Below, piece by piece: positions 1 through 64,000 of a DNA stretch of 64,000 bases. The stretch covers positions 14,914 to 78,913 of the forward strand of contig CAIKZC010000010.1 of the NCBI GenBank assembly GCA_903831815.1. The letters are read 5' to 3'. Under the pieces are notes generated by a model that had not been told where the DNA came from, searched no databases, and saw nothing but the letters and a program-made list of their open reading frames with translations. This DNA is from an uncultured bacterium (GTDB lineage Bacteria > Patescibacteriota > Minisyncoccia > Phycocordibacterales > UBA11359). A program made the translations under genes and the position numbers. Position 1 is the first letter of the stretch, and the number at the start of each line of letters is the position of its first letter.

Positions 1-278
1 CTTGGCGAGTTTATGGTCATGAAAAAACAAGCGCTGCGGATCGAATGCGTGTCGAGAATGAATTGGCTTTGGCTAATCAGCGTGCAATGCTTTTGAAAAC
101 TCAAGTTGATAATTTAAAAACAAAACAAGGAGTGGATGATGAGATACGTTCGAAATTTAACGTAGTTAAAGAAAATGAAGGAGTTGCGGTTATTGTGACT
201 GGCACAAGTGGTGTCAGCACGTCAACAATTCCGGCTGAGGAAAGATCGTGGTGGCAAAAGATGTTTGACATATTTTAG
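1..278 (+). CDS. Hypothetical protein, 5'-truncated at window edge (reading frame is open back to position 3); coiled-coil-like, C-terminus Gly/Ser/Thr-rich
   Basis: Frame containing ORF 45..278 has no upstream stop back to the window start; no recognisable family. Confidence 0.35.
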   Translation, partial: WRVYGHEKTSAADRMRVENELALANQRAMLLKTQVDNLKTKQGVDDEIRSKFNVVKENEGVAVIVTGTSGVSTSTIPAEERSWWQKMFDIF

Positions 279-351
279 CGGGATTAGTTTAGTGGTAGAA
301 CTTGTGCTTCCCAAGCATAGGGCGCCAGTTCGATTCTGGCATCCCGCACCA
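278..351 (+). tRNA. tRNA-Gly (anticodon CCC), CCA encoded
   Basis: Cloverleaf read by eye: acceptor GCGGGAT/ATCCCGC, anticodon loop TTCCCAA, T-arm GCCAG-TTCGATT-CTGGC, 3' ACCA. Confidence 0.85.
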
Positions 352-446
352 CAAGAAGTTTTTTTATGTTCTATTTTTGAAAATTTTGGAGGATATGTTA
401 CGGGTATGTTATAATCGGAAAATATCATTAATATTTGAAATATATC

Positions 447-680
447 ATGAAAAACATAACGATTTATTCAACGCCGACGTGTCACTTCTGTAATTTAGCC
501 AAGGATTTCTTCATTGAGCACAATATCGCATACACGGAATATGATGTGGCGGCCGATGTTAAAAAACGTCAAGAAATGGTTGATAAGACCGGCCAAATGG
601 GCGTGCCTGTCATTGATATTGATGGAGAGATCATGGTCGGATTTAACGAAGAAGCCATGGCAAAAGCCCTTGGTATATAG
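447..680 (+). CDS. Glutaredoxin/NrdH-like thiol-disulfide oxidoreductase
   Basis: CHFC active-site motif after a beta-strand (ITIYSTPTCHFC), ~78 aa, thioredoxin-fold pattern (GVPVIDIDG); ATG at 447 (track M at 435 is TTG). Confidence 0.75.
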   Translation: MKNITIYSTPTCHFCNLAKDFFIEHNIAYTEYDVAADVKKRQEMVDKTGQMGVPVIDIDGEIMVGFNEEAMAKALGI

Positions 681-706
681 TCCAAAAACAGCTTAAAAGT
701 GCCCTA

Positions 707-730
707 AAAGCCTCATAGCGAGGCTTTTTT
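707..730 (+). terminator. Rho-independent terminator (AAAGCCTC-ATAGC-GAGGCTTT + T6)
   Basis: Perfect stem followed by TTTTTT directly after the glutaredoxin stop. Confidence 0.7.
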
Positions 731-763
731 GTTGCTCTGGTCTATGTTATAGTTTCCGTGCCT

Positions 764-835
764 GCCCTCGTAGTTCAACGGATAGAACGATTCCGTCCTA
801 AGGAATAAATGTAGGTTCAATTCCTGCCGGGGGCA
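764..835 (+). tRNA. tRNA-Arg (anticodon CCT), no encoded CCA
   Basis: Acceptor GCCCTCG/CGGGGGC, anticodon stem ATTCC/GGAAT with loop GTCCTAA, T-loop TTCAATT. Confidence 0.8.
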
Positions 836-887
836 CAAATCTTCAGTCTTTGTTTTTCGGCATATCTGTGTTATCCTAGAAAAACCG

Positions 888-1142
888 ATGGATGAACAAG
901 AGCGAAAAATGCTTGAAGAAGTGGTAGCACTTTCTCGAGAAAATAACGTTGCGATTCGCAAGTTGATGGCTTCTCATCGACGAACTGTGATTTGGCGTTC
1001 TATCTATTGGACAATCATAATCGGAAGTACTATTGCGGCTTATTATTCGATCCAGCCGTACATGACTTCGCTCATCAGTTTGTATAGCGGTCAAGATATT
1101 AGTAAAGTTCTTGATACCTTCAACGCTTCGACGAGTCATTAA
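888..1142 (+). CDS. Hypothetical small membrane protein (one TM segment)
   Basis: ORF between two tRNAs; hydrophobic stretch WRSIYWTIIIGSTIAAYY. Confidence 0.4.
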   Translation: MDEQERKMLEEVVALSRENNVAIRKLMASHRRTVIWRSIYWTIIIGSTIAAYYSIQPYMTSLISLYSGQDISKVLDTFNASTSH

Positions 1143-1144
1143 AT

Positions 1145-1220
1145 GCTGAGGTAGCTCAGTTGGTAGAGCATTTCCCTGAAGAGGAAGGGGTCGCCGGTTC
1201 GATCCCGGCCCTCAGCACCA
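1145..1220 (+). tRNA. tRNA-Phe (anticodon GAA), CCA encoded
   Basis: GCTGAGG...CCTCAGC acceptor, anticodon loop CTGAAGA, T-loop TTCGATC, 3' ACCA. Confidence 0.85.
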
Positions 1221-1224
1221 TAAC

Positions 1225-1256
1225 AAAAAACCGCCTATTACTTTGGCGGTTTTTTG
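1225..1256. terminator. Bidirectional intrinsic terminator (CCGCC...GGCGG flanked by A6 and T6)
   Basis: AAAAAACCGCC-tattactttg-GGCGGTTTTTT lies between tRNA-Phe (+) and the hsp20 stop (-). Confidence 0.65.
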
Positions 1257-1257
1257 T

Positions 1258-1734
1258 TTAAACAGATTTAACGCGGAGTTTGGCTTGTCTTCGTTTATCT
1301 ATTTTTGGCAGACGGATTGTAAGCAAACCATGTTTTTGTGTCGCCTCAGCTTCTTCAACCTCGATCTCTTGCGGTAATGCAATCGTTCTTGAGAATGAAC
1401 CCCAATACAATTCGCGGCAGAAATAATCATCGTCGGTGACTTCGCGAACACCTTCTCGCTTGCCTTTGATCGTAACGGTATCTCGTCCGATGGAAATATC
1501 CAATTCATTTGGGTCCATGCCGGAAACCATGGCTTTGATAATGATATCATCAGGAGTTTGGTAAACATCAACGGTCAATTCGCCTTCAGGTTCTTCTTCA
1601 CCCCATTCACTTTTTATCGGCAAATGAGAAACGGGTTTTTTAGTTTCTTCCTCCTCTTCAACTTCCGGCTCCAATTCGTCGTCAATCTTGACGGTGCCGG
1701 TTAGTCTTTCAAAAAAAGATCTTTTTTCTTTCAT
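1258..1734 (-). CDS. Hsp20/alpha-crystallin family small heat-shock protein
   Basis: Alpha-crystallin-domain pattern (VDVYQT...ISIGRDTVTIKGKRE...GLLTIRLPK) with an acidic N-terminal extension. Confidence 0.8.
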   Translation of the reverse strand: MKEKRSFFERLTGTVKIDDELEPEVEEEEETKKPVSHLPIKSEWGEEEPEGELTVDVYQTPDDIIIKAMVSGMDPNELDISIGRDTVTIKGKREGVREVTDDDYFCRELYWGSFSRTIALPQEIEVEEAEATQKHGLLTIRLPKIDKRRQAKLRVKSV

Positions 1735-1736
1735 GT

Positions 1737-2492
1737 TTATAAATTATTTTTTAATAAAATCTGAGTTACCGGCGCTCTCATTCTTTTGATCTCTTCAAAA
1801 ACGAGGGCGAAACCTATCATTGTTATCCAGACTATCGAGAATATTAGGAAAATGCTGCCGCTACTTCCATCTATTATAAATAAATTAAAGATTGTATGCA
1901 ATACGATGGCCACAAATATGCCGCCGACAGCCCAAAATATTTTTTTAGCCTTGGATTTGTAAAAGCTCCAAGCCATGGCGATACCGATCGTTGATGAAGC
2001 GACAACGTGCAACAAATTGGCGCCGATAAAGCGCAAATTGGTCAGGAAAATAGTGCTATATATACTTGTATTGATTATTGCAGGCGTTCCTGAAACCGAG
2101 CTATTTAGAATAAATAACGTGTTTTCAAGGGCGGCAAAACCAAGAGCGGCGCACATCATATAAATAACAGCATCAAGCGGTTCGTCGAATTGTTTGGTGT
2201 GAAGGGCGGCGATGTAAGCGGCCGAAAACTTCAAAATTTCTTCAACGGCGGCCCAAGCGGTAAAACGCCAAAATGGAGTAGGTGAATTCTGATAAAAAAA
2301 TGCTTCAAGAGGAATTGCCAGAAAAATCATGGACATACCGGTCGTAAAAGTGAAAGCTAAAGTTGAACGCGGCTCGGGATGTTCTTTGTCTTCGTGAAGC
2401 CAAAACCACAACCAAACAAGTGCCGGCAAGAGGCCGGCAAAAAAGGCATAAACGATCGTTTCAAAAATATTCATTACTATATTATAGGCCAA
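1737..2492 (-). CDS. PrsW-family intramembrane protease-like membrane protein
   Basis: Multi-TM protein carrying EEILKF and FAALEN motifs, consistent with the PrsW/YhfC EExxK + FxxxEN signature. Confidence 0.55.
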   Translation of the reverse strand: MAYNIVMNIFETIVYAFFAGLLPALVWLWFWLHEDKEHPEPRSTLAFTFTTGMSMIFLAIPLEAFFYQNSPTPFWRFTAWAAVEEILKFSAAYIAALHTKQFDEPLDAVIYMMCAALGFAALENTLFILNSSVSGTPAIINTSIYSTIFLTNLRFIGANLLHVVASSTIGIAMAWSFYKSKAKKIFWAVGGIFVAIVLHTIFNLFIIDGSSGSIFLIFSIVWITMIGFALVFEEIKRMRAPVTQILLKNNL

Positions 2493-4681
2493 TTTTCCAC
2501 AATCAGCATCTTATCTGAGTTGGGGATAATTAATGACCAGAGTTCTTCGGTCACAAATGGCATAAATGGATGAAGAACTTTAAGAGAAGTCGTTAAAATC
2601 GTAAGCAAAGTTTTCTGACGGGAATTTTTGGCGGCGATATCGGCGCCAGCGAGGATCGGTTTACTTTGTTCGATTATAACATCGGCAAATTCACTCCAGA
2701 TATAATGGTAAATTTTTTCGGCAGCCATGTAGAAACGATATTCTTCGATATCTTTAGTGACGTCGACAACTTGAGCGTTGAGGGCGTCGATGAGCGCTTG
2801 ATCGGCTGGCAAAATCGTAATTTTTGTGGAAGCATTTTCCTCCGGCATATCCGTCGTGCTGGTCAAAACGAAACGAGCGATGTTCCAAATCTTGTTGGCG
2901 AAATGTTTATAACCTTTGATTTTGTCTTCGGAAAGTTTGCTGTCAGTGCCGGCACTTCCTGACATGATAAGAGCCATGCGACCAGCGTCGGCACCGTATT
3001 TGTCAGCTACATCTATCGGATCGATACCGTTGCCGAGTGACTTGGACATTTTTTGACCCTTGGCATCGCGAACTGTGCCGTGTAAATAAACGGTATGAAA
3101 GGGAATTGTGCCGATATGATATCCGGTCATAAGGATCATGCGAGCCACCCAGAAGAAAAGGATTTCGTAACCGGTTTCTAGGACGTCGGTTGGGTGATAA
3201 ATTTCCATGTCTTGTGTTTTTTCCGGCCAACCCAAAGTTGAAAACGTCCAAAGACCGGAAGAAAACCAAGTGTCAAGGGTGTCCTCGTCTTGTGTCCAAC
3301 CTTCTTCTTTCGGTGCTTCTATTCCGCAATAAATTTCTTTACCTTTATACCATACAGGAATGCGATGACCGTACCAGATCTGACGGCTGATGCACCAATC
3401 ACGCAAATTTTCGATCCAATGAAAATAAGTTTTGTCAAAATATTCAGGGATAATTTGAATTTGTTTTGAACTAACAGTTTTGGACATTATTTCTTTGAGG
3501 GTGGTTTCTGAACCGCTCGCAATGCCTTCAATGTTGGAATTTTTGATCGTAAATTTTTTATTTACAGCCACGAACCACTGATTCATGATTTGTGGTTCGA
3601 TCATGCCGCCAGTGCGTTCTGCTGTGGCGGTATTGTGAGTATAATCCTCTTCTTTTTCCACCAAGCCTTTAGATCGAAGTTTTTCAACTATTTTTGCTCG
3701 TGCATCGGTTATTTTCATTCCGGAAAATTCACCAGTAATAGGCAAAAGTTTTCCATATTTATCAATAATCTGCTCTTTGTCCAAATTGTGTCGCTCGGCT
3801 ATTTCAAAGTCCACAACAGAGTGCCAAGGAGTAATGGTCATAACGCCAGTTCCGAATTCCATATCGATGGCCGTATCTTTGATAACGGTGGCAGTGATTG
3901 GTCCGTTAATCCATTCCAAATCGATTTTTTGGCCGTCTTTGTATTCAGCATAGCGTTTGTCATCAGGATGCATGACGACGTATTTGTCACCAAACTTTGT
4001 CTCGGGACGCGAAGTACCAATAACGAAAGGTCCATATTTAAAATAATAGAATTTGGTTTTTTCTTCTTTGTAAACAATCTCGTCGTCGGAAATCGTGGTC
4101 TGACCTTTTGGATCCCAGTTAACAATACGTTTGCCTTGGTAGATTAAGCCGTCATCGAACATGTTTTTGAAGGCTGTACGAACAGCCAAACTTCTTTTTT
4201 CATCTAGAGTAAAAGCTTCACGAGTCCAATCGACGGAAGCACCGGTGCGTTTAACTTGTTCGACGATTGTGTCGTGGCTTTCTTGGGCAAATTTTTCGAT
4301 GCGTTTCAGCAATTCTTCGCGACCGAGGTCGTGACGATTTTTACCTTCTTTTTTGGCAATATCTTTTTCAACTTTTGATTGAGTGGCGATAGCGGCGTGA
4401 TCGGTTCCAGGAAGCCAAAGTGTGCGACGGCCGTTCATTCGATAATATCGAATCATGAGATCCTCGATGGCGATCATCAAAGCGTGTCCCATGTGCAAAA
4501 TACCAGTGACGTTTGGCGGAGGTAAAATAATAGTGTACGGCTTGGCGTCAGCTTTTGTGTAGCCTTTTTTGATGCAAGTTTCGGGATTAAAAAAACCGCT
4601 TGCTTCCCAAGTTTTGTAAATGCGTTGTTCTGTCTCTTTCGGATCGTACGGTTTTAAAAGTTTTTCCGGGATTTGGTTCAT
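2477..4681 (-). CDS. valS: Valine--tRNA ligase (shortened form, 734 aa)
   Basis: Class I HIGH region PPPNVTGILHMGHA and the KMSKSLGN motif; editing-domain-like middle region; lacks the long C-terminal coiled coil. Confidence 0.85.
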   Translation of the reverse strand: MNQIPEKLLKPYDPKETEQRIYKTWEASGFFNPETCIKKGYTKADAKPYTIILPPPNVTGILHMGHALMIAIEDLMIRYYRMNGRRTLWLPGTDHAAIATQSKVEKDIAKKEGKNRHDLGREELLKRIEKFAQESHDTIVEQVKRTGASVDWTREAFTLDEKRSLAVRTAFKNMFDDGLIYQGKRIVNWDPKGQTTISDDEIVYKEEKTKFYYFKYGPFVIGTSRPETKFGDKYVVMHPDDKRYAEYKDGQKIDLEWINGPITATVIKDTAIDMEFGTGVMTITPWHSVVDFEIAERHNLDKEQIIDKYGKLLPITGEFSGMKITDARAKIVEKLRSKGLVEKEEDYTHNTATAERTGGMIEPQIMNQWFVAVNKKFTIKNSNIEGIASGSETTLKEIMSKTVSSKQIQIIPEYFDKTYFHWIENLRDWCISRQIWYGHRIPVWYKGKEIYCGIEAPKEEGWTQDEDTLDTWFSSGLWTFSTLGWPEKTQDMEIYHPTDVLETGYEILFFWVARMILMTGYHIGTIPFHTVYLHGTVRDAKGQKMSKSLGNGIDPIDVADKYGADAGRMALIMSGSAGTDSKLSEDKIKGYKHFANKIWNIARFVLTSTTDMPEENASTKITILPADQALIDALNAQVVDVTKDIEEYRFYMAAEKIYHYIWSEFADVIIEQSKPILAGADIAAKNSRQKTLLTILTTSLKVLHPFMPFVTEELWSLIIPNSDKMLIVENWPII

Positions 4682-4723
4682 TTTAATTAACTGTAAATTG
4701 ATTGTGAAAATTGCTTGCGCGGT

Positions 4724-4879
4724 TTAATCTGGTTTATATTTCATTATTAACATTGCCCCGATAGTCAAGCAGAGCCAGAAAACAATAAAAGCCCAAAGAT
4801 AGGTTTGAAAATAATAAACAATTGCCACGCTCGCAGCTATTCCGGCAAATAAGATTAAGTATCCCAAAGCTCCTTTCAT
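4724..4879 (-). CDS. Small hydrophobic protein (51 aa, two predicted TM helices)
   Basis: Hand translation: MKGALGYLILFAGIAASVAIVYYFQTYLWAFIVFWLCLTIGAMLIMKYKPD; fills the valS-tsaD gap; too short for the ORF track. Confidence 0.3.
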   Translation of the reverse strand: MKGALGYLILFAGIAASVAIVYYFQTYLWAFIVFWLCLTIGAMLIMKYKPD

Positions 4880-4927
4880 GGTTGTATCTTAGCAAAAAGT
4901 TGCTATATATTCAATTTATCAACAAAC

Positions 4928-6184
4928 CTAGAGGCTCAGGTTGCCGACGGCTTTAAAATCGGTGCGCGAATGACGACCAAGAAGGAAATTGAAATAGCCG
5001 GCGACAGCGATCATGACAGCATTGTCGGTGGAAATAATGGTTGGCGGAATAATGAGATGGATGTGAGGCGATTGCAAGATCATTTTTTCAAAGGCGGTGC
5101 GAATGTGAGTGTTGGCTGTGACGCCGCCACCGAGGATCAGATTTTTCACGCCAAATTCATCAAAAGCTTTTTCGGTTTTGTAAACCAAGACGTCGGTGAC
5201 GGCGTTTTGAAACTCTTCAGCGATGACGGATTTGAGTTCGGGGGATAGATTTGTCGCGAGGTCCGGATTGGCATCTTTGATCTTTTTAATGAAATAAAGA
5301 ACGGAAGTTTTTAGGCCGGAAAAAGAAAAATCAAAATCTTTGGAGTCAATCATTGGGCGAGGGAATACGACGTTGTATTTTTCTTTGATTTCTCGACGCT
5401 TTTGTTCGTTGAATTGCTCGGCGAGTTTACTGATCTCCGGACCGCCTGGATATGGTAGGTCCAGCATGCGGGCCACTTTGTCAAAAGCTTCACCAACGGC
5501 ATCGTCTTTGGTTTGTCCGATGACTTGATAGTCAAGCCAATCTTTTATGACGACAAGTTCCGTATGACCGCCGCTAATGATGAGTGAAAGAGCGGGGAAA
5601 GCGATTTTTTGTAATTGATGCGCTTCAATGAGAGGCGAGAGCACGTGACCTTCGAGGTGATTGACCGGATAGACCGGCATGTTCCAAGCAATCGCTAGTG
5701 CTTTGGAAAAGTTGACTCCAACCCAAAGCGCTGGCTCGAGTCCCGGACCCATAGTCACCGAAATCATATCGATGGCAGGTCGATCGTATGTGTTAATGAA
5801 TTGCCAAAAATCTTCAAAAAGCCCTATCTCACGCTCGAGCAACGTTTGCAGCTGACTTTTTTTGGCCGCTAAAGTTTGCAAAAATTCCGTCGATTTGTTT
5901 GGCGATTTTTCTGAGTTTTTTTCCGAATCATTTGTCCGTTCAGATTGAATCGGCAACAGAACGTCAGCCTCCTTCAAAGCCTGTCCCAAAAGTGGCACCA
6001 GATTTTTAGCATGCTCGCGTTTAGCTAGAGCAGGAAAAACCCCGCCATATTCCTTGTGAATCGCGATTTGTGAATATAATGCATTACCAAGCACTTTAAA
6101 TTGTGCGGTCGAAACATCACCTTGCGCTTCAAGGAGACAAACCGCCGTTTCGTCGCAACTTGTTTCAATTCCTAAAATTTTCAT
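4928..6184 (-). CDS. tsaD: tRNA N6-adenosine threonylcarbamoyltransferase TsaD (Kae1/Gcp family) with a ~70-aa low-complexity insertion
   Basis: MKILGIETSCDETAVCL N-terminus, HLEGHVLSP metal-binding motif, GGVTANTHIR C-terminal motif. Confidence 0.85.
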   Translation of the reverse strand: MKILGIETSCDETAVCLLEAQGDVSTAQFKVLGNALYSQIAIHKEYGGVFPALAKREHAKNLVPLLGQALKEADVLLPIQSERTNDSEKNSEKSPNKSTEFLQTLAAKKSQLQTLLEREIGLFEDFWQFINTYDRPAIDMISVTMGPGLEPALWVGVNFSKALAIAWNMPVYPVNHLEGHVLSPLIEAHQLQKIAFPALSLIISGGHTELVVIKDWLDYQVIGQTKDDAVGEAFDKVARMLDLPYPGGPEISKLAEQFNEQKRREIKEKYNVVFPRPMIDSKDFDFSFSGLKTSVLYFIKKIKDANPDLATNLSPELKSVIAEEFQNAVTDVLVYKTEKAFDEFGVKNLILGGGVTANTHIRTAFEKMILQSPHIHLIIPPTIISTDNAVMIAVAGYFNFLLGRHSRTDFKAVGNLSL

Positions 6185-6247
6185 ATAATTTAGTATACAG
6201 AAAGGCTCTCGATATTGCTATCGAGAGCCGGGCGGTTGTTATATAAC

Positions 6248-6607
6248 TCATTGACACTTAAGGACTAGAGATGGGTCTGCAATCAGTACACCCTTAACGC
6301 TGATGCCATCAATCGCAAAGTCGAAGTTCATGCCCAAGACACGTTTCTTGTCTCTTCGATAAAACACGCACGAAGCAGACATAGATCCGGTCGTTGTGAA
6401 TTGAACGTTCACTACAAGCCGCGTTGAGATTTCATAGGCGATAGCCCAATACTGGCTCCATTCTTGAGGCGCATCAAGCCCCAAAAATTTTTTGCAAGAT
6501 GGGCCGATGAAACTGATGGATTCATCAAATCGTTCCCTTTGCATGGAAAGGCGACTCATTGCATGGCGTACGTCCTGAGAGACTGAGATAGAGATATTCT
6601 TAATCAC
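6248..6607 (-). CDS. Hypothetical protein
   Basis: 119-aa ORF with a GC hairpin (GGCTCTCGAT...ATCGAGAGCC, 6196..6228) downstream of its stop. Confidence 0.35.
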   Translation of the reverse strand: MIKNISISVSQDVRHAMSRLSMQRERFDESISFIGPSCKKFLGLDAPQEWSQYWAIAYEISTRLVVNVQFTTTGSMSASCVFYRRDKKRVLGMNFDFAIDGISVKGVLIADPSLVLKCQ

Positions 6608-6710
6608 CGTGATTCTCCTTTTGGAAATGGCTCACTGCGGCCAGTTGAACATCGGTGGCACAATACCACCTCTCTAATCCAAATAATATAAGACAATTAT
6701 AAAAAGTCAA

Positions 6711-6785
6711 TGGTCGGGGCACTGGGATTTGAACCCAGAGTCTTACGTACCCGAAACGTAAATGTTACCGTTACACTATGCCCCG
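6711..6785 (-). tRNA. tRNA-Pro (anticodon CGG), CCA encoded
   Basis: Reverse complement folds: CGGGGCA acceptor, anticodon stem TACGT/ACGTA with loop TTCGGGT, T-arm CTGGG-TTCAAAT-CCCAG, ACCA. Confidence 0.8.
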
Positions 6786-6805
6786 AATAAAATATTACTT
6801 AAATG

Positions 6806-6879
6806 TGGGCGGTGAGGAATTCGAATCCACGACCCTCGTCACGTCAAGACGATGCTCTAACCAGCTGAGCTAACCGCCC
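6806..6879 (-). tRNA. tRNA-Val (anticodon GAC), no encoded CCA
   Basis: Reverse complement: GGGCGGT acceptor, D-arm GCTCAGCTGGTTAGAGC, anticodon stem TCGTC/GACGA with loop TTGACGT. Confidence 0.8.
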
Positions 6880-7562
6880 ATCAACTTAATGGTCTTTTCA
6901 CAGAACCTCCTACTAAGATAGACTAATTTTCTCTGTATGGCAACAGTGCAGCAATTAACTACGCAAACACCTTTATAATTTGGGTATGTTGGTTTGCCTA
7001 CAGTTCTTTGATCTATTGATACTTGAGTAAATCTTTCAATTGTGGCATTTAGTTCTTTTGACCAATATTTCTTCATCTCTTGTGGATTTTGGTCGGCACG
7101 TAAGTGTAATGCGTATCGTATTTTTGTTGAATCGATATTATATATTTTCTTCATTCCAATTAAGAAGAATTTTAAAATTAATGGGTCAGAATTTCCGAGA
7201 CACGTTTTGTTCTTTTTTGATCCTTCACCTAGATATAACATAGCTAGCGCGAGTTCAAATGTTTCTTTTGAAGAGAGGTCGATTTTATTTAAAACACTCA
7301 ATGCTTGTTGTTCGGCAAATTCTAACCGATGTTTTTTCTGTGTATTGTGCCAAACAACAGCGTTTTTTCTTGCGTTATTTAATGCGATTTCTGAATTATG
7401 TTTTAGTTTAGCTATTTGTTTTTTGTTTAAGGTAATATTTTTAAACCAACCGCTAAGTGTCGATCTGGGGATTTTTAATCTTTTTTCTATAACAACAATC
7501 GATTCACCTTGTTTTCTTAGATGTAGAGCTTTTGATTTTAATTTGATCCACTTTGATTTCAT
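6870..7562 (-). CDS. HTH-domain protein of unknown function (N-terminal resolvase/IS30-like helix-turn-helix); 3' end overlaps tRNA-Val by 10 nt
   Basis: N-terminal GESIVVIEKRLKIPRSTLSGW HTH-like segment; LYLGEGSK segment faintly reminiscent of LAGLIDADG; sits between tRNAs and a divergent malic enzyme gene. Confidence 0.4.
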   Translation of the reverse strand: MKSKWIKLKSKALHLRKQGESIVVIEKRLKIPRSTLSGWFKNITLNKKQIAKLKHNSEIALNNARKNAVVWHNTQKKHRLEFAEQQALSVLNKIDLSSKETFELALAMLYLGEGSKKNKTCLGNSDPLILKFFLIGMKKIYNIDSTKIRYALHLRADQNPQEMKKYWSKELNATIERFTQVSIDQRTVGKPTYPNYKGVCVVNCCTVAIQRKLVYLSRRFCEKTIKLMGG

Positions 7563-7636
7563 TTATCAAGGCTAACATTTCGGAGATAAACTTTTCTAAA
7601 GTTATCAACTTACAAAAATATGCTAGAATACACCCC

Positions 7637-8794
7637 ATGAATTACAAAAAAGAATCACTAAAGAGACATCTGAAATTTCAGGGCAAAATCGAAATTAAAA
7701 ATAAATTCCCAGCGATAAAAACAAAAGATGATTTAAGTGTGGCATATACTCCCGGTGTGGCCGAGGTGTCGTCATTTCTCGCTAAAAATCCGGATCAAGC
7801 GCGAAAGTACTCAATTAAAGGCAACACTATCGCCGTGGTCTCCGACGGCTCGGCGGTTTTGGGTCTTGGCAATATTGGTCCGTACGGCGCGCTGCCCGTG
7901 ATGGAAGGGAAGTCTTTGCTTTTTAAGGAATTTGGCAACGTGGACGCATATCCGATCGTTTTGGCGACGCAGGATACGGAGGAGATCATCAAGATCGTCA
8001 AAGCTATTGCGCCGACTTTTGGCGGCATAAATTTGGAAGATATTTCTTCGCCTCGCTGTTTTGAGGTAGAAGAAAGGTTAATTAAGGAATTGGACATTCC
8101 GGTCTTTCATGATGATCAGCATGGAACGGCGATCGTGATTTTGGCGGCGCTTATCAATAGTTTGAAGTTGGTGAAAAAGCAAAAAGAAAATATAAAAATG
8201 GTGATCTGTGGTGCGGGTGCAGCAGGCATGGCCACCACTAAATTGTTAGTGAAATTTGGAATTAAAAATATTGTTTTGGTTGATTCAAAAGGAATCGTTT
8301 CCAAGGATCGAAAGGACCTCAATGGTGTGAAAATAGAAATGCTCAAGCTGACCAATTCGCAGAACCTTTCTGGAAGTTTAGCTGATGCATTAAAAGGTAC
8401 CGATGTTTTTGTGGGCGTGAGTACTGCCAATATTTTGAAACCGGAATTTATTAAACTTATGGCTGACAAACCAATTATTTTCGCCATGGCCAATCCATGC
8501 CCGGAAATTATGCCCGACCTCGCCAAGAAAGCCGGAGCTTATATCGTCGGTACCGGCCGAAGTGATTTCCCTAATCAGATAAATAATGTACTAGTTTTTC
8601 CCGGTTTGTTTCGTGGTGTTTTAGATAACGGCATCAGGCTCATCACGGATGAAATAAAAATTGCGGTGGCTCAAACGCTTGCCGATTCGCTCGCCAAAAA
8701 AGATCTCAGCGTCGACAAAATCTTGCCGAGCACTTTGGATAAAAGTATCGCGCAGCTCATCTCCAAAAAATTGAAAAAATTCAAAGGAAAATAA
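7637..8794 (+). CDS. NAD(P)-dependent malic enzyme (small ~385-aa type)
   Basis: YTPGVAEV, VVSDGSAVLGLGNIGP, GAGAAG Rossmann motif, NQINNVLVFPG; start taken at the internal Met (ORF track start 7553 would overlap the divergent gene). Confidence 0.8.
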   Translation: MNYKKESLKRHLKFQGKIEIKNKFPAIKTKDDLSVAYTPGVAEVSSFLAKNPDQARKYSIKGNTIAVVSDGSAVLGLGNIGPYGALPVMEGKSLLFKEFGNVDAYPIVLATQDTEEIIKIVKAIAPTFGGINLEDISSPRCFEVEERLIKELDIPVFHDDQHGTAIVILAALINSLKLVKKQKENIKMVICGAGAAGMATTKLLVKFGIKNIVLVDSKGIVSKDRKDLNGVKIEMLKLTNSQNLSGSLADALKGTDVFVGVSTANILKPEFIKLMADKPIIFAMANPCPEIMPDLAKKAGAYIVGTGRSDFPNQINNVLVFPGLFRGVLDNGIRLITDEIKIAVAQTLADSLAKKDLSVDKILPSTLDKSIAQLISKKLKKFKGK

Positions 8795-8819
8795 AATCCA
8801 TTTGAAATGTTTTTATTTC

Positions 8820-8909
8820 TGGCGGAGAGGGGGAGATTCGAACTCCCGAAGAACTTTCGCCCTTGCTGGTTTTCGAAACCAGTGCTTTCGACCACTCAGC
8901 CACCTCTCC
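8820..8909 (-). tRNA. tRNA-Ser (anticodon CGA), long variable arm, CCA encoded
   Basis: Reverse complement: GGAGAGG acceptor, anticodon stem CTGGT/ACCAG with loop TTCGAAA, extended variable arm, T-loop TTCGAAT, GCCA. Confidence 0.8.
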
Positions 8910-8970
8910 GTGCCTCTAAACCTAACACTTTTTTGCTTTTTTATCAAAAAATGTTATATTCAAGCCTACC

Positions 8971-9045
8971 GGCTCTATCGTCTAACGGTTAGGACACGGC
9001 CTTTTCAAGGCTGGAATCGGGGTTCGATTCCCCGTAGAGTCACCA
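8971..9045 (+). tRNA. tRNA-Glu (anticodon TTC), CCA encoded
   Basis: GGCTCTA acceptor, anticodon stem CGGCC/GGCTG with loop TTTTCAA, T-arm CGGGG-TTCGATT-CCCCG, ACCA. Confidence 0.8.
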
Positions 9046-10673
9046 GTTAACTTTTTACGTCTCAAAAGGGCTTCAAAACCGTCTTTTCCCTTGAAATCTA
9101 CTAGCTTTTTGTTGTTAAAGGTAAGTTCGGTAAACATCATTGCTGCAATATCCCTTTTTTCATTATCAAGAGCGAATTTATAGTACAGGCTCGCACGTTT
9201 GATGAGTTCGGAAAAAGTTGTTACGTATTTGAGCATTTCTTGTGCGGCTTCGCCGTATGCTCCGGCTTTCTGTCTGATCTCATTTAGTTGTCCCATCAGC
9301 CTGTTCTCCTCGGTTTTGGCATCTTCAATGCTCATTGAGTTCGTCCTTAGAAGGGTAATACGATTTTTAGTTAGATAATCCAGATCCGCATAGACTCGCT
9401 TCTCTTGATTGTGAAGATCGTCGAGCTCTTTGTTGCGTTTTATGGTAATCGCATCTATACCTGAGCGTGCTTTGACCTCAAGTTCTCGCAATTCTTCATC
9501 ATCGAAATGCATGCGGTCCATTAGCGACTGTATACTCGCGTGGATATCGCTCTCTTTTAGATTTCTATCTGGGTTATTGCACGTTGCAGCACATCGCAGT
9601 CGATAGTAGCCGATACCCTTTCTTATATAATGACAATATGCACGGCCGCAAGTGCATCGAATCAGTTTTCTGTAAGTTGCGAACTTTTTATTGACGTAAT
9701 ATACCGATACACAACGCGCCTTCAGAACCTCTTGAACCTTATTAAAGAGACTAGTATCTATGAGTGGTTGATGCGCGGTTGAGATTATGAAGCCCTCTTT
9801 TGTTCTGTTCTGGCCTATATAAAATGGGTTAGTTAATATGTGCTCGATCGTTTTGTGTGTCACAGGTCTTGAAATCTTAGGCATCGTTTCGAGTTCTATA
9901 TTGGATAAAATCTGGTCCTCTGTTCTTTTGCCGCGAGAAGGTTTTGTCGTCAGCCCTTGTTCGTTGGCCCATTTACTCAACTCGAGTACACTCCAATCGC
10001 CTGTGGCGTACAATTCAAATATACGCTTTACAATAGGTGCTCGTACTGGGTCTATTGGTTTGTCACCTGATCCATTATCGAGATAGCCGGTAGGAGAGCA
10101 GTTAATGAACTTGCCCTCGGCTCGTAATTTTCTGTTTGTGTTTCTTACTTTTTCACTGATAACTCTAGAGTAGTGGGTAGAGAACATGCCATCGATGTCC
10201 ATGTGTAAGTCACCGGAGCTACTTTTTTCGTAAGTTGTTTCGGAAAATCTAATGTCGCAACCCAGCTTAAGTAACTTTTTGATGATTACGTCATCTTGCC
10301 CGTTGCGACTCGCTCGGTCCCAACATAGGAATATGGCCCCTTTTATTTCTTTATTCTTGAGCATTCCAACAAGTCGCAGAAACTTTGGTCTTTCGATTTT
10401 ATATTGGACAGTGCCGTTCGGCATAATTTCAAAACATTCATCTTCCTTGAAACCGGAATGTCTTTCATTGATAATCCCAGCATTGCAGAAGTTTGGTATT
10501 GTCAGATCGGCTATATTTAATTTTTCTCTTTTTGCGAATCGTAAGTTTGCACCCCTCTGATATTCCAAAGAATTTTTTTGGTTGTCGGCGTCATCTGTAC
10601 TCTTACGGTCGTACACGATGTGCATGTCCCTGAAAGGACTTGATGTTTGTTTTATCTGGTTCTGATTTTTCAT
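8982..10673 (-). CDS. Large serine recombinase/integrase (563 aa); 3' end reads through tRNA-Glu on the opposite strand
   Basis: N-terminal resolvase catalytic domain with YDRKST catalytic-serine context; recombinase domain, Cys-rich zinc-ribbon region (CTCGRAYCH...C) and coiled coil; last ~21 codons are the antisense of the tRNA. Confidence 0.75.
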   Translation of the reverse strand: MKNQNQIKQTSSPFRDMHIVYDRKSTDDADNQKNSLEYQRGANLRFAKREKLNIADLTIPNFCNAGIINERHSGFKEDECFEIMPNGTVQYKIERPKFLRLVGMLKNKEIKGAIFLCWDRASRNGQDDVIIKKLLKLGCDIRFSETTYEKSSSGDLHMDIDGMFSTHYSRVISEKVRNTNRKLRAEGKFINCSPTGYLDNGSGDKPIDPVRAPIVKRIFELYATGDWSVLELSKWANEQGLTTKPSRGKRTEDQILSNIELETMPKISRPVTHKTIEHILTNPFYIGQNRTKEGFIISTAHQPLIDTSLFNKVQEVLKARCVSVYYVNKKFATYRKLIRCTCGRAYCHYIRKGIGYYRLRCAATCNNPDRNLKESDIHASIQSLMDRMHFDDEELRELEVKARSGIDAITIKRNKELDDLHNQEKRVYADLDYLTKNRITLLRTNSMSIEDAKTEENRLMGQLNEIRQKAGAYGEAAQEMLKYVTTFSELIKRASLYYKFALDNEKRDIAAMMFTELTFNNKKLVDFKGKDGFEALLRRKKLTGDSTGNRTPIPALKRPCPNR

Positions 10674-10687
10674 GAATTAGTCGCTAT

Positions 10688-10879
10688 TTACATATTACCG
10701 CATCTCTGGTTTGTTTGTAAGCGCGGTGGCTCGATAATTTGATCATCCTTAATTATGTAGCCTTCTCTCACTAAGCGCATGTGAATTCTCTTTAGTGCGA
10801 CGCCAAGAGCAGTAAGAGCATTGATCTCCATCTCATTGAATTTTTGGTTTTCAGAATTGGGTGTTGATTGTTCCTTCAC
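10688..10879 (-). CDS. Hypothetical small protein
   Basis: 63-aa ORF immediately upstream of and co-oriented with the serine recombinase; no family recognisable (an excisionase/RDF role would be pure speculation). Confidence 0.3.
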   Translation of the reverse strand: MKEQSTPNSENQKFNEMEINALTALGVALKRIHMRLVREGYIIKDDQIIEPPRLQTNQRCGNM

Positions 10880-11022
10880 CCTGTTATCCTATACCCGACA
10901 TTTTTATAGAAATGACTATTTTATATGGTCGAATCTGTCATCAATAAACCAGTGAGCAGGCTAAGGAGAGATTGGCCGGAAGTTCACCTTTTTCTAGTGA
11001 GTATTACTCTTTGTTGAGCTTT

Positions 11023-11140
11023 CATACACCTCATACACTATTGTAATTTAGTCCTTTTTTTAAGGGTATTTTGAGTGTATGTTCAAGTGTATGAGAATTT
11101 GTTGTGTATGATGGACATACAGAGGAGATGCTCATACACA
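11023..11140. repeat. Iteron-like array: about 7 copies of heptamer CATACAC/GTGTATG in both orientations
   Basis: tcatacacctcatacac ... gagtgtatgttcaagtgtatgagaatttgttgtgtatgatgg ... ctcatacacac within ~120 bp of non-coding DNA. Confidence 0.6.
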
Positions 11141-11157
11141 CTAAGCATTCACCCAAA

Positions 11158-12588
11158 TTAAGCCATAATCGCAGGGTCTTTTTTATCAGTGAAGGTTGGT
11201 GTAGGCACGATCTCAGTTTTGTTATCAAAGTATCCGCGGTAAACTTTTTCAACCTGTTCTTTTTTGAAAAGATACCGTTCGCCTTTGTTGTCTCTAGGCA
11301 ATTTTTCAGATGATAGATTGAATTTGTGAATAATTTTTCCGACCTGTGCGGATTGTTGCTTTGCCGATTCGGTGTTATCGAAATACATTTCATTTATGCC
11401 GCTTGCAATTTCCTTTGGCCTTAGGACCATGGAATCGATGTTAGTCAGGTTTTCCATCACTTTTTCTATGATCATTCGTTCTAAATCAGATACTTGGTAT
11501 TCGGCAAAATTGTATTGTGATAGGAATTGCTGCTTAGCATTTTGTTGTTCTGTTTCAGGGATATTGAGAACGGAAAACATGACCTCAAAGGGTATCCATA
11601 ACTCAAGTTGTCGGCCTACGAGTTCCGGTTTTTCTTGGTGTTTGTAAGCAGTTTTTGTTTGGTCATATTTAATTTGGGCAAAATTGAAATTGGAGATGAG
11701 TAATTTATATATGTCATTTCGTACGCCTTTCCAAATAGCATTTTCTTCGTCGAGTGGTTTATATATTTTGCTGCTTCTGATGAGTGAAATAATGAGACAC
11801 CGGTCGCGTAGGTCTTCAGGCAGTTGGTTGATCGAGGCAAAGGCTTTTGGCGTATATGCCTGAAATTCTTGTAGGTTCCAGTTCTTACCTTTATCAGCCA
11901 CCATCTTGCGTATATCGCCGCCGCCGCGTTTGTATGAGTCGGTTAAAATATCCAGAAGGTCATCCATGTTTGGTCTGTGTAAGGCATCAGCTTGATCCAT
12001 AAGATACGTGCCTCTCAACGCGTCGACGGTATCTCGCAATGCCGGTAGACTTGCACGAGCCTTGGTGGCGTTAAAACATATCTGGTTTAGGAAACCTAGA
12101 CACTGAGATTTCCCTGAACCTTTAGGGGCTTTTATATGTAGATATGGATACGCGGAGAATATAGGGAAAAAGTATGTACCAATGGCCCATGTGCACATTA
12201 ACGTTGCGTCCGCATCTTCTATGTCCATGTGCTGTTTCAATGCATCTTTAATGTCGGTGTACAGGTGTTGGGAGTTTATTTTATGCGCTGGCGATAGCCA
12301 ATTTTCGCGAAAGTCATCCAGATTTTTTCTGTCTAGCCTCTGAGAGAATTTTGCCAGTTTCCTTTTTTTGACGTCTATGTAATAGGTTTTGCCACTGATC
12401 ACGAATGACGGCTCTTTGGTAATTTGGAATTGACCCTCCGTAGTAGCAACTATGAATATCTCACTTTCTTTATCAATTTTAGGTTTTACTCTAAATCCAA
12501 GCACCAAGACGCCGTTTTTAATATCGAGAGATGGATGGAATGCTGGCTCATCAAAATAGTCTATATCCTGCGTTTTATTTTTGTCCAT
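11158..12588 (-). CDS. P-loop NTPase of phage/plasmid replication type (VirE/DUF3987-like, primase-associated helicase-like)
   Basis: Walker A-like KAPKGSGKSQ; 476 aa; sits beside the iteron array and a serine recombinase. Confidence 0.4.
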   Translation of the reverse strand: MDKNKTQDIDYFDEPAFHPSLDIKNGVLVLGFRVKPKIDKESEIFIVATTEGQFQITKEPSFVISGKTYYIDVKKRKLAKFSQRLDRKNLDDFRENWLSPAHKINSQHLYTDIKDALKQHMDIEDADATLMCTWAIGTYFFPIFSAYPYLHIKAPKGSGKSQCLGFLNQICFNATKARASLPALRDTVDALRGTYLMDQADALHRPNMDDLLDILTDSYKRGGGDIRKMVADKGKNWNLQEFQAYTPKAFASINQLPEDLRDRCLIISLIRSSKIYKPLDEENAIWKGVRNDIYKLLISNFNFAQIKYDQTKTAYKHQEKPELVGRQLELWIPFEVMFSVLNIPETEQQNAKQQFLSQYNFAEYQVSDLERMIIEKVMENLTNIDSMVLRPKEIASGINEMYFDNTESAKQQSAQVGKIIHKFNLSSEKLPRDNKGERYLFKKEQVEKVYRGYFDNKTEIVPTPTFTDKKDPAIMA

Positions 12589-12615
12589 TTTAATCTGTAT
12601 TTAGTTGATAATTTT

Positions 12616-12933
12616 TTAATCTTTCAGCCTGTCTAGTAATTCACGTCTGGCTTGCTCGTAAACGTGAACGTTTACTAACATATCCGGGTTAGCTCGGTCT
12701 CCGAATTTATAAATATCAACTAGGCGCTTCAGTTGGCTATTGTTCACAAACAAAAACTCCTTTTTATTTGGGTTCTCGGTTGCGTCGATTCCTGTGATCG
12801 GTTGGCCTTTGGCTACTAAGAAGCAGGCGAGCGTGAAAGAGCTCTGCCTATATGTTTTATTTGTGTTGTGCATGTCTATTTTTATATAAGAAAATAAGAC
12901 TATTAATAGCCTTATAATATCTGCACTCTCCAT
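12616..12933 (-). CDS. Hypothetical protein
   Basis: 105-aa ORF, no recognisable family. Confidence 0.3.
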   Translation of the reverse strand: MESADIIRLLIVLFSYIKIDMHNTNKTYRQSSFTLACFLVAKGQPITGIDATENPNKKEFLFVNNSQLKRLVDIYKFGDRANPDMLVNVHVYEQARRELLDRLKD

Positions 12934-12948
12934 ATGAAAATGACAGTT

Positions 12949-13722
12949 TTATAGTGGGGGATTTGTCATCTTGTATTTTTCTCTAAACCTCTTTCTTATT
13001 GTTCGTAATTCGTTCACTCTTTTTCTGTCTCTCGCTTCATCATCATTCGTTGCACTTTCCCAGATTTGACCAACTCGATCTAGATCGATAGCGCTATCAT
13101 CTTGTATTTTACCGTCTTCTCCGCGAGTATCATATACTATTCCTTTTGTTGCCCGTATCTCTATGTCTTTCAACGCGATAGATAGGTTATTCATCGAAGC
13201 CTTTGAAAAATTCTGCCTCTTGAAATTCGGCCATAACTTTTTTTGCTGTTTTTTTATCCAGAACCAGGCTTCCGCTATATCATCAACAGAGGTGTCTGGA
13301 TTCAAGGTTAATACAAGCCTCCGTTTCTCCTTTTTGTTTTTCTCGGCTTTTATATATAAATTGTAAATTGGCGGACTGAACCACCAGCTGATTATGAAAT
13401 CTGTTATAGTATTGAACCACTCCTGTCCCAAATCATTTTTATCTAAAAACTCATCAATATCGTTACTTAGTGCGATGGCTTTTTGAGCACTCAGTGAATT
13501 TATAAATGCTGTCCTTTTTGAATAAGCGATCGCATTTTTTCTTTTTACCTCATCATAACTATCACTATCAAAAAACCATCCCATGGGCTTTTTGAGGTGT
13601 TCAGATTTCCACTTGTCTACCAAACCAGTGATTGAGTCACTGAATTTTTTATTGGTATACAATGAGTCCAAGAAAATGAATGAATTCTTGAACAGATTTC
13701 TGTATGTATCTGATTTTTTCAT
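12949..13722 (-). CDS. Hypothetical protein
   Basis: 257-aa ORF, Lys/Trp-rich, no recognisable family. Confidence 0.35.
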   Translation of the reverse strand: MKKSDTYRNLFKNSFIFLDSLYTNKKFSDSITGLVDKWKSEHLKKPMGWFFDSDSYDEVKRKNAIAYSKRTAFINSLSAQKAIALSNDIDEFLDKNDLGQEWFNTITDFIISWWFSPPIYNLYIKAEKNKKEKRRLVLTLNPDTSVDDIAEAWFWIKKQQKKLWPNFKRQNFSKASMNNLSIALKDIEIRATKGIVYDTRGEDGKIQDDSAIDLDRVGQIWESATNDDEARDRKRVNELRTIRKRFREKYKMTNPPL

Positions 13723-13946
13723 TTTAATCTTTATCTCAATTTACCAATACTACCTCTACCTTAAGATTTTGTTAAGACAAAGATGGTGATTGCCTGAACA
13801 CCCCGCGACAAAGCCTCAAAAATGCCCAACGGCGCCTCGTTTTGCTCATTTAGCCATTAGTGCCTTACTGTGCCCAAAATGGGACTGAAAGATTGAAAAA
13901 GATGAGAAATTGATTTGTTGAGTAAACTTGATAACTTGAAAAACAA

Positions 13947-14444
13947 TTAACTAGTCAGTTCATCGATATTACTAGGTAACGTAGTCGTGCCGCAATTCTT
14001 GTCATTAAGAATGTTAGCTAAAAAACCAGAGGCTACATCGTCATTTGGGGCTCTCAGAAGTACATGGTAAAAAGCCGCACCTGCGTCAGCACAATTACCA
14101 AGACTATAAAGTGCGAATCCTCTGTGATTCCAAAAGTCTATATCGTTCCAAATTAAATCTTTGTGATTTTTGATACCATAGTCTGTCGCATTAACGACAA
14201 ATTGATAATCTTTATTTTGATTTCCCATAAATAAAAAACTATCACGGTCTGCGGATGATAGTGCGTACAAGTCCGGAGTAGTTGATGTGCTTTCTTGGGT
14301 TATGCTTACGGTTGTACTCGTAGAAGTAGCGCTTGAACTGGATTCCGTTCTTTGTGCTGGTTTTGAATGATAGAAAAGTACAACTAAAACAACAACGAGT
14401 CCTAATGCTATGATGCCGATAATTATTTTATTGTTGTTTTTCAC
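13947..14444 (-). CDS. Membrane-anchored extracellular protein (N-terminal TM, Ser/Thr-rich linker)
   Basis: N-terminal hydrophobic anchor IIIGIIALGLVVVLVVLF, then an S/T-rich stretch, then a globular domain with conserved Cys. Confidence 0.45.
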   Translation of the reverse strand: MKNNNKIIIGIIALGLVVVLVVLFYHSKPAQRTESSSSATSTSTTVSITQESTSTTPDLYALSSADRDSFLFMGNQNKDYQFVVNATDYGIKNHKDLIWNDIDFWNHRGFALYSLGNCADAGAAFYHVLLRAPNDDVASGFLANILNDKNCGTTTLPSNIDELTS

Positions 14445-14549
14445 TTTATTTTATTTTCCTTAACAGTATCTCGCTTAATGAGGAAATAGTCTATTGAGTA
14501 TTCGTAATGATATTTTCAATTAATCTTACAATGCGACTATTCATAGAGG

Positions 14550-15086
14550 CTATTGTGTCCAATCATCTTTCATCACTTTACTAATATAGATCATTGCAGA
14601 ATCGTAGTTAGATATAGAGGGGTTATACATAGGCCAAGTGTCATTTTTGTCGACTGGACCATCTATATTTATCCACCCCGTGTTGCCTTTATCTTTATCT
14701 TCAAATGCATAAGCTAATTCATCTTTTGTTTGGCCGTCATATAGAAATCTTGAGTAACTTCCTTTTGCCTCTAACGACCCCATATCACTAAACTCTACAT
14801 AACAGCGGTTCGTTGCTGGGTTATAATGCGAACTTTGGAGTCGAGAGTATCGGTAGTTGCCGCTTGGTTTGCTATCTGAGATTTTTTGACCAAGAGTAGC
14901 ACATTCTGATCGTAAATTGAATACCTCCGTAGCTGTGGGTAAATTATATACTTTTGTTTGCAAATCTAGATTTTGTTTGTTTACTTTACCTGATTCATTT
15001 TGAGTTTTGATAACGACAATAAGCAGAGCTAGGATGATAATGCCTAGCACCGACTCAAACCAATGTTCTTTGATTAATTTTTTCAT
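14550..15086 (-). CDS. Membrane-anchored extracellular protein
   Basis: N-terminal TM VLGIIILALLIVVI; 178 aa. Confidence 0.45.
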   Translation of the reverse strand: MKKLIKEHWFESVLGIIILALLIVVIKTQNESGKVNKQNLDLQTKVYNLPTATEVFNLRSECATLGQKISDSKPSGNYRYSRLQSSHYNPATNRCYVEFSDMGSLEAKGSYSRFLYDGQTKDELAYAFEDKDKGNTGWINIDGPVDKNDTWPMYNPSISNYDSAMIYISKVMKDDWTQ

Positions 15087-15091
15087 GCCAT

Positions 15092-15922
15092 TTAATTATT
15101 ACAACCCCCAGATAACGATAAGCGGTCGTAAAAACTAACCTGATTACAGTTAGGCCGCATCTGTTGAAGTTGTTGTTGAAATAGTTGTTGCTGTCGCTGT
15201 GCTTCTTGTTGTTGTTTCATTTGATCTAATGAACTCTGTACTTGCTGGAGCTGTTGCTGCTGTTGTTGCTGGAGAAGAATTGTTGCGTTTTGAGAAGATT
15301 GCTCAGCGTAGTTTGTGGTGTTATATGTTGGGAGAAAGATAGGAGCTGATTGTTGTCCAGTGTTCTGGCAAGATGTCCTAGTGCTGTTCCACATGTAGCC
15401 ACTTTTACAGAAACAAACAGGGCCACCACTTTCGTTTTTATTGCCAGAATCTACACTATTTTGGCCATACGAATCTTCGCATATTTGTTGATTTGTTTTT
15501 GGCACTGCTTGTGGCGGAGTCGGTTCGATAATTACGGTCGTCCCGTTTGGAAAAGTTGCGCAGTTACTTTCCAGTGTCGCTCCATTTGGACAGAGTGGAA
15601 CTGAGGCTGGTGCAGGTGTCGAAACTGGAACGGAAGTAAGATCAGGAGTAATTACTGTGTTAGAAACTTGTTTTTTAATAGCAGGTTTATTTTTTATTGT
15701 TGAAGTAGCAGTAGATGTTGCTGTATGCGTTTGTATAGTTACAGTTGTAGTACTTACAGAAGTGGTGGTTGTGGAAATATCTATCGGAGTAAATACGGTT
15801 TGAGGTTTAACTACGTTTGACCCAAACCATGTGAATGGATTCCACCAGGAGGCCATGGCTACGGAGGGAGTAACTACTGCTAGTACAATAATCGCAATAA
15901 ATACTTTGTTTAATTTCTGCAT
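15092..15922 (-). CDS. Secreted Thr-rich/Gln-rich protein with Cys-containing middle domain
   Basis: Signal peptide MQKLNKVFIAIIVLAVVTPSVAMA; poly-Thr linker; C-terminal poly-Q/coiled-coil QQQQQQQLQQ. Confidence 0.5.
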   Translation of the reverse strand: MQKLNKVFIAIIVLAVVTPSVAMASWWNPFTWFGSNVVKPQTVFTPIDISTTTTSVSTTTVTIQTHTATSTATSTIKNKPAIKKQVSNTVITPDLTSVPVSTPAPASVPLCPNGATLESNCATFPNGTTVIIEPTPPQAVPKTNQQICEDSYGQNSVDSGNKNESGGPVCFCKSGYMWNSTRTSCQNTGQQSAPIFLPTYNTTNYAEQSSQNATILLQQQQQQQLQQVQSSLDQMKQQQEAQRQQQLFQQQLQQMRPNCNQVSFYDRLSLSGGCNN

Positions 15923-15947
15923 ATTATTAGGCTAATGATGACTATGT

Positions 15948-15963
15948 GTACCACTGTACCACA
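15948..15963. promoter_or_regulatory. Tandem direct repeat TGTACCAC x2 in the divergent promoter region upstream of the XRE gene (candidate operator)
   Basis: tgtaccactgtaccac about 60 nt upstream of the XRE start. Confidence 0.3.
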
Positions 15964-16024
15964 TATTTTGTGATACTCATAGTCCGTCGCCTTAAAGTCA
16001 TCACACGCATACGCTTAGAGTGTA

Positions 16025-16249
16025 ATGATGCCTAAAAATAATGCTATATTAAAGAGCTTCGGTAATCGTGTTAGAGATCTCAGAATTGAGAAGGGTATTA
16101 ACTCACAAATTGCTTTGGCTAACAAAGCTGGGCTGGACCGCACATACATTGGCGGTGTAGAGCGTGGAGAGAGAAATGTGGGTCTTAAGAATATCGAAAA
16201 AATTGCCAAAGTTCTCGGCGTAAGTCTCGGTGAACTTTTTAGATTTTGA
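16025..16249 (+). CDS. XRE-family helix-turn-helix transcriptional regulator
   Basis: Cro/C1-type HTH pattern: [58 protein letters not shown]. Confidence 0.8.
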
Positions 16250-16374
16250 TTATCCGTAGTTTATTTCAAAATACTTATACACCGTTGACGTAAGCGTGAA
16301 TAAATGCTATTTTGAATGCGATCGACTCGGGAAGCGTTTTCCTGAGCATAACTGTTCCTTGAAAGGAGATTCAG

Positions 16375-17256
16375 ATGAAGATGATTATAGCGGTATTAGT
16401 TGTGATGTTTGTTTGTGCTGGCAACGTAATGGCTGGGGCATGGACCACCATTAACATACCTGGCGGCGGCACAAACTTGTTTGGGGTCAGTGGAAATAAC
16501 ATGGTTGGTAGTTCCTCTCGAGGTGGTTCATTCTACGATGGAACAAGCTGGGCTACCATTAACTATCCTGGGGCATCGAGTGCGGTCCCGTACGCGATCA
16601 GTGGCAACACTATCGTGGGTGAATACCGCGGAGGTACCCACAGTGGTCCTGGTAAGCAGGGCTATGGTTTCATCTATGACGGAACAAATTGGACCACCGT
16701 GGATGCCCCTGGACCAAACTACACAATTTTGTGCGGTATTTCTGGGAACAACATTGTTGGTCAGTACACCGATGCCTCTGACAACAATCACGGTTATTTC
16801 TACAATGGAACAAGTTGGGCGACCCTGGACTATCCTGGGGCAGGCGCAACATACCTACAAGGCATTTCCGGCACAAACATCGTTGGTTGGGAAGAAGGTG
16901 CTCCTGATGGTGACAACGCCTTTCTGTATGATGGAACGACGTGGAAAACTCTTGATATGCCCGGGGTGAATAGCTGGAGCATAGTTCCACGTGGCATTGA
17001 CGGCAGCAACATCGTTGGTTACTACAGCGCTCCAGACGCCACGCATGGTTTTCTCTACGACGGGACGACCTGGACCACACTTGATTACCCTGGGGCATTG
17101 GATACGATGGTGTATGGCATATCCGGTGGCGACATCGTTGGTGAGTATACTGACAACTCGGGGAACTATGGGTTTCTCTATACTGTTCCCGAACCAGCAA
17201 CACTTGGGCTGCTCAGTTTCGGTTTTCTGGCTCTGGTGCGCAGGCGACGGCGCTGA
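16375..17256 (+). CDS. Secreted repeat protein with a C-terminal PEP-CTERM sorting signal
   Basis: Signal peptide; about 7 repeats of a ~30-aa motif (Y/F)DGT(S/T)W(A/T)T(I/L)(D/N)YPGA...GISG.NIVG; C-terminus VPEPATLGLLSFGFLALVRRRRR-stop is a textbook PEP-CTERM (PEP, TM helix, Arg cluster); GC markedly above its surroundings. Confidence 0.7.
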   Translation: MKMIIAVLVVMFVCAGNVMAGAWTTINIPGGGTNLFGVSGNNMVGSSSRGGSFYDGTSWATINYPGASSAVPYAISGNTIVGEYRGGTHSGPGKQGYGFIYDGTNWTTVDAPGPNYTILCGISGNNIVGQYTDASDNNHGYFYNGTSWATLDYPGAGATYLQGISGTNIVGWEEGAPDGDNAFLYDGTTWKTLDMPGVNSWSIVPRGIDGSNIVGYYSAPDATHGFLYDGTTWTTLDYPGALDTMVYGISGGDIVGEYTDNSGNYGFLYTVPEPATLGLLSFGFLALVRRRRR

Positions 17257-17361
17257 TCTCGTGTCTTTGTTGGGAACAAAACAAGGCTGGTGGATTCATT
17301 TCCATCGGCCTTTTCTTTTATTTGGGTAATACCTAAGTTAGCCACCCGCTCTGAACATTAA

Positions 17362-17697
17362 TTATAACAAGTGGTCAACAAGCATTCCTTTGTATCTTCT
17401 GCTCCTGTATTCAAGATTTAGGCATTTCCGACAACCAATCTCTGAGTTTAACGGATGCACAAACAACGTACCAACACGTTCACTACATTTTGGGCACTTA
17501 AACCAATACCGCAAACCATTGAATGCGGTTTTAGATGGCGTAAGCTCGATAATCTGATCACTCATTTCAAGTTCGGCTGTTAACAGTACGCCCTTCAGTT
17601 TTGCCTTGGCCTGCCTGATATAGGTTGTGATGTTAATCTTCTGGCAGTCTTCAACCAGCATTTTTTCTCCTAAATCATTTGGGTTGAATGTTTTCAT
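17362..17697 (-). CDS. Hypothetical protein with C-terminal CxxC...CxxC zinc-ribbon
   Basis: CPKCSERVG...CRKC pairs; start taken at the internal Met MKTFNP. Confidence 0.35.
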   Translation of the reverse strand: MKTFNPNDLGEKMLVEDCQKINITTYIRQAKAKLKGVLLTAELEMSDQIIELTPSKTAFNGLRYWFKCPKCSERVGTLFVHPLNSEIGCRKCLNLEYRSRRYKGMLVDHLL

Positions 17698-18331
17698 GAT
17701 AATTACGATTATCGTTAATCTGCTGATTTTGAGCCACAAAAGCGTTGTGAGTTTTTATGTTCACTTCGAGTTGGGGTTGTTTCAATTGCCTTAAAGCCGT
17801 CATCATTGAAAGGAAGTTTCTGTATGATCTGTCGGCTTGTTTACTAAAGAAAGCGCCACATCTTGTTGAGGCGTCATCTACTTCTTCAACACAATTTAGA
17901 AAATCATTGAGTCGCTTCTGATCATTAATCACTTGTACATGAGCGAGCGCAACAAGCTCGGCTGTGGCTTTCTCAAGAGCAGTGGTGCATTTATAATCTT
18001 TTTCGATTTGTTGGACCACATTTAAGACTAGTGGCGCATATTTTTTACTGACGGAGTGTCTGAGATGGTAGTGATTTTCTAAACCTAAAGCCATCACAAA
18101 CTGATCGGATTGTTCCTGAAGATACTTTTTTGCTTCATCTTTTCCTTTTTTACTACCATCTTTCAGTTTCTGTAAGACGCCAGATATTTCACGAAACAAG
18201 TATTCAGGGTCACATCCGGCATGCATGCTATCACGCACAAACTGTTTGCTTTCCTCGGTGGTAGGGGGTTTTGATAAGGCCTTTGTGGTGTGGTTTTCAT
18301 TTTTATTTTGTATTTTGTTTGATATTGACAT
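17675..18331 (-). CDS. Hypothetical protein
   Basis: 218-aa ORF, charged/helical, no recognisable family. Confidence 0.35.
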   Translation of the reverse strand: MSISNKIQNKNENHTTKALSKPPTTEESKQFVRDSMHAGCDPEYLFREISGVLQKLKDGSKKGKDEAKKYLQEQSDQFVMALGLENHYHLRHSVSKKYAPLVLNVVQQIEKDYKCTTALEKATAELVALAHVQVINDQKRLNDFLNCVEEVDDASTRCGAFFSKQADRSYRNFLSMMTALRQLKQPQLEVNIKTHNAFVAQNQQINDNRNYHENIQPK

Positions 18332-18444
18332 GCATTTATCGTGATATACTGTGTTTTGTTAAGTCGTTTATGCCGCGGATGTTAGCTGCTTATTGCTAAG
18401 TGTGAGTTTGTCCAGGAACTTTAGACGGCTGAGTTTATCCATGC

Positions 18445-19983
18445 TTATTTTGATCGCAGGGTATATATTATAAAGTTCGGTAAATAGGTAAACAGGGTCA
18501 CCATTGTTGATGGGTCTCGCAAATATTCTTGATATATGCTGTAAATAGGCGTTAGTTTTGTGGTTCCAAATTTCTCCCCAGAAAAAGGCAGATTTTCTGC
18601 AAAGATTAAATTTTGGAACCGTAGTCTTTTCTCCGGTTTCTTCTCTAGCTTGCGCCAAGTCTCGGCAGTTTTTCTGATGAAGCTAAAACAATACTCTAAG
18701 GCCTCGTCCATATTGAATTCTTCAACTCGTTTGTCGTGAATTTGAGATTCTTTCAGAGCGATTTTTCTGTTTACGTTATCTTTCTGCATTATGAACTCCT
18801 CTTTGGTGTAGGTGTTGGATTCTAGAAGTTCAAATACACGTTGTCGTTGTTGCTCCAGTACTTTTATCTCTTTTCTGATCTGTGCGTTCTGCTCGTCGAA
18901 GTTTTTAAAATTGTTTTTCCAAATATCTAGGACGATAGCTTTGAAGGCTTTTTCATATTGCATGCTTGGATTGATTTCGTTTAGGTGTTCGACGAACATC
19001 TGCTCAAATGATTCTTTAGGAATGAATTTAGCGTGTTCACATTTCTGCTTGTGGTGGTGATAGTATGGGTACCTCTTGCCCGCTTGTCCGGTTGAGTGGC
19101 TACCAGTTAGAGGTTCGTGGCAAAATTGACATACGGCCAATTTCCTTAAGGGGAAAGAGCTGTTGTGTGTCAGGTGTGGCGAGTTCTTGTGTTTGCGACC
19201 GGATTCTTGGCAGAGGTAGAAAAGATTTTCGTCTACGATTGGTTCAAATGAGCCTTTGCTATCAATGTCCCAAACTCGGATAATTCCGCAATAGAGAGGG
19301 TTCTTGATGATTTTCTCAACAAGCTGAGGGATAGCGGTATTGCCTTGTCTGGTGACGAAACCACGCTTGTTTAAGAAGGTTGCCAGAGAGATATAGGTGT
19401 AAGTACCTTTTGAATATTCTTGAAATGCCATTTTGATATAGGGAGCATACTTTGGATCGGGTACGAGGTTGCCGGCTTTTTCGGTTCGACAATATCCGAG
19501 TGGTGCTTGCCAGACCCAGATACCTTGCTTGATTCTTTCTCGCATACCGTTGACGCTTCTTTCTGTTCTTACGTTGTTATCAAATTCAGCAAAACCGGAG
19601 AGCATGACTTCCATGAGTTTGCCGGATGGAGTGTCATCTATTTTTTCAGAAACGGAACGAATTTCGGTGCCGTAATTTTTGAGTTTTTGTTTGACGATGG
19701 CATAGTCAGTTTGGTTGCGGGAAAATCTATCGATTTTGTAGACGATAAAATAGGCAACTTTATTTTTCTTGTTGGAGCAAAGTGAAATGGCTTTGATGAA
19801 TTCAGTACGATCAGCAGTTTTTGCAGACTCGCCACGTTCGATATAAATCTGGAGGATGTTTACATTTTCTCGTTTAGCATATTCCTTGCACATACGCTCT
19901 TGAGATTCCAAACTGGTGCCGTCAACTTGTTCGAGTGAAGAGACTCGACAATATATTATTCCATTTTTGAGTTCGTTATTCAT
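18445..19983 (-). CDS. Large serine recombinase (512 aa), paralogue of the 26322..27860 recombinase
   Basis: YCRVSSLEQ catalytic-serine motif, resolvase domain, recombinase domain, Cys/His-rich zinc module (CQFCHEPL...YYHHHKQKCEH), C-terminal coiled coil. Confidence 0.75.
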   Translation of the reverse strand: MNNELKNGIIYCRVSSLEQVDGTSLESQERMCKEYAKRENVNILQIYIERGESAKTADRTEFIKAISLCSNKKNKVAYFIVYKIDRFSRNQTDYAIVKQKLKNYGTEIRSVSEKIDDTPSGKLMEVMLSGFAEFDNNVRTERSVNGMRERIKQGIWVWQAPLGYCRTEKAGNLVPDPKYAPYIKMAFQEYSKGTYTYISLATFLNKRGFVTRQGNTAIPQLVEKIIKNPLYCGIIRVWDIDSKGSFEPIVDENLFYLCQESGRKHKNSPHLTHNSSFPLRKLAVCQFCHEPLTGSHSTGQAGKRYPYYHHHKQKCEHAKFIPKESFEQMFVEHLNEINPSMQYEKAFKAIVLDIWKNNFKNFDEQNAQIRKEIKVLEQQRQRVFELLESNTYTKEEFIMQKDNVNRKIALKESQIHDKRVEEFNMDEALEYCFSFIRKTAETWRKLEKKPEKRLRFQNLIFAENLPFSGEKFGTTKLTPIYSIYQEYLRDPSTMVTLFTYLPNFIIYTLRSK

Positions 19984-19993
19984 GGCAGTAGTT

Positions 19994-20179
19994 TTACATA
20001 TCCAAATTTAGAAGTCTATCCACCCCAAGGGGATTATTGGAACCACATTTGTCCTCAATGAAACATTCAATGGCTAGTTGGGCTTGGCCATATAGTAAAT
20101 TACGAATTTTCGTTAATTCTTCGTCAGATTTTTCTTGCAAGGCCGGCTCTATTCTTTTGAGTTCATCGAGGGAGATCAT
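19994..20179 (-). CDS. Hypothetical small protein (overlaps the Rep gene by 4 nt: ATGA)
   Basis: 61-aa ORF translationally coupled to the upstream rep. Confidence 0.3.
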   Translation of the reverse strand: MISLDELKRIEPALQEKSDEELTKIRNLLYGQAQLAIECFIEDKCGSNNPLGVDRLLNLDM

Positions 20180-20982
20180 AGCAGTTCGCGAAGGTTGGGC
20201 AGGATGTCAAAAATCGACTGCTTTTTGCCAAGATTGTATTGTTTGTAGCCGACTGTTCCATTGTAAGAGCTTTCAAAATCTTTTTCTTTGGTGAGAAATT
20301 TTTGTGGTATCAGTTTAGAAATTCTGGTAGCTTTAATATGATCTTTGATCACGATAGGCCTGTGGAGGTAACGACTCGGAAAATATCTTTTTAATCCATC
20401 TAGTCGGCTGTCCGCTAAATTCTTGGACATATATTTTGAAATATACGCACCTACATTATTCACGTTTTCAATCGCTTTGATTTTGATATGACCGTATCGC
20501 CAGAGTTCAGCCAAAGTTTCTTTCTTGATGAATTTCAGATTGAAGAAAATAGTGTGATAGTGAATCGCTCCACGTTTTTGGAATTCAATGACCACGACAT
20601 ATTTGAGTAGATTGTTTTCGTCTACCGCATAATTAAGACGTTTAATAAAATTAGAAAATATTTTATTCGCTTCTTTTATGTTTTGGATATTTTCTTTAAA
20701 AGTAAAAGTAACGAAAACCGGAGGGTAGGGAACGGCATCTTTTTTGAACCATTGCCAAGCATTGGTGTTGACCAGTCTTCGCAAGATTGAATTTGTACGA
20801 TGAAGTGATCGTTGTTGAGATTCCGCTTTGCGCTGTTTGCTGGCTTCATCAGTCACCACAATTCTGGATCGAGTACGGCTTTGTTCGGGTACGGTAAAAT
20901 CATAGGACAGTGGTTTGTCGTCATAGCTGTATTCCTCAATAGTGGAACCAGAAAATATTAGTTTTTTCTTAGTTAATTTCAT
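20176..20982 (-). CDS. HUH rolling-circle replication initiator (two-tyrosine, phiX174 gpA/Microviridae VP4-like or plasmid Rep-like)
   Basis: Metal-binding HUH motif AIHYHTIFF and catalytic motif GAYISKYMSK (Y-x-x-K-Y); start taken at the internal Met MKLTKKK (track start 21063 would translate the upstream GC hairpin). Confidence 0.55.
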   Translation of the reverse strand: MKLTKKKLIFSGSTIEEYSYDDKPLSYDFTVPEQSRTRSRIVVTDEASKQRKAESQQRSLHRTNSILRRLVNTNAWQWFKKDAVPYPPVFVTFTFKENIQNIKEANKIFSNFIKRLNYAVDENNLLKYVVVIEFQKRGAIHYHTIFFNLKFIKKETLAELWRYGHIKIKAIENVNNVGAYISKYMSKNLADSRLDGLKRYFPSRYLHRPIVIKDHIKATRISKLIPQKFLTKEKDFESSYNGTVGYKQYNLGKKQSIFDILPNLRELL

Positions 20983-21034
20983 CCCTTTATGTGTGACTAT
21001 AATCAAGTCCAACCGGACTTCGCTTCGCTCGTCC

Positions 21035-21061
21035 GCCCGCCCCGCATAAGCGGGGGCGGGC
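21035..21061. promoter_or_regulatory. GC-rich hairpin immediately upstream of the Rep gene: candidate rolling-circle origin (nick-site stem-loop) or regulatory structure
   Basis: GCCCGCCCCGC-ATAA-GCGGGGGCGGGC: ~11-bp nearly pure-GC stem with one bulge in otherwise AT-rich DNA, ~50 nt upstream of the preferred Rep start. Confidence 0.4.
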
Positions 21062-21154
21062 ACCCGACAGCGATAGCAAAAAGACCATGATGTATTGTCA
21101 TGGCCAAGTATAAATAACGACTTAGAGAAAACTTTTCTAGAAATTCGGTAAAGT

Positions 21155-21895
21155 TTATAGAACCCTTAAATATTCTGGGTTAATTCGCACTTTTCCGGAT
21201 ATGGTAGAGTTAAAAATTAGAAATTGTTTGATCTTGTTGTCGGTCGCTTCTCGCACTTTTTCGTTGATGGCTTTGCAGGCAGAGTGATAGCGTTTCCAGT
21301 TATCTTTGTCTTTGGTGTATAGCTCCTTATTTTCGCCAAATTCCTCTCTGGCTATTTCAGCGTAATAGAACTCGTCTTTCAGATTATCTTCGTGATCAAT
21401 GAAAATATTTTTTAGAATTTTGTGTTCGTTGGTTACCTTGTCTTGTCTGGCGATTTTGATCTCGTGTTCACCAATTCGCAAGATACTTTCTGCTTCATTA
21501 AATTCCGGTGTTCTTATTATCTCTTTTGGTTCAATACCTCGCTTATACCGCTCCAGTACTTTATATATTGAATCGGCGACAATGACGTAGAATATTGGAA
21601 TTCGTATTACTCCGTTTACCGTATTATCTACGTCAAAATCGTCTACGTTAGGGTCGAACTTGGCCGGATCGCGAACGGTTTCAATAATTATGCAACCTTT
21701 TTGCTCTAAATATTCAAGAGCTGAACAAAAACCGTATCGGTTCATATTGAGCGGTTCGATATCTTCGCCATATATATCGATGGTAGGTGGTTCATCCTCC
21801 GATGTATGAAGATACCTAGCAGATATCTCAAATTCTTTGAGTTTGAAGACTAATAGCTCTAGTGTTTTGATGATTTCTTGGTCGAAATTGTCCAT
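21155..21895 (-). CDS. Hypothetical protein
   Basis: 246-aa acidic ORF, no recognisable family. Confidence 0.35.
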   Translation of the reverse strand: MDNFDQEIIKTLELLVFKLKEFEISARYLHTSEDEPPTIDIYGEDIEPLNMNRYGFCSALEYLEQKGCIIIETVRDPAKFDPNVDDFDVDNTVNGVIRIPIFYVIVADSIYKVLERYKRGIEPKEIIRTPEFNEAESILRIGEHEIKIARQDKVTNEHKILKNIFIDHEDNLKDEFYYAEIAREEFGENKELYTKDKDNWKRYHSACKAINEKVREATDNKIKQFLIFNSTISGKVRINPEYLRVL

Positions 21896-21970
21896 GGTTT
21901 TTATGCGGGTATATTAGCACTTTTTAGACTTGAAGTAATGGAGTTATGAACAGGCAAATGACCGGTTAGT

Positions 21971-21991
21971 AATATCCAAACTTTGGATATT
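21971..21991. promoter_or_regulatory. Perfect 21-bp palindrome AATATCCAAA-C-TTTGGATATT upstream of an XRE regulator (candidate operator)
   Basis: Dyad symmetry in the divergent promoter region ~30 nt upstream of the XRE start. Confidence 0.5.
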
Positions 21992-22019
21992 GAATATTTA
22001 GATAGACCATAGTAGTATT

Positions 22020-22241
22020 ATGACAAGGTCTATAAGAACAAGGGAATATGCTTATTTTGTCGAGCGATTAAGAAAAGCTCGTGAAGAGGCGGGATTAACT
22101 CAGGTGGAGGTTGCTAGGAAGTTAAAACGTCCGCAGTCGCATATTTCTAATGTGGAATCCGGACAGCAAAGGGTTGATGTTGTCGAACTTCAAAACTTTG
22201 CGAAGATCTATAATAAGGAAATAGGGTATTTTATTAAATAA
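22020..22241 (+). CDS. XRE-family HTH transcriptional regulator
   Basis: GLTQVEVARKLKRPQSHISNVESGQQRVDVVELQNFAKIY Cro/C1-type HTH. Confidence 0.8.
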   Translation: MTRSIRTREYAYFVERLRKAREEAGLTQVEVARKLKRPQSHISNVESGQQRVDVVELQNFAKIYNKEIGYFIK

Positions 22242-22247
22242 AAATTT

Positions 22248-22757
22248 ATGTTTTGTAAACATTGTGGGACTAGCTTGGAAGAAGGAGTGAAGTTTTGTGG
22301 TAAGTGTGGAGGAAAAAATGCAGATGCCGTTGCTCTTGCAGAATCTTCTTTTGTAATACAGGAAGGTTTTTTTGAGCGTATTTCCACGGGCAGACTCGGC
22401 AGACGAAATTATTTCTTTGGCTTATTGTACACAATTTTGCCGATTCCTATTTTGGTTACGTTTTGGGGGTTGATTAGTTTTCTTCTGGGTCAAGAGTCTC
22501 CGATCTTCTCATTTTTTAGCATGATAATCCCGCTTCTTATTGGTCTTGCTGTATTATGGTTCCTAGCCTCTCTTCCTGTGTCTATCTGCATAACAATTAG
22601 ACGTTGTCATGATTTCGGTTTGAGTGGGTGGTTTGTTCTATTAGGAGGCATAATAATGTTAATTGCATTATTTCCAGGTAGTAACAAAGGCTTAAATGAA
22701 TACGGTAAACCGCCGGTGAAAGGCAGGAAATTTTTATCTGATATTTTTAATAAATAA
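22248..22757 (+). CDS. Zinc-ribbon domain membrane protein with DUF805-like 4-TM region
   Basis: N-terminal MFCKHCG...KFCGKCG double CxxC zinc ribbon, then a DUF805-like hydrophobic core (YFFGLLYTILPIPILVTFW...). Confidence 0.6.
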   Translation: MFCKHCGTSLEEGVKFCGKCGGKNADAVALAESSFVIQEGFFERISTGRLGRRNYFFGLLYTILPIPILVTFWGLISFLLGQESPIFSFFSMIIPLLIGLAVLWFLASLPVSICITIRRCHDFGLSGWFVLLGGIIMLIALFPGSNKGLNEYGKPPVKGRKFLSDIFNK

Positions 22758-22762
22758 AAACC

Positions 22763-23896
22763 ATGTTTTGTAAAAATTGTGGGAACAAGATTAAAGATGA
22801 AGAAAAGTTTTGTTCATCTTGCGGAGTTGGAGCTGGGCAAGTTGGTAAAAGTGATCTGCCGGCAGATTCTGTTAAAAAGGAAGTAAGAGCAATAATTAAG
22901 TGTGGGAATTGCGCCTACATTGGTCCTGGAGAGCCAGCAAGAAGCATTGCCGGCATAATCCTAGCTTGGCTATGTGTTTTGTTCGCTCCGATAATCACAA
23001 TTATATATTTTGCGGCAACCCACAAATATAGGTGTCCAAAATGTAAGTCTACGTTTCTTGGTGTCAAAAACAGAGAAGGCAATTTTGTTGGTCAAAGTGG
23101 TGCTGGGCGAGTCGTTATTGTGATTGTTTTTCTACTTGTCGGTATTGCTGTTATGGGTATTTTATCTGCTATTGTTTTAGCATCATTAAATAGTGCACGC
23201 ACGAAAGCTAAAGATGCTCAAATTCAGGCAGGTCTTAGTAGTATGCGAGCGGCTGCCGAGATTTATTATTCAAAAAATTTAGAATCTTATTCAGTAGCTT
23301 CCGACTGTAATCATGGGATGTTTGCTTCCAGTGATCTTTCCGATCTTGTTTCTAACGTTCAGGAAAAAGGTACCAACGTAAAATGTTACGCAAATGGTGA
23401 CAGTTGGGCTGCTTCCTCTGTACTAACTAATTCAACGGGCGATAGTTGGTGTGTTGATAGTACTGGCAAAAGTCAAAATGGGACGGCTACAGAGAGTAAC
23501 TTGAAAGCTTTTTGTTCTAAAGATATTTCTTCAAATAGTTCAGTTGAAGATTCAAGTGATTCTATGACTAACGAAGAATATGTTAAACAAGTAGTTGTTG
23601 AAGCAAAAAAACAACTAACTCTCCCAAAAAAGACTGATGAAAATACGACTTTGACGGATATTGTCGCTGAACAATCAACCTTGCGTTATAAGTACACTCT
23701 GCAAGGGTTAGACCTAAGTGATTATACCGACAGTTCATTTAATAAAAAAATGAAGCCTTTGCTGGCCGATGATCTGTGTAAAAATGATAGTCTGACTGGT
23801 TTTCTGAATAGAGGCATAGATGTAAAGTATTCATATTTAGATTTAGAAACATACAAAAGTTATCTCATAACCTTTACTAAGGGTGATTGTTTATAA
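22763..23896 (+). CDS. Zinc-ribbon domain membrane protein fused to a type IV pilin-like N-terminal helix and a ~240-aa extracellular domain
   Basis: MFCKNCG...KFCSSCG zinc ribbon; TM; segment ILSAIVLASLNSARTKAKDAQIQAGLSSMRAAAEIYY resembles the pilin/pseudopilin N-terminal helix; Ser/Thr/Cys-containing C-terminal domain. Confidence 0.55.
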   Translation: MFCKNCGNKIKDEEKFCSSCGVGAGQVGKSDLPADSVKKEVRAIIKCGNCAYIGPGEPARSIAGIILAWLCVLFAPIITIIYFAATHKYRCPKCKSTFLGVKNREGNFVGQSGAGRVVIVIVFLLVGIAVMGILSAIVLASLNSARTKAKDAQIQAGLSSMRAAAEIYYSKNLESYSVASDCNHGMFASSDLSDLVSNVQEKGTNVKCYANGDSWAASSVLTNSTGDSWCVDSTGKSQNGTATESNLKAFCSKDISSNSSVEDSSDSMTNEEYVKQVVVEAKKQLTLPKKTDENTTLTDIVAEQSTLRYKYTLQGLDLSDYTDSSFNKKMKPLLADDLCKNDSLTGFLNRGIDVKYSYLDLETYKSYLITFTKGDCL

Positions 23897-23901
23897 AATA
23901 T

Positions 23902-24132
23902 ATGCACTGCACAAATTGTGGGAACAAAAATGATCCTGATACAAAATTCTGTGGTAAATGCGGAGCTGAGCATATCGTGAAAGACACAGACTCAAAAATA
24001 AATTTTGTATCTAATTCTACTTGGGCTACTCAAACAACAGGTGTCAAAATTGCAATATACATAGTACTTGCATTTGCTGGTCTAATACTTGTTTCTATGA
24101 TTCTTTTGTATATTCCTTCTTTTTGGCGTTAA
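23902..24132 (+). CDS. Small zinc-ribbon protein with C-terminal TM anchor
   Basis: MHCTNCG...KFCGKCG zinc ribbon, then IAIYIVLAFAGLILVSMILLYI. Confidence 0.5.
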   Translation: MHCTNCGNKNDPDTKFCGKCGAEHIVKDTDSKINFVSNSTWATQTTGVKIAIYIVLAFAGLILVSMILLYIPSFWR

Positions 24133-24326
24133 TGGCGGTCTATCCTGTAGAGAAATTTGTAAGATAAGCCTAAATTAAACGGCTTACTTATGTGTGGCTA
24201 TTCGCAAGTTGTGGATATCCAACAGCTTGACTTTTGTAGCCCCATGGAGTAAGATACTAAGTGAAAGTCACCTGCGCCAGCGAAAGCTGTGTGCAGGTTT
24301 TCGTTATGGGGTGTATAATACAGGCC

Positions 24327-25004
24327 ATGGAACGAATCTGTATACATATTGATGGGGGTAATTTCTACCATTTAGTCCTCAAAAAACTCGGTCTAAAAGA
24401 GAAAGATTTTGACTTTGATAAGTTCACTCAATTTCTCGCCGGAGAGAAAAGGACTATATCTGAAATGGGTAAACGATACTATGTGGGTACAGTAAGAGAA
24501 AAAGTTGGTGACGAGAGAAGTAAAATATCGATGGCTTTGCAAACCTCACTTTTTGCACGACTGAAATCTACTAAATGGGAAATAAAAACAAGCAAATTAA
24601 GGACGAGGATCGAAGAAATTGTTATTGACCAGAGAGTACAAGATTTTAAAAAACTGCAGAAATTGGGAATCAAATCTATTGTATTTGAAAGACAGCGAGA
24701 GAAGGGTATTGATGTAAAACTGGCTACTGATCTGATTGTCGGAGCAATAGATAACAAATATGATACAGCTATAGTAGTTAGTTCGGATGGTGATCTTATT
24801 CCAGCAATTGATTGGGTACGAAATAGATTTAAGAAGAAAATAGAATACGTCGGCTTTTCTATTGCAGATCCAAAAAATCCAAAAAATTCTACTAGACCGT
24901 TGCTTTCGATGATACCAAAAACAGATATTCAACGTACTTTGACAGCAGAGGACTTAAAGCCGTTTATCATTCGATTACCGTTAACCGATGGGGAGGTTGG
25001 CTAA
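24327..25004 (+). CDS. NYN-domain (LabA-like, PF01936) protein
   Basis: IHIDGGNFYH ... GIDVKLATDLI ... YDTAIVVSSDGDLIPAIDWV; a TATAAT hexamer sits 10 nt upstream of the ATG, so the mRNA is possibly leaderless. Confidence 0.7.
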   Translation: MERICIHIDGGNFYHLVLKKLGLKEKDFDFDKFTQFLAGEKRTISEMGKRYYVGTVREKVGDERSKISMALQTSLFARLKSTKWEIKTSKLRTRIEEIVIDQRVQDFKKLQKLGIKSIVFERQREKGIDVKLATDLIVGAIDNKYDTAIVVSSDGDLIPAIDWVRNRFKKKIEYVGFSIADPKNPKNSTRPLLSMIPKTDIQRTLTAEDLKPFIIRLPLTDGEVG

Positions 25005-25013
25005 AATCTATAT

Positions 25014-25667
25014 ATGCATAATATAATATTCAGACACTTTTCGGAGAAAAATACTTCCAATGTTGGTTCAATTGTTGATTGGATAACTATTCTCACATTT
25101 ATTACAACAATCGTTATTTTCTTAATTGATAGTTATTTCAATCGAAGACAAGAACATGAAAAGTGTTTGAATAGATTACTGTCTTTGAAATTTGAGCTTC
25201 AAAAAAATACGAATATAATAAATAAGTTTATCAACGAAATTGAAAAACAGTTATTAAGCGGGAGTAAAGTGGTTTATTACAGGTACGACACTTTGGTAAC
25301 GGAGTCTCTTATTTCAAGTGGAGAAATATTGGACTCGGATTTTCTTAGAAACCTTGATGCAATTTTAGGTGAAGAAAAACAAATAAACAGGCTTTTGGAC
25401 AGCATTGAAAAAATGGCAGATATGTCGCACGTAGATTCTGGTGACATTGCAAATTTGTTTAAAAATAGAATAACCACTGCTTCAAATTTGGTTGTATCAA
25501 TAAACAAAAATTTGACCAAATATTATCCAAAGGTAATCGATGGATTAGGTTCATATATTAGAAAAACAGAGGCAAAGAAATTTTTGGGCGTAAAGGCTTT
25601 TAATGTTTGTACTAATGAAAAGGAGATTAAAGAGGAGTTTTGGAAGGAGAAATATCAAATTTTATAG
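25014..25667 (+). CDS. Hypothetical protein with N-terminal TM helix
   Basis: 217 aa, TM ITILTFITTIVIFLI followed by a helical cytoplasmic domain. Confidence 0.4.
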   Translation: MHNIIFRHFSEKNTSNVGSIVDWITILTFITTIVIFLIDSYFNRRQEHEKCLNRLLSLKFELQKNTNIINKFINEIEKQLLSGSKVVYYRYDTLVTESLISSGEILDSDFLRNLDAILGEEKQINRLLDSIEKMADMSHVDSGDIANLFKNRITTASNLVVSINKNLTKYYPKVIDGLGSYIRKTEAKKFLGVKAFNVCTNEKEIKEEFWKEKYQIL

Positions 25668-25693
25668 CCACGATACCCTTAAACTCCTGGTGT

Positions 25694-25743
25694 GCCCTTA
25701 TATTCCCACAAACTTGGTCCCAATTCCATTTAACGAGGGTCAC
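25694..25743. repeat. Direct repeat copy 1 (50 bp, 45/50 identical to 26286..26335) flanking the NUDIX gene
   Basis: GCCCTTATATTCCCACAAACTTGGTCCCAATTCCATTTAACGAGGGTCAC. Confidence 0.6.
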
Positions 25744-25791
25744 TCGTGAACATCGTGAATGTTGTGAACATCTCTGGTACAATCATCTGAT

Positions 25792-26247
25792 ATGGATAAA
25801 AAGATTATTATTCGATGCAGAGCTATTATTCTCCACAAAGGAAAATTGTTGGTTGTTAAACATTCACCGGAAAATACTTTTTATGTGTTGCCTGGAGGCC
25901 ACTTTGAATGGGGCGAGGAGGTGAAGGAGTGTATGAGTCGTGAATTGGAGGAAGAGCTTGGCATAAAAGGTGATGTGGGGAGATTGTTTTATGTAAACAA
26001 TTTTGTGTGCGACGATACGGATTATATAAGTAAGGGTACACAATCTATTGAATTTTTCTTTGAAATAAAAAACTCTGCTGATTATGCAAATATGAACAAA
26101 CCAACTGGTTCGCATGCCGATGAGATCTATGAACTCAGATGGGTTAGCAAAGACGATGATGTGAATATTATGCCACTAAGTATTAGTAAAGATTTAAGAG
26201 ATGGTGAGCTTGGGTCTGAATCGCCCCGCTTCATTAGAAGTCAATAA
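25792..26247 (+). CDS. NUDIX hydrolase
   Basis: Nudix box GGHFEWGEEVKECMSRELEEELGI. Confidence 0.8.
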   Translation: MDKKIIIRCRAIILHKGKLLVVKHSPENTFYVLPGGHFEWGEEVKECMSRELEEELGIKGDVGRLFYVNNFVCDDTDYISKGTQSIEFFFEIKNSADYANMNKPTGSHADEIYELRWVSKDDDVNIMPLSISKDLRDGELGSESPRFIRSQ

Positions 26248-26285
26248 ATGGGTGTTACCTGACTAAAGCACTTAATTCCTGAAAA

Positions 26286-26335
26286 GCCCTTATATTTCCA
26301 CAAAGTTGGTTCCAATTCCATCTAACGTGGGTCAC
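26286..26335. repeat. Direct repeat copy 2 (matches 25694..25743); its GGGTCAC end abuts the left inverted repeat of the recombinase element
   Basis: GCCCTTATATTTCCACAAAGTTGGTTCCAATTCCATCTAACGTGGGTCAC. Confidence 0.6.
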
Positions 26336-27860
26336 ATTCAGATACTTCGGCAGTGGTGAGCGTAAAATGGGAGCGCGCCGCAGGCGCGCTGTAGGGTGAG
26401 AGGGAGGATTTCCCCTTGCGGGTGCGGACGAAAATGGAGGGCGGGCAAAATGAGATTGAGATAGTTTTGTCTTTTAGCGCGGGGTTCGTTCCAAAAGAGC
26501 GGAGAAAATCTCTCATCTCATGGAGATTTTCGCCCGTTGCCAGAAACCCCGCGCGTTTTGAATCCAAAATCCATTTCCGCAGGGGTTCGACCCAATTCTT
26601 TCTCTCGGCTCGGGCAGATGAAGATTTTGCTTGAAGCGAAAGTTTTTGACGCATGAGTGCGTCTTTTTTGGTCAAATATATCTCGCGCTCAATATCTTGG
26701 TTTAAGTACAAATCAACAAGTGCGTCTAACTTCGCTTCAAGAGTCTTCAAATCTTCCTTCATCTGCCCGAGACGATTTCCCGAAGCGTTGATTTCATCGT
26801 GCTCAAATTCTCCAACTTTTTTGAGCATATAATCTGCCCACGCTTCGGGAAACGACACTGATTGAAGCTGTTCCTTTATTTGGAGAGCGAGCGCACCTTC
26901 CTGCAAATATCCCTGACTACATTTTCCTTTCTTTTTCGTGCAACGATAATAGCGATACCTCCCGCCCATTTTTCCAGTACACCATTGAGCAGTAATCATA
27001 GAGTCACATTCGCCGCAACGAAAAAGACCGGTGAAAGGAAAATTGTGGGATATTTTGCTATGCCTCGGATGCGCTCGCTCCTCCAATCTTTTCTGTACAG
27101 CTTCAAACAGGGTCGGAGAAAGAATCGGTGCAAAGCTTCCGGGAAAAAATTCCCCATGATGTTTGGTGAAGCCGAGATACGCTCGATTGGTCAATATTCT
27201 TTTCACGGAAGCTTTGCCAAGTGGCGTTCCGGACTTTTGTGCTACACCGTGGAGAGCCAAAAACTGCGACAACGAAACTAGGGTATGTGAACCTTTTACA
27301 TATTCTTCATATGCTCGAACAATGATTTTAGATTTCACTGGATCAGGCTCTATGTTACGCGTAACGGGATTGTTCACATACCCGAATGGAGCCCGAGTCA
27401 ACCACTCTCCTCGTCGCAGTTTTTGGCGCATACCTCGCTCAACGTTTTGCTTTAAGTTGTCAGAATAATACTTACTTTGTCCGAACGCCACTTGAAGCAT
27501 AAAGAGACCATGCGGAGTTGGCTCAAACCAAAATGTCGGAAAGCGCAAAGAGACTATTTTAGAAGTGTCGACGGCATAAATGATGCGTCCACCGTCAATG
27601 CTGTTTCTGGCTAGACGGTCGGGGTGCCAGGCGAGAATTCCAACATTACCGACTTTCTCAATTTTAAGCATCATTTTGCCGAACACTTCTCTTCCGGGGC
27701 TCTTGGCGCTTTTCGACTCTTGAAATTCCTCAAGGATTTCAAGATTTTCTCTGCTCGCAAATTCACGAAGTTCTACAAGCTGGGCAGGAATGCTCATGAC
27801 TTGCTTGTCGTCATCTTCAGTACTCTTGCGAGCATAGAGAAAATATTTTGGTTTGTTCAT
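26322..27860 (-). CDS. Large serine recombinase (512 aa) of the IS-like element
   Basis: YARKSTEDDD catalytic-serine motif; resolvase + recombinase domains; zinc ribbon CGECDSM...YYRCTKKKGKC; coiled coil; last ~45 codons lie inside the left inverted repeat. Confidence 0.75.
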   Translation of the reverse strand: MNKPKYFLYARKSTEDDDKQVMSIPAQLVELREFASRENLEILEEFQESKSAKSPGREVFGKMMLKIEKVGNVGILAWHPDRLARNSIDGGRIIYAVDTSKIVSLRFPTFWFEPTPHGLFMLQVAFGQSKYYSDNLKQNVERGMRQKLRRGEWLTRAPFGYVNNPVTRNIEPDPVKSKIIVRAYEEYVKGSHTLVSLSQFLALHGVAQKSGTPLGKASVKRILTNRAYLGFTKHHGEFFPGSFAPILSPTLFEAVQKRLEERAHPRHSKISHNFPFTGLFRCGECDSMITAQWCTGKMGGRYRYYRCTKKKGKCSQGYLQEGALALQIKEQLQSVSFPEAWADYMLKKVGEFEHDEINASGNRLGQMKEDLKTLEAKLDALVDLYLNQDIEREIYLTKKDALMRQKLSLQAKSSSARAERKNWVEPLRKWILDSKRAGFLATGENLHEMRDFLRSFGTNPALKDKTISISFCPPSIFVRTRKGKSSLSPYSAPAARSHFTLTTAEVSECDPR

Positions 27861-28021
27861 ATATATGTTTTGGATTCAAAAAAGGAAACTATCTCAATCT
27901 CATTTTGCCCGCCCTCCATTTTCGTCCGCACCCGCAAGGGGAAATCCTCCCTCTCACCCTACAGCGCGCCTGCGGCGCGCTCCCATTTTACGCTCACCCC
28001 TGCCGAAGTATCTGAATGTGA
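26333..28021. mobile_element. Compact IS-like element: one large serine recombinase gene bounded by ~135-bp near-perfect terminal inverted repeats
   Basis: Reverse complement of 26333..26467 matches 27886..28021 almost perfectly (1-2 mismatches seen by eye); the repeats are far more GC-rich than flanking DNA, carry an internal palindrome GCGCGCCGCAGGCGCGC, and enclose only the recombinase. Confidence 0.65.
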
Positions 28022-28070
28022 TCTAATTGTATCCTTTGGAAAAAAGTTCGTGCAAAGGATACAATTAGAT
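28021..28070. terminator. Perfect 18-bp-stem hairpin (ATCTAATTGTATCCTTTG...CAAAGGATACAATTAGAT) abutting the right element end; likely terminator of the downstream minus-strand methyltransferase gene and/or insertion target
   Basis: Perfect inverted repeat with 14-nt loop, located between IRR and the stop of 28091..29023. Confidence 0.45.
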
Positions 28071-28090
28071 CACCGCGTCATTTTATTTTT

Positions 28091-29023
28091 CTATTTTACC
28101 AAAGCATATACAATGCCCGGTTTTTCTATGATGCTGTAATTTTTGTTATATTTTAATATCAATTCCCTTATTTTCTCTCCGTCACCCTTATTGTGATATG
28201 TGCAGATTGAAAGTTTCGGCGCAAATTTTTCGAGAGTGATTTTGGCGCCCTCAAGAGCTTTTAATTCCGCTCCTTCAATGTCCATTTTAATAAAATCAAT
28301 TTGAGATAATTTTTCTTTTATTACAAAATCATCGATCGTGGTCATGTTTTCATGAGTTTGAACTCCGCAAAAAAGCGGGACAATGGTAATTCGCGTACCA
28401 TTCAATTCTTTGATTAATTCTATTGGTCTGGCGTTTATTGGATCAGGTTCAAATGCAAAAACATTCTTCGCACCTTTAGCCGAACAAACTGCGGAAAAAT
28501 CGCCGGGTCCGGCACCAATATCAAAAACGACGTCACCTGGCTTGATGTTCACTTCATCAAAAAAATACGTAAAACCGTGGGCTACGAGATGCGAGTATTT
28601 AAAACCTGGTTCAATTCTGCCAATATTGTCTTTCCAATATATTAGTCTGGAATATTCTTTTTTTAGTGAAGAATAAAAGACTTCGTTTTGTTGATCGTTG
28701 TAAATGAATTTTTCGGCGTGCGGAATTAAAACATTGAACATTGAATCCGCGATCACTTTGAAAGGGATTTTAATGCCGGCAAAATCATAATATTCTCCAT
28801 TCTTGTATTTATGCCAAATTTTATTGAATTTGCGACAATTTCGATCGTATTCAACATAATCTTTTACACCATTTATGATGTTTTTTGGATCAACTTTTAA
28901 AATATGTATGATTCTCTTGATCCATCGATAGCTGGGGCTGGGTAAATAGTATAAAAAATGAAGAACTTTGGATTTGGCCAATTTCGGACGAATTTTATTT
29001 AGAAATTTCTTTAATGAATGCAT
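28091..29023 (-). CDS. FkbM-family methyltransferase
   Basis: DIGAGPGDFS SAM-binding motif and MDIEGAELKALEGAKITLEKFAPKLSICTYH. Confidence 0.65.
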   Translation of the reverse strand: MHSLKKFLNKIRPKLAKSKVLHFLYYLPSPSYRWIKRIIHILKVDPKNIINGVKDYVEYDRNCRKFNKIWHKYKNGEYYDFAGIKIPFKVIADSMFNVLIPHAEKFIYNDQQNEVFYSSLKKEYSRLIYWKDNIGRIEPGFKYSHLVAHGFTYFFDEVNIKPGDVVFDIGAGPGDFSAVCSAKGAKNVFAFEPDPINARPIELIKELNGTRITIVPLFCGVQTHENMTTIDDFVIKEKLSQIDFIKMDIEGAELKALEGAKITLEKFAPKLSICTYHNKGDGEKIRELILKYNKNYSIIEKPGIVYALVK

Positions 29024-29078
29024 ATTAGGTGGATGATAACACGCTTTACTTTTATATGATATATTTGAATTTAAAGTT

Positions 29079-29690
29079 ATGGATTTGAAATCGACTTATA
29101 ACAGAATAGCCGACGATTGGTTTAGGGATCACAAAGATGATGATTGGTGGCGTGAAGGTACGACAAAATTTATTTCCTATTTACCAAAAAATGCATCTAT
29201 TCTGGATATTGGCTGTGGGTCCGGAATGAAATCAAGATTTCTGGCTGACAACGGTTTCGAGGTTACTGGAATGGATTTTTCCGAAAAAATGATCGAGATT
29301 GCCAAAAGGGAATTGCCGAATATAAACTTTTTTGTTGGTGACGTATATGACATGGATTCATATCCGGAAAAATACGACGCGGTTTTTGCTCAGGCGATGC
29401 TTCTGCATATTCCCAAAAATGATGTCTTAAAAATTTTGGAAAAATTCAAGAATAAATTGAATAAGAACGGATTTCTGTATCTGGCCGTTAAAGAAGTGAA
29501 AAGTGACGGTTTGGCCGAAAAGGTAGTCAAAGAAAACGATTACGGCTATGAGTATGAAAGATTTTTCAGCTTTTTCACTTTGCCGGAAATTATGGAATAC
29601 ATTAACAAACTAGGACTGAAACTAGTTTGGGATGACGTAGCAAATTCCGGTAGAACAAATTGGATACAGGTTATTGCTCAGAATATTTAA
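29079..29690 (+). CDS. Class I SAM-dependent methyltransferase
   Basis: ILDIGCGSGMKSRFLADNGFEVTGMDFSEKMIEIAKREL (motif I and post-I). Confidence 0.7.
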   Translation: MDLKSTYNRIADDWFRDHKDDDWWREGTTKFISYLPKNASILDIGCGSGMKSRFLADNGFEVTGMDFSEKMIEIAKRELPNINFFVGDVYDMDSYPEKYDAVFAQAMLLHIPKNDVLKILEKFKNKLNKNGFLYLAVKEVKSDGLAEKVVKENDYGYEYERFFSFFTLPEIMEYINKLGLKLVWDDVANSGRTNWIQVIAQNI

Positions 29691-29702
29691 AGTGTATAAT
29701 AA

Positions 29703-30137
29703 ATGGGTATGGAACAAATAATTTTACAGGTTGGGGTGAAAATTTTGCTGAAAAATAAAGAAGGAAAATATTTGCTCAATCGTCGAAATCCGAAAAAATA
29801 TCCGGAAGGTGGCGGTCCGAAATGGGATGTTGTTGGCGGCAGGATCGACCCCGGCAGTTCATTGATGGAAAATCTCGATCGTGAAGTAATGGAAGAGACT
29901 GGCTTAAAGATTTTATCCAAACCGGTTTTGGTTGGAGCGCAAGATATTTTGCGATTGCCAGGAAGGCATGTTGTGCGTTTGACTTACACAGGCGATACCG
30001 AAGGTGAACCAGTTTTGAGTGAAGAAAGTTTAGATTTTGGTTGGTTTACTGCTGCCGAGATCAAAGCTATGCCTGAAACCGAATTGGATACTTACGTCAA
30101 AGAATTGATCGACAAAAATTTGTTGCAGATCAGTTAG
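29703..30137 (+). CDS. NUDIX hydrolase
   Basis: Nudix box GGRIDPGSSLMENLDREVMEETGL. Confidence 0.75.
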   Translation: MGMEQIILQVGVKILLKNKEGKYLLNRRNPKKYPEGGGPKWDVVGGRIDPGSSLMENLDREVMEETGLKILSKPVLVGAQDILRLPGRHVVRLTYTGDTEGEPVLSEESLDFGWFTAAEIKAMPETELDTYVKELIDKNLLQIS

Positions 30138-30141
30138 TTTT

Positions 30142-31080
30142 TTACTTCGCGCGGAGGTGAAGGTAGATGTCTTCGAGAGCTTTGGTGCCGTCGCCAGCCG
30201 CGATGTTGTTTTGATGATAGAGACCATCGGTGACGTCTCCGGCCGCCCAGATGCCTTCAGCTGAGGTTTTTTGCGTGCGTGGATCAACGATGATGTGTCC
30301 GGTTTTATTGAGTTCAACAACACCTTTTAGAAAATCGGTATTTGGTAGGGAACCAATCTCGACGAAAATACCGCTGACAGGCAACTCGATATTCTTGCCG
30401 GTATTTTTATCCAAATAGACGATTGAAGTTACAAATTTGTCGCCTTTGATTTCGACGAGCTCGGTGTTGGTGACAGCGCGCATTTGGGGATGAGAAAGCA
30501 CCTTTTTAACGGTGACTTCATCGGCGCGATATTCTGTTCCGCGCTGGATGAGGGTAACACTTTTACAGTAGGCGAGTAGTTGCGCAGCGGATTCAAATGC
30601 AGCATTGCCTCCACCAATCACAGCAACATCCATGGCGGCAAAAAGCGGTCCGTCGCAAGACGCACAATAAGTGACACCTTTATTTTCAAAAGTGGTAGCG
30701 CCTGGAATATTTAATTTACGTCGATTACTTCCAGTTGTAATTAAAATTGTTTTGACTTCGTAAGTATTTTTGGTTGAAGTTATTTTGAAATTTGTGCCGT
30801 TGGTATCATCAGGAATCTTTTCAATTTTCTGGACAAGCTCACCTTCTTTCAAATCCAAAATTCCTTCGGCGTAGGCCAGCAAATGTTTTTTTAAATTTTT
30901 GGCAAAATCTGCTCCGGAAATCGAAGGTGTTCCTATCCAATTCTGAATATCAGTTGAAACCACGCTCTGGCTCTCAAAATCCTTAGTAATAAAAACGGTT
31001 TTAAGTCTTTTGCGCGCAGCATAAACCCCCGCGGCCACACCCGCCGGCCCACCACCCAAAATTGCTAAGTCGTATATCAT
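30142..31080 (-). CDS. trxB: Thioredoxin-disulfide reductase
   Basis: FAD motif GGGPAGVAAGVYAAR, redox-active CASCDG, NAD(P)H motif VIGGGNAAFESA. Confidence 0.85.
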   Translation of the reverse strand: MIYDLAILGGGPAGVAAGVYAARKRLKTVFITKDFESQSVVSTDIQNWIGTPSISGADFAKNLKKHLLAYAEGILDLKEGELVQKIEKIPDDTNGTNFKITSTKNTYEVKTILITTGSNRRKLNIPGATTFENKGVTYCASCDGPLFAAMDVAVIGGGNAAFESAAQLLAYCKSVTLIQRGTEYRADEVTVKKVLSHPQMRAVTNTELVEIKGDKFVTSIVYLDKNTGKNIELPVSGIFVEIGSLPNTDFLKGVVELNKTGHIIVDPRTQKTSAEGIWAAGDVTDGLYHQNNIAAGDGTKALEDIYLHLRAK

Positions 31081-31098
31081 AGTTTAGACATTATATCG

Positions 31099-31214
31099 CA
31101 AAGCACAGAAAAGAGCGACCGAGAGGGGCTCTCGGACGCCGACGGGCGGAGAGTGAGCGCAATTTTCAGCAGAAAATTGACGCGGACCCTCGAGGTGCTT
31201 TTTTCTGTGCTTTG
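31099..31214. repeat. GC-rich structured palindromic repeat, copy a (family of three copies in this window)
   Basis: Perfect 16-18-bp outer stem GCAAAGCACAGAAAAG/CTTTTTTCTGTGCTTTGC enclosing the conserved core GAGGGGCTCTCGGACGCCGACGGGCGGAGAGTGAGCGCAATTTTCAGCAGAAAATTGACGCGGACCCTC. Confidence 0.7.
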
Positions 31215-31221
31215 CTTTAAA

Positions 31222-32439
31222 CTATTTAATCTTTGATCGTCTTAGAAACGCCGGTACTGCGCCCCAGTCATCGTCATGTTCTTCAATCTGTGGTAACTTC
31301 TTGTCATCAGTAATAACCGTAACTTTCGGAGTTTCTTTAACTTCTGCCTTTGTCTCTTTTGGAGTACTAATACTGTTGAAAATTTTACCTCGTTTTTCTT
31401 TTTCCTCAGGTTCTGCTGCTGCAGTGTGGGTAGGGAACAAAGAATGTTTAGCGGTGCCACCCGGGAATCCGGCTGCAACTACAGTCACACGCACTTCACC
31501 TTTTTGCATTCGATCATCGTGAATAGTTCCGAAAATAACTTTGGCGTCACTGTCGATAGATTCGGTAATAATTTTGGCTGCATCCTGAATTTCGTACATC
31601 GTGAGGTCATCACCGCCGGCAATCGAGAAGAGTACACCTTTGGCTCCGTGAATTGAAAGATCAAGAAGAGGAGAATTGATAGCGGCCTTGGCTGCGTCCT
31701 CCGCTCGTTTCTCGCCACTGCCGTTTCCAACACCCATAAGCGCGGAACCGGAGTTTTGCAAAATTGATCGGATATCGGCGAAGTCGATGTTGATAAATCC
31801 AGGGATGGTAATAAGATCGGAAATTCCTTCAACGGCTTGTTTCAAAACTTCATCGCAAGTTGCGAATGCGCTTTTGGCAGTCGTCTCTTTTGTAATGACG
31901 GCAAGTAATCGATCGTTTGGAATGACAATAATGGCATCAACTTCTTTGCGAAGTTCTTCGAGACCTTGTTCAGCCAATCGCATTCGGTGTTGTCCTTCAA
32001 AGAAAAATGGTTTGGTAACAACTGCGATGGTGAGTGCGCCTTGTTCTTTGGCGGTACGTGCAATACCGGGAGCTGCACCGGTGCAAGTGCCTCCGCCGAA
32101 ACCACCGGCGATAAAGACCATGTCTGCGCCTTTCAAAGCTTCCTGAACTTCTTCTTTGGTTTCTTCAACGGCGCGTTTGCCCATGTCCGGATTCATGCCA
32201 GTCCCGAGACCTTTAGTGAGGTTTTTGCCGATGTGAATTTTTTTCTGCGCTAGAGAATTATGTAAATCTTGAGCATCTGTGTTAATGGCAATAAATTCAA
32301 CACCTTTAACTTTGGCGTTGACCATGTGATTGAGGGCGTTTTTGCCGGATCCACCGACACCGACAACCTTTATTCGAGCAAATGTTTGAACTTCTGGTTT
32401 TATTTGTGGCATGTTGTTTGCAGGTCTTTTTGAGGCCAT
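31222..32439 (-). CDS. ftsZ: Cell division GTPase FtsZ
   Basis: Tubulin signature GGGTCTGAAPGIA, VGVGGSGKNALNHM, Lys-rich C-terminal tail. Confidence 0.9.
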   Translation of the reverse strand: MASKRPANNMPQIKPEVQTFARIKVVGVGGSGKNALNHMVNAKVKGVEFIAINTDAQDLHNSLAQKKIHIGKNLTKGLGTGMNPDMGKRAVEETKEEVQEALKGADMVFIAGGFGGGTCTGAAPGIARTAKEQGALTIAVVTKPFFFEGQHRMRLAEQGLEELRKEVDAIIVIPNDRLLAVITKETTAKSAFATCDEVLKQAVEGISDLITIPGFINIDFADIRSILQNSGSALMGVGNGSGEKRAEDAAKAAINSPLLDLSIHGAKGVLFSIAGGDDLTMYEIQDAAKIITESIDSDAKVIFGTIHDDRMQKGEVRVTVVAAGFPGGTAKHSLFPTHTAAAEPEEKEKRGKIFNSISTPKETKAEVKETPKVTVITDDKKLPQIEEHDDDWGAVPAFLRRSKIK

Positions 32440-32538
32440 TGCGCAGTTGGTTAATAAACGTTACCTATTTGCGGTCAATCATAGCAGATATTAAAAAAAA
32501 GCAAAACCCCTTGTACCGGCAGTCTTTTTGTGCTGTAA

Positions 32539-33708
32539 CTAAGGGAGAAATTGTTGAATGAACTTCCAAAGCTTACTGAAATATTCCTTAATTAGACCGT
32601 TGTTGTTGCGCGAATATCCGTTATCGCCGTTTAGACCAAAAATGCACAATCCGTAAGCTACCGACCACATGGAATTTTTAATTTGAGGACGAGTGACGCC
32701 GTCGGCGATAAGGTCGGCAATCCTTGAAGGAAGTTTGAGGGTGTCTTTGGCTTGGTCTTCGATGCTGGTCGTGTCCGATCCGCCACCGGTGATGACGATA
32801 CCGGCCGGCAACATACCGTTGCGATTTATTTTTCGCAAATGCGAATCGATCAGTTCAAAAATATCCGAAAGACGCGCGCCGATAATTTCTTCCAACTTTT
32901 TTCGCGGATATGTACTACCGCCGCTGATCTTAACCTTCTCAGCTTCTTCCAAAGGAATTTTTAATCCGAGCGCGATGTCGTTGGTGATGTCGTTGGAGCC
33001 GATTGGGAAAACTTCGAGAGAGATAGGAATATTGTTTTCAAAAACTACGATCGAAACCGTTTCTGCACCGATGTTAGCCAAGACGACGCCGGCGACTTTT
33101 TGCGCTTTGGTCAAAGTTACGAGGCTTGAAGCGAGCGGTGCGGCCATGACATCTTCAACGATGATGCCAGCTTCGCCGACCGCGGCAATTAAGTCGTTCA
33201 AATGTTGTTCGAGCGCGGAGATAAATAATATCCTTGTTTCCAGCTTTAGACCTTTCATGCCCTGCGGTCGTCCCATCAACGTCTTACCATCGATTCGATA
33301 TGCAATCGGTACGACATTTATTATTTTTCTGTTGAGAGAAAGAGGTCCGGGAATTTCTTGTTCGCAAACTTCCTGAACTTTTTTGACATCAAGATCGGTG
33401 ATCTCAGAATCGCCACGCGAAACCATAACCGCTCCTTGGCTAGTGTAGCCGGTCAGGCCAACGCCACCAACTGCTAAATAGGCTTTTTTGATCTGAACAC
33501 CGGAAGTTTTTTCCGCTTGAGCGGCGGCTTTTCTGATCGAACGCACAACTTCGCTGGAATTCATTATATAACCATGACGCAAGCCTTTTGATTCGGCTAT
33601 GCCGGTACCAATGATTCTTTCTGTTTTTGTTTGAGGATCGCTCTCGGCCACCACCACTTTGATCTGGTAGCTACCAATGTCGATTCCAACTGCGATGTGT
33701 CGTGTCAT
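32539..33708 (-). CDS. ftsA: Cell division protein FtsA (actin-like ATPase)
   Basis: IAVGIDIGSYQIKVVV N-terminus, actin-fold phosphate motifs, GIVITGGGS; immediately upstream of ftsZ. Confidence 0.85.
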   Translation of the reverse strand: MTRHIAVGIDIGSYQIKVVVAESDPQTKTERIIGTGIAESKGLRHGYIMNSSEVVRSIRKAAAQAEKTSGVQIKKAYLAVGGVGLTGYTSQGAVMVSRGDSEITDLDVKKVQEVCEQEIPGPLSLNRKIINVVPIAYRIDGKTLMGRPQGMKGLKLETRILFISALEQHLNDLIAAVGEAGIIVEDVMAAPLASSLVTLTKAQKVAGVVLANIGAETVSIVVFENNIPISLEVFPIGSNDITNDIALGLKIPLEEAEKVKISGGSTYPRKKLEEIIGARLSDIFELIDSHLRKINRNGMLPAGIVITGGGSDTTSIEDQAKDTLKLPSRIADLIADGVTRPQIKNSMWSVAYGLCIFGLNGDNGYSRNNNGLIKEYFSKLWKFIQQFLP

Positions 33709-33720
33709 CTATTAAATTTT

Positions 33721-34098
33721 TTAGACTCGAAATTCTTGACGGAATGTCTGTTCTATACTCTCCATTGTACTACTATGATCGAAACCTTTCAAATGCACTA
33801 AACCGTGGATAACTAGAAAAGCGACGAAATTGTCGAAATCGCGTTCAAATTTTGATGCTTCTTTTTTAGCTTCAGAAAAACAGAGGAAAATTTCACCGGA
33901 ATTTTCGGTCAGGGGGAAGCTCAGGATGTCGGTCGGCTTATTTTTGTTACGAAATCTCTTGTTGATTTGTTTTATTTCGTCGGCATCAACGATTGTGAGA
34001 CTAAGATCGTATTTTTCGCCCAAAATTTTCTCAACCATTTTATCATATGGGTGATTTGGCAGTTTTTCTTTTGTGATATTGGTAATTGTGAGTGACAT
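33721..34098 (-). CDS. ybeY: Endoribonuclease YbeY (rRNA maturation)
   Basis: Zinc-binding HGLVHLKGFDH motif; ~125 aa. Confidence 0.8.
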   Translation of the reverse strand: MSLTITNITKEKLPNHPYDKMVEKILGEKYDLSLTIVDADEIKQINKRFRNKNKPTDILSFPLTENSGEIFLCFSEAKKEASKFERDFDNFVAFLVIHGLVHLKGFDHSSTMESIEQTFRQEFRV

Positions 34099-34148
34099 GG
34101 TTACTTAAAATTTTTTAAAAGAAAACCCTCGAGTGAGGGTTCCTTTGT

Positions 34149-34388
34149 TTAACGTCGTGGAGCTTTTTCGATGATCTTACCGAGCTTGATGAGGCGACGG
34201 GTTTCGGCTTGTCGACCGAGAGTGGCCAGGGTGTGTTTCTTTTTGGTGTATTCCGAAGGCTTGCGAGCTTTGTATCGGTTGGATCGAACTTTGCGCAAAA
34301 CGCCGGCGCTTTGAACACGCTTGGTAAATCGCTTGATCATGTTAATGCTGCTTTCGTTTGGGTTCTTCTCTATTTGTACGTTTATCAT
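34149..34388 (-). CDS. rpsU: 30S ribosomal protein S21
   Basis: MINVQIEKNPNESSINMIKRFTKRVQSAGVLRKVRSNRYKARKPSEYTKKKH matches the S21 pattern (RRFKR...GVL...R...Y.KPS); start chosen at the internal Met inside ORF 34149..34496. Confidence 0.7.
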   Translation of the reverse strand: MINVQIEKNPNESSINMIKRFTKRVQSAGVLRKVRSNRYKARKPSEYTKKKHTLATLGRQAETRRLIKLGKIIEKAPRR

Positions 34389-34550
34389 GTGGAAATACCA
34401 TAGCATAGGGCCATTTTTTTGGCAAGTATGCGAAAAAATCCTATGCATTAAAATTTTTTGTATATAAAAAAGTCCCTCCCACGCGCCTTTGCTCACGTGA
34501 GAGGGAACCGAACTGCCCTAGACCTACGAATGGTCCTCGAACCAAGTCTG

Positions 34551-34841
34551 TTATGCTGCTGGTTTTCGTTCGACTAGTTTTGACCACTTCTCACGATCTG
34601 TCAGAAGTTTATCGATGGAACGATCAAATTCCTCCTGTTCCTCAAACCAATCAGAAGGACAATAGTCATGGAATTTGACCACCCACAGTTTTTTCTTGAA
34701 TACCAACACGTGGGCAAAATATCCTTCGCCTGCTTGAATCCTATGATTGCACTGCGCACAGTCTCCGTGGTCTTTGTGAGCCACGCTTTCAAACCAACGA
34801 AGCATGCGAGGCCTTTTGGGGGCCCTCATGATTTTCATCAT
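34551..34841 (-). CDS. Hypothetical Cys/His-containing small protein
   Basis: 96 aa with HKDHGDCAQCNH and HDYC, possible metal-binding. Confidence 0.35.
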   Translation of the reverse strand: MMKIMRAPKRPRMLRWFESVAHKDHGDCAQCNHRIQAGEGYFAHVLVFKKKLWVVKFHDYCPSDWFEEQEEFDRSIDKLLTDREKWSKLVERKPAA

Positions 34842-34917
34842 TCAAGACCTCCTTTTTGTACTTGTTTCTGGTGTAAATATACTTGGAAAATAACTAATTG
34901 CAAAGAAAAATTTGTAG

Positions 34918-34947
34918 TTGACAAATAGCTAACGAGTATGGTATAAT
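34918..34947 (+). promoter_or_regulatory. Near-consensus sigma70 promoter with extended -10 (TTGACA-18 nt-TGgTATAAT)
   Basis: TTGACA at 34918, TGgTATAAT at 34939..34947, ~55 nt upstream of the ORF beginning 35014. Confidence 0.55.
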
Positions 34948-35013
34948 ATCAGACAGAAAAGTGTCGTATCGTTCTATATCATTTAGTATCCAACCCCTAA
35001 CATGGAGGAACAA

Positions 35014-35418
35014 ATGGGTCAGGAAAGAATAACGAATGAGGATGGTGTTTCAGACACCACGATCAAGGAGTGGGTCACCGAAGCGCGTGTTTCGAGAAAG
35101 CTAACACCGGAGATGTCGAAAGAAGCGCGGCGTGATGCAACGGTAAAGGCTTTCGAGAAGGTGTTGATTAAGCATAACCGATCCCTATTACTATCCAGTG
35201 AAAAGGGACAGCGCTTGAAACATCGCATGCATGTTGAATCAGGATTCCGAGGCGGTTGCGTAACCGCCCGGCGTCGGCAGATTCAGCAAGAGCTTGATGC
35301 GGAAGCTGGTGCGGAGGAGGTTGAAAAAACCCGATCCAAACGCCAAGCGAAGCAACATGCGACAGCGCCAACGCTTGTCTTCGCAAGATCACTCTTCGAT
35401 ACTACGAGGTTGTATTAG
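35014..35418 (+). CDS. Hypothetical highly charged small protein; monocistronic with consensus promoter, GGAGG SD and strong terminator
   Basis: GGAGG-aacaa-ATG; 134 aa, Lys/Arg/Glu-rich; GC above neighbouring genes. Confidence 0.45.
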   Translation: MGQERITNEDGVSDTTIKEWVTEARVSRKLTPEMSKEARRDATVKAFEKVLIKHNRSLLLSSEKGQRLKHRMHVESGFRGGCVTARRRQIQQELDAEAGAEEVEKTRSKRQAKQHATAPTLVFARSLFDTTRLY

Positions 35419-35437
35419 AAACCAACTTCAATAAGCA

Positions 35438-35480
35438 AACGGGACTTTCCTTTCGGAAAGTCCCGTTATCTTTTGTATTT
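35438..35480. terminator. Strong bidirectional intrinsic terminator (AACGGGACTTTCC-TTTC-GGAAAGTCCCGTT + T-run)
   Basis: Perfect 13-bp stem between convergent genes, followed by atcttttgtattttttt. Confidence 0.75.
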
Positions 35481-35502
35481 TTTTATTTTAATTTTTATTT
35501 CG

Positions 35503-36744
35503 CTATTTCAAACGCTTTAAATGTTTTGGAAGCTCGTCTAGCGTGACGGTTTCCTGCGAGCAATTTTTGGTGGCGCGCACCAAAACCGTATGCTCGATAC
35601 TTTCTTTTTGGCCCATGAGTAAAATATATGGCACACAACACTGCTCGGCGTGCATCAATTGATGAGTCAACGTGTCTCGTATCAATGAATATACGACCGG
35701 CATTTTGGCTTGACGCAAAATTTCCAAAGTGTACAAACTTTTTAGTTTGGCTTCGAAGCCGATGTGCACGAAATAAAATAAAGCTCGTTTTTTTGAAGGC
35801 AGATCTTTTTTCTTTAAAGCGCCAATTTTTGTTTTTTGCAAATAAATTACCACGCGCGCAACAGGTACTTCTTTTTTGTAACCGATCTTTTTGGAAACCG
35901 GATTATAACGGAATCCGATAGCACAAGGATCTTCGTCTGTGGGTGCATTAGCGCGGCGAATCGTGAAAACTGTTTCGGAATAAATATTTCGATTGGCGAT
36001 CAATTTTGGATTGATGCGATATGGAATGTTGAGTGTCTCCATAAATTCCAAGACCTCTTTGAATTGGGTGCGACTTGATTCCGATAGGCAACTGATCGAT
36101 TGCGGAGCATTGACCGCCAACTCAATGGCTTTTGGATTGTCGGAGGTGACCACCAAAGTCGGGTCTTTTTTTAGAGTGCTTTGAAGAGTTGCAGGAAGTT
36201 CACCCAAGAATTTTCTGTAGTAATTGTGTAATTCACGGTTAAAGCGTGCAGCCGAATCTCGATCGCCGAGACTGTTTAATTCTACGACCATATCTTCTTT
36301 ATATTCTTCACACAAAATAGTATAAGCGGTGTGAATTAGAGCGGCCTCGGAAATACTTTTTGAAGATCCGATGATGTCGAGCGTTATTTGTCTTGTTGCG
36401 GCACCGGATTGTTCATTTTCTCGGGGCAGGTGACTCTCATAATAGAACATCGGTGTCTGTTGATATCCTGAAAATTTTCTATCGGCATAAGCGCGAAGGA
36501 TGGCCGAAAGCTCGTCGGTATTTATTTTTGAAAAGGGAGAGTGTTGCTCTTGGGGACATCGTAATTCTCTGGCGACATGCATGTCGTGTCGTGTGACTTG
36601 AATTTTTGGCAGCAAAGAAAAACCGTAATACTCGGCGATCTTAGCAGCCTTTTCCATGGAATCATAGCGAGGAGTAAACTTCTGTTGTGACGATTTATCT
36701 TTTTGGCTGGCCTGTCGAATTTTTCGTAATGCTATTTTCGTCAT
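35503..36744 (-). CDS. Divergent histidine--tRNA ligase-like class II aaRS (HisRS/HisZ-like)
   Basis: C-terminal anticodon-binding-domain pattern (PYILLMGQKESIEHTVLVR...VTLDELPKHL); degenerate class II motifs (RQITLDIIG ~ motif 2, GFRYNPVSKKIGYKKEVPVARVVI ~ motif 3); length typical of HisRS. Confidence 0.45.
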   Translation of the reverse strand: MTKIALRKIRQASQKDKSSQQKFTPRYDSMEKAAKIAEYYGFSLLPKIQVTRHDMHVARELRCPQEQHSPFSKINTDELSAILRAYADRKFSGYQQTPMFYYESHLPRENEQSGAATRQITLDIIGSSKSISEAALIHTAYTILCEEYKEDMVVELNSLGDRDSAARFNRELHNYYRKFLGELPATLQSTLKKDPTLVVTSDNPKAIELAVNAPQSISCLSESSRTQFKEVLEFMETLNIPYRINPKLIANRNIYSETVFTIRRANAPTDEDPCAIGFRYNPVSKKIGYKKEVPVARVVIYLQKTKIGALKKKDLPSKKRALFYFVHIGFEAKLKSLYTLEILRQAKMPVVYSLIRDTLTHQLMHAEQCCVPYILLMGQKESIEHTVLVRATKNCSQETVTLDELPKHLKRLK

Positions 36745-36762
36745 GGAATTTTTTATTAAGGC

Positions 36763-37353
36763 TTATCTGTTTGTAACTTGGGATTCACCTGGCAGAAACG
36801 ATATCTGATTGAAAGGGAAGAGTCTCATGAACGGTCTTCCGATGATATATTTTTTGTCGAGCGGTCCCCAAGATCGAGAATCAAAACTGGCGGCGCGATT
36901 ATCACCCATTGTGAAGTATTGGCTGTTGGAAAGAGTTATCGTAAGTTTGTTGGAAGTAATATTGGTTGGCGCCACATACTTTTCCGTCAAAGTGAAACCA
37001 AGAGGATGATCTTTGTTGGTAATAATGACCTTGGAACCCTCGATTTGGACTGTTTCTCCGGGAAGTCCGATAACGCGTTTAATGAAATATTTGCTGGTAT
37101 CGTTCGGATATTTGAAGATGATGACATCGCCTCGCTCGATTGGTTCAAAACGATATGTAAGTTCGTCAACTATCAGATATTGATTGGAGGCGAATGTTGG
37201 GTCCATTGAAGAACCGTCAACAATGAAAGGTTGGGCAACAAAAAAGCGAATTGGAAGGATGATGGCGAGAGCGATAATGGCAAATATTGCAGTATCCTTC
37301 CAGAAATTTGCTTTTTTAGGAGGAAGAGTAGTTTCTACAATTTTTGTTTCCAT
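36763..37353 (-). CDS. lepB: Signal peptidase I
   Basis: Catalytic Ser box GSSMDPTF, Lys box YFIKRVIGLPGE, box E GDNRAASFDSRSWGPL. Confidence 0.85.
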   Translation of the reverse strand: METKIVETTLPPKKANFWKDTAIFAIIALAIILPIRFFVAQPFIVDGSSMDPTFASNQYLIVDELTYRFEPIERGDVIIFKYPNDTSKYFIKRVIGLPGETVQIEGSKVIITNKDHPLGFTLTEKYVAPTNITSNKLTITLSNSQYFTMGDNRAASFDSRSWGPLDKKYIIGRPFMRLFPFNQISFLPGESQVTNR

Positions 37354-37464
37354 ATTTTGAATATATTGTACTACGCTCGCTGTGTTGACACAAGCGAAAA
37401 TATGATGTTTGATGGTTTTTTAAAAAATTTCGCAAGTTTGGTGCAGTCGTGATAGACTACTTTT

Positions 37465-38055
37465 ATGTTTATAATCGCCGGACTGGGAAATCCCGATCAA
37501 GAATACATTGGAACGCGACACAACACAGGCAGGATAATGCTGGAAGTTTTTCGAGCACGACATAATTTGCCTGCTTGGGACGCTGACAAAAAATCTAAAA
37601 GTTTAATTTCCAAAGGTGAGGTGGCAGGTGAAAAAGTAACATTGGTTGAGCCGGAAACTTATATGAACAAATCCGGATCGGCATTGTCATATTTTATAAA
37701 ATCAAAAAAAGCGGCTGAAAATCTGATTGTGATCTATGATGATCTGGATTTGCCTGTCGGTTCAATAAAGGTATCTTTCAATAAGAGTTCCGGCGGTCAC
37801 CGGGGATTGCAATCGATAATTTCGGCGGTCAAGACCGAAGCCTTTCTCCGTATCCGCGTCGGCATCTCCCCGGTGACCGCCTCCGGCAAACTCAAAAAAC
37901 CGAAAGGCGAGGATGCTGTCGGTAAACACATTTTAGGTGTCTTTAAAAAACCGGAACAAGATATTTTGAAAAAAGTGGCAATGCGTGTCAGTGATGCTTT
38001 AGAAATGCTTCTGACCGAAGGTAAAGAAAAAGCTATGGGTGAGTTCAATAAATAA
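37465..38055 (+). CDS. pth: Peptidyl-tRNA hydrolase
   Basis: IIAGLGNPDQEYIGTRHNTG N-terminal signature, VIYDDLDLPVG, GGHRGLQSII. Confidence 0.85.
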   Translation: MFIIAGLGNPDQEYIGTRHNTGRIMLEVFRARHNLPAWDADKKSKSLISKGEVAGEKVTLVEPETYMNKSGSALSYFIKSKKAAENLIVIYDDLDLPVGSIKVSFNKSSGGHRGLQSIISAVKTEAFLRIRVGISPVTASGKLKKPKGEDAVGKHILGVFKKPEQDILKKVAMRVSDALEMLLTEGKEKAMGEFNK

Positions 38056-38061
38056 AAAAAG

Positions 38062-38097
38062 TAGCCGCAGGCGATCGTGGGAGATCGGCTGCGGCTA
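38062..38097 (+). terminator. Stem-loop after pth (TAGCCGCAG...CTGCGGCTA); weak T-tract
   Basis: 9-bp outer stem with internal GATCG pairing. Confidence 0.3.
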
Positions 38098-38254
38098 TTG
38101 AGATGGTACTCTTTGGGGTTCAGGCAAAGAGTGTGGAACCACCTCGCTATGAGCACGAAACGGCTGGAGGGATGGCGGGGTGCCGTTCCGTTTTTGGTGG
38201 AGGAACGATTTTTGCCGCACGTTCCTTCACCGGGAGGGCTCGGGTAGTCGGGTG

Positions 38255-38485
38255 CTACTCTATATCACGCCACATATCACCCGGAAGAGGAATGGGCTGA
38301 GTTGTCCCAGAAATTCCTCCACTCGTTCGGGCATTTGTATCCGCCTGTTCATCAAGATATCGGTTCATGGCTTCGCAAGCTACTTCGCCGGCGGGGCCTT
38401 CATTGGCGGGTGGTGCACCCTCTTCGCTGGTCGGTTGAATCATACCAATTCCTAATTCAAGTCCGGTTAAACCATTGCGGTTCAT
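38255..38485 (-). CDS. Hypothetical small acidic Gly/Pro/Thr-rich protein (76 aa), GC-rich
   Basis: GGAGG-ttagt-ATG SD before MNRNGLTGLELGIGMIQ...; possible promoter TTGTTT-16-TATATT upstream; located in a ~400-bp GC-elevated segment. Confidence 0.3.
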   Translation of the reverse strand: MNRNGLTGLELGIGMIQPTSEEGAPPANEGPAGEVACEAMNRYLDEQADTNARTSGGISGTTQPIPLPGDMWRDIE

Positions 38486-38586
38486 ACTAACCTCCATGTT
38501 TGTTGGAGACACTGAGACCTATTTGTACTGCAACTCTGGCATGAATATACCACAGCTTCTGTAAAAAACAAGTTTAATTTTATAAA

Positions 38587-38696
38587 CAAAAGAAAATAGC
38601 AGTTTTGAGGGACTCACGGAGCGCGACGGCGCGAGTGTGAAGGAAATTTCCAGCAGGAAATTTACCTGTGCCCTCAAAACTGCTATTTTCTTTTGT
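38587..38696. repeat. GC-rich structured palindromic repeat, copy b
   Basis: Perfect 26-bp outer stem ACAAAAGAAAATAGCAGTTTTGAGGG/CCCTCAAAACTGCTATTTTCTTTTGT enclosing core GAGGGACTCACGGAGCGCGACGGCGCGAGTGTGAAGGAAATTTCCAGCAGGAAATTTACC. Confidence 0.7.
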
Positions 38697-38705
38697 TTCT
38701 TATTC

Positions 38706-39866
38706 CTACTTCTTTCCTACAAACGCTAATGCCATTTTTTGATCCTTGGCATCAAATAAAGTTATCTTGAAATCGTAAGTCTTTCCAAGTTCAAGAGCTT
38801 CTCGAAGTTTGTCATCACTTCCAAATTCTGAAACGTGTACTAATCCAGCAATTCCTTCTTCAATCGAAGCCAACGCACCGTGTCGATTGTATTTAATGAT
38901 GACACCTTTGACCAAAGCATCTTTCTTGTATTTCTTTGAAGCTTCAACCCAAGGATTTGGTTTCAAAGCTTTGATTGAAAGAGAAATTTTATTGTCTTTG
39001 ATCTCAATAATTTTCACTTTGACAGTTTCGCCAACTTTGTAGAGAGCGCGAGGATCTTCAACGAGTGACCAATCGAGTTCGGAGATGTGGACAAGTCCTT
39101 CCAAACCTTCCTCGATCTTGACGAAGATTCCAAAATCAACGGTACCGGTGACTTCACCTTTAACTTCATCGCCAACCGTATATTTGCCGATAATTTTCTC
39201 TTTATCTTTTTGGGTTGGGCTCTTTTCTGAGAAAATAAGTTTGCCTTCCTTTGGAGTTGCACCAATAATCGTGACGTGAATTTTTGTATTTACTAATTTT
39301 CGCAATTCCTCAAGAATTTTATCCTTGTCGCCATCAACGATGCGAGGATAATGCTCAGGTTTAAGTTGTGAAGCCGGCAAAAATCCTTGGATGCCTTGCC
39401 ACAATATAATAAGACCACCTTTGTTGGCATCGGTGACCATGACTTCGATCAAAGTTTTATTCTTGATTGCTTCCTCGGCTTCGTTCCAGATAATTGCTTG
39501 CTTTGCTTCCTTGAGAGAAAGCTCGATGTATCCTTCAACGTTGTCGATATCAATAACTTTGGCTGCAACTTTGTCGCCAATGTTTATTTTTCGAACGATA
39601 TCGCGAGCGTTGGTAAATTCGCGACCGTAAATAATACCAGTTCCGTATGGAGCTAGATCTACATATACGGCAGCTTTGTCGATACTGATAACTGGACCTT
39701 CAACCATGTCGCCGACGTTTGGAGTCGCGATTGATTGCTCGATAAATTTAACCATTGGACCAGTAAGAACAGGCACAACAGGGGATTTACCTTTTTTAAC
39801 CTTTGCTAAAATTCCTTCCGCAGGTTTTTTACCTGCAGTTTTTTCGACTGCAACTTCTTTTTTCAT
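38706..39866 (-). CDS. rpsA: 30S ribosomal protein S1 (four S1 domains)
   Basis: Four tandem S1/OB repeats (GDMVEGPVISIDKAAVYVDL..., GDKVAAKVIDIDN..., GDEVKGEVTGTVDFGIFVK..., ALVKGVIIKYNRHGALASI). Confidence 0.75.
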   Translation of the reverse strand: MKKEVAVEKTAGKKPAEGILAKVKKGKSPVVPVLTGPMVKFIEQSIATPNVGDMVEGPVISIDKAAVYVDLAPYGTGIIYGREFTNARDIVRKINIGDKVAAKVIDIDNVEGYIELSLKEAKQAIIWNEAEEAIKNKTLIEVMVTDANKGGLIILWQGIQGFLPASQLKPEHYPRIVDGDKDKILEELRKLVNTKIHVTIIGATPKEGKLIFSEKSPTQKDKEKIIGKYTVGDEVKGEVTGTVDFGIFVKIEEGLEGLVHISELDWSLVEDPRALYKVGETVKVKIIEIKDNKISLSIKALKPNPWVEASKKYKKDALVKGVIIKYNRHGALASIEEGIAGLVHVSEFGSDDKLREALELGKTYDFKITLFDAKDQKMALAFVGKK

Positions 39867-40041
39867 ACATTAATAGGGAACCTGACTGGTCCGTTGTCGC
39901 ACTCGAGCCTAGGGGCTCAACATGCTATGGGCAACGGGATTAGCAGAAAGGCGCTCTTATAATTAAACAAAAACCGCATAACGGTTTTGATAGGGGAAGT
40001 ATACACTAAAATTGGGGGTTGTAAAGAGATGTTTTTAAAAT

Positions 40042-40364
40042 AAAAAAAGTCGCCGCTCCCTAGGTGGGGGCGGCGCTGAAACAGGTCTTCTCGGTTTAGG
40101 GTTGGGTGCGACGATTATGAGGCACCCGACTTCAGGATCAATGGATCCTTACTCTGGATCATCCTAGGCGGACAATATTTCTGTCCGGTACTGCCGAGCA
40201 CCGAACTATTGTGCCTGCCATGTTGGAGTCCGTAACTCCACAATATTCCTTCTACAGGAAATATCTTGTGTTTGCCCTATTCCCTTATTTCTGATCTCCA
40301 CCCGGGCGAGCTTAAACCATTTTGGGGGAATCGAGATTTCTTTCTTCCTAAAAGAACTGTTTCA
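40042..40364 (-). ncRNA. Candidate ~320-nt non-coding RNA or long regulatory leader upstream of rpsA (own promoter and intrinsic terminator, no ORF of 60 aa or more)
   Basis: Minus-strand TTGACA (40393..40398), 16-nt spacer, TATACT (40371..40376); GC-rich hairpin CGCCGC..GCGGCG + T7 at 40042..40076 on minus; ~650-bp ORF-free, GC-elevated gap between rpsA and the NYN gene. Confidence 0.35.
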
Positions 40365-40516
40365 GAAAAGAGTATATACCTAGGTTAAATTATGTCAATA
40401 GTTTGTAAATGGGGATATCTTAAGTGATATGCAATATCACTAAGTGTGTCCCTTGTGGATAAAGTAGCTTGCAACAAAATTATTTTTGATATAGTGCAAA
40501 AGTCCATCTACCCAAC

Positions 40517-41035
40517 ATGAAAATTCAGGAAAATAATTACGCATTTATTGATAGTCAAAATCTTAACTTGAATATTCGTAATCAGGGTTGGAGTTTAGAT
40601 TTCGCTCGTTTTCGTGTGTATTTAAAAGAGAAATATGGAGTAACAAAAGCTTTTTTGTTTGTTGGGTATGTAGAAGAAAATCAAGAATTGTACGATTTTT
40701 TAATTCGTTCTAATTATGTTTGCATTTTCAAACCTATTTTATATAAAGACGGTGTGATAAAAGGAAATTGTGACGCGGAACTTGTTTTGTAGGCAATGAT
40801 TGAATATGAAAAATATGATAAAGCGGTAATTGTATCCGGTGACGGAGATTTTTATTGTTTAGCAAAATATCTTCTTGGGAAAAATAAGTTGAAGTTTATT
40901 GTCATCCCAAACAAACTTAAGTATTCTGCTTTATTGAAGTTTGAAATATTTCGCGAATATCGCAGATATTTGAACGATTTGAAGGAAAAATTGGAGTATA
41001 AAAAGAAAAGGCCCCACAAGGACGAAACCTTGTAG
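40517..41035 (+). pseudogene. NYN-domain (LabA-like) gene interrupted by a single in-frame TAG at 40790..40792
   Basis: ORFs 40517..40792 and 40796..41035 are in the same frame; joined they read ...NCDAELVL*AMIEYEKYDKAVIVSGDGDFYCLAKYL, the conserved NYN core where the stop replaces a normally conserved residue (TAG vs CAG is one substitution). Confidence 0.6.
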
Positions 41036-41133
41036 GGTGGACTTTTCCATTCTTAGTACTGCTTTATGATATCAAAATAGAAACCAAGCTGTCAAGCTGA
41101 AAAATTTTTAAAATATGATACAATGTCGGTATT

Positions 41134-41772
41134 ATGGTCATCACACATTACGGCGGAGAATTTTTTAAGATCCAGTTTGGCGAAGCGACACTCGCACTTA
41201 ATCCTGTTTCCAAAGATTCAAAATTAAAGTCAGCACGATTTGGTGCAGACGTCGCTCTCGTCAGTTTAAATGACCCGGATTTTAACGGCGTGGATCAAAT
41301 TGGTTTTGGCGAAAAAATGCCATTCATTGTTAATGGTCCTGGTGAATATGAGATCAAAGGTATTTTTATCAAAGGTTTTGGTTCAACTTCAAAATATGGT
41401 GGTGAAAGTCGCATCAACACGATTTATTCTATTTCTCTAGAAAATATGAATCTCTGTTTTCTGGGTGCGCTTGGTACGACGGAATTGTCAGCTGAAATAA
41501 AAGAGGCACTTGGAGATATAGATATCGTCTTTTTGCCGATTGGTGGAGAAGGAGTGCTTACGGCGGCTGAAGCCAATAAAGTGGCGACAGGACTCGAGCC
41601 AAAAATGATTATTCCGATGCATTTTGACGGTATGGGTGACAAAAGTTCTCTTACAAAATTTTTAAAAGAATCGGGATCTGAAGACGTAAAACCGGCCGAC
41701 AAATTAACCATCAAGAAAAAAGATTTGGAAGGCAAGGAAGGGGATGTTGTGGTCTTGTCTTCACAAGCGTAA
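41134..41772 (+). CDS. MBL-fold metal-dependent hydrolase (UPF0173-like)
   Basis: ~212 aa; beta-lactamase-fold pattern with His/Asp clusters (HFDGMGD), N-terminal VITHYGGEFFKI. Confidence 0.45.
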   Translation: MVITHYGGEFFKIQFGEATLALNPVSKDSKLKSARFGADVALVSLNDPDFNGVDQIGFGEKMPFIVNGPGEYEIKGIFIKGFGSTSKYGGESRINTIYSISLENMNLCFLGALGTTELSAEIKEALGDIDIVFLPIGGEGVLTAAEANKVATGLEPKMIIPMHFDGMGDKSSLTKFLKESGSEDVKPADKLTIKKKDLEGKEGDVVVLSSQA

Positions 41773-41790
41773 AATATAATTAAATAAAAA

Positions 41791-42213
41791 ATGGATCTCA
41801 TAAATCGTCTCCGCGAAAAACCAAGGTCAACAAAAAATGCGATTGCGATCACAACGAGCGCTGTGGTGACACTAGTGATTTTTGGATTGTGGATGTCGGT
41901 TTTTAATTTTGGAATGAGTACAAAACCGGCTGAGATCACGGCGGCGGTTCAAAATTCCGAAACTGATTTAAATCCATTTTCCGCTTTTTGGTCGGTGCTT
42001 TCAAAAGGTTGGGGAGGTTTGATGGAAAGTATAAATCAAGCTAAATCGGGGTTTGCTCAAATTCAAAATATTGCATCTTCGACGCAAGCTGCCGTGCAAT
42101 CGGGAGTAATTTTGGATACTCCGGCGACACAATCAACAAAAGACACAACCCCTAATCCATCTTCTCAAAAAGACGTATTAATCCTTACGGGTGACGAGAA
42201 TAACGGCAATTAA
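41791..42213 (+). CDS. Hypothetical membrane-anchored protein
   Basis: N-terminal TM AIAITTSAVVTLVIFGLW; 140 aa. Confidence 0.35.
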   Translation: MDLINRLREKPRSTKNAIAITTSAVVTLVIFGLWMSVFNFGMSTKPAEITAAVQNSETDLNPFSAFWSVLSKGWGGLMESINQAKSGFAQIQNIASSTQAAVQSGVILDTPATQSTKDTTPNPSSQKDVLILTGDENNGN

Positions 42214-42297
42214 ATTACGCCATAAAATTGTTTAAAATGGCTGTTATTTTGCTTCCAAATATGGTATAATAGACCGACATAATTCATCAAAATCAGT

Positions 42298-44763
42298 ATG
42301 GCTAAAGACAATTCTAAAGACATAAAAACCCCGCCGTTGGAGGCTAAAGCTCTGGTTGCGCGCAATATTTCGACCGAAATGAAAGAGTCGTTTATCGACT
42401 ATGCTATGTCGGTTATTACCGATCGAGCACTTACTGATGTGCGTGATGGTTTCAAACCGGTGCATCGTCGTATTTTGTACGCGATGAACGAAATGGGTCT
42501 CACGGCCGGTGGCAAAAATCGTAAATCAGCAGCTGTTGTTGGAGAGGTGCTCGGTAACTATCATCCGCACGGTGATGTCGCGGTTTATGAATCCATGGTC
42601 AAAATGGCGCAGGGTTTCTCGATGCGCTACCCGATGGTTTTAGGTCAAGGAAACTTTGGATCGATTGATGGAGACTCGGCTGCTGCGATGCGTTACACCG
42701 AAGCTAAGATGTCTAGGCTTGCCGGTGAAATGCTTAAAGATATTGAAAAAGAAACGGTGGATTTCCGACCAAACTATGACGGTACACGCAAAGAGCCTGT
42801 GGTTTTACCGGCCGCTGTTCCGAACTTACTCCTTAATGGTACTCTCGGCATCGCTGTTGGTATGGCTTCTAACGTGCCACCACACAATTTGCGCGAGATT
42901 GTTGATGCGACGATACATTTAATAGACAACTCGGATGCAACGACTGAGGACTTGATGCAATTTGTCAAAGGTCCGGATTTTCCGACCGGTGGAGTGGCTT
43001 TTGGTTACAAAGATATTCAACATGCTTATGCCAATGGTAAAGGAGGTGTCGTGGTGCGTGGTGAAGCGGAAATTGTGGAGACTAAAGCTGGCGCTTTCCA
43101 AATTATCATTACTTCAATTCCATATCGCGTAAATAAATCTGAATTGATTCAGAAAATTGCCGAATTGGTGCGTGAGAAAAAGGTTGAAGGCATTAACGAG
43201 CTTCGTGATGAGTCGACCAAGGATATTCGTGTTGTGGTGGGGTTGAAGCGCGACGCGCATGCTCAAGCCGTGCTCAACTTTTTATACAAACATACGCAGT
43301 TGGAGGAAGCTTTCAATTACAATATGGTCGCGCTTCTTAAAGGTGTTCCCCAAACTCTCTCCCTCAAAACCATTTTGGAAGAATTTATCGATCACCGTAA
43401 AGTGGTTATTCGTCGACGTACCGAATTCGATCTCCGAAAAGCCGAAGATCGCGAGCATATTTTGCTCGGTTTGAAAAAAGCGCTCGATCATATCGACGAA
43501 ATCGTTCAGCTCATCAAAAAATCCAAAGATACTCCGACCGCTCATGCCAATTTGATCGCCAAATTCCGTTTTTCCGACAAACAAGCGGCCGCAATTTTGG
43601 AAATGAAGCTCTCGCGACTTGCCGGTCTTGAGCGACAGAAAATTGAGGATGAATTAAATGCTGTTCAAGCTTTGATCCAAGAGCTCAAAGAAATTTTGTC
43701 CAATATTAAAAAATTGGTGGGCATTGTTAAAACAGAACTCAAAGAAATTTCAGAAAAATATGGCGATGAGCGACGCACCAAGATCGTCAAACATGCCGTT
43801 CAAGAATTTTCTATGGAAGATTTGATTCCAAACGAAGAAAGCGTTTTGGTTTTGACTAAAGGTGGATATATAAAACGTACCAATCCGGATGAATATCGCA
43901 AACAGCGTCGAGGTGGCGTTGGTGTGGTTGACCTTGATACTAAAGAGGAAGATTTTGTCACACATTTCTTGAAAGCCAGCACGCACAACGATTTGCTTTT
44001 CTTTACCGACAAAGGCAAGGCCTATCAGATCAAGATGTACGATATTCCTGAGGGACGACGAGCGACTCGTGGCAAGTCAATCATGAACTTTTTGTCTTTG
44101 AATCAGGAAGAAAAAGTGACTTCAATTTTGCCAATGCCAAAAGAGATCAAAGGCAGTACACTTTCGCTTGTAATGGTAACGCGTCAGGGAGTTTCCAAAA
44201 AATGCGCCGCTGAAAGTTTCCAAGATGTTCGACGATCGGGAATTATCGCAATCAAACTTGGCGAAGGTGATGAACTTATTTCCGTTGGATTTGCGGACAA
44301 GGGCGACGACATATTCGTGGCCACTCATAAAGGACAATCAATCCGATTTAAAGAGGCAAATGTACGCGAAATGGGTCGCGCTGCTGCCGGTGTGATTGGT
44401 ATGAAACTTGGCAAAGGTGATTTCATTATTGGTGCCGGTGTGGTCAAGAAAGATAAACAAGATTCCGAGATTTTGGCCATTTCAGAAAACGGTTACGGTA
44501 AAAAGACCAAGAGCGAAGAATACAAAACGCAAAATCGTGGTGGTTCCGGTATCAAAACATTTAAAGTGACTTCAAAGACCGGCAATTTAATCGGCGCGCA
44601 AGTGGTGACCGAAGAGGAGGAAGAAGTTGTGGCCATTTCCAAAAAGAGTCAGGTCATCAGATTGGATATCAAAGAAATTCCATCTCTTGGACGACAGACG
44701 CAAGGTGTGCGCATTATGAAACTGCGAGAAGGGGACTCGATCGCCTCGACCATTTGTTTGTAA
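42298..44763 (+). CDS. gyrA: DNA gyrase subunit A
   Basis: [28 protein letters not shown] with active-site Tyr region; C-terminal beta-pinwheel repeats; 821 aa. Confidence 0.9.
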
Positions 44764-44794
44764 CAGACGAGACATTAAAAATATAAAAAAGGAA

Positions 44795-44823
44795 GCGCAG
44801 TTTTGCTCGGAGCAAAACTGCGC
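44795..44823. terminator. Bidirectional terminator hairpin (GCGCAGTTTTGC...GCAAAACTGCGC)
   Basis: Perfect ~12-14-bp stem between convergent gyrA and 44840..45181, with an A-run upstream and T-rich downstream. Confidence 0.6.
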
Positions 44824-44839
44824 TTTCACGTTTCTGGCA

Positions 44840-45181
44840 CTACTTCACCGAAGGTTTGGACAGAATAAAGACGGCCGACGAACTTCTGCATCCATGCAAT
44901 TTGTCCATCCCCGCGTTCAAACCATGTCTATCTGCCAAAACCCTGGCGAACAGACCATAGTCATTGTGAGGTTCGATCTTCACTTTGACCATGGCTTGGA
45001 TGTGGTCAGGGTGTTCGGGGGTTATCCACCCGAGTCTCACGTCGTTTCGAAAGACGGAAAGTTCCACCCTATGTTTGTCAAAAACCAAATGATCCTCCGC
45101 ATGCAGGTTAGTGCGACCGACGTATTGTCCACGAGCATCGAGTAGCACAAGCCCCGCATATCTTTTTTCGTACATAAGCAC
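44840..45181 (-). CDS. Hypothetical protein
   Basis: 113-aa ORF with GC above average; no recognisable family. Confidence 0.3.
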   Translation of the reverse strand: MLMYEKRYAGLVLLDARGQYVGRTNLHAEDHLVFDKHRVELSVFRNDVRLGWITPEHPDHIQAMVKVKIEPHNDYGLFARVLADRHGLNAGMDKLHGCRSSSAVFILSKPSVK

Positions 45182-45350
45182 TCCTTTGATTACGGTTTCG
45201 TGACTTATAAAAACAACATCTGCATATAGACTGTTCCTTTTAAATATAATGTCAAGTTAATAAATTTTGGAGGAAATACCTACGAAATATGATTTACTTT
45301 GCTCAAGCTATCCACTTCCTACTTTACTCAGTGTGTCATATAATAGAAGC

Positions 45351-45887
45351 ATGTTTGCTAATCCGCAGGAAAATCTTGAAAAGTTCGGACTTTCTCCCGG
45401 AACAATCGTTGCTGATCTTGGCGCCGGAACAGGGCACTATACTTTAGCTGCAGCCAAAATGGTGGAGGGAAAGGATATGAACGGCAAGGTTTACGCTATT
45501 GATGTTCAAAAAGACTTGCTCGACAGGATAAAAACGGAAGCTAATCGCGAACACCTCGCCAATATTGAAATAATTTGGGGTAATGCCGAGAAAATTGGCG
45601 GCACTAAACTGCACGATGGCAGTGTCGATGTCGTTATTGCTTCAAATATCTTTTTTCAAGTCGAGGATCGGGTTTCTTTCGCCAAAGAAATCTCGCGAAT
45701 TCTTAAGTCTAAAGGACGTCTATTGTTTATCGAGTGGAGCGATTCGTTTGGCGGTATCGGACCACACAAAGATGCCGTGGTGACCGAAAATCAAGCCCGA
45801 GATTTTTTTGAAAAGAACGGTTTTGTAATTGAAAAAGGACTAGCGGTCGGTTCGCATCATTATGGGCTTGTAATTAGAAAAAAATAA
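45351..45887 (+). CDS. Class I SAM-dependent methyltransferase
   Basis: GTIVADLGAGTGHYTLAAAKMV motif I, VYAIDVQKDLL post-I; start at internal Met (ORF track start 45267). Confidence 0.65.
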   Translation: MFANPQENLEKFGLSPGTIVADLGAGTGHYTLAAAKMVEGKDMNGKVYAIDVQKDLLDRIKTEANREHLANIEIIWGNAEKIGGTKLHDGSVDVVIASNIFFQVEDRVSFAKEISRILKSKGRLLFIEWSDSFGGIGPHKDAVVTENQARDFFEKNGFVIEKGLAVGSHHYGLVIRKK

Positions 45888-45888
45888 C

Positions 45889-47217
45889 ATGGCTAATTTA
45901 AGTAAATTTCAATTATTTTTTATTGGTGGTCTGATCGTTGCTATTGTGGCGGCGGTCGGAGTTTTTGCTTTAAACAAGTCTGCCGGTGGCGGTTCTACGG
46001 CAACAATAACAATTTGGGGAACTTTACCTGACGCGACTATACAGGAATTTCTTCAAAAAACCGAAATTTCCACATTGCTCGATGCCAAAAAAGTTAATGT
46101 CGTTTATGTCGCAAAACCGGCTGATACTTTTGACCGAAATGTCGTTGAAGCAATCGCGAGCGGAAAGGGTCCTGATGCGGTCATGATCTCTCAGGATGCA
46201 ATCTTGCAATATTTGGACAAGATCGTTCAAATTCCTTTTTCCTCTTTTCCTGAACGCACGTTCAAGGATATGTACATCCAGGAAGCAGAATTGTTCCTGA
46301 CTGATCAAGGTGTCGCCGCAGTGCCATTCACGATTGATCCATTAGTTATGTATTGGAATCGCACATTACTTACAAATGCCGGTATTTCCAATCCACCAAC
46401 GCTTTGGTCTCAGCTTTATGTCCCAGATGGAGTTATTGCTAAAATTAACAAGACTGACGTTAATAATAATATTGTCAAAACCGCTTTGGCTCTTGGAACC
46501 AATAATAATGTTTTTCACTCCAAGGATATTTTGTCTCTACTTATGATGCAGGCCGGAGCGCCGATAGTGGTGAAAAATACCAATGGTAGTTTGCAAAATG
46601 CATTATCAAATTCAAATAGCTCCATAAATCAGAACGGAGCGGAAGCGGCTCTCAGTTTTTACACGCAGTTCGTTGATCCGGTCAAGAGTATTTATTCATG
46701 GAACACTTCTTTGCCACTTTCACGAGATATGTTTACAGCAGGTGACTTGGCCTTATATTTTGGATATGCCAGCGAACTCGGCAATCTAAATGCTCGTAAT
46801 CCAAATCTCAATTTTGATGTTGCTCTTATGCCACAAAGTCAGTCAAGCTCGGTCAAAATGACATATGGCAAGGTTTATGGTTTGGCAATTTTAAAAAGTT
46901 CTCCGAATGTTGTGGCGGCCACCAATGCTTTTTATGCTTTAACTTCGTCAGCGGCACAAACGGTATGGAGTAACGAAAGCGGATATCCACCGGTGGTCCG
47001 AAGTTTATTGACACAAAAAACCAGCAGTCCTTTTATGTCGGTTTTCAACACCGCGGCTCTTCAAAGTCAGGGATGGCTCGATCCAAATCGCTCCGCTACG
47101 AACGAAATATTTAATGATATGATTGGGTCAGTGATCTCGGGCGACAAACAGCCTTCAGGAGCTGTGCAAGATGCGGGGAACAGTTTAGATCAATTGCTAA
47201 AAGGATTTTCCAATTAA
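45889..47217 (+). CDS. Extracellular solute-binding-protein-like secreted protein
   Basis: N-terminal signal anchor; ~440 aa with type 1/2 periplasmic binding protein-like composition; weak similarity only. Confidence 0.4.
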   Translation: MANLSKFQLFFIGGLIVAIVAAVGVFALNKSAGGGSTATITIWGTLPDATIQEFLQKTEISTLLDAKKVNVVYVAKPADTFDRNVVEAIASGKGPDAVMISQDAILQYLDKIVQIPFSSFPERTFKDMYIQEAELFLTDQGVAAVPFTIDPLVMYWNRTLLTNAGISNPPTLWSQLYVPDGVIAKINKTDVNNNIVKTALALGTNNNVFHSKDILSLLMMQAGAPIVVKNTNGSLQNALSNSNSSINQNGAEAALSFYTQFVDPVKSIYSWNTSLPLSRDMFTAGDLALYFGYASELGNLNARNPNLNFDVALMPQSQSSSVKMTYGKVYGLAILKSSPNVVAATNAFYALTSSAAQTVWSNESGYPPVVRSLLTQKTSSPFMSVFNTAALQSQGWLDPNRSATNEIFNDMIGSVISGDKQPSGAVQDAGNSLDQLLKGFSN

Positions 47218-47222
47218 TATAT

Positions 47223-47660
47223 ATGCTTAAAAATTTAGCGAAAAAAATATCAATAACCCTTCTAATTTCATTTTGCTTGTGGGGAACTTTCAGTTCAACT
47301 ATTTTGGCGGCTGATTCTGCGCTTGTTCAGTGCGGAAGAGAAGGTAGTCCCGGTGTGAATGCTACGAGCGGAACACCTCTTGCATTGGGATGCGGATTTG
47401 CCGATTTTATTAAACTCATAAATACGATCATAAATTACTTGATTATCATTTCGATGCCGCTTGCCGCCGTGGCCTTTGCTTGGGCCGGTTGGTTATATCT
47501 ATCGGCGGGCGAAGATACGGGTAAAGTAAAAACTGCTCGTGCGATATTTACTGATGTGGGCATTGGTTTGATTATTCTTTTGTCCGGATGGTTGGTGTTT
47601 AAATTAATCGCCGACAACTTTTTAAACACGTTTTATGCCGGCAGCACGTTTTTAAATTAA
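47223..47660 (+). CDS. TrbC/VirB2-like small membrane (pilin-like) protein, paralogue 1 of 5
   Basis: Signal/TM at N-terminus, then two closely spaced C-terminal TM helices separated by a short charged loop (AGWLYLSAGEDTGKVKTARAIF). Confidence 0.5.
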   Translation: MLKNLAKKISITLLISFCLWGTFSSTILAADSALVQCGREGSPGVNATSGTPLALGCGFADFIKLINTIINYLIIISMPLAAVAFAWAGWLYLSAGEDTGKVKTARAIFTDVGIGLIILLSGWLVFKLIADNFLNTFYAGSTFLN

Positions 47661-47666
47661 ATTATT

Positions 47667-48194
47667 ATGAAAAAAACATTTTTGATCATAGGGATAATTT
47701 CGGTGATGGTGTCGTCGTTTTATTTTATGTCAGATCGTTTAGTTTTTGCTGATAATTTGGCTGTGAACCTTCCTTCTCAGAACACTTCTGCAAGTGATAA
47801 TACTTTAATCCCTTCGCAGAACACTTCTGCTGGTGACAATGTGTCCGTTAACCCTTCTTCAATTTCAGATCACTCGGGAGAAAATAATTCAATTGGAATA
47901 CAAAATCCCTTAAAAAACATCAATTCGATCCCACAACTCATAGGAGCGGTGTTAAAATTCGTAGTTAATTTACTTTCCATAGCCGGTGCGCTTTATATCA
48001 TTTGGTCTGGATTTATGTTCGTCAAAGCTCAAGGTAATGAGAAAGAATTGGAAGCGGCGAAAAAATCTTTCGTAAATGCTATCATAGGGATGGCTATAAT
48101 CTTGGGAGCATGGGGACTCGCACAAGTTATTGCCAAAACGATCGATAGTGTGACGGGTGTTCAATCGGGTTTCGGAACGGTTTTAGGTGGTTAA
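47667..48194 (+). CDS. TrbC/VirB2-like small membrane protein, paralogue 2 of 5
   Basis: Same architecture: N-terminal TM, C-terminal TM-loop-TM (IIWSGFMFVKAQGNEKELEAAKKSFVNAIIGMAIILGAWGL). Confidence 0.5.
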   Translation: MKKTFLIIGIISVMVSSFYFMSDRLVFADNLAVNLPSQNTSASDNTLIPSQNTSAGDNVSVNPSSISDHSGENNSIGIQNPLKNINSIPQLIGAVLKFVVNLLSIAGALYIIWSGFMFVKAQGNEKELEAAKKSFVNAIIGMAIILGAWGLAQVIAKTIDSVTGVQSGFGTVLGG

Positions 48195-48218
48195 AATAAT
48201 TAGTAATTAATATTTAAT

Positions 48219-48626
48219 ATGAAAAAATGTCTTAAGTTGGTGGCGCTTGGTTCAATGTTTTTTGCCGCCCAGAATGTTTTTGCGGCGGCTCTTATTCCTC
48301 CGGGTACGGATCTTACCGGATTGATCGGAAATGTTAAAACCATTTTGAGTAGTTTGGTTGGTTTGCTGGTTGTCGCCGCTCTCGTTGTATTCCTATATGG
48401 AACTTTCATTTTTATCGCTAAAGCAAGTCAGGGTGACGCCGAAGGTCGAACAGAAGGAAGAAAGTTCATGATCTATGGGGTCATCGGTCTCGCTGTCATG
48501 ATTTCTGTTTGGGGACTTGTTGAATTCGTGACAAATGCATTAGGTGTAGGTCATACGCTCATTCAATTTAATAGTAACGCAGGCCCAGTCGATAACAGTA
48601 CTCAAAACGGTCCGGAACGAATATAA
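48219..48626 (+). CDS. TrbC/VirB2-like small membrane protein, paralogue 3 of 5
   Basis: Signal peptide + FLYGTFIFIAKASQGDAEGRTEGRKFMIYGVIGLAVMISVWGL. Confidence 0.5.
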   Translation: MKKCLKLVALGSMFFAAQNVFAAALIPPGTDLTGLIGNVKTILSSLVGLLVVAALVVFLYGTFIFIAKASQGDAEGRTEGRKFMIYGVIGLAVMISVWGLVEFVTNALGVGHTLIQFNSNAGPVDNSTQNGPERI

Positions 48627-48731
48627 CTATGGACTTCCGGCACATTAGATATCCACAGTTTGAATTGTAGGGCCTGGAATAAAGGGGTATAATATATATT
48701 GTGATTATTTATTAGCAGTTTTATTAATATT

Positions 48732-49103
48732 ATGAATAAAATAAAAGTTATCGTAAGCGCATTGTTGGGTTCTTTGGGTCTTTTGCCGGCATTGGCTTTT
48801 GCTCAAAGCAACTTTAATTTGTCTTCGGGTGGAATTAGTGGCATCCTCGTTCAAATTCAGGATATTTTGGGTATGGTGGTTCCTTTGCTTATTGGCCTTG
48901 CCGTCATCGTTTTCCTATGGGGCGTTTTGAAGTTCCTCATGAATGCTAATGATCCTGATAAACGAGGTGAAGGCAGAATGTTTATGATCTGGGGTATTGT
49001 CGGAATCGTCATAATGGTATCTGTCTGGGGCCTTGTAGGGTTCGTTCAGCGAGCAACAGGTGTTCGTGGCGGTGCTGCTCCACAAGCTCCTGCAATTCCT
49101 TAG
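48732..49103 (+). CDS. TrbC/VirB2-like small membrane protein, paralogue 4 of 5
   Basis: Signal peptide + FLWGVLKFLMNANDPDKRGEGRMFMIWGIVGIVIMVSVWGL. Confidence 0.55.
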   Translation: MNKIKVIVSALLGSLGLLPALAFAQSNFNLSSGGISGILVQIQDILGMVVPLLIGLAVIVFLWGVLKFLMNANDPDKRGEGRMFMIWGIVGIVIMVSVWGLVGFVQRATGVRGGAAPQAPAIP

Positions 49104-49119
49104 AACTCTCTAATTTCAA

Positions 49120-49383
49120 ATGGATATTGTCGACAAAATAATTACTGTTATAGTAAATCCTCTTCTAACCCTTCTTTTCAGTTTGGCCGGTCTTTATTTT
49201 CTGTATGGAGTGTTTAAATTTATCCAAAATGCGGAAAATTCGGAAAAGAGGCTAGAGGGTGCGAGACATATGCTGTGGGGAATCATAGGTATTGCGATAA
49301 TGTTTTCGGTATTTGCTTTCATTCATGTGATCCGTCAAACTGTCGGTCCAAGTCCGTATAATGAGACGCCGAGTTTGAAATAG
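49120..49383 (+). CDS. TrbC/VirB2-like small membrane protein, paralogue 5 of 5 (shortest)
   Basis: LYGVFKFIQNAENSEKRLEGARHMLWGIIGIAIMFSVFAF. Confidence 0.45.
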   Translation: MDIVDKIITVIVNPLLTLLFSLAGLYFLYGVFKFIQNAENSEKRLEGARHMLWGIIGIAIMFSVFAFIHVIRQTVGPSPYNETPSLK

Positions 49384-49421
49384 GGGAGAAAGAAAAAGTA
49401 AAAAAAGAAATAAAAAAAGAT

Positions 49422-49449
49422 GGCGCGGGACTCAGCTGAGTCCCGCGCC
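49422..49449. terminator. Perfect 28-bp palindrome GGCGCGGGACTCAG/CTGAGTCCCGCGCC (bidirectional terminator)
   Basis: Flanked by A-run upstream and TTTTG downstream, between the plus-strand TrbC array and the minus-strand GC island. Confidence 0.65.
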
Positions 49450-49467
49450 ATTTTGCTTCGCATGTAG

Positions 49468-50076
49468 CTACTGGTTTCCGACCAGTATCTGCATCGGACG
49501 GTCATCTCCTTCCGGCCGAATCGGTTCCACGTACATAGTCGTGAATGCTTTCGGCTTTATCGGAACCTTTCTGGAGTCGGAGTATTTGATCGGTTCCGGA
49601 TCGACCAAGTGTTCCTTCCCTTGGGGATCGGTGATCATTCGGTAGATGAGAAAATCATCATCTTTCAGTGCCGGTCTTGCACAAAGTCCGGCGTACTTCT
49701 TGATGGTCACTTTAACTCGCTGGTGAGGATAAGCCCAGATCTCATCCATCTGGCCGGCGGGTGCAGGGGATTCCGCTATTGGCGCCGACTTCGCGGCATC
49801 CGTTGCTCGAGGTGTAGACGAGGGGATCCCGCTGTAACTCTCGCAGATTCGTACCGTGACGATGACCACAATCGTCATTGCAACTATGATCGAGGTCGCT
49901 GCGATCTTGTCGATACGACGAGCTCGCCACAGCTTCCACATGAGACCTGTGACAATTGTCACAAACATCAAGATCCAGAAAGAAGTGGGGTGCAGCAAAT
50001 AGTACAAAATATCTAACGCTGCAACGATAGCGGCTATTATTGCCACCCACTTCGTAAATGTCCGTAAACTTGGCAT
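49468..50076 (-). CDS. Hypothetical membrane protein (GC-rich island)
   Basis: Three N-terminal TM helices then a soluble domain; GC clearly above genome average. Confidence 0.4.
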   Translation of the reverse strand: MPSLRTFTKWVAIIAAIVAALDILYYLLHPTSFWILMFVTIVTGLMWKLWRARRIDKIAATSIIVAMTIVVIVTVRICESYSGIPSSTPRATDAAKSAPIAESPAPAGQMDEIWAYPHQRVKVTIKKYAGLCARPALKDDDFLIYRMITDPQGKEHLVDPEPIKYSDSRKVPIKPKAFTTMYVEPIRPEGDDRPMQILVGNQ

Positions 50077-50202
50077 TGCTACCTCTCTTTCTTTTCCGTG
50101 TTTTTTGTTGTCAAAGGTAGCAACGCGCTACCAAACTAGGCACAGAGTATTGTATCATAATACAACGATAAAGTCAAGAATCGTGAAAATATATAAAAAA
50201 AT

Positions 50203-50240
50203 AACCGCGGACACCAGTTTTTAAACTGGCGCCGCGGTTT
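50203..50240 (-). terminator. Intrinsic terminator hairpin (AACCGCGG...CCGCGGTT with inner palindrome CCAGTTTTTAAACTGG)
   Basis: Downstream of the stop of 50273..51085 on the minus strand, followed by a T-run on that strand. Confidence 0.5.
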
Positions 50241-50272
50241 GTTGACCTTCTTCGTCGTAGTGGTCAAGAGTG

Positions 50273-51085
50273 CTACGGTGACATTGGGACTCCGGAAGCG
50301 GAGTTAGCCCCAGCCACAGACCTCGAAGCGGAAATAGATTCGGAAGCAGCAGACTGAGTCTGCTGTTGTCCCTGAACCTGAAATGCGTTACCGCCTCTTC
50401 CACCGGCACCGCCCAAACCGATGCCACCACCACCGCCGGCTCCGCCCGCGCCGCCGTTAGCTTTGACCACAGTGGAACTGCGTGCTGGCCGAATTAATGC
50501 TCCGGCTACAGCAACACCTGTGCCTTGAGCAATACCTTGCCCAAGACCGTCCATTATGCGTGTGTTTTTGCCAGACGCACTTCCGCTGGCGGAATTCACC
50601 AGGTAAGAATTTCCTGGTTGATTTTCAACCGGCGGATTGGGAACAGCAGTCATTTGCTGTGGCTGCGGAGTGCCGTAGTTTGGAACGGCAGTCGGCGTTT
50701 GCATAATCGGCTGCCGAGCATCGTAGGTGACCTGAGCTGCACCGAATGGTTGCTGCGTCGGCGCCCACGGTTTCGGCGATGTAAATCCGGTTGTCGGAAT
50801 GTTGGCCGGCGGCAGCTGCGGCGGTTGCTGCGCACTTATGTCAGTCGTCTGCTGTGGTGGCGCCACGGGCTCGATCTCAGTAGCGTAGGTGTCGACTTTC
50901 GTCACCACTACGCCACTGTCGTCTTTGTAAGAGACGACGCGATCACGAAGCTTCATGTTGCCGTTTTGGTACGGCTCGCCGATCCAGTGAGAGGTCTCGT
51001 ACTTGTTTGCGCAGCCAACGAGGCCACACAAGATTGTCGCCATAATAGCGACGATGAACAGTTTCATTTTCATGGTTTCTCCCAA
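50273..51085 (-). CDS. Pro/Gln-rich lipoprotein with Gly-rich C-terminus (GC-rich island)
   Basis: Signal peptide + lipobox LVGC; long P/Q-rich low-complexity region; GGAGGAGGGGGIGLGGAGGRGG tract. Confidence 0.5.
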   Translation of the reverse strand: MGETMKMKLFIVAIMATILCGLVGCANKYETSHWIGEPYQNGNMKLRDRVVSYKDDSGVVVTKVDTYATEIEPVAPPQQTTDISAQQPPQLPPANIPTTGFTSPKPWAPTQQPFGAAQVTYDARQPIMQTPTAVPNYGTPQPQQMTAVPNPPVENQPGNSYLVNSASGSASGKNTRIMDGLGQGIAQGTGVAVAGALIRPARSSTVVKANGGAGGAGGGGGIGLGGAGGRGGNAFQVQGQQQTQSAASESISASRSVAGANSASGVPMSP

Positions 51086-51130
51086 AAAAGAACGAAAAAC
51101 AAAACGAAGGATCGAACTTCCTTGCTCAGC

Positions 51131-52204
51131 TTATGGCTGAGAGGGCAAGGAGAGTGGAATCGTTAACAACCCCGATCCTGCTGGCGCATACGGAAAGTTT
51201 CCCGGACTCGCCATGTAGCGTGTAAAACCTCCACCTTGGTAAAATCGCGAGGGACTGACGTTTGTCACCGGGGTTACCAGTTTGGCAACTTCAGGTGAGT
51301 AAACGATCTGGCCGGTCGCGTTGTCTACCGTAAAAGGAAGGCTATACATGACAACATACGGCCAATCGTTTGGCACGCCGTTCACCCAAAAGCGGGTGTG
51401 TTTGCTGCCATCGGGTTGGCTAAAGTCGTTCATGTAGACACCGTCAACAGCCTTGACCAAAGCTCCATCATCCAGACACAAAAGGATATTCACCTTCCAT
51501 ATCGGAGGAGCATTGCCAGAAAGTATGGCGCCGCGATCCTTTTGGGGGATTTGCGCCAACACTTTCTGAAAATCTTGACTCAGTCCATCGAGCTTGCTTC
51601 CCAGCTTGTCTCCAAGCTCTTTCATGTCGGCCTTGGTAGCCAATGGACTTGTCGTCGGATCGAAGATCTGGCGACGCTGTTCGTCGAACTGCGCCTGAGT
51701 TTTCTTGACGACACGTTCGGCCACATCGTCGGCATATTTCGTCCAGTTATCGGCGGTGACGAGCTTCTCCTTATCTTTGAGAATCTCGTTCCGCAATTCG
51801 CTGATGATCTTGCCGCTTGAGTCGCTTGCGCCAGACTTCATGCTATCGGACTTCAAGAGCCAGATACCGAATCCGACAACAACGATCAGGGCGATGATAG
51901 CCAGGATAAACCAAGCAATCTCCGACCACTTGGCAATCCTCGACGCGACCTGACTCGGTGCGGGTGCCGGTTGCCCAGGCGGATTGGGATCCGTGTTCCT
52001 GGTTGCGACACCAGGGACCAAACCGAACTGTTCCATGGATATTCTTCTCAGATAACCTGCGCGCTCCATCTCCTCGACTACAGGATCGCGAATTTCTTCG
52101 CGTCCTCGTGCGGGCGCAGGTGCGGGTGCCGGTGGAACTGTACTCGACGCAGGTGCAGGGCCCGGATTAGGGGGACTTGCAGGGTTATTCGGAACTTGTG
52201 ACAT
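51131..52204 (-). CDS. Hypothetical surface protein: Pro-rich N-terminus, one TM, extracellular domain (GC-rich island)
   Basis: PAPAPAPA-type N-terminus, TM WFILAIIALIVVVGFGIWLL, ~230-aa C-terminal domain. Confidence 0.45.
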   Translation of the reverse strand: MSQVPNNPASPPNPGPAPASSTVPPAPAPAPARGREEIRDPVVEEMERAGYLRRISMEQFGLVPGVATRNTDPNPPGQPAPAPSQVASRIAKWSEIAWFILAIIALIVVVGFGIWLLKSDSMKSGASDSSGKIISELRNEILKDKEKLVTADNWTKYADDVAERVVKKTQAQFDEQRRQIFDPTTSPLATKADMKELGDKLGSKLDGLSQDFQKVLAQIPQKDRGAILSGNAPPIWKVNILLCLDDGALVKAVDGVYMNDFSQPDGSKHTRFWVNGVPNDWPYVVMYSLPFTVDNATGQIVYSPEVAKLVTPVTNVSPSRFYQGGGFTRYMASPGNFPYAPAGSGLLTIPLSLPSQP

Positions 52205-52343
52205 GTGTCACCTCCTAATTGCGTTCTACTATTGCAGAAAAAGACGCGAAATCGCGCCGATTTCTTGTTCGTTTCAACGAACAGGACCTATGTTTGTACT
52301 ACCATATCTAAAGAGATTTGTAAAGGGGTATTCTCTTTGTGGG

Positions 52344-52370
52344 CGAGGAGGGACTTGGTCACGCATAAAT
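52344..52370. repeat. Direct repeat 1 (CGAGGAGGGACTTGGTCACGCATAAAT; 26/27 identical to 52748..52774)
   Basis: Read directly; the pair brackets a 65-aa ORF and lies between the GC island and tRNA-Leu. Confidence 0.55.
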
Positions 52371-52465
52371 TCCCATGAAAAATACTCGGTAAATTATAAA
52401 AGAGATAAAAGATAACCCACGATTGAGTTCGTGGGTTTAAGAGGAGCTGACTGTGTGGTCGAATT

Positions 52466-52663
52466 TTATCGAGAACCAAGGATGCGGCGCCTTCGAAGTT
52501 CAAAGACAAGTTCTTGGGCTCTCAATCGCTTCATATCCGCTTTAACCGCGATCTCGGTTGCTTTTTCGCGTATCCATGCAGACAGAGTTGCTGCTTCTCG
52601 CAGGGGAAGTGACAGTTTCAACACAATCACTTTCTCGGTTTTTTTACCGTTTACTACTCGCAT
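52466..52663 (-). CDS. Hypothetical small basic protein (65 aa)
   Basis: MRVVNGKKTEKVIVLKLSLPLREAA...; bracketed by the 27-bp direct repeats. Confidence 0.25.
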   Translation of the reverse strand: MRVVNGKKTEKVIVLKLSLPLREAATLSAWIREKATEIAVKADMKRLRAQELVFELRRRRILGSR

Positions 52664-52747
52664 TGGCCACTCAACCTTTCTTTGGGGTTAAAATCTAATT
52701 TAATTTTACATAAAGTAGTTACTTTTGCAATGTAAATATTATATTTA

Positions 52748-52774
52748 CGAGGGGGGACTTGGTCACGCATAAAT
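52748..52774. repeat. Direct repeat 2 (CGAGGGGGGACTTGGTCACGCATAAAT)
   Basis: ~43 nt from the 3' end of tRNA-Leu(TAG). Confidence 0.55.
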
Positions 52775-52816
52775 CGTTTAAAACAAAACCGCCAAAATAG
52801 CGGTATGTTTTGTCTG

Positions 52817-52897
52817 TGGGCGAGGGGGGACTTGAACCCCCACGCCTTGCGGCACTAGCTCCTAAGGCTAGCGTGTATGCCATTTCACCACTCGCCC
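52817..52897 (-). tRNA. tRNA-Leu (anticodon TAG), long variable arm, no encoded CCA
   Basis: Reverse complement: GGGCGAG acceptor, anticodon stem CTAGC/GCTAG with loop CTTAGGA, long variable arm, T-arm GGGGG-TTCAAGT-CCCCC. Confidence 0.75.
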
Positions 52898-52924
52898 ATG
52901 AATGATCTTTCTTCGCATACCTTG

Positions 52925-52997
52925 TGCACCCAGTTGGATTCGAACCAACGACCGTCTCCTTAAGAGGGAGTCGCTCTACCAACTGAGCTATGGGTGC
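52925..52997 (-). tRNA. tRNA-Lys (anticodon CTT), no encoded CCA
   Basis: Reverse complement: GCACCCA acceptor, D-arm AGCTCAGTTGGTAGAGC, anticodon loop CTCTTAA, T-loop TTCGAAT. Confidence 0.7.
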
Positions 52998-53062
52998 ATT
53001 TCTTTTAATACTCGAAAAATTTAACAGATTTTTCGACTTTCGGCAAATTTTCTTTTTACCGG

Positions 53063-53144
53063 TGCCCAGGGCGGGAATCGAACCCACATCCCTTGCGAGA
53101 CAACATTTTAAGTGTTGCGTGTATACCAGTTCCACCACCTGGGC
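53063..53144 (-). tRNA. tRNA-Leu (anticodon TAA), long variable arm
   Basis: Reverse complement: GCCCAGG acceptor, anticodon stem CAACA/TGTTG with loop CTTAAAA, long variable arm, T-loop TTCGATT. Confidence 0.75.
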
Positions 53145-53200
53145 ATTTTTAATTTATTAAAAAACAGAAATGTTTTTTGCTAATAGATACACTATTAGTG

Positions 53201-53274
53201 AGGCGTAGATCAGGTTCGAACTGATGCATAGCAGTTTTGCAGACTGCCGCGTTAACCAACTTCGCCACTACGCC
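53201..53274 (-). tRNA. tRNA-Cys (anticodon GCA), no encoded CCA
   Basis: Reverse complement: GGCGTAG acceptor, anticodon stem GCAGT/ACTGC with loop CTGCAAA, T-loop TTCGAAC, discriminator U. Confidence 0.75.
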
Positions 53275-53304
53275 GTTATTTCGCGATTTTTTATCGCGCT
53301 GGTT

Positions 53305-53637
53305 CTACTTTTTTAAATCCTGCTGACTTAACTCATCAAGTCGTTGTCTATTCTTTTCGCCATAGTCTATTTTGAAGGAAAGAGTAGGTATGCGACCGAT
53401 CTTTGAATTGTCGTGTACGTACTCGACAAATTCAGTGCGTTTCCTTTTGACGAACTCTTCCGCGGCTTCTTCGTTGTCAGTCGGGAAAACGCTGATGAAG
53501 ATAGTAGCATATTTTTGGTTATCCGACAGCTCACAGCGAGTGACGGTAATTAGCGAGGTGCGATTGGACTCACGTTGCAGGAAATTGGCAGCGAGGTGCT
53601 GAAGTTCTTCGGCGAGTTTTTCGGAGCGGTGTGACAT
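53305..53637 (-). CDS. rbfA: Ribosome-binding factor A
   Basis: ~110 aa KH-like pattern (SNRTSLITVTRCELSDNQKYATIFISVF), immediately downstream of infB. Confidence 0.7.
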   Translation of the reverse strand: MSHRSEKLAEELQHLAANFLQRESNRTSLITVTRCELSDNQKYATIFISVFPTDNEEAAEEFVKRKRTEFVEYVHDNSKIGRIPTLSFKIDYGEKNRQRLDELSQQDLKK

Positions 53638-53675
53638 GATGGGGAATTAAAATAAGTAGGGGAATTATTCAATAA

Positions 53676-55253
53676 TTACAAAAGTTTGACGGCTTCGATG
53701 GTGTCGCCGGTGGCCATTTCGATTTTTGATTCGATTTGAGCCCCGAATTCTTTACCTTCGATAACAGTGTCGGTATTGGCTTTCATTTGTTGAAGGTTAC
53801 GAATTTTACCTGTGCCGATTTGAGCGGCGCGGCGACGAATCGTGACGAGCTCGCCGACCTTAATCGCGCCGCTCACCACTTTCCCGCCCACAACTTGTCG
53901 GTCGCGCTGTTTGCCGAAGATTTTTAGAATATTTGCCGTCCCGCGAATCTCTTCCGTCGGTTTCGGAGCGCGCTCATTGGCAAGTCCAGCCAAATATTCA
54001 GATAATTTATAAATCACGGTAAAGTTTTGCACATTAATACCTGATCTTTCCGCGAGGTTGAGTGCGGCGTTGTCGATACGTACATTAAATCCGAGCACCG
54101 CGGCGCCGGCAGCACCAAGCGCCCCCTTAATGTCAATTTCTGAAATCGGCCCGATACCTTTTTGAATAAGACGGACCTCAACTTCTTCGTGATGAAGTTT
54201 TCCGATCTCATGTTCAATACCTTCGAGACTTCCAACCGTGTCGGCTTTCAAAATTACAGGGATCAAAACTTTTTCCACGGTGGCTTTTTCTTCAGGATTA
54301 TCTTTGGAAATTTTGACCGGACCGTTGTTGGCAACTTTAACCACGACATTTTTCACAGCTGCTGCTTTCACAATCGCCGCTTCAGTCGCATATTTTGCCG
54401 CTTCCTCCTCAGCGAGTTTTTTCGAATCAACAGCATAAAATAAACTCCCAACTTCCGGCAATTTACTCCAACCAATAATTTGCACCGGACTGCCAAACAT
54501 CGCGCTCTCGATTGGTTTACCTAAAAAGTTTTCCATAATTCGCACTGGTGTCCAAGCATCGCCGGCCACAATATATGAACCGCGTTTCAAAACTCCGTCT
54601 TTGATCACAAGTACTGCTGAAATACCTTTTTTGGTATCGAGTTTAGTTTCAATGACAATTCCTTCGGCCGCTTTATTCACATCACCGGTAAATCCACCCA
54701 TTTCTGCCACAAGCAAAATCAAATCTAGTAATTCAGGAATACCTTCTCCTGTTTTCGCAGAAATAGCAACCCAAGAAATATCACCACCATATCCTTCCAA
54801 ATAGACATCAGCTTCGGCCAACTTTTGCTTGGTCATTTCAATATTGGCATTTGGCTTATCAATTTTGTTGATGGCTACGACGAAGGGGAGGCCAGCCGTG
54901 CGAATCGCTTTGATGGCTTCGATCGTCTGAGGCTTCACGCCGTCTTCGGCGGAAACAACGAGCACGGCAATGTCAGCCGCAATCGCGCCACGTGATCGCA
55001 TTTTAGAAAAAGCTTCATGACCGGGCGTATCGAGAAAAGTTATTCTTTTATCCGCACCATCTTTTTTGTGAACAACTTCGTACGCGGAAATATGCTGTGT
55101 GATGCCACCCGCTTCTTTATCAACAATATTTGTTTTGCGAATATAATCTAGGAGAGTCGATTTGCCGTGGTCAATGTGACCCATGATAACCACAACGGGC
55201 GTTCGCTCGCTCTGCTCCTTGGCAGTATTATTTTGTGGTTTTTTTGTAGCCAT
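53676..55253 (-). CDS. infB: Translation initiation factor IF-2 (short form lacking N-terminal domains)
   Basis: G-domain motifs GHIDHGKST, DTPGHEAF, NKID; C-terminal beta-barrel domains; 525 aa. Confidence 0.9.
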   Translation of the reverse strand: MATKKPQNNTAKEQSERTPVVVIMGHIDHGKSTLLDYIRKTNIVDKEAGGITQHISAYEVVHKKDGADKRITFLDTPGHEAFSKMRSRGAIAADIAVLVVSAEDGVKPQTIEAIKAIRTAGLPFVVAINKIDKPNANIEMTKQKLAEADVYLEGYGGDISWVAISAKTGEGIPELLDLILLVAEMGGFTGDVNKAAEGIVIETKLDTKKGISAVLVIKDGVLKRGSYIVAGDAWTPVRIMENFLGKPIESAMFGSPVQIIGWSKLPEVGSLFYAVDSKKLAEEEAAKYATEAAIVKAAAVKNVVVKVANNGPVKISKDNPEEKATVEKVLIPVILKADTVGSLEGIEHEIGKLHHEEVEVRLIQKGIGPISEIDIKGALGAAGAAVLGFNVRIDNAALNLAERSGINVQNFTVIYKLSEYLAGLANERAPKPTEEIRGTANILKIFGKQRDRQVVGGKVVSGAIKVGELVTIRRRAAQIGTGKIRNLQQMKANTDTVIEGKEFGAQIESKIEMATGDTIEAVKLL

Positions 55254-55316
55254 TTTGTTTTCATGAACGTCGCACTATTTTGCATTTTGCGCATTTTTTT
55301 CGCTTCTATTTTCATT

Positions 55317-55859
55317 TTATGCATCTCGTGTTTCTTGCGCTTTTTTCACCGCCATTTTTTCTTCTTCGGAAAGTCCGTGCTCAGAATTATGATCTTTTAA
55401 TGGTTTCGAAAAAACACTAGTTCGCTCTCGGCCATACAGACTTGAAAAAACAACGCCATCGCCATGCTGATTCATAATCGCAGTTGCGAAACTTTGATTG
55501 GCACCGACACCTTCAAAAGCATTAAAACGAACGGTCTCAACAGCTTGCACGCTTTTCTGTAAACGTTTCTCGACGTCGGTCAAATACTTTTCCATTTCAC
55601 TCATAAACTTCTCGGCTTCTTTTTGATTATTTTTGAGATGAGTGATGGATTCCTCAAGATTACCAGACGCACCGGCTGTCAATTTACGAAACTTCATTTC
55701 CAAACGAATTATCCAAATGACCAATAAAATTACAATCAAACTTGCCAATATCGCCATTCTAAGCGGATCTTGAAGATAATTAGCAATTGAATTGATGAAT
55801 GAGTACATATGGATATTTAAGCCAAGAAATATCCTGTGATTATACATATAAAACGACAT
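55317..55859 (-). CDS. Hypothetical membrane protein with coiled-coil region
   Basis: TM MAILASLIVILLVIWIIRL, then helical charged segment. Confidence 0.35.
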   Translation of the reverse strand: MSFYMYNHRIFLGLNIHMYSFINSIANYLQDPLRMAILASLIVILLVIWIIRLEMKFRKLTAGASGNLEESITHLKNNQKEAEKFMSEMEKYLTDVEKRLQKSVQAVETVRFNAFEGVGANQSFATAIMNQHGDGVVFSSLYGRERTSVFSKPLKDHNSEHGLSEEEKMAVKKAQETRDA

Positions 55860-55895
55860 TTTGCAAAATTCAGTTATACACTATAATATGACGAT

Positions 55896-57206
55896 ATGGA
55901 TATATTTAAATATTTTGGAAAGAAGCCGGTAATTATTGACTCAAAGCTTTTGGAAAAAGAGCGAAAAGAGAGGGAAGATAAGGAAGCGGACGAGGAAAAA
56001 AATAAACAAACCGCAAGAGAGACATCAAAAAATCGTCTTTATTTTGACCACGCTTCTATCACGCCAATCGATCCGAAAGTCGAACAAACCATGCGCGAAT
56101 TGTCCGCTCGTTTTCATAATCCTTCTTCACTCTATGCCGAAGCTGTTGCCAACAAATCCCTGATCACCGAAGCTCGTAAAACCATTGCTTCGTTTTTCAA
56201 TGTGCAAAGCGATGAAATTATTTTTACGGCGACCGGCACTGAAGCTAACAATTTGGCGATTCTCGGAGTCTTCAACGCATATCGTGGTAAAAAAACTCCG
56301 CACTTTGTGGTTTCCGCGATTGAACATCCTTCAATTTTGGAAGCTTGTGCTGAAGTTGAACGTCTTGGTGGGCAAGTCTCGTATGTTTTGCCGGAAAAGA
56401 ACGGCATGATCGATCCTAAAAAAGTTCGAGCCGCTTTGAAAACTTCAACCGTGTTGGTGTCGGTGATGTACGCCAACAATGAGATTGGTACGATTCAACC
56501 TGTCAGTGCAATCGGTCGTGCGGTCAAAGAATATCGCGCGTCTCGAGCAGAACAACATAAAACAAATAGTGACGAAATAGAATATCCGTTTTTCCATACT
56601 GATGCGAGCCAAGCGCCAAACTATATGCCGATTCATATGGGACAACTTTCGGCTGACATGGTGACGCTTGATGGCGGTAAAGTTTATGGTCCGCGCGGCG
56701 TCGGCCTGCTGGCCGTACGCCGCGCTGTCCCACTCCACCCAATCATCTTTGGCGGTGGTCAGGAAAAAGGTTTGCGGTCTGGCACCGAAAATGTGGCGGC
56801 CATTGTTGGTTTCGCTCAAGCGCTAGATATCACCGAAAAAATGCGCGAAGCGGAAGGGGAGAGGCTCATTGAACTTCGCGAATATGCGGAGGAGGAAATA
56901 AAAAATAAATTTCCCGAAGCAATTATTCACGGCGACGGCGCTCCGCGCTTGCCAAACATTTTTAATATTTGTTTTCCAGGACTCGATTCCGAATTCGCGG
57001 TTATAAAACTTGATCACGAAGGTATTTTAGCCAGCTCCGCCAGCGCCTGCCAAAACAACGCCGAAGAAAATTACTCCCCAACTGTCGCCGCACTCCCCGA
57101 CATCGGTGACACCTGCAAACGTTCCTCCCTCCGCTTCTCCATGGGTCGCACCACCACCAAAAAAGATGTTGACGTGCTTTTAAGCTCACTCGGTAAATTA
57201 TTCTAG
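55896..57206 (+). CDS. Cysteine desulfurase family aminotransferase (class V), with Lys/Glu-rich N-terminal extension
   Basis: NifS/IscS-like pattern: ANNEIGTIQPV, HTDASQAPNYMPI with PLP-lysine region, C-terminal active-site Cys region (SASACQN). Confidence 0.65.
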   Translation: MDIFKYFGKKPVIIDSKLLEKERKEREDKEADEEKNKQTARETSKNRLYFDHASITPIDPKVEQTMRELSARFHNPSSLYAEAVANKSLITEARKTIASFFNVQSDEIIFTATGTEANNLAILGVFNAYRGKKTPHFVVSAIEHPSILEACAEVERLGGQVSYVLPEKNGMIDPKKVRAALKTSTVLVSVMYANNEIGTIQPVSAIGRAVKEYRASRAEQHKTNSDEIEYPFFHTDASQAPNYMPIHMGQLSADMVTLDGGKVYGPRGVGLLAVRRAVPLHPIIFGGGQEKGLRSGTENVAAIVGFAQALDITEKMREAEGERLIELREYAEEEIKNKFPEAIIHGDGAPRLPNIFNICFPGLDSEFAVIKLDHEGILASSASACQNNAEENYSPTVAALPDIGDTCKRSSLRFSMGRTTTKKDVDVLLSSLGKLF

Positions 57207-57308
57207 TTTTATTTTTTTGACTTTTTCTATAAACATGGTATCTTTTTGGTTAGAAATGAACAACGTGTTCTAGTGTCTGCTTTGATCTTTGGCAAGAGGA
57301 GAATTATC

Positions 57309-58040
57309 ATGGCTACAACAGCCATTCTAGAGCGTCGAGGGATTTCAGTTGTTTCGGTTGATTCGGAAGACAGTATTCTGGTTGAAGCTCGGAAAGAGCT
57401 TTTCCAAGAGGCTGAACGGGTGCTCGGCTATAGGCCGCAATCTGGTATTCAGGCCGCAGAAATCGGTTGGCGAACGACCAACACGGTGGCGGTGGCTTTT
57501 GGGGATGACATCAAACCCTTTACCACCAAATCGGTGGATACCTACAAACGCCGGATTACGAAATGGAATTGGTTGGCTCACACAATCAGTGGCCTGCCAG
57601 ACGATGATGGTAACCGCTTGATGAAATTGCTTGTGATGTTGGGGTCATTATCCTTTATCGTCTCCCTTTTCGGTTTTGTGATGATCTGGTCAGGTGATGC
57701 CAGCAGAATTTCCAGGGGTTGGAGAGTCGCAGGAATCTCTGGTCTGTCCATGTCCGCCTGTATTGTACTTTTGTTTGGTATGTTAGTGCTGGCTGACAAG
57801 GTAAAAGTTCTTTCGTGGCACCTTGTCGACCTTAATGGATTTCAGGACGAAGTTCCGGACTTTGTCCTGCAAACGGCGATAACCATTAAGAAGCGACTGC
57901 CGGAAGCTACGTTTTTCGTGGATGTATGCCAGAAGGAGAAGCTCAACGTTGATCCCTTCTTGGTTATGCAGTTTCGTGGTGAGAGCTACTACCTCGAGGT
58001 TTGGAACGAGCCGAAATTCGAAAAGGGCTCCTCGACTTAA
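57309..58040 (+). CDS. Hypothetical membrane protein (two TM helices), GC-rich
   Basis: AGAGGAG SD then ATG (MATTAILERRG); TM helices LMKLLVMLGSLSFIVSLFGFVMIW and ISGLSMSACIVLLFGMLVLA. Confidence 0.4.
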   Translation: MATTAILERRGISVVSVDSEDSILVEARKELFQEAERVLGYRPQSGIQAAEIGWRTTNTVAVAFGDDIKPFTTKSVDTYKRRITKWNWLAHTISGLPDDDGNRLMKLLVMLGSLSFIVSLFGFVMIWSGDASRISRGWRVAGISGLSMSACIVLLFGMLVLADKVKVLSWHLVDLNGFQDEVPDFVLQTAITIKKRLPEATFFVDVCQKEKLNVDPFLVMQFRGESYYLEVWNEPKFEKGSST

Positions 58041-58159
58041 CCTCGCGACATCGAATCAGTTTTCGCAGAACATCAGCCGCCACAATCCTGTGGCGGCTTT
58101 TCATTTTTTTTGAATTGTCATTTTAGAATTCTGAAAACGGCATTTATAGTGCAACCTTA

Positions 58160-58269
58160 AGCTTCCGGGAGTGCTATCTGAGGGGACTCTCGGACGCCGA
58201 CGGGCGGAGAGTGAACGAAATTTCCAGCAGGAAATTTACGCGGGCCCCGAAGATAGCACTCGCGGAAGC
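58160..58269. repeat. GC-rich structured palindromic repeat, copy c
   Basis: 19-bp outer stem GCTTCCGGGAGTGCTATCT/AGATAGCACTCGCGGAAGC (1 mismatch) enclosing core GAGGGGACTCTCGGACGCCGACGGGCGGAGAGTGAACGAAATTTCCAGCAGGAAATTTACGCGGGCCCC. Confidence 0.7.
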
Positions 58270-58369
58270 GTAAATTTGACTCCCACTTTTTAATTTTGCA
58301 TAATTGGGGTATCCGAACGACTTATTTCTGAATTCCTCTATTAACGCCTTAATTTAAGCCATTTTAACT

Positions 58370-61102
58370 ATGTTACCATTCAATCATTTCACAACTAAAG
58401 CCAAAGAAGCTATTCGCCGAGCGCACGAACTCGCCATTGAACGTGGCCAAAATCACGTCAATCCGATGCACTTGCTGGCCGCTCTCATTTTGCAGGAGGA
58501 AAGCATGGTCACTTCCATTTTGGAAAAATTGGAAATCGACACCATGTTGTTGACCGATTCGATTCTAGAAACTATTGAAGGAGCCGAAGGTGGTTCATCA
58601 ACTTTGTCGCCTTCATATCAAATTTATTTGACTCCGGAATTGAGTCAGGCAATTGAGTCGTCGGCCAAAATTGCCGAATCACTCAAAGATGAATTTGTTT
58701 CGACTGAACACTTGTTTATTTCCGTACTAGAAGTGCCGGGTGCTGCGCGAGAAATGCTGACAAAATTTAAGATTGATAAAAATGCGGTGCTCAAAGTGTT
58801 GGAAGAAATTCGAACGACCAAAACGGCCGATGTTAAAGAGTCTAAGAAATTTAAATCGCTTTTGAAATACACTCGAAACCTGACGACGCTTGCTCGCGAA
58901 AATAAACTTGATCCTGTCATCGGCCGTGACGCGGAAATTTCGCGCATCATTCAAATTCTTTCTCGTCGCACCAAAAATAATCCGATTTTGATTGGTGAAG
59001 CCGGGGTTGGTAAGACGGCAATCGTTGAAGGTCTGGCAATTCGTATGTCGGTTGGCGATATTCCTGAATCTCTCAAAGACAAGGAACTTGTTTCTCTTGA
59101 TCTTGGTTTGCTTATTGCTGGCACAAAATATCGTGGCGAGTTTGAAGAGCGTTTGAAGAATATTATGAAAGAGATCGAGCGTGCTGACGGCAAGATCGTT
59201 CTCTTTATTGATGAGATCCACACGATTGTCGGAGCTGGCGCAGCCGAAGGTGCGATGGATGCTTCCAACATGTTGAAACCTGCTCTGGCTCGCGGAGAAC
59301 TTCGAGCGATTGGTGCGACGACGACCAAGGAATATCAAAAACATATTGAAAAAGATCCAGCGTTGACTCGTCGTTTCCAGCCGGTCTATGTCAACGAGCC
59401 TAGTATTGACGATGCGATCGCAATCATGCGCGGACTCAAAGAAAAATATGAGTTGTATCACGGCGTGCACATTACTGATGATGCAATTGTCGCTGCGGTA
59501 AATCTTTCTAGTCGATATATTTCTGATCGATTTTTGCCTGACAAAGCAGTGGACTTGGTTGATGAAGCTGCTTCAGCTCTCCGTATTTCGTTGGAAAACA
59601 AACCACCGATTCTTGAGGAAACAGATCGAAAAATTGTGCGTTTGGAAATCGAGCGTGAAGCTCTAAAAAAAGATGCCGTTCATTCAAAAGTAGCTAAGGC
59701 TCGCACCAAAGTTATCGAAGCTGAAATTGCTAACTTACGAGAGAAAACCAGCGAGCTTGAACTTAAATGGAAAAATGAAAAAGATACTTTGACTGGCATC
59801 AAATCGATTAAAAAAGAATTAGAACAGTTGCGAAATGAAGCGGAAGGTGCAGAAGCTCGCGCCGACCTTTCTCGCGCAGCTGAAATTCGTTACGGAAAAA
59901 TTCCTGAACTTCAAAAAGATTTGGAAACCAAGACCAAACGTCTGAAACGTTTGCAAAGTACTCGCCGGATTCTCAAGGAAGAGGTGACTGAAAATGATAT
60001 TGCGCAGGTCGTGGCAAAGTGGACCAGTATTCCGGTCACTCGCATGCTTGAAGAGGAAGCTCAAAAACTGACTCGCATGGAAGACGACCTCAAAAAGAAA
60101 ATTGTCGGCCAAGACGAAGCTGTTAAAAAGATTTCCGACACCATCAAACGTTCTCGTGCCGGTATTGCCGATCCAAATCGTCCAATTGGTTCGTTTATTT
60201 TCCTTGGACCTACAGGAGTTGGTAAAACGGAACTGACCAAAAAACTAGCCGAGTTCATGTTCGACGACGAGAAAGCTTTGATCCGCGTTGATATGTCCGA
60301 ATTCATGGAACGACATTCAGTTTCAAAATTGATTGGTGCGCCTCCAGGCTATGTCGGATATGAAGAAGGCGGTAACTTGACCGAAATGGTGCGTCATCGA
60401 CCGTATGCCGTGATTCTTTTCGACGAGATCGAAAAAGCCCACCCGGAAGTTTTCAACGTGCTTCTACAGGTGCTTGATAACGGACGATTGACGGATGCTA
60501 AGGGGCGATTGGTGAACTTCAAAAACACTATCATTATAATGACATCAAACGTTGGTGCTCAGCATATTCAGAAAATGGAAAAAATTGGTTTCGGCGGTGT
60601 TGAGACCGACATCCAGAAATATCAAAGTGTTAAAGAAAAACTTAGTTCATCGCTCAAAGATTATTTCCGTCCGGAATTCTTGAACCGTATTGATGACATT
60701 ATTATCTTTGATATCTTGAACGAGAAAGCTATTGAAGAAATTGTGAAAATTCAAGTTGATATTGTTAAGGAGCGATTGTCGGTCAAAGATATCAAACTCG
60801 ATATTACTCCCGATGTTTACAAATATCTGGCCAAGGAAGGTTACAATCCGGAATACGGTGCACGACCTTTGAAACGTTTGATTCAGACCAAGATTCTAAA
60901 TCCTGTCGCTAACCTCATTATCTCACAAGGTGTAATGAAGGGCGGAGAGATTATGGTGGGAATTAAATCAGTTGATGCAAAATCGACAGAAGTGCAGAGT
61001 GTGCAAACGGGTGTACAACCAGTCGAATTTACTTTTGAGGTCAAGAAAGGGAAAAGGGGATCGATTGTCACATCGGCGATTGAGCAAGCGATGAGTAAGT
61101 AA
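58370..61102 (+). CDS. clpB: ATP-dependent chaperone ClpB (AAA+ disaggregase)
   Basis: Clp N-domain, two AAA+ modules ([13 protein letters not shown]; [15 protein letters not shown]), long middle coiled-coil domain between them. Confidence 0.85.
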
Positions 61103-61224
61103 GACAAAACAAAACACACTTTAAAAAAGCTGCATCTTTCCTCTTGTCTAAAAGGGCTATTTTTCTAATGTATACATGCTAAAATAATATAGGTAATATT
61201 AATGCAGGCTAATAACCAATTAAA

Positions 61225-64000
61225 ATGAAAAATATTTTAAACGAAATCGCAGATGGGTATTTATTCAACAAATATTTTCATATTAAAAAACTGGTCTCAA
61301 TTATTTTGATCATTATTCTCGCGATTCCTTTTGGATTTTGGCCAACAAAACAAGCGGAGGCTGCAGATCAAACTATCACTCTAACTTCCCAAAATGACTT
61401 TAAAGCCGGAACAATCGAAGATGGTTTGGATGCGGATCAGTCAGCCGGAGATTTAAGATTGAAATATAAAACTATTACCTCTACCGATACCACGGACAGT
61501 GATTTTTATTTGGGCAAGACTTTAACTGACGGTTTTTTTATGAGTAACGTTTCATCAGCCGATGGTGGAAAAGTGACAATTAATCAAGGGTATACCTATC
61601 AGAGTAATTCTTCTCCCGCTCTTAGTAATTATCCGTATGCCTCCTTTTTAGACGCCTCCTCCAGTCTTTTGTATGTTAGCACTTGGGGTGGAGGCCTATC
61701 CGTCATTGATACTAAAGGCACAGTCAGTCCGTCTGACGACACTCTGCTGAAATCATATACTACGGCTACCACCCCGGCTATTGCTAATAATAAGGTCATG
61801 TATACTATTTTAGATGCTTCCTCCAGTCTTTTGTATGTTAGCACTAATGGCGGTTTATCTGTCATCGATACTAAAGGCACAAAAGATCCGGCAGACGACA
61901 CTTTGGTCATAACATATACTACAACCTCCACTCCAGCTATTAATGACAACATTGTGAATCATTCCTTTTTGGACGCTTCCTCTAGTCTTTTATACGTTAG
62001 CACCGGTGAAGGTGGAGTATCCGTCATTGATACTAAAGGCACAAAAGATCCGACTGACGACACTTTAGTTAGAACATATACTACAACTAGCACCCCGGCT
62101 ATTGGTAGTGGCAATGTGTATCATTCCTTTTTAGACGCCTCCTCCAGTTATTTGTATATCAGTGTTTATGGTAGCGGTCTATCCGTCATTGATACTAAAG
62201 GCACAAAAGATCCGTTAGACGACACTTTAGTTAAAACATATACTAAAGCTAGCAGCCCGGCTATTGGAAGTAATAATGTCGAGCATTCCTTTTTAGACGC
62301 CTCCTCCAGTCTTTTGTATGTTAGCACTTGGGGTGGCGGTCTATCCGTCATTGATACTAAAGGTACAAAAAGTGCGGCTGACGACACTTTGGTTAGATCG
62401 TATACCACAACTAGTACTCCAGGTATTAGTGACGATAATACTTATTCTACTTATTTGGACGCTACCTCCAGTCTTTTGTATGTTAGCAATTATGGCGGTT
62501 TATCGGTTGTTAGCTTAAATAATCTTTACAACACCCGAGGTGTATATAACAAAACTGTATCAGACGATAAAACTAATTTTTGGCAAACTAAAACCGAAAT
62601 GCCATCAGCAGTACTGGCTGCTGGAAGTGCGGTAATTGGCGACACAATATATGTTATCGGAGGAATGGATAGTGATAGCAGTCCGGTTAATACCGTGTAT
62701 GCTTATGATACTAAAACTAATACTTGGACAACCAAAGCACCACTTCCGGCAGAACGATCCAATGTTTTAGTCGGAGTAATAGGTGGTAAATTGTATGTAG
62801 CTGGTGGAAAGAATTCTGATGGAGATGCCACCAAAACTGTATATGAATATAATCCCACTTCCAATGCGTGGGCGACTAAAACCTCTATGTCACAAGATAG
62901 GATTGGTCCTGTAGGCGGAGTCTATAATGGCAAGCTGTACGTAGGAGGCGGGATGAATAGTTCGTGCGGGGTAAGTGCGTCAAGTATTGAGGAGTATAAT
63001 CCTGATCTAAATACTTGGACTACAAAAACTCCGGCACCGAGCAAAAAACTCGGCAGTGCAACCGCCCAATTTATTAACGGAAAGTTATATGTCGCGGGTG
63101 GGCAGAGTTGTAGTCCATTATCTGACTCATTACTAATATATGATGTGGCGACCGATTCATGGACTACGGGTGCTCCTCTTCCGTTTCATAGAGTTGGGGG
63201 AACATCCGCCGTGCACGATGGCAAGCTATTGTATATTGGTGGATCGGATGGTGTTAATGTTCATTCAGATATGTATATTTATGACCCCGTAACGGATATT
63301 TGGAATTTTTTTAACAATCTTCCGCAAGCTAGGCACAGAGCAATAGCTGAAATTGTTAACGGTGATCTGTATGTGATTGGGGGAGCATTAGATGTTTATG
63401 GCGAAATAACAAATATCACCTACAAACTCCCTTCGACCTATCTCTCCGACACATATCAAAAAAATGCATACAGTCAATTATCTTGGGCGGCCACTACTCC
63501 TTCCGGCACGTCAGTGGAGTTACTCTACTCTTTTGATGACGGAAAAACCTACACCAGTCTTGGCACTACTCCGGGCGACTTCTATCTCCCACCAAACAGA
63601 AGTTACGACTTAACCTACAAAGCTATCCTTTCAACTGACAACACTTCAGTTACTCCAAGTCTGGATAGTGTAACTGTCAAATATGCGCAAGGTGAAAACG
63701 GTCTCTACGCCACATCTTCCGCTGCTTTCACATCCGCTATTGTAGATTTCGGATCGGGACGAGATACTGGAAGATTTATCGCCGACGCCACAACAACAGC
63801 CAGCACTTCCATCGCATATTCCTTCCGTTCCGGATCTACCGCGACACCGGATGGAACATGGACAGGTTGGCAAGTGATCACAGATACATTGCCTGCATAC
63901 TCTCGATACGGTCAGGTCAAAGCTACCCTCAGCACCACCGACCTATCACTCACCCCCACACTTTCCACTCTCACATTTACAACCGACGAGACTGTACCAG
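61225..64000 (+). CDS. Very large secreted/surface protein, 3'-truncated at window end: signal anchor, six tandem ~53-aa repeats, six Kelch-type beta-propeller blades, further S/T-rich domain
   Basis: Hand translation shows an open frame from ATG 61225 to the window end (no stop; absent from the ORF track for that reason); MKNILNEIADGY...IILIIILAIPFGFWPTKQAEA signal; repeats LDASSSLLYVSTWGGGLSVIDTKGTKDP.DDTLV.TYTTTSTPAI; Kelch blades (IYVIGG...W...PLP, KLYVAGG...). Confidence 0.6.
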   Translation, partial: MKNILNEIADGYLFNKYFHIKKLVSIILIIILAIPFGFWPTKQAEAADQTITLTSQNDFKAGTIEDGLDADQSAGDLRLKYKTITSTDTTDSDFYLGKTLTDGFFMSNVSSADGGKVTINQGYTYQSNSSPALSNYPYASFLDASSSLLYVSTWGGGLSVIDTKGTVSPSDDTLLKSYTTATTPAIANNKVMYTILDASSSLLYVSTNGGLSVIDTKGTKDPADDTLVITYTTTSTPAINDNIVNHSFLDASSSLLYVSTGEGGVSVIDTKGTKDPTDDTLVRTYTTTSTPAIGSGNVYHSFLDASSSYLYISVYGSGLSVIDTKGTKDPLDDTLVKTYTKASSPAIGSNNVEHSFLDASSSLLYVSTWGGGLSVIDTKGTKSAADDTLVRSYTTTSTPGISDDNTYSTYLDATSSLLYVSNYGGLSVVSLNNLYNTRGVYNKTVSDDKTNFWQTKTEMPSAVLAAGSAVIGDTIYVIGGMDSDSSPVNTVYAYDTKTNTWTTKAPLPAERSNVLVGVIGGKLYVAGGKNSDGDATKTVYEYNPTSNAWATKTSMSQDRIGPVGGVYNGKLYVGGGMNSSCGVSASSIEEYNPDLNTWTTKTPAPSKKLGSATAQFINGKLYVAGGQSCSPLSDSLLIYDVATDSWTTGAPLPFHRVGGTSAVHDGKLLYIGGSDGVNVHSDMYIYDPVTDIWNFFNNLPQARHRAIAEIVNGDLYVIGGALDVYGEITNITYKLPSTYLSDTYQKNAYSQLSWAATTPSGTSVELLYSFDDGKTYTSLGTTPGDFYLPPNRSYDLTYKAILSTDNTSVTPSLDSVTVKYAQGENGLYATSSAAFTSAIVDFGSGRDTGRFIADATTTASTSIAYSFRSGSTATPDGTWTGWQVITDTLPAYSRYGQVKATLSTTDLSLTPTLSTLTFTTDETVP
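61640..62520 (+). repeat. Six tandem ~159-165-bp coding repeats inside the large surface-protein gene
   Basis: Recurrent ttagacgcctcctccagtcttttgtatgttagcac...gtcattgatactaaaggcacaaaagatcc units; they explain the spurious antisense ORFs 61629..61952 and 62166..62408. Confidence 0.75.

Follow-up and report, generated by a model that had tools for sequence, protein, structure and literature searches.

A conserved array of 8-bp repeats downstream of a putative initiator-helicase gene, a probable replication origin of an integrated element in Patescibacteria

The locus and its neighbours

The window, i.e. the whole 64-kb stretch of DNA that was analysed, contains a set of conserved modules spanning ~5 kb. 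The genes described by the initial annotation on either side of a short repeat array are all present and all lie on the - strand, namely those for a large serine integrase, a small ORF and a 476-aa protein with a Walker A motif. The integrase gene (8982-10673, -; 563 aa) encodes a protein with Resolvase and Recombinase domains (PF00239, E 2.4e-12; PF07508, E 8.7e-17), that is, a large serine recombinase, which also matches PHROG 95 (integrase) with an E-value of 7.5e-52. The YDRKST motif is visible in its N-terminal translation, a part that lies outside the profile alignment. Just upstream of the integrase gene is orf63 (10688-10879, -; 63 aa), which was found only with this integrase subtype (loci L027, L058 and L096) and is possibly a directionality or regulatory factor. 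The 476-aa gene (11158-12588, -), hereafter rep, would encode an initiator-helicase. It is immediately preceded by a gene for a 105-aa DUF5659 protein (12616-12933, -). A small gene (~85-105 aa) is conserved in this place in at least 41 related loci; in the window, as in other assemblies of this genome, it encodes a DUF5659 protein, and by analogy with orfA-repAM in pMEA300 it may be co-transcribed with rep. The module has no primase gene of its own, and no partition ATPase or terminase gene was found in it. Farther upstream is a 257-aa ORF (12949-13722) for which none of the related loci has a homologue. The products of three consecutive genes beside the element (13947-15922, -) have hydrophobic segments at the N-terminus as well as Ser/Thr-rich or Gln-rich tracts; a PEP-CTERM protein gene (16375-17256, +) follows.

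A tRNA-Glu(ttc) gene (8971-9045, +) lies antisense to the integrase gene and overlaps its last ~20 codons; it probably served as the integration target and would form the left end of the element. The same arrangement recurs in related elements, where the 3′ end of the integrase gene overlaps an opposite-strand gene for tRNA-Val, Ala, Asp, Gly, Ser, Asn or His (loci L001, L004, L005, L008, L016, L029, L037, L041, L058, L059, L085 and L087). Because integrase genes overlap tRNA genes in antisense both in the window and in related loci, tRNA genes appear to be the chromosomal sites at which the elements are integrated. The large serine integrases may accordingly form a clade that targets tRNA genes, with the attP site within the end of the int gene. 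Direct repeats of tRNA fragments, which would mark the far end of the element, were found neither in the window nor in 14 loci that were searched. Just past the integrase of one related element (L010), ARAGORN reports two tandem tRNA-like genes (11385-11466 and 11488-11569) with a four-base anticodon, gacg, and no amino acid.

The repeat array, its conservation and its partner gene

The whole array is held in the 278-nt intergenic gap between the 476-aa gene and the 63-aa ORF. Six exact copies of the heptamer CATACAC are found at 11023-11139 when both strands are counted. Those on the + strand start at 11023, 11032 and 11133, and the - strand copies at 11075, 11087 and 11104; one further, degenerate copy (CATACAG) is located at 11116-11122 (+). 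The initial annotation had counted about seven copies, which is right because of this degenerate one, and it had also placed and oriented the repeats correctly, including a direct tandem pair. Five of the exact copies extend to the 8-mer TCATACAC, whereas the sixth reads ACATACAC. Across the 64-kb window CATACAC is present 11 times on the two strands, compared to a mean of 4.25 ± 2.04 in dinucleotide shuffles, and 11 or more copies were seen in none of 100 shuffles. When the 278-nt gap alone was shuffled, any 7-mer reached six or more copies in 5 of 5000 dinucleotide shuffles (~0.001). The heptamer, whose frequency had been named as a point on which an origin reading could fail, is thus far above expectation, and the repeated 8-base motif is real.

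The array is described in the direction of the genes, all of which are on the - strand, starting from the end of rep. In this direction, the stop codon (11158) is followed by two reverse copies, three forward copies, a 36-nt spacer and a tandem pair of reverse copies. Iteron 1 (TCATACAC; 11132-11139, +) starts 19 nt past the stop and is reverse relative to rep, as is iteron 2 (11115-11122, +), which has the degenerate sequence ACATACAG and is part of an inverted repeat. Iterons 3 (11104-11111, -) and 4 (11087-11094, -), both TCATACAC, and iteron 5 (ACATACAC; 11075-11082, -) are forward, i.e. in the orientation of the rep coding sequence. Together, the blocks of reverse and forward copies form an imperfect 53-bp dyad at 11087-11139. 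The spacer (11039-11074), which is 78% A+T and separates the oppositely oriented iteron sets, is a candidate DNA-unwinding region. Beyond it, iterons 6 (11031-11038, +) and 7 (11022-11029, +), again TCATACAC and reverse, make up the tandem pair at 11022-11038 with a spacing of 9 bp. Repeat spacing in the array, which uses both orientations, is 9-17 bp.

Whether homologous elements keep such an array at the same position had been proposed as a check, and the outcome was strongly positive. We fetched 105 related loci, 63 of which, from other Patescibacteria, were non-redundant and had sufficient downstream sequence. At least four TACAY cores were present within 160 nt past the rep stop in 55 of the 63 loci, and the core density was 3.5 per 100 nt in this 160-nt stretch versus 0.28 elsewhere in the same loci. 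In 49 of the 63, forward copies are followed by the spacer and the tandem reverse pair, in the order seen in the window. The first copy lies at a median of 11 nt from the stop, compared to 19 nt in the window, and the spacer has a median length of 38 nt (mostly 34-40 nt), so that the iterons flanking it are ~41-44 bp apart, start to start. Enrichment of the spacer in A+T is modest family-wide (0.67 versus 0.61 for the loci), and is absent in the G+C-richer lineages L067-L076. While the layout is constant, the motif itself varies by lineage, with TCATACAC, TATACAC, CATACAT, TCCTACAC, TCTTACAC, CACTTCAC and CTCTTCAC as variants; the TACAC core is retained and one motif position changes. Because the motif shifts by lineage while the layout is kept, the array, judged from these comparisons, seems to behave as a protein-recognition site co-evolving with its binder, unlike a chance repeat. 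Outside the phylum, a relative of the 476-aa gene in Desulfobacterota (L024) is followed within ~180 nt by six GACACG repeats in both orientations with a very A+T-rich centre; the layout of rep followed by iterons therefore crosses phyla.

A terminal-overlap check revealed no circular contig among the 105 related loci. Four further contigs with an identical Rep (L107-L110) come from other public assemblies of this genome; they show 100% identity and provide no additional context. These contigs break at or beside the array (11131 and 11156), and two assemblies from different samples both stop at 10781, inside orf63; these shared contig ends hint at repeat-induced breaks or at strain-level variation of the integrase module.

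The initial annotation had left open whether the repeats were origin iterons or recombinase binding sites. A large serine integrase is encoded downstream in most loci of sufficient length, and its identity to the window integrase ranges over 16-45%, compared to 39-62% for Rep; across loci the two identities are uncorrelated (r = 0.06). With crude one-letter motif classes, neither Rep nor integrase identity was informative (AUC ~0.45-0.49 throughout), and the comparison was then restricted to well-defined arrays. For these, a shared iteron class was predicted by Rep identity (AUC 0.82, or 0.85 in the integrase-bearing subset) but not by integrase identity (AUC 0.44), and the same motif occurs beside integrases that are only 16-25% identical. 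In addition, the genes between the array and the integrase differ between loci, and the 63-aa ORF travels with the integrase subtype and not with the array. Since the motif class tracks Rep rather than the integrase while the intervening genes vary, the array belongs to the rep module. Of the two functions initially proposed, origin iterons are consequently the better fit, and recombinase sites are not favoured. All domains of Rep track the motif class to about the same degree, an outcome expected from phylogeny alone, so that specificity is not attributable to the C-terminal winged helix in particular. Mutual information between iteron class and Rep residues has its top positions in all domains; residues 404 and 409, which adjoin the winged-helix helix 409-422, rank high, but this signal is confounded by phylogeny and is therefore left out as evidence for the binder.

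The 476-aa protein and its relatives

The structure of Rep was predicted with high confidence scores from a 102-sequence alignment (pLDDT 91.3, pTM 0.83); this model supersedes an earlier AF2 model from 24 sequences, in which the ATPase core was poor (pLDDT 71). It comprises a beta-rich N-terminal domain, an AAA+ alpha/beta ATPase core with the Walker A motif KAPKGSGKSQ at residues 153-162, and a C-terminal winged helix at residues ~368-454. As a predicted fold, it resembles MCM helicases, the SCCmec protein Cch and the Rep of staphylococcal pathogenicity islands (SaPIs). The best matches in a viral structure library were Toprim-primase fusions (E 2e-21); proteins with the names helicase, replication protein B, DUF927 and Prim-Pol came next. 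The protein had initially been called DUF3987/VirE-like. This assignment was dropped because no Pfam match was obtained, either for the window Rep (E<=0.01) or for 24 family members (E<=1), and proteins named VirE appeared only as low-ranking structural neighbours, 40th and 50th in the viral fold search. Likewise, Rep could be assigned to no PHROG family, and a tblastn search of a phage collection gave no match.

Profile comparison brought out a more distant relationship. The family profile aligned with a Streptomyces DUF3631 protein over residues 104-342 (hhalign probability 92.5%, E 4.9e-7), which supports Rep being remotely homologous to RepAM; the DUF3631 family is that of RepAM, which initiates replication in integrative elements of the pMEA300 type (PMC3218068). 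The window Rep itself has no match to the DUF3631 Pfam model (PF12307) at the gathering score, and a primase-fused relative (P0124) reaches 15 bits against a cut-off of 24.

A word-indexed search gave 353 relatives at E<=1e-3, none of them with a Pfam domain and the named ones being nearly all from Patescibacteria/CPR metagenomes, and an exhaustive profile search retrieved 12,033 cluster representatives at E<=1e-3 (558 at E<=1e-30). Many of the latter are 750-980 aa long, with the Rep-homologous part at the C-terminus. Primase-type N-terminal domains were identified in 8 of 10 long relatives scanned, and these were of several kinds: DnaG zinc ribbon plus Toprim, Prim-Pol with or without PriCT_1, BT4734-like_N plus PriCT_2, and DUF3854. 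The primases to which relatives are joined are of the DnaG, Prim-Pol or AEP type. One such primase-fused long protein, P0167, is a close relative of Rep (E 5e-168). Two relatives from Desulfobacterota, encoded at L024 (4657-7326) and L023 (4699-7263), share 25-28% identity with Rep and are fused to a complete DnaG-type primase. The Rep protein of the plasmid pXZ1 aligns with residues 109-383 at 27% identity (E 3e-10). It is recorded as a 1077-aa 'hypothetical protein' of a small archaeal plasmid from Sulfolobus islandicus (L106; NC_010365.1, 2684-5917), which also encodes an integrase, and its N-terminus is weakly RepB_primase-like. The repeated fusion of relatives to unrelated primase types is strong evidence, drawn from sequence comparison, that Rep would act at the replication fork. 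The initial annotation had regarded a non-replicative NTPase family as fatal to its proposal; the predicted MCM/Cch/SaPI-Rep-like fold, the remote homology to RepAM and the primase-fused relatives all place the protein on the replicative side.

Proposed origin function, alternatives and known systems

Taken together, these results suggest that the array is probably the replication origin of a small integrated mobile element in Patescibacteria (CPR), located just after the gene for its initiator-helicase. On the precedents of the SaPIs, RepAM and pRN1, we propose the following mechanism. The 476-aa gene, ending 19 nt from the array, would encode an MCM-like AAA+ initiator-helicase, Rep, whose C-terminal winged helix would recognise the 8-bp iterons TCATACAC. 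Rep subunits would bind on both sides of the 11039-11074 spacer and assemble into rings, and these assemblies would melt the A+T-rich spacer and unwind outward, with primers supplied by the host primase. As spacer length is near constant and the distance between flanking iterons correspondingly narrow, a geometric constraint between two Rep assemblies is suggested. Autonomous replication would begin once the element has been cut out as a circle by the serine integrase, as in SaPIs and actinomycete integrative elements.

Lying between rep and the co-oriented orf63-integrase genes, the array might instead be chiefly a transcriptional operator that controls orf63-integrase, or that terminates or autoregulates rep, without origin function; a regulatory role of the RepAM sites beside xis was proposed for pMEA300 (PMC2440964). 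We consider this unlikely. The distance between the array and the rep stop is near constant whereas the identity of the next gene and the distance to it vary widely, and a promoter/terminator scan scored no sigma-70-like promoter or intrinsic terminator inside the array. An origin is also the better fit to the fixed ~38-nt spacer between opposed iteron sets, and to the recurrence of this layout downstream of primase-fused relatives in another phylum. Operator and origin roles are compatible and not mutually exclusive, and the position of the array upstream of the orf63-integrase genes makes an additional or alternative regulatory role possible.

Plasmid centromeres also show arrays of short repeats in both orientations, and the small gene kept upstream of rep, of the DUF5659 type in the window, provides a candidate for an alternative iteron binder. 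The repeats could then be a centromere-like, partition or packaging site bound by this or another protein of the element. Such a role is improbable, as the module lacks the partition ATPase or terminase gene, the array abuts rep and not the DUF5659 gene, and Rep has a winged helix of its own, as do the iteron-binding SaPI Reps.

We attach just as little weight to the view that the array acts through nucleic-acid structure, either as a cruciform or hairpin origin (rolling-circle, pRN1 type) or as a 3′ hairpin of the rep mRNA. The single-stranded DNA of the region does fold into a more stable structure than shuffled sequences (-18.7 kcal/mol, z = -3.9), the pRN1 origin is a ~100-nt stem-loop downstream of rep (PMC4234260), the RepAM repeats are able to form a hairpin (PMC2440964), and iteron-iteron complementarity slightly exceeds that of a random control (0.41 versus 0.30). 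However, the pairing is mostly of iteron to iteron (0.58 inside iteron footprints), the tandem pair past the spacer has no dedicated partner, and there is no G+C-rich stem with a T-tract. Rfam returned only sub-threshold microRNA noise for the array region, and the Pfam scan found no HUH or rolling-circle nuclease domain in Rep. Finally, the 53-bp palindrome is about the size of a serine-integrase attP and the integrase gene is nearby, but an att- or res-like recombination or accessory site is highly improbable, the array being internal to the integrated element and unsplit at its ends, its motif class being independent of integrase identity and shared beside very divergent integrases, and the tRNA gene that serves as integration target being at the opposite end of the int gene.

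The reading of the array as an origin has consequences beyond this locus. In searches of the literature we found no description of such an arrangement for this phylum and protein family. The rep gene and its ~120-bp array may tentatively be regarded as the cassette of an undescribed, widespread family of minimal integrative-replicative elements of Patescibacteria, with tRNA-targeting large serine integrases and with lineage iteron variants acting as specificity or incompatibility groups. If this is so, the initiator would represent a large unmodelled branch of MCM-like helicases, with ~12,000 cluster representatives; the Rep family is large, many of its members are fused to primases, and those scanned match no Pfam model. 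Should the cassette be capable of autonomous replication, CPR bacteria would have in it their first candidate replicon of the plasmid type. To our knowledge, there are no plasmid vectors for Patescibacteria, and for this reason a compact module of rep and a 120-bp origin is a practical vector candidate. At the least, a 'hypothetical protein' and an unannotated spacer have become a testable Rep-ori pair.

Classical theta-plasmid origins (Rep_3/RepA type) consist of tandem direct repeats of ~17-22 bp bound by a Rep made of winged helices only. This type was rejected for the array, the repeats of which are 8 bp long and in both orientations, and the putative AAA+ initiator of which has no Rep_3/RepA Pfam match. 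SCCmec elements encode Cch, an MCM-like helicase beside the Ccr serine recombinases, and the predicted Rep structure resembles it. The Pfam family of Cch is DUF927; Rep, without any Pfam match, thus has none to this family, and the accessory genes differ. In the text consulted on these helicases (PMC9371898), no defined iteron origin is described for Cch. Like the proposed element, tycheposons and PICI-like elements are small and integrative-replicative, but they differ in host phylum and Rep family.

Closer parallels are found where the origin lies just past the rep gene. Replication of pRN1 needs a ~100-nt element just downstream of rep (PMC4234260), and pXZ1 Rep, which like ORF904 belongs to the pRN1 family, is the protein matching residues 109-383. 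Unlike Rep, the proteins of this family are primase-helicase fusions of ~900-1080 aa, and their origin is a stem-loop rather than a set of iterons. RepAM, whose ATPase core appears remotely homologous to that of Rep, binds to several identical 8-bp repeats located at the 3′ end of the repAM gene; these are followed by the genes for excision and integration, and the elements integrate in tRNA genes (PMC2440964). In contrast to the array described here, the RepAM repeats are inside the coding sequence and have been discussed as a hairpin or rolling-circle-type origin, the elements are conjugative, and the window Rep scores below the DUF3631 model.

The arrangement is most like that of the SaPIs, whose origins have six to twelve short iterons directly downstream of rep around an AT-rich centre, with at least two iterons per side in opposite directions, and in which a self-loading helicase recognises the iterons through its C-terminal winged helix (PMC9371898). 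Here too the repeats are directly 3′ of rep, an A+T-rich centre is flanked by opposed iterons (three at 11075-11111, -, and two at 11022-11038, +), and the initiator is, by its predicted structure, an AAA+ protein with a C-terminal winged helix. The SaPI Reps and this Rep have no detectable sequence similarity. Moreover, the iterons here are 8 bp long and arranged asymmetrically: two to three reverse and three forward copies form a dyad block, after which come the spacer and the tandem pair. The element has a large serine recombinase as its integrase and no adjacent primase gene, lacks packaging and interference genes, and belongs to a different host phylum, Patescibacteria. Integrative elements with an iteron origin 3′ of the gene for an initiator-helicase are already known among staphylococcal islands and in actinomycetes. 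The present locus would extend to another phylum the rule, seen in SaPIs, pMEA300 and pRN1, that the origin lies just 3′ of the initiator-helicase gene, a rule that helps to annotate origins in metagenomic mobile elements.

Follow-up and report, generated by a model that had tools for sequence, protein, structure and literature searches.

A planctomycete-type PEP-CTERM beta-propeller protein carried by an integrative element in a Parcubacteria genome

We find that a PEP-CTERM propeller protein of an ordinary, planctomycete-type family is encoded in an unusual host. The DNA analysed is a stretch of 64 kb, called the window in the following, which judged by its GyrA comes from a CPR bacterium of the Parcubacteria. 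The gene is part of a discrete integrative element, Element A, which is inserted at the 3′ end of a tRNA gene. We consider it rather probable that the propeller was acquired by Parcubacteria from the planctomycete-type family, is Sec-exported as cargo of Element A, is retained in the membrane by its C-terminal helix together with a cluster of arginines, and is displayed on the cell surface in a lectin-like manner, its PEP motif being probably left unprocessed.

The ORF list confirms the reading frame of the initial annotation with its 293 amino acids and also contains the long overlapping ORFs in alternative frames which had been pointed out across the gene. The positions of the gene, of its signals and of the surrounding element are collected in Table 1. 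By inspection, the propeller starts with what looks like a Sec signal peptide (MKMIIAVLVVMFVCAGNVMA followed by GAW). In the AF2 model residues 2-16 and 276-292 form the only helices, the first of them followed by a low-confidence linker; everything between the helices is predicted to be beta structure, with no internal transmembrane segment. The body is rich in Thr, Ser, Asn and Gly and contains few basic residues.

Table 1. Features of the propeller gene and of its genomic surroundings (positions are those of the window)
Feature	Position	Strand	Evidence
CDS of the propeller protein (PEP-CTERM, six-bladed, 293 aa), including the stop codon	16375..17256	+	ORF list, homologues, AF2 model
Predicted signal peptide, residues 1-21 (MKMIIAVLVVMFVCAGNVMA, cleavage before G)	16375..16437	+	Inspection, AF2 helix, similar N-termini in aligned homologues
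Six beta-propeller blades, residues 23-270, each W-x-T-[ILV]-[DN]-x-P-G ... G-I-S/D-G-x-N-I-V-G ... H-G-F-L-Y-D-G-T	16441..17184	+	
PEP-CTERM domain (VPEPATLGLLSFGFLALVRRRRR): PEP motif, transmembrane helix, Arg cluster; last 23 residues	17185..17253	+	TIGR02595, PF07589, AF2 helix 276-292
Promoter-like site (TTGACG, 17-nt spacer, TG, TATTTT), consensus match only	16285..16313	+	Consensus scan, sequence
Shine-Dalgarno sequence GAAAGGAGA, strong, consensus match only	16361-16369	+	Upstream of the propeller gene
Intrinsic-terminator-like hairpin: 12-bp stem, then T run; 27 nt past the propeller stop codon	17283..17312	+	Scan, sequence
Xre-type HTH regulator, directly upstream of the propeller gene, same strand	16025..16249	+	PF01381, 3.3e-13
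Element A, integrative, 9,458 bp, carries the propeller gene	9046..18503	.	Absent from syntenic sister genome L068; junctions mapped
Large serine recombinase of Element A; last 21 codons antisense through tRNA-Glu	8982..10673	-	Resolvase and Recombinase domains; phrog_95 integrase 7.5e-52
tRNA-Glu(UUC), integration target	8971..9045	+	ARAGORN, Rfam
Left direct-repeat copy AGAGTCACCA, 3′ end of tRNA-Glu	9036-9045	+	Junction alignment
Right direct-repeat copy AGGGTCACCA, junction of Element A and Element B	18494..18503	+	Junction alignment
Element B core: serine recombinase, 61-aa ORF, rolling-circle Rep, 246-aa ORF	18445..21895	-	Domain searches, comparison with L068

The host was suspected from the beginning to be a CPR-like bacterium with a reduced genome, and a comparison of GyrA now places it in the Parcubacteria. 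The window GyrA is 92% identical to a protein of Candidatus Taylorbacteria and 71-75% identical to its counterparts in many other Patescibacteria/Parcubacteria. Further housekeeping genes of the window code for a class-I aminoacyl-tRNA synthetase (734 aa), TsaD, FtsZ, FtsA, IF-2 (525 aa) and ClpB. Since IF-2 and the class-I aminoacyl-tRNA synthetase are among the genes flanking the region, the latter lies inside a bacterial chromosome.

The mobile region proposed in the initial annotation is borne out as a discrete element of 9.46 kb. A sister genome (L068), which we reached via the protein cluster of the Rep protein, shows synteny to the left and to the right of the element, its housekeeping proteins being 72-92% identical; it has no counterpart of positions 9046 to 18503. 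The direct repeat which bounds Element A is 10 bp long and reads AG(A/G)GTCACCA. Besides the propeller, the element encodes among others the HTH regulator, a DUF5659 protein and a protein of 476 aa whose GSGKS resembles a Walker A motif, and three small proteins of the element are N-terminally anchored or have signal sequences. Altogether the window contains three large serine recombinases and one rolling-circle Rep. The core of Element B is 80-96% identical in L068; its module of Rep, 61-aa ORF and recombinase reaches 95-96% identity and directly adjoins tRNA-Glu there. Element B was integrated earlier, and Element A lies in tandem with it. We also looked for a strain without the island through exact matches to the malic enzyme encoded in its flank, and there was no such record.

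Element A resembles the serine-recombinase integrative elements which target tRNA genes: the recombinase sits at one end, the insertion is at the 3′ end of the tRNA gene, the direct repeat is short and a second element occupies the same site in tandem. In contrast to such elements, it carries no recognisable replication initiator and no conjugation or phage structural genes. To our knowledge, elements of this type have been poorly described in CPR bacteria. A phage origin of the propeller or of Element A was considered and rejected, since a search of the Element A proteins against PHROGs returned the integrase only and no phage structural genes, and a scan of the viral contigs in IMG/VR gave no relative of the propeller.

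Relatives of the propeller are numerous. We found at least 750 homologues at E <= 1e-3, the best of them with E values of 1e-108 to 1e-55 and a coverage of 90-100%; in this search no homologue exceeded 46% identity, and nearly all share the architecture from the signal peptide through to the (T/V)(I/V)PEPAT...RRK tail. The best match outside the CPR is about 46-50% identical. Among species-representative genomes the relatives amount to 62 loci, of which the top two belong to the Ca. Staskawiczbacteria MAGs JAPLZF01 and CAISIO01 and almost all others to Planctomycetota (Sedimentisphaerales, Phycisphaerales, Pirellulales). The planctomycete proteins form an unnamed family of about 290-310 aa with six repeats, which matches the window propeller end to end in architecture at a full-length identity of 40-50%; its blades ('HGFLYDGTTWTTLDxPGA...GIxGxNIVG') and its (T/V)(I/V)PEPAT...RR(K/R) tail are the same as in the window protein. 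Examples are a 358-aa hypothetical protein of Planctomycetes bacterium GWC2_45_44 and a Phycisphaerae 'PEP-CTERM sorting domain-containing protein'. Full-length homology, six blades, signal peptide and tail thus place the window protein within this planctomycete-type family, for which there is no curated model.

In a neighbour-joining tree the window protein forms a clade with two proteins of Ca. Staskawiczbacteria, L005 (53-56% identical to the window propeller) and L006 (45% identical), with a bootstrap value of 84/100, and this clade is nested within planctomycete sequences. Because of this nesting and of the taxonomic distribution of the family, a transfer from Planctomycetota to Parcubacteria is the most economical reading, and we regard the evidence for this direction as strong. 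The surroundings of the genes differ as well. At the planctomycete-type loci examined, the gene lies among ordinary chromosomal housekeeping genes and its GC content is near or below that of the flanks. Planctomycete copies are chromosomal, compositionally native and often present in several copies, whereas the window copy resides on a CPR integrative element and has a residual excess of GC3. The two low-GC copies whose neighbours we read appear to sit in variable DNA: as far as can be told from the translations, L005 has as neighbours an ORF resembling a tyrosine integrase and a pair resembling a type III restriction-modification system, and L108, from a contig with a GC content of 0.36, lies between defence-like genes. 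Element A itself is not shared by the L005, L006 or L108 copies. L108 was found in the JGI metagenomes with a CPR-only profile, which retrieved two low-GC contigs, the second (L132) with a fusion protein, and no full-length match above 48% identity.

Horizontal acquisition had originally been proposed on the grounds of the anomalous GC content. The excess is indeed real, as the propeller gene has a GC content of 0.515 and its neighbours one of 0.36-0.42 (background about 0.40). We recoded the propeller protein with the codon usage of the housekeeping genes of the window and obtained an expected GC content of 0.488, so that the observed value is higher with z=2.9; the corresponding GC3 values are 0.519 (observed) and 0.450 (expected), z=2.5. 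Over-used in comparison with the host are GGG (0.22 versus 0.04), CTG (0.31 versus 0.07) and also AAC. About three quarters of the excess is, however, due to an amino acid composition rich in Gly, Thr, Ala and Pro. At the codon level L005 has a similar excess (z=2.7) and L006 has none. The codon-level residue is therefore modest but significant and supports a foreign origin weakly; as main evidence for a transfer the GC content is ruled out. Since the excess is largely driven by composition, the argument for a foreign origin is carried by the phylogeny and the taxonomic distribution, and it is mainly on these that the proposed acquisition stands.

We now turn to the tail of the protein, which had been described as a textbook PEP-CTERM signal. 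The propeller ends with ...YTVPEPATLGLLSFGFLALVRRRRR directly before the stop codon. TIGR02595 scores 24.8 bits over residues 271-293 (curated cut-off 16) and PF07589 scores 27.9 bits (curated cut-off 20.7). Both profiles identify the tail as a genuine PEP-CTERM domain, and the description holds. PEP-CTERM domains have been defined by their co-occurrence with EpsH/exosortase, an outer membrane and EPS genes, and the proteins are multiple per genome with a median of 8; in the proposed model, the C-terminal helix anchors the protein in the state before EpsH acts, once the signal peptide has been cleaved (Haft et al. 2006, PMC1569441). With the proteins of this PEP-CTERM/exosortase system (EpsH, XrtA) the propeller shares the signal peptide, the composition of the body, the lack of an internal transmembrane segment and a tail above both HMM cut-offs (PMC1569441). 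It differs in its host, a CPR bacterium (Parcubacteria), and in the setting of its gene, of which a mobile element carries one copy where many copies on the chromosome would be usual; nor does the 64-kb window contain an exosortase, an EPS locus or a further PEP-CTERM protein.

The statement of the initial annotation that no exosortase is visible in the window agrees with our searches. A Pfam scan found none among the ORFs of at least 250 aa in the 64 kb, the sole polytopic membrane ORF being a PrsW protease, and the Pfam-annotated gene list of the adjoining 10 kb or so on the left has none; a look-up at the right end contributed little more than the window itself. A six-frame scan with a regular expression, which is an imperfect tool, recognised no second PEP-CTERM tail in the window, nor did we find another PEP-CTERM protein in a further GC-rich patch at 49.5-52.2 kb. 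In the low-GC contig L108 and in the loci around L005 and L006, which span 7-21 kb, the propeller has the only PEP-CTERM tail recognised by the same imperfect expression. A literature search found no paper which links exosortases or PEP-CTERM proteins to CPR bacteria. From the window and the gene list of about 10 kb to the left, the PEP-CTERM signal appears to be an orphan.

The body of the protein is indeed made of repeats as noted initially, but instead of about seven repeats of about 30 aa there are six of 36-47 aa (median 42), which start at residues 23, 59, 106, 148, 190 and 233. The repeats are also seen at the DNA level as the repeat families D1 and D2. The AF2 model, computed from an alignment of 21 sequences, has a pLDDT of 90.8 and a pTM of 0.86 and consists of the N-terminal helix, about 24 beta-strands and the C-terminal helix. 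The strands are arranged in six four-stranded blades around a central axis, and with high confidence the predicted fold of the body is that of a six-bladed beta-propeller which resembles lectins and sialidases. Foldseek matched the model to the RSL, AAL and Pizza6 propellers; the TM-scores to lectins are 0.45-0.59 at a sequence identity of at most 18%. Towards the known six-bladed lectins and sensors (tectonin 2 5fsb, fish-egg lectin 4ruq, the RSL/AAL fucose lectins, the PknD extracellular domain 1rwi, TolB and the sialidases) the identity of the propeller is just 3-18%, and their ligand specificity is not transferable to it. At best the model hints at a function as a binding module, which is possibly lectin-like.

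Two named groups were considered for the body and rejected. The propeller has no sialidase/BNR signature among the Pfam and NCBIfam models, and membership in the sialidases/neuraminidases (GH33) is discarded in view of the missing BNR/Asp-box and catalytic motifs and of an identity to sialidase structures of 3-8%. The HAF extracellular repeat (TIGR02913) has a similar motif flavour, which we take to be 'H-[AG]-F-[LI]-[WY] ... G ... G-[IV]-N/S-x-x-G-x-[IV]-V-G', and HAF repeats occur in secreted repeat proteins which often have a PEP-CTERM tail. This model is, however, absent from the NCBIfam matches of the propeller even at E <= 1. A search of the PDB sequences with the family profile gave spurious weak matches only and no relative.

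We suggest the following course of events. A large unnamed propeller family is native to Planctomycetota (Sedimentisphaerales/Phycisphaerae, Pirellulales), where the PEP-CTERM tail is the standard C-terminus. One branch of this family has almost certainly moved into Parcubacteria, where it now travels in DNA that is variable or mobile. The window copy is cargo of the serine-recombinase element at the 3′ end of tRNA-Glu, with a putative cassette of its own made of promoter, Shine-Dalgarno sequence and terminator, beside the Xre-type regulator. After export the signal peptide would be cut off, and the propeller would face the cell exterior. The hydrophobic C-terminal helix and the RRRRR cluster could then form a type-I anchor within the only membrane of the cell, the cytoplasmic one. 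Patescibacteria/CPR cells are not known to have an outer membrane, and because of this and because the window shows no exosortase, the CPR cell probably does not process the PEP motif. For this anchoring without processing we have moderate confidence. On the CPR surface the propeller itself would most plausibly bind like a lectin and so attach the cell to a glycan or to a partner cell, and it would be one of several surface proteins brought by Element A; the proposed binding function is a weak suggestion from the fold.

A different fate of the tail would follow if an exosortase-family enzyme is encoded elsewhere in the host, or in the three CPR lineages. The propeller would then be a normal processed substrate, cut at the PEP motif and released or attached to a polymer. 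All three CPR proteins retain an intact PEP motif (VPEPAT, VPEPST, IPEPST) at an identity of only 45-56%, and their adjacent transmembrane residues have drifted. Should this divergence have arisen inside the CPR, selection still acts on the motif, and this speaks for a processing partner. Moreover, our search covered 64 kb and the short gene list to the left, in a genome of at least 228 kb. Some monoderm Firmicutes have exosortase homologues (XrtG), and thus a missing outer membrane does not exclude an exosortase. Nevertheless we regard such an enzyme as rather unlikely. Neither an exosortase nor a second PEP-CTERM protein turned up in the window, in the left gene list or in the 7-21-kb loci of the low-GC copies (exosortase HMMs were applied to the window ORFs), the literature search found no report of an exosortase in CPR bacteria, and the small Element A which brings the propeller gene carries no such enzyme. 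PEP-CTERM proteins furthermore come as several per genome and only together with an outer membrane and EPS genes (PMC1569441).

The gene could also be a recently captured planctomycete gene which is functionless in the CPR cell and either unexpressed or decaying, and the residual foreign codon usage (GGG, CTG, GC3 z=2.5) and the position in accessory DNA missing from the sister genome would fit. Against this, the ORF is intact with signal peptide, six blades and tail in three CPR lineages at about 50% sequence divergence, has its own promoter-like site, strong Shine-Dalgarno sequence and terminator, and was recovered with identical sequence from several samples. The codon usage of L006 is fully ameliorated, which points to a long residence in a low-GC genome. 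Taken together, we find a mere drifting passenger quite improbable. Finally, a GC content of 0.515 in a genome of about 0.40 and the planctomycete origin of the closest named relatives might raise the suspicion that a planctomycete fragment was misjoined into a CPR contig by assembly or binning. The gene and its flanks are, however, 100% identical over 2-10 kb in contigs of four other assemblies, which rules out a chimeric join. On one and the same contig, low-GC genes of the element lie on both sides of the propeller gene, followed by CPR housekeeping genes, and the borders of the element are clean with the 10-bp repeat at the tRNA. The composition is mostly explained by the amino acid content, and two unrelated CPR MAGs of other studies hold members of the same clade. 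An artefact of this kind is effectively refuted. We favour an acquired propeller protein which is membrane-anchored by its probably unprocessed PEP-CTERM tail.

Our analysis documents a transfer of a surface protein across phyla, from Planctomycetota to Parcubacteria, and a cleanly bounded integrative element in a CPR genome which targets a tRNA gene. As PEP-CTERM proteins have been defined for bacteria with an outer membrane and an exosortase only, a well-supported copy in the CPR is informative. Kept by at least three CPR lineages and mobilised by small integrative elements, it either exemplifies a signal reduced to a plain membrane anchor or hints at an unrecognised sorting partner of some CPR bacteria.

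CPR cells hold on to their hosts by surface proteins, and the hosts of Parcubacteria are mostly unknown. Acquired surface cargo is therefore a reasonable source of host clues. It is conceivable, though at present a long shot, that the CPR branch of the propeller family records a physical association of Taylorbacteria- and Staskawiczbacteria-like Parcubacteria with Planctomycetota such as Sedimentisphaerales or Phycisphaerae. The captured host-type surface protein, with its PEP motif under selection, would then bind or mimic the host envelope, or use the exosortase of the host at the cell-cell contact. If true, this would be the first PEP-CTERM protein which works outside a diderm, exosortase-bearing cell, and sequences would offer a way to approach the unknown hosts of Parcubacteria. 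The propeller of Element A may thus be a possible clue to these hosts.

Each of two serine recombinase open reading frames reads through its attachment site. The final 21 codons of the recombinase located at the tRNA-Glu gene run antisense to the tRNA, and the orthologous recombinase of the syntenic sister genome (L068) carries the same 21-aa tail; there its element abuts the tRNA. From the read-through and the shared tail we therefore conclude that the same tRNA-Glu site is used in tandem by two different elements.

The window encodes a third large serine recombinase. Its gene is flanked by an inverted repeat of 144 nt (97% complementary), one arm of which is formed by the gene's own 3' end, and the assemblies of other samples break at this structure. 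Recombinase and repeat together could form an invertible or self-flanked recombinase cassette. In addition we found a 62-nt direct repeat (84% identity between the two copies) which recurs with 86-95% identity in the variable region of the sister genome. This repeat is possibly att-like or belongs to some other type of recurring intergenic element.

Two adjacent paralogous genes, one for a 169-aa product with DUF805 and the other for a 377-aa product, have in common their upstream sequence and a zinc-ribbon start. Inside the first of these paralogues, at position 22430, a contig from another sample (L001) diverges from the window.

Coordinates of the features (positions in the window unless a contig or locus is named)
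Feature	Coordinates	Strand
Attachment sites with recombinase read-through	8971-10673 and 18445-18503	
Genes of three small Element A proteins	13947-15922	
Shared upstream sequence and start of the paralogous genes	22227-22298 and 22742-22813	
62-nt direct repeat	25682-25743 and 26274-26335	
62-nt direct repeat, sister genome	L068 6144-6205 and 6945-7007	
Third large serine recombinase gene	26322..27860	minus
144-nt inverted repeat	26332-26475 and 27878-28021	
Second GC-rich patch	49468-52204	
Four-tRNA-gene cluster	52816-53274	
Kelch-repeat protein	~61225 to beyond 64000 (L153 6907-9699)	
Propeller fusion	L132 102-3404	
PEP-CTERM propeller copy	L108 1981-2892	

Beside the group of four tRNA genes lies a second GC-rich patch (0.54-0.57 GC, GC3 0.56-0.57), possibly a further island that was acquired. 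The hypothetical proteins encoded by this patch (202, 270 and 357 aa) are rich in Pro, Gly and Gln, and none of them has a match in Pfam.

Downstream of ClpB lies the gene of a 930-aa Kelch-repeat beta-propeller protein, a further large propeller protein in this small genome. Relatives of the PEP-CTERM propeller are found on two metagenome contigs of low GC (0.36). One is a fusion of 1100 aa which joins the propeller to further extracellular regions and has no PEP-CTERM tail; the other, a PEP-CTERM copy of 303 aa, is flanked by defence-like genes, labelled by inspection only as nuclease-like and type IIG restriction-modification-like.

Besides the propeller, the integrative Element A encodes three small proteins of 165, 178 and 276 aa. 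They contain regions rich in Ser/Thr, Cys or Gln, have no family assignment, and carry hydrophobic N-terminal anchors or signal sequences. Thus, Element A brings a set of surface proteins and not the propeller alone.

Follow-up and report, generated by a model that had tools for sequence, protein, structure and literature searches.

A probable integrative rolling-circle element with a two-tyrosine HUH Rep at a tRNA-Glu gene of a Paceibacteria-like chromosome

The DNA considered here is a stretch of 64,000 nucleotides (the window), in which a gene for an HUH rolling-circle replication initiator (Rep) of 268 aa occupies positions 20176..20982 of the minus strand. The preliminary description had given an open reading frame at 20176..21063; this frame exists, on the minus strand, but the real start is ATG 20982 and not GTG 21063, because MK(L/Q)T forms the N-terminus in 31 of 31 aligned homologues. 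The sequence AAAGGG precedes this ATG. Both motifs named in that description are found in the translation, AIHYHTIFF with H141 and H143 (HUH codons at 20554..20562, minus strand) and GAYISKYMSK with Y180, K183 and Y184 (tyrosine codons at 20443..20445 and 20431..20433, minus strand), and motif I, FVTFTF, lies at residues 90-95. The order of the motifs is that of the HUH superfamily. The suggested check of their spacing in homologues gave a clear result: motif I, H141, H143 and Y180 do not vary among 32 homologues, at least 90% of which also have Y184. The second tyrosine is absent from a few homologues; in RepA of plasmid pC194 one tyrosine is replaced by Glu.

The Rep matches the Pfam profile PF23343 (REP_ORF2-G2P) over 98 of 99 profile positions with 85.6 bits (E 3e-24; cutoff 27.8), whereas the profiles that had been put forward for the search, PF05840 (Phage_GPA), PF01446 (Rep_1) and PF02486 (Rep_trans), give no match at E<=1. 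All homologues carry a precomputed PF23343 assignment, and PHROG rolling-circle replication-initiation families are matched as well. The AF2 model (pLDDT 90.8) finds the HUH domains of TYLCV Rep, SIRV1 ORF119 and circovirus Rep in the PDB (Foldseek, probability 0.97-1.0), and ORF2/G2P, gene A and microvirus Reps in BFVD; nothing was found in a PDB search by sequence, and viral contigs searched with the Rep yielded no relatives. On the evidence of the family HMM, the conserved motifs and the modelled HUH fold, the protein is a genuine two-tyrosine HUH rolling-circle Rep, as had been claimed, and covalent 5' nicking is predicted for it. By its profile match it belongs to PF23343, the family of the Reps of plasmids pHT926 and pGTG5 and of inovirus and plectrovirus Reps. 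Its nearest homologues are named Taylorbacteria, Nomurabacteria, Moranbacteria and Paceibacterota, which supports the earlier claim of a CPR-like genome.

Upstream of rep a GC-rich hairpin is located at 21035..21061, reading GCCCGCCCCGC-ATAA-GCGGGGGCGGGC on the plus strand. The stem-loop of about 11 bp that had been described some 50 nt ahead of the gene is therefore real: it comprises 11 bp with one bulged G and a 4-nt loop, 52 nt from ATG 20982. Its pattern occurs only once in the window, 100 shuffles gave 0 matches to it, and the 176-nt intergenic region upstream of rep folds at z = -5.7. Conservation at homologous loci, which had been proposed as a check, was found: in 39 of 46 distinct related loci (85%) the region upstream of rep folds at z<-2 (median -4.7; coding controls 9%). 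The stem sequence differs between related loci while the hairpin itself is kept, and compensatory double changes occur at 5 of 10 consensus pairs; this alignment was made with RNAalifold on MAFFT and not by manual anchoring, since bulges shift the register. The hairpin is no terminator because a T-run is absent, and it forms part of the replication-origin region.

Between this hairpin and the rep start codon lie two further conserved pieces, both on the minus strand. The first, GGACGAGCGAAGCGAAGTCC (21015..21034), contains a GCGAAGC mini-hairpin and is invariant in the window and in the related loci L095, L002, L007 and L060; a GCGAAGC placed 19-21 nt before the second piece is found only in this subgroup, although pGTG5 has GCGAAGC too. 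The second is the conserved origin box TTGGACTTGATTATAGTCACACATAAAGGG (20983..21012, core 20987..21007), with the near-invariant consensus TTGRCTTGATTATAnnCACACwTAA. It is located 23-50 nt downstream of the hairpin and its 3' end doubles as the rep ribosome-binding site. In the first six loci compared, hairpins of differing sequence stand ahead of the same box, the core of which is identical. A search of metagenomes with the box gave 72 loci, about 50 of them with a Rep homologue (32-57% identity) just downstream. A literature search for the string CTTGATTATA brought chance matches only.

The box contains a likely nick site. CTTGATA is the nick site of Rep_1/pC194 plasmids (PMC10378824), and the pC194 origin reads TTCTTATCTTGATAATAAGG (PMC7072734). 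The ACTTGAT of the box is also the sequence of the phiX174 origin at the annotated nick. By these analogies the Rep is likely to cut at CTTG/AT (the slash marks the nick), on the minus strand between 21004 and 21003, with GGACTTGATTATAG as the predicted substrate; the exact position of the pC194 nick is taken from PMC10378824. A search for a nick motif in or around the hairpin had been suggested, and the phiX174-like core ACTTG/AT was indeed found downstream of it, in the box; the hairpin itself, which had been proposed as the origin or nick site, is a conserved part of the origin region, but the nick likely falls in the box instead. It can be said from the sequence that a cognate origin with a conserved, putative nick sequence adjoins rep.

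Could the hairpin and box be transcriptional signals only, an insulator or attenuator followed by a promoter or operator, with the nick site elsewhere or absent? A terminator-like hairpin followed by a T-run, with an equivalent in L002, closes the upstream 246-aa gene (21083..21105, minus strand), and for this reason rep needs its own promoter. No canonical sigma-70-type site was found on the rep strand, so that the box, lying directly before the ribosome-binding site, could also, or only, serve as promoter or operator. In loci L028, L050, L053, L058 and L077, moreover, two tandem copies of the box precede a distant large serine recombinase (LSR) gene with no rep between. Nevertheless this explanation is decidedly improbable. 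Firmicutes plasmids and CPR elements share 19 of 21 nt of the box although their Reps are just 35-40% identical, a pattern that fits nick sites and not promoters; a -35/-10 geometry is lacking, the hairpin is without a T-run, the core of the box equals the phiX174 nick heptamer, and in other subgroups 60-370 nt separate the box from the start codon. Replicons of this architecture are also seen free: 11 box-bearing contigs of 1336-4347 bp are circular, and the smallest of them hold little beyond rep and the hairpin/box region. Rep, hairpin and box alone thus make up tiny circular replicons. Circular contigs with a Rep of this family, for which a search had been suggested, exist in a more distant, recombinase-free branch, to which all 11 belong, but among the contigs no excised circle of an LSR-bearing member or of the window element was found.

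In the window the replicon is joined to other genes. The start of a 61-aa ORF (orf61, 19994..20179, minus strand) overlaps the rep stop, and orf61 always stands between rep and the recombinase; its position is conserved in LSR-group loci, with 48-60% identity. It matched no family in any library and is considered a candidate recombination directionality factor. Next comes LSR-B (18445..19983, minus strand), a CcrB/XisF-like integrase of 512 aa with Resolvase, Recombinase and Zn_ribbon_recom domains; LSRs 63-80% identical to it come after rep in relatives. The Rep-orf61-LSR core is present in every relative with enough sequence and recurs in Paceibacteria. On the other side of rep, a 246-aa protein (p246; 21155..21895, minus strand) is the upstream partner in part of the family, its homologues adjoining rep in L002, L034, L070, L095 and others; no family or defence match was obtained for it, and from its AF2 model (pLDDT 78), with weak winged-helix fold matches (E>0.1), it probably binds DNA as a winged-helix protein. 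An XRE/Cro-CI-type HTH regulator (22020..22241, plus strand; HTH_3/HTH_31 and PHROG transcriptional repressor families) is encoded divergently from this p246-rep-orf61-LSR operon. It is followed by variable cargo (22248..25667, plus strand): a DUF805 membrane protein, zinc-ribbon membrane proteins, a 217-aa membrane protein and an NYN nuclease, the last a candidate defence gene (HEC-09). The NYN gene had also been considered as a host gene syntenic with L007, which was rejected because its product shows no relationship to the NYN protein of L007 (E 0.077). L095 and the element of P0009 have other cargo, that of P0009 including an NgoPII restriction-modification system.

This composition bears on whether the Rep gene is the remnant of an integrated ssDNA phage, a microvirus/gokushovirus or an inovirus/plectrovirus, that has lost its structural genes. 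Several findings favour this. The inovirus Rep of bajarodino virus 41 (36% identity, E 8e-32) and Spiroplasma phage Reps are relatives, the inovirus likewise has a hairpin before a related TTTAATTATAG box, microvirus VP4-type Reps are related as well (25%, E 6e-7, tblastn), with fold matches in BFVD, and CPR are reported to contain cryptic inoviruses that have serine recombinases (PMC6813254). The likeness to phiX174 gpA and VP4 proteins that the preliminary description had noticed holds at the level of motifs, and VP4-type Reps are detectable, but the protein is not a member of Phage_GPA or Rep_1. A phage origin is nevertheless extremely improbable, since capsid, Zot/pI and other virion proteins are absent from the element, from the neighbouring element A described below and from about 20 related elements; the cargo consists of defence and membrane genes that vary between copies, the nearest non-CPR relatives are plasmids, and the entire conserved core is Rep-orf61-LSR. 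The lack of a microvirus capsid gene nearby had been stated before and agrees with the empty Pfam and PHROGs scans of the neighbours: no Pfam or PHROG match to the VP1/F capsid was seen in the element, its neighbours or related elements, and none to Zot/pI or coat proteins in the element. A 476-aa P-loop protein of element A, with a Walker A near residue 155, has no PHROG match. Without a capsid or Zot gene the element is not a microvirus or inovirus prophage, and the suggestion of an integrated ssDNA-element remnant is not upheld, no virion or morphogenesis genes having been found.

The preferred reading, held with good though not full confidence, is that about 18494..25743 (minus strand) constitutes an integrative rolling-circle element of about 7.25 kb, inserted by its LSR at a tRNA-Glu gene of a Paceibacteria-like chromosome. 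At its right end lies the crossover core TGGTGACCCT (18494..18503, minus strand), the reverse complement of a tRNA 3' end, which forms the junction with a second element. LSR homology stops at this core in all relatives and a tRNA-Glu or tRNA-Ala gene then follows; of 10 complete elements, 9 have an LSR whose 3' end overlaps such a convergent tRNA gene. In the window a tRNA-Glu fragment beside LSR-B was sought and not found. The locus L095, where the Rep element abuts tRNA-Glu(UUC), accounts for this: L095 9939..13403 matches window 21955..18494, and L095 13394..13618 then matches window 9045..8820. It follows that the tRNA is missing beside LSR-B because element A has been inserted there. Element A (9046..18493, minus strand) is a separate element of 9.45 kb with its own recombinase, LSR-A (8982..10673), is absent in L095 and L096, and stands between the Rep element and the chromosomal target tRNA-Glu(UUC) (8971..9045, plus strand), the 3' end of which anchors the stack of integrated elements. 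Judged by sequence comparison with L095 and L096, the right end of the Rep element is fixed. The left end is placed by a motif search at 25693..25743 (minus strand), a probable end (site 2) with a GTGACCC core and a P'-type arm; here 66 bp, beginning exactly at GTGACCC, are 85% identical to site 1 (26275..26336, minus strand), a second copy of the P'-type arm that is fused to the 3' end of LSR-C and would be an alternative left end. Site 2 resembles the left end of the P0009 element, and L095 has equivalent copies of the left-end sites.

Two copies of a sister element, 100% identical across 6396 bp, lie at different chromosomal sites, tRNA-Glu UUC and CUC, and this element is mobile. Its left end is marked by a 7-bp GTGATCC repeat. 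A crossover near the tRNA anticodon was considered, as the two copies first differ at the anticodon base, but was rejected; the tRNA 3' end is preferred because LSR homology stops at TGGTGAYCC, GTGATCC is repeated at the left, and the left flanks are unrelated. An LSR with Resolvase, Recombinase and zinc-ribbon domains stands at the edge of the window element, as befits an integrative element; sequence comparison fixes its right end and gives a putative left end, and shows the sister element at more than one site. The proposal of a plasmid or ICE-type Rep in a CPR genome is borne out by this genomic context.

The stacking raises the question of whether the element is a relic in decay that has lost its mobility, caught among its integrated neighbours and no longer able to excise or replicate. 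Its right junction is hybrid, element A standing where a tRNA would be, which may hinder excision of the Rep element alone, and contigs with the flanking genes all show the integrated arrangement: searches for exact matches to the neighbouring 218-aa and Nudix proteins, made to find empty-site or circular-junction contigs, gave the occupied arrangement only. Such a relic is nonetheless rather improbable. In the window rep, orf61 and LSR-B are intact with all catalytic motifs present, the element core shares 87.9% nt identity with L095 compared to 74-77% for host genes, suggesting more recent exchange or strong constraint, and the sister element has moved recently. The integrative element may thus still be active.

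The following cycle can be proposed for it. The XRE-type repressor would silence the p246-rep-orf61-LSR operon until the LSR excises a circle, perhaps with the orf61 protein as directionality factor. The GC hairpin, the GCGAAGC mini-hairpin and the box with ACTTG/AT as likely nick core would form the double-strand origin. Judging by motifs and family, the Rep would bind hairpin and box, Y180 would nick the rep-sense strand at CTTG/ATTATA and become 5'-linked, the circle would be copied by a host helicase and polymerase, and Y184 would cut the regenerated site, after which the strand would be resealed as in phiX174 gpA. The single-stranded circle would then be converted to double-stranded DNA, with priming at hairpins as a speculative option. 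It could stay as a plasmid or re-integrate by attP x tRNA attB recombination, in the same or a new cell, the LSR using the 3' ends of tRNA-Glu/Ala genes as insertion sites.

Transfer between cells may also be approached from another side. The Rep could be mainly a non-canonical relaxase and the box an oriT, in which case the element would be an integrative mobilizable element (IME) whose single strand, nicked at the box once the LSR has excised the element, would be led by the Rep through the chromosomal type IV secretion system (T4SS) of the host into another cell; replication is compatible with this. Streptococcal IMEs pair PHA00330 plasmid-Rep-domain proteins, taken as relaxases, with tyrosine or serine integrases, and the study describing them cites work on pHT926 and on Fusobacterium plasmids among the sources of these domains (PMC5357655); both kinds of plasmid Rep are homologous to that of the window. 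It is known that ICEBs1 can mobilise Rep_1 plasmids through their Rep (PMC5714925). In Patescibacteria MPF-FATA-like T4SS are widespread while known relaxases are almost absent (PMC12102498); T4SS_pilin-like ORFs lie in the window at 47223..49103 and a sister element adjoins such genes. Nevertheless this explanation is unlikely, for no TcpA/VirD4-like coupling protein is encoded in the element or any relative examined, whereas most such streptococcal IMEs have one, Rep and box also form circles of 1.3-1.8 kb that are necessarily self-replicating, and the link between the Rep family and transfer is one of analogy. The broader conjecture that this Rep family might be the "missing relaxase" of Patescibacteria, with Rep-orf61-LSR elements as IMEs that use the box as oriT and the chromosomal MPF-FATA-like T4SS, which nearly all members of the phylum possess (PMC12102498), is decidedly improbable. 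If true, it would give CPR a conjugation-like route of gene exchange, and a defined 7-kb element would be at hand for tests of the T4SS question; the Rep is a concrete candidate for the relaxase that CPR T4SSs seem to lack.

Little is charted of the mobile elements of Patescibacteria/CPR, and these bacteria have almost no genetic tools. The locus offers a compact, apparently complete replicon, that is rep with an origin of about 130 bp and a recognisable nick box, together with a serine integrase whose natural junctions directly reveal its chromosomal target, the 3' end of tRNA-Glu/Ala, and with natural cases of cargo exchange (restriction-modification, NYN nuclease) and of element stacking at one tRNA. 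Shuttle and integration vectors are usually built from parts of this sort. Biologically the element is of an expected type and brings no new principle; as an integrative rolling-circle plasmid or mobilizable element it belongs to a kind already known.

In comparison to known systems, pSAM2, an actinomycete AICE (PMC2440964), is also integrated at a tRNA gene, replicates by the rolling-circle mode after excision and has an HUH Rep (RepSA), but it differs in its tyrosine integrase with Xis, its FtsK-like transfer protein and a Rep of about 440 aa from another family. Between the window Rep and RepSA there is a weak local match round the HUH motif, and the scores fall below the RepSA cutoffs (PF20199, E 8.5e-6, 25.6 against 34 bits; NF041486, 16.5 against 700); the recombinase is of the serine type instead, and the element lacks a Tra gene. 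The gpA protein of phiX174 shares the histidine motif (HFH, HYH in the window) and the tyrosine motif (VGFYVAKYVNK, VGAYISKYMSK in the window), with the same spacing and neighbours of the two catalytic tyrosines, Y-x-x-x-Y (YVAKY and YISKY), as well as the ACTTG/AT nick heptamer on the coding strand. It differs in its length of 513 aa, its longer spacer between HUH and Tyr and an origin inside gene A, and virion genes, unlike in phiX174, are absent from the element; a BLASTP comparison gave E 0.13 with only the two motifs aligned, and a Phage_GPA match was absent at E<=1. Plasmids of the pC194/pUB110 group share the CTTGAT(A/T) nick core (PMC10378824; PMC7072734) and the rolling-circle mode, but their Rep_1 HMM finds no match at E<=1 in the window Rep.

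Further systems for comparison are found among the filamentous phages, the IMEs and the small plasmids. Inoviridae and Plectroviridae have REP_ORF2-G2P Reps, that of bajarodino virus 41 being 36% identical, and in this virus a hairpin with a GCTTTAGC tip precedes the related box; their genomes carry Zot and coat genes, whereas the window element has none. Streptococcal IMEs (Coluzzi et al. 2017, PMC5357655) combine, like the window element, a plasmid-type rolling-circle Rep and a site-specific integrase in a small element with specific targets, but most of them encode TcpA, which the window element does not, and the host phylum differs; the link is drawn via the plasmid Reps cited in that paper and the homologous plasmid Reps. 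The Reps of pHT926 (Brevibacillus borstelensis, 1786 bp) and pGTG5 (Geobacillus sp. 1121, 1540 bp) are homologous to the window Rep, with 37-40% identity over 93-99% of the protein (E 1e-45 and 8e-44). Related plasmids of Bacillus, Clostridium and Fusobacterium belong to the same group of small rolling-circle plasmids. The origin in pHT926 and pGTG5 is built as in the window, a GC-rich hairpin and then (T)TAACTTGATTATAG upstream of rep, and both pGTG5 and the window carry GAGCGAAGCGAG; hairpin and box join tiny Firmicutes plasmids, inovirus-like phages and CPR elements in one origin/Rep lineage. While pHT926 and pGTG5 are free Firmicutes circles of 1.5-1.8 kb without a recombinase, the window copy is integrated in a CPR chromosome and is joined to orf61, an LSR and cargo.

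The open reading frame 20176..21063, assigned in the preliminary description to a rolling-circle initiator, is present and lies on the minus strand, but its GTG start at 21063 has to be abandoned. From this codon the reading frame would pass through the upstream hairpin. Because all 31 of 31 aligned homologues begin with MK(L/Q)T and AAAGGG directly precedes ATG 20982, the latter is the real start of rep (20176..20982), giving a product of 268 aa. Both motifs reported earlier are found in the translation: the HUH motif AIHYHTIFF (H141, H143) and the Y-x-x-K-Y motif GAYISKYMSK (Y180, K183, Y184). Across an alignment of 32 sequences motif I (F90/T92/T94), H141, H143 and Y180 are invariant, and Y184 is kept in at least 90% (S or E in three). 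As to the profile families, Pfam searches gave no match of Rep to Phage_GPA, Rep_1 or Rep_trans; the family recovered was REP_ORF2-G2P (PF23343; E 3e-24, 85.6 bits, cutoff 27.8), with RepSA and Helitron_like_N appearing only as sub-threshold local matches around the HUH motif. The PHROGs families hit were 'replication initiation' and 'rolling circle DNA replication initiation'. Among 5.8 billion proteins searched there were 716 relatives, the nearest named ones coming from Candidatus Taylorbacteria, Nomurabacteria, Moranbacteria and Paceibacterota. AlphaFold predicts the structure with confidence (pLDDT 90.8); the top matches of the model are the HUH nuclease domains of TYLCV Rep, SIRV1 ORF119 and circovirus Reps among solved structures, and ORF2/G2P-domain proteins, 'replication gene A protein' and microvirus initiators among viral ones. 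Whole-protein comparison with phiX174 gpA was not significant (E 0.13), the alignment being limited to the two catalytic motifs (HYH/HFH and VGAYISKYMSK/VGFYVAKYVNK). Family, fold and motifs are established by these results. Rep belongs to the family of the pHT926 and pGTG5 plasmid Reps, the one in which Pfam also places the Reps of inoviruses and plectroviruses.

The GC-rich hairpin noticed upstream of rep is real. On the plus strand it reads GCCCGCCCCGC-ATAA-GCGGGGGCGGGC (21035..21061, one bulged G), stands 52 nt upstream of ATG 20982, occurs once within the window and never in 100 shuffles, and the 176-nt intergenic region folds with z = -5.7. No T-run follows it, a separate terminator-like hairpin (21105..21083) closes the gene upstream of rep, and no sigma-70-type promoter was seen on the strand of rep in the origin region. 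In the window and the five first relatives a GC-rich hairpin, with a stem sequence varying by locus, precedes one and the same box, TTG(G)RCTTGATTATAnnCACACwTAAAGrG (20983..21012, minus strand, in the window), after which comes the start codon. A scan of public metagenome contigs with the pattern CTTGATTATAnnCACACwTAA yielded 72 loci, about 50 of which carry a Rep homologue (32-57% identity) on the same strand, starting 30-370 nt downstream; thus the box travels with the Rep family even at about 35% protein identity. The hairpin expected at homologous loci was also recovered: 39 of 46 distinct upstream regions (85%, median z -4.7) fold significantly better than shuffles, against only 9% among coding controls taken at those loci. 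Stems of different subgroups are unrelated, and the RNAalifold consensus of the recombinase-linked subgroup has 10 pairs, five of them with compensatory double changes. Origin architecture and hairpin covariation are thereby established.

A search for a nick motif in or around the hairpin had been suggested, and a candidate is found in the box, between hairpin and ATG. Base for base, the box core ACTTGAT agrees with the phiX174 origin where viral-strand synthesis is annotated to begin (CAACTTG|ATATT), and it is one base off CTTGATA, the nick site conserved among Rep_1 plasmids, pC194 included (PMC10378824; pC194 origin sequence from PMC7072734). From this likeness the nick of Rep is predicted, as the likely position, at CTTG|ATTATA, between 21004 and 21003 of the minus strand. 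The hairpin and, in the closest subgroup, a GGACGAGCGAAGCGA(A)GTCC element are putative accessory origin parts which could serve in Rep binding, strand opening or lagging-strand priming. GCGAAGC, an exceptionally stable DNA mini-hairpin, occurs at 21021..21029 inside a conserved GAGCGAAGCGA element; both in the closest subgroup and in plasmid pGTG5 of Geobacillus (L092, ~384) it precedes the box by 19-21 nt. At five metagenome loci (L028 1255/1300; L050 4005/4042; L053 8344/8381; L058 4731/4777; L077 3697/3734) two tandem boxes, 37-46 nt apart, are followed directly, with no intervening rep, by a distant serine recombinase (25-30% identity); on L053 and L058 a rep lies elsewhere on the contig. 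Rep-less satellite elements are one possible explanation of such loci, a regulatory use of the box another.

Circular relatives, for which a search had been suggested, were met in metagenomes, mostly from digester or bioreactor-type samples. Eleven box-bearing contigs (L024, L048, L063, L071, L072, L084, L086, L088, L064, L056 and L069) end in direct repeats of the kind that assembled circles show, their units measuring 1336-4347 bp. In the smallest, little fits besides rep and the hairpin/box region, and these rank among the smallest autonomous replicons. Homologous Reps (34-46% identity) were found in PLSDB on small plasmids, namely pGTG5 (1540 bp, Geobacillus), pHT926 (1786 bp, Brevibacillus) and plasmids of Bacillus, Clostridium and Fusobacterium; in pGTG5 and pHT926 a GC hairpin and then (T)TAACTTGATTATAG lie upstream of rep. 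Related Reps in phage records come from inoviruses (36%), Spiroplasma and Clostridium phages and Microviridae VP4-type proteins (25%). In these relatives, rep with its hairpin/box module is established as sufficient for a replicon.

In all relatives with enough sequence, rep is followed by an ORF of 61/62 aa, the start of which overlaps the rep stop, and then by a large serine recombinase of about 505-512 aa. The window counterparts are orf61 (19994..20179) and LSR-B (18445..19983; Resolvase, Recombinase and Zn_ribbon_recom domains). A sister element, with a Rep 56% identical, is present as 6396 bp at 100% identity in two chromosomal places (in loci L007 and L009), where its recombinase 3' end overlaps a convergent tRNA-Glu, UUC at one and CUC at the other. 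The copies first diverge at the anticodon base, and the sequences flanking them on the left are unrelated to each other; a GTGATCC repeat of 7 bp is found both at the left end and at the tRNA 3' end. The two target genes (L007 12498..12572, L009 7970..8044) differ solely in the anticodon, and their upstream flanks are about 80% alike over some 25 nt and unrelated beyond. Since recombinase homology stops at TGGTGAYCC or TGGTGGACC, the reverse complement of the tRNA 3' end, and tRNA-Glu or tRNA-Ala comes next in nine of ten complete elements, the family integrates at the 3' end of these tRNA genes, the recombinase reading frame crossing the junction. The linkage of Rep, orf61 and recombinase, the recent mobility of the sister element and the tRNA target are therefore established.

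In the window, LSR-B homology stops at TGGTGACCC (18494..18503), which locates the right end of the Rep element, and no tRNA follows there. The close relatives L095 and L096 have host genes 74-77% identical in nucleotides to those of the window; L095 9939..13403 corresponds to window 21955..18494 (87.9% identity), and the adjoining L095 13394..13618 to window 9045..8820, i.e. tRNA-Glu(UUC) and tRNA-Ser. As the L095 match runs straight into tRNA-Glu, the window holds an extra element of 9.45 kb, element A (9046..18493), absent from L095 and inserted between the Rep element and tRNA-Glu(UUC), directly at the tRNA. Its serine recombinase (8982..10673) has a reading frame running into the tRNA, and its 476-aa P-loop protein (Walker A APKGSGKS) has no family match. 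Element A also encodes a DUF5659 protein, several secreted or membrane proteins, an HTH protein and a PEP-CTERM protein. Integrated elements are stacked here at a single tRNA. Between window/L095 and L007, tRNA-Ser(CGA) and tRNA-Val(GAC) lie on opposite sides of tRNA-Glu and in opposite orientation (window 6711..9045, L007 5952..6139), which suggests a rearrangement at the tRNA cluster between lineages.

A left-end motif of the sister-element type, GTGAYCC...GAATTGGRAC, occurs twice on the minus strand (25717..25743 and 26309..26335), the copies having 66 bp in common at 85% identity, beginning exactly at GTGACCC. The Rep element would thus probably end at 25743, giving 7.25 kb, with 26335 as the alternative. 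At 26309..26335 the motif runs into the 3' end of a third large serine recombinase, LSR-C (26322..27860), whose fusion with a P'-type arm lies at GTGACCC. Two equivalent copies in L095 also stand either side of one gene. The recombinase-site arm pairs, of about 62 bp, surround a Nudix gene in the window (25693..26336) and a short-chain dehydrogenase in L095 (6929..7792); the enclosed gene looks like a one-gene remnant or a cassette trapped between attachment sites. Between LSR-C and trxB lie FkbM-type and class-I methyltransferases and a Nudix gene, and the region 26322..30140 is probably a third stacked element. Cargo between the left end and the 246-aa gene differs among relatives: an XRE-type regulator, DUF805 and zinc-ribbon membrane proteins, an NYN nuclease (24261..25004; PADLOC candidate defence family HEC-09, E 8e-17) and a 217-aa membrane protein in the window, a restriction-modification system of an NgoPII-type restriction enzyme and a C5 methylase in the sister element (L007 7681..9598), and unrelated small ORFs in L095. 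The cargo of the window and sister elements looks defence-related.

The preliminary description had left the choice between a plasmid or ICE-type Rep and the remnant of an integrated ssDNA phage, with no capsid gene nearby. Pfam and PHROGs scans found no capsid, Zot or other virion gene in the element stack or in the relatives. The phage remnant is not supported; the plasmid or ICE-type version is, and an integrative rolling-circle plasmid with a large serine recombinase and a tRNA target is the best-supported reading. In such a plasmid the recombinase would excise a circle and re-integrate it at the tRNA 3' end; Y180 would nick the box to begin leading-strand synthesis, the second tyrosine would end the round as in phiX174, and the hairpins would aid origin function. 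Roles of orf61 and the hairpin, regulation by the XRE-type protein and present activity of the window copy are putative. Excision of the Rep element on its own may be impaired because at its right junction it adjoins element A instead of the tRNA.

According to a 2025 study (PMC12102498), a conjugation-type T4SS is near-universal in Patescibacteria, and almost no relaxases are known from them. Downstream of gyrA and a solute-binding protein the window holds a run of small ORFs (47223..49103), at least one of them with a match to T4SS_pilin (PF18895); this neighbourhood is also found beside the insertion site of the sister element in L011. Rep could on these grounds be a non-canonical relaxase, which we consider quite unlikely. 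Rep-like proteins of streptococcal integrative mobilizable elements are taken as relaxases, including a PHA00330 class linked to pHT926/pGTG5-type plasmid Reps (PMC5357655).

The element is of an expected kind in a poorly explored phylum, and its practical value is that replicon and integrase parts can be drawn from it. Its Rep would work like phiX174 gpA and pC194 RepA but stands outside the Pfam family of either. Plasmid-type rolling-circle Reps paired with an integrase are already known from integrated elements, such as the actinomycete AICE pSAM2 (PMC2440964) and streptococcal integrative mobilizable elements (PMC5357655). New are the host phylum, the Rep-orf61-recombinase core, a recombinase reading frame that extends into the tRNA, and a defined hairpin and box origin common to this locus and tiny Firmicutes plasmids.
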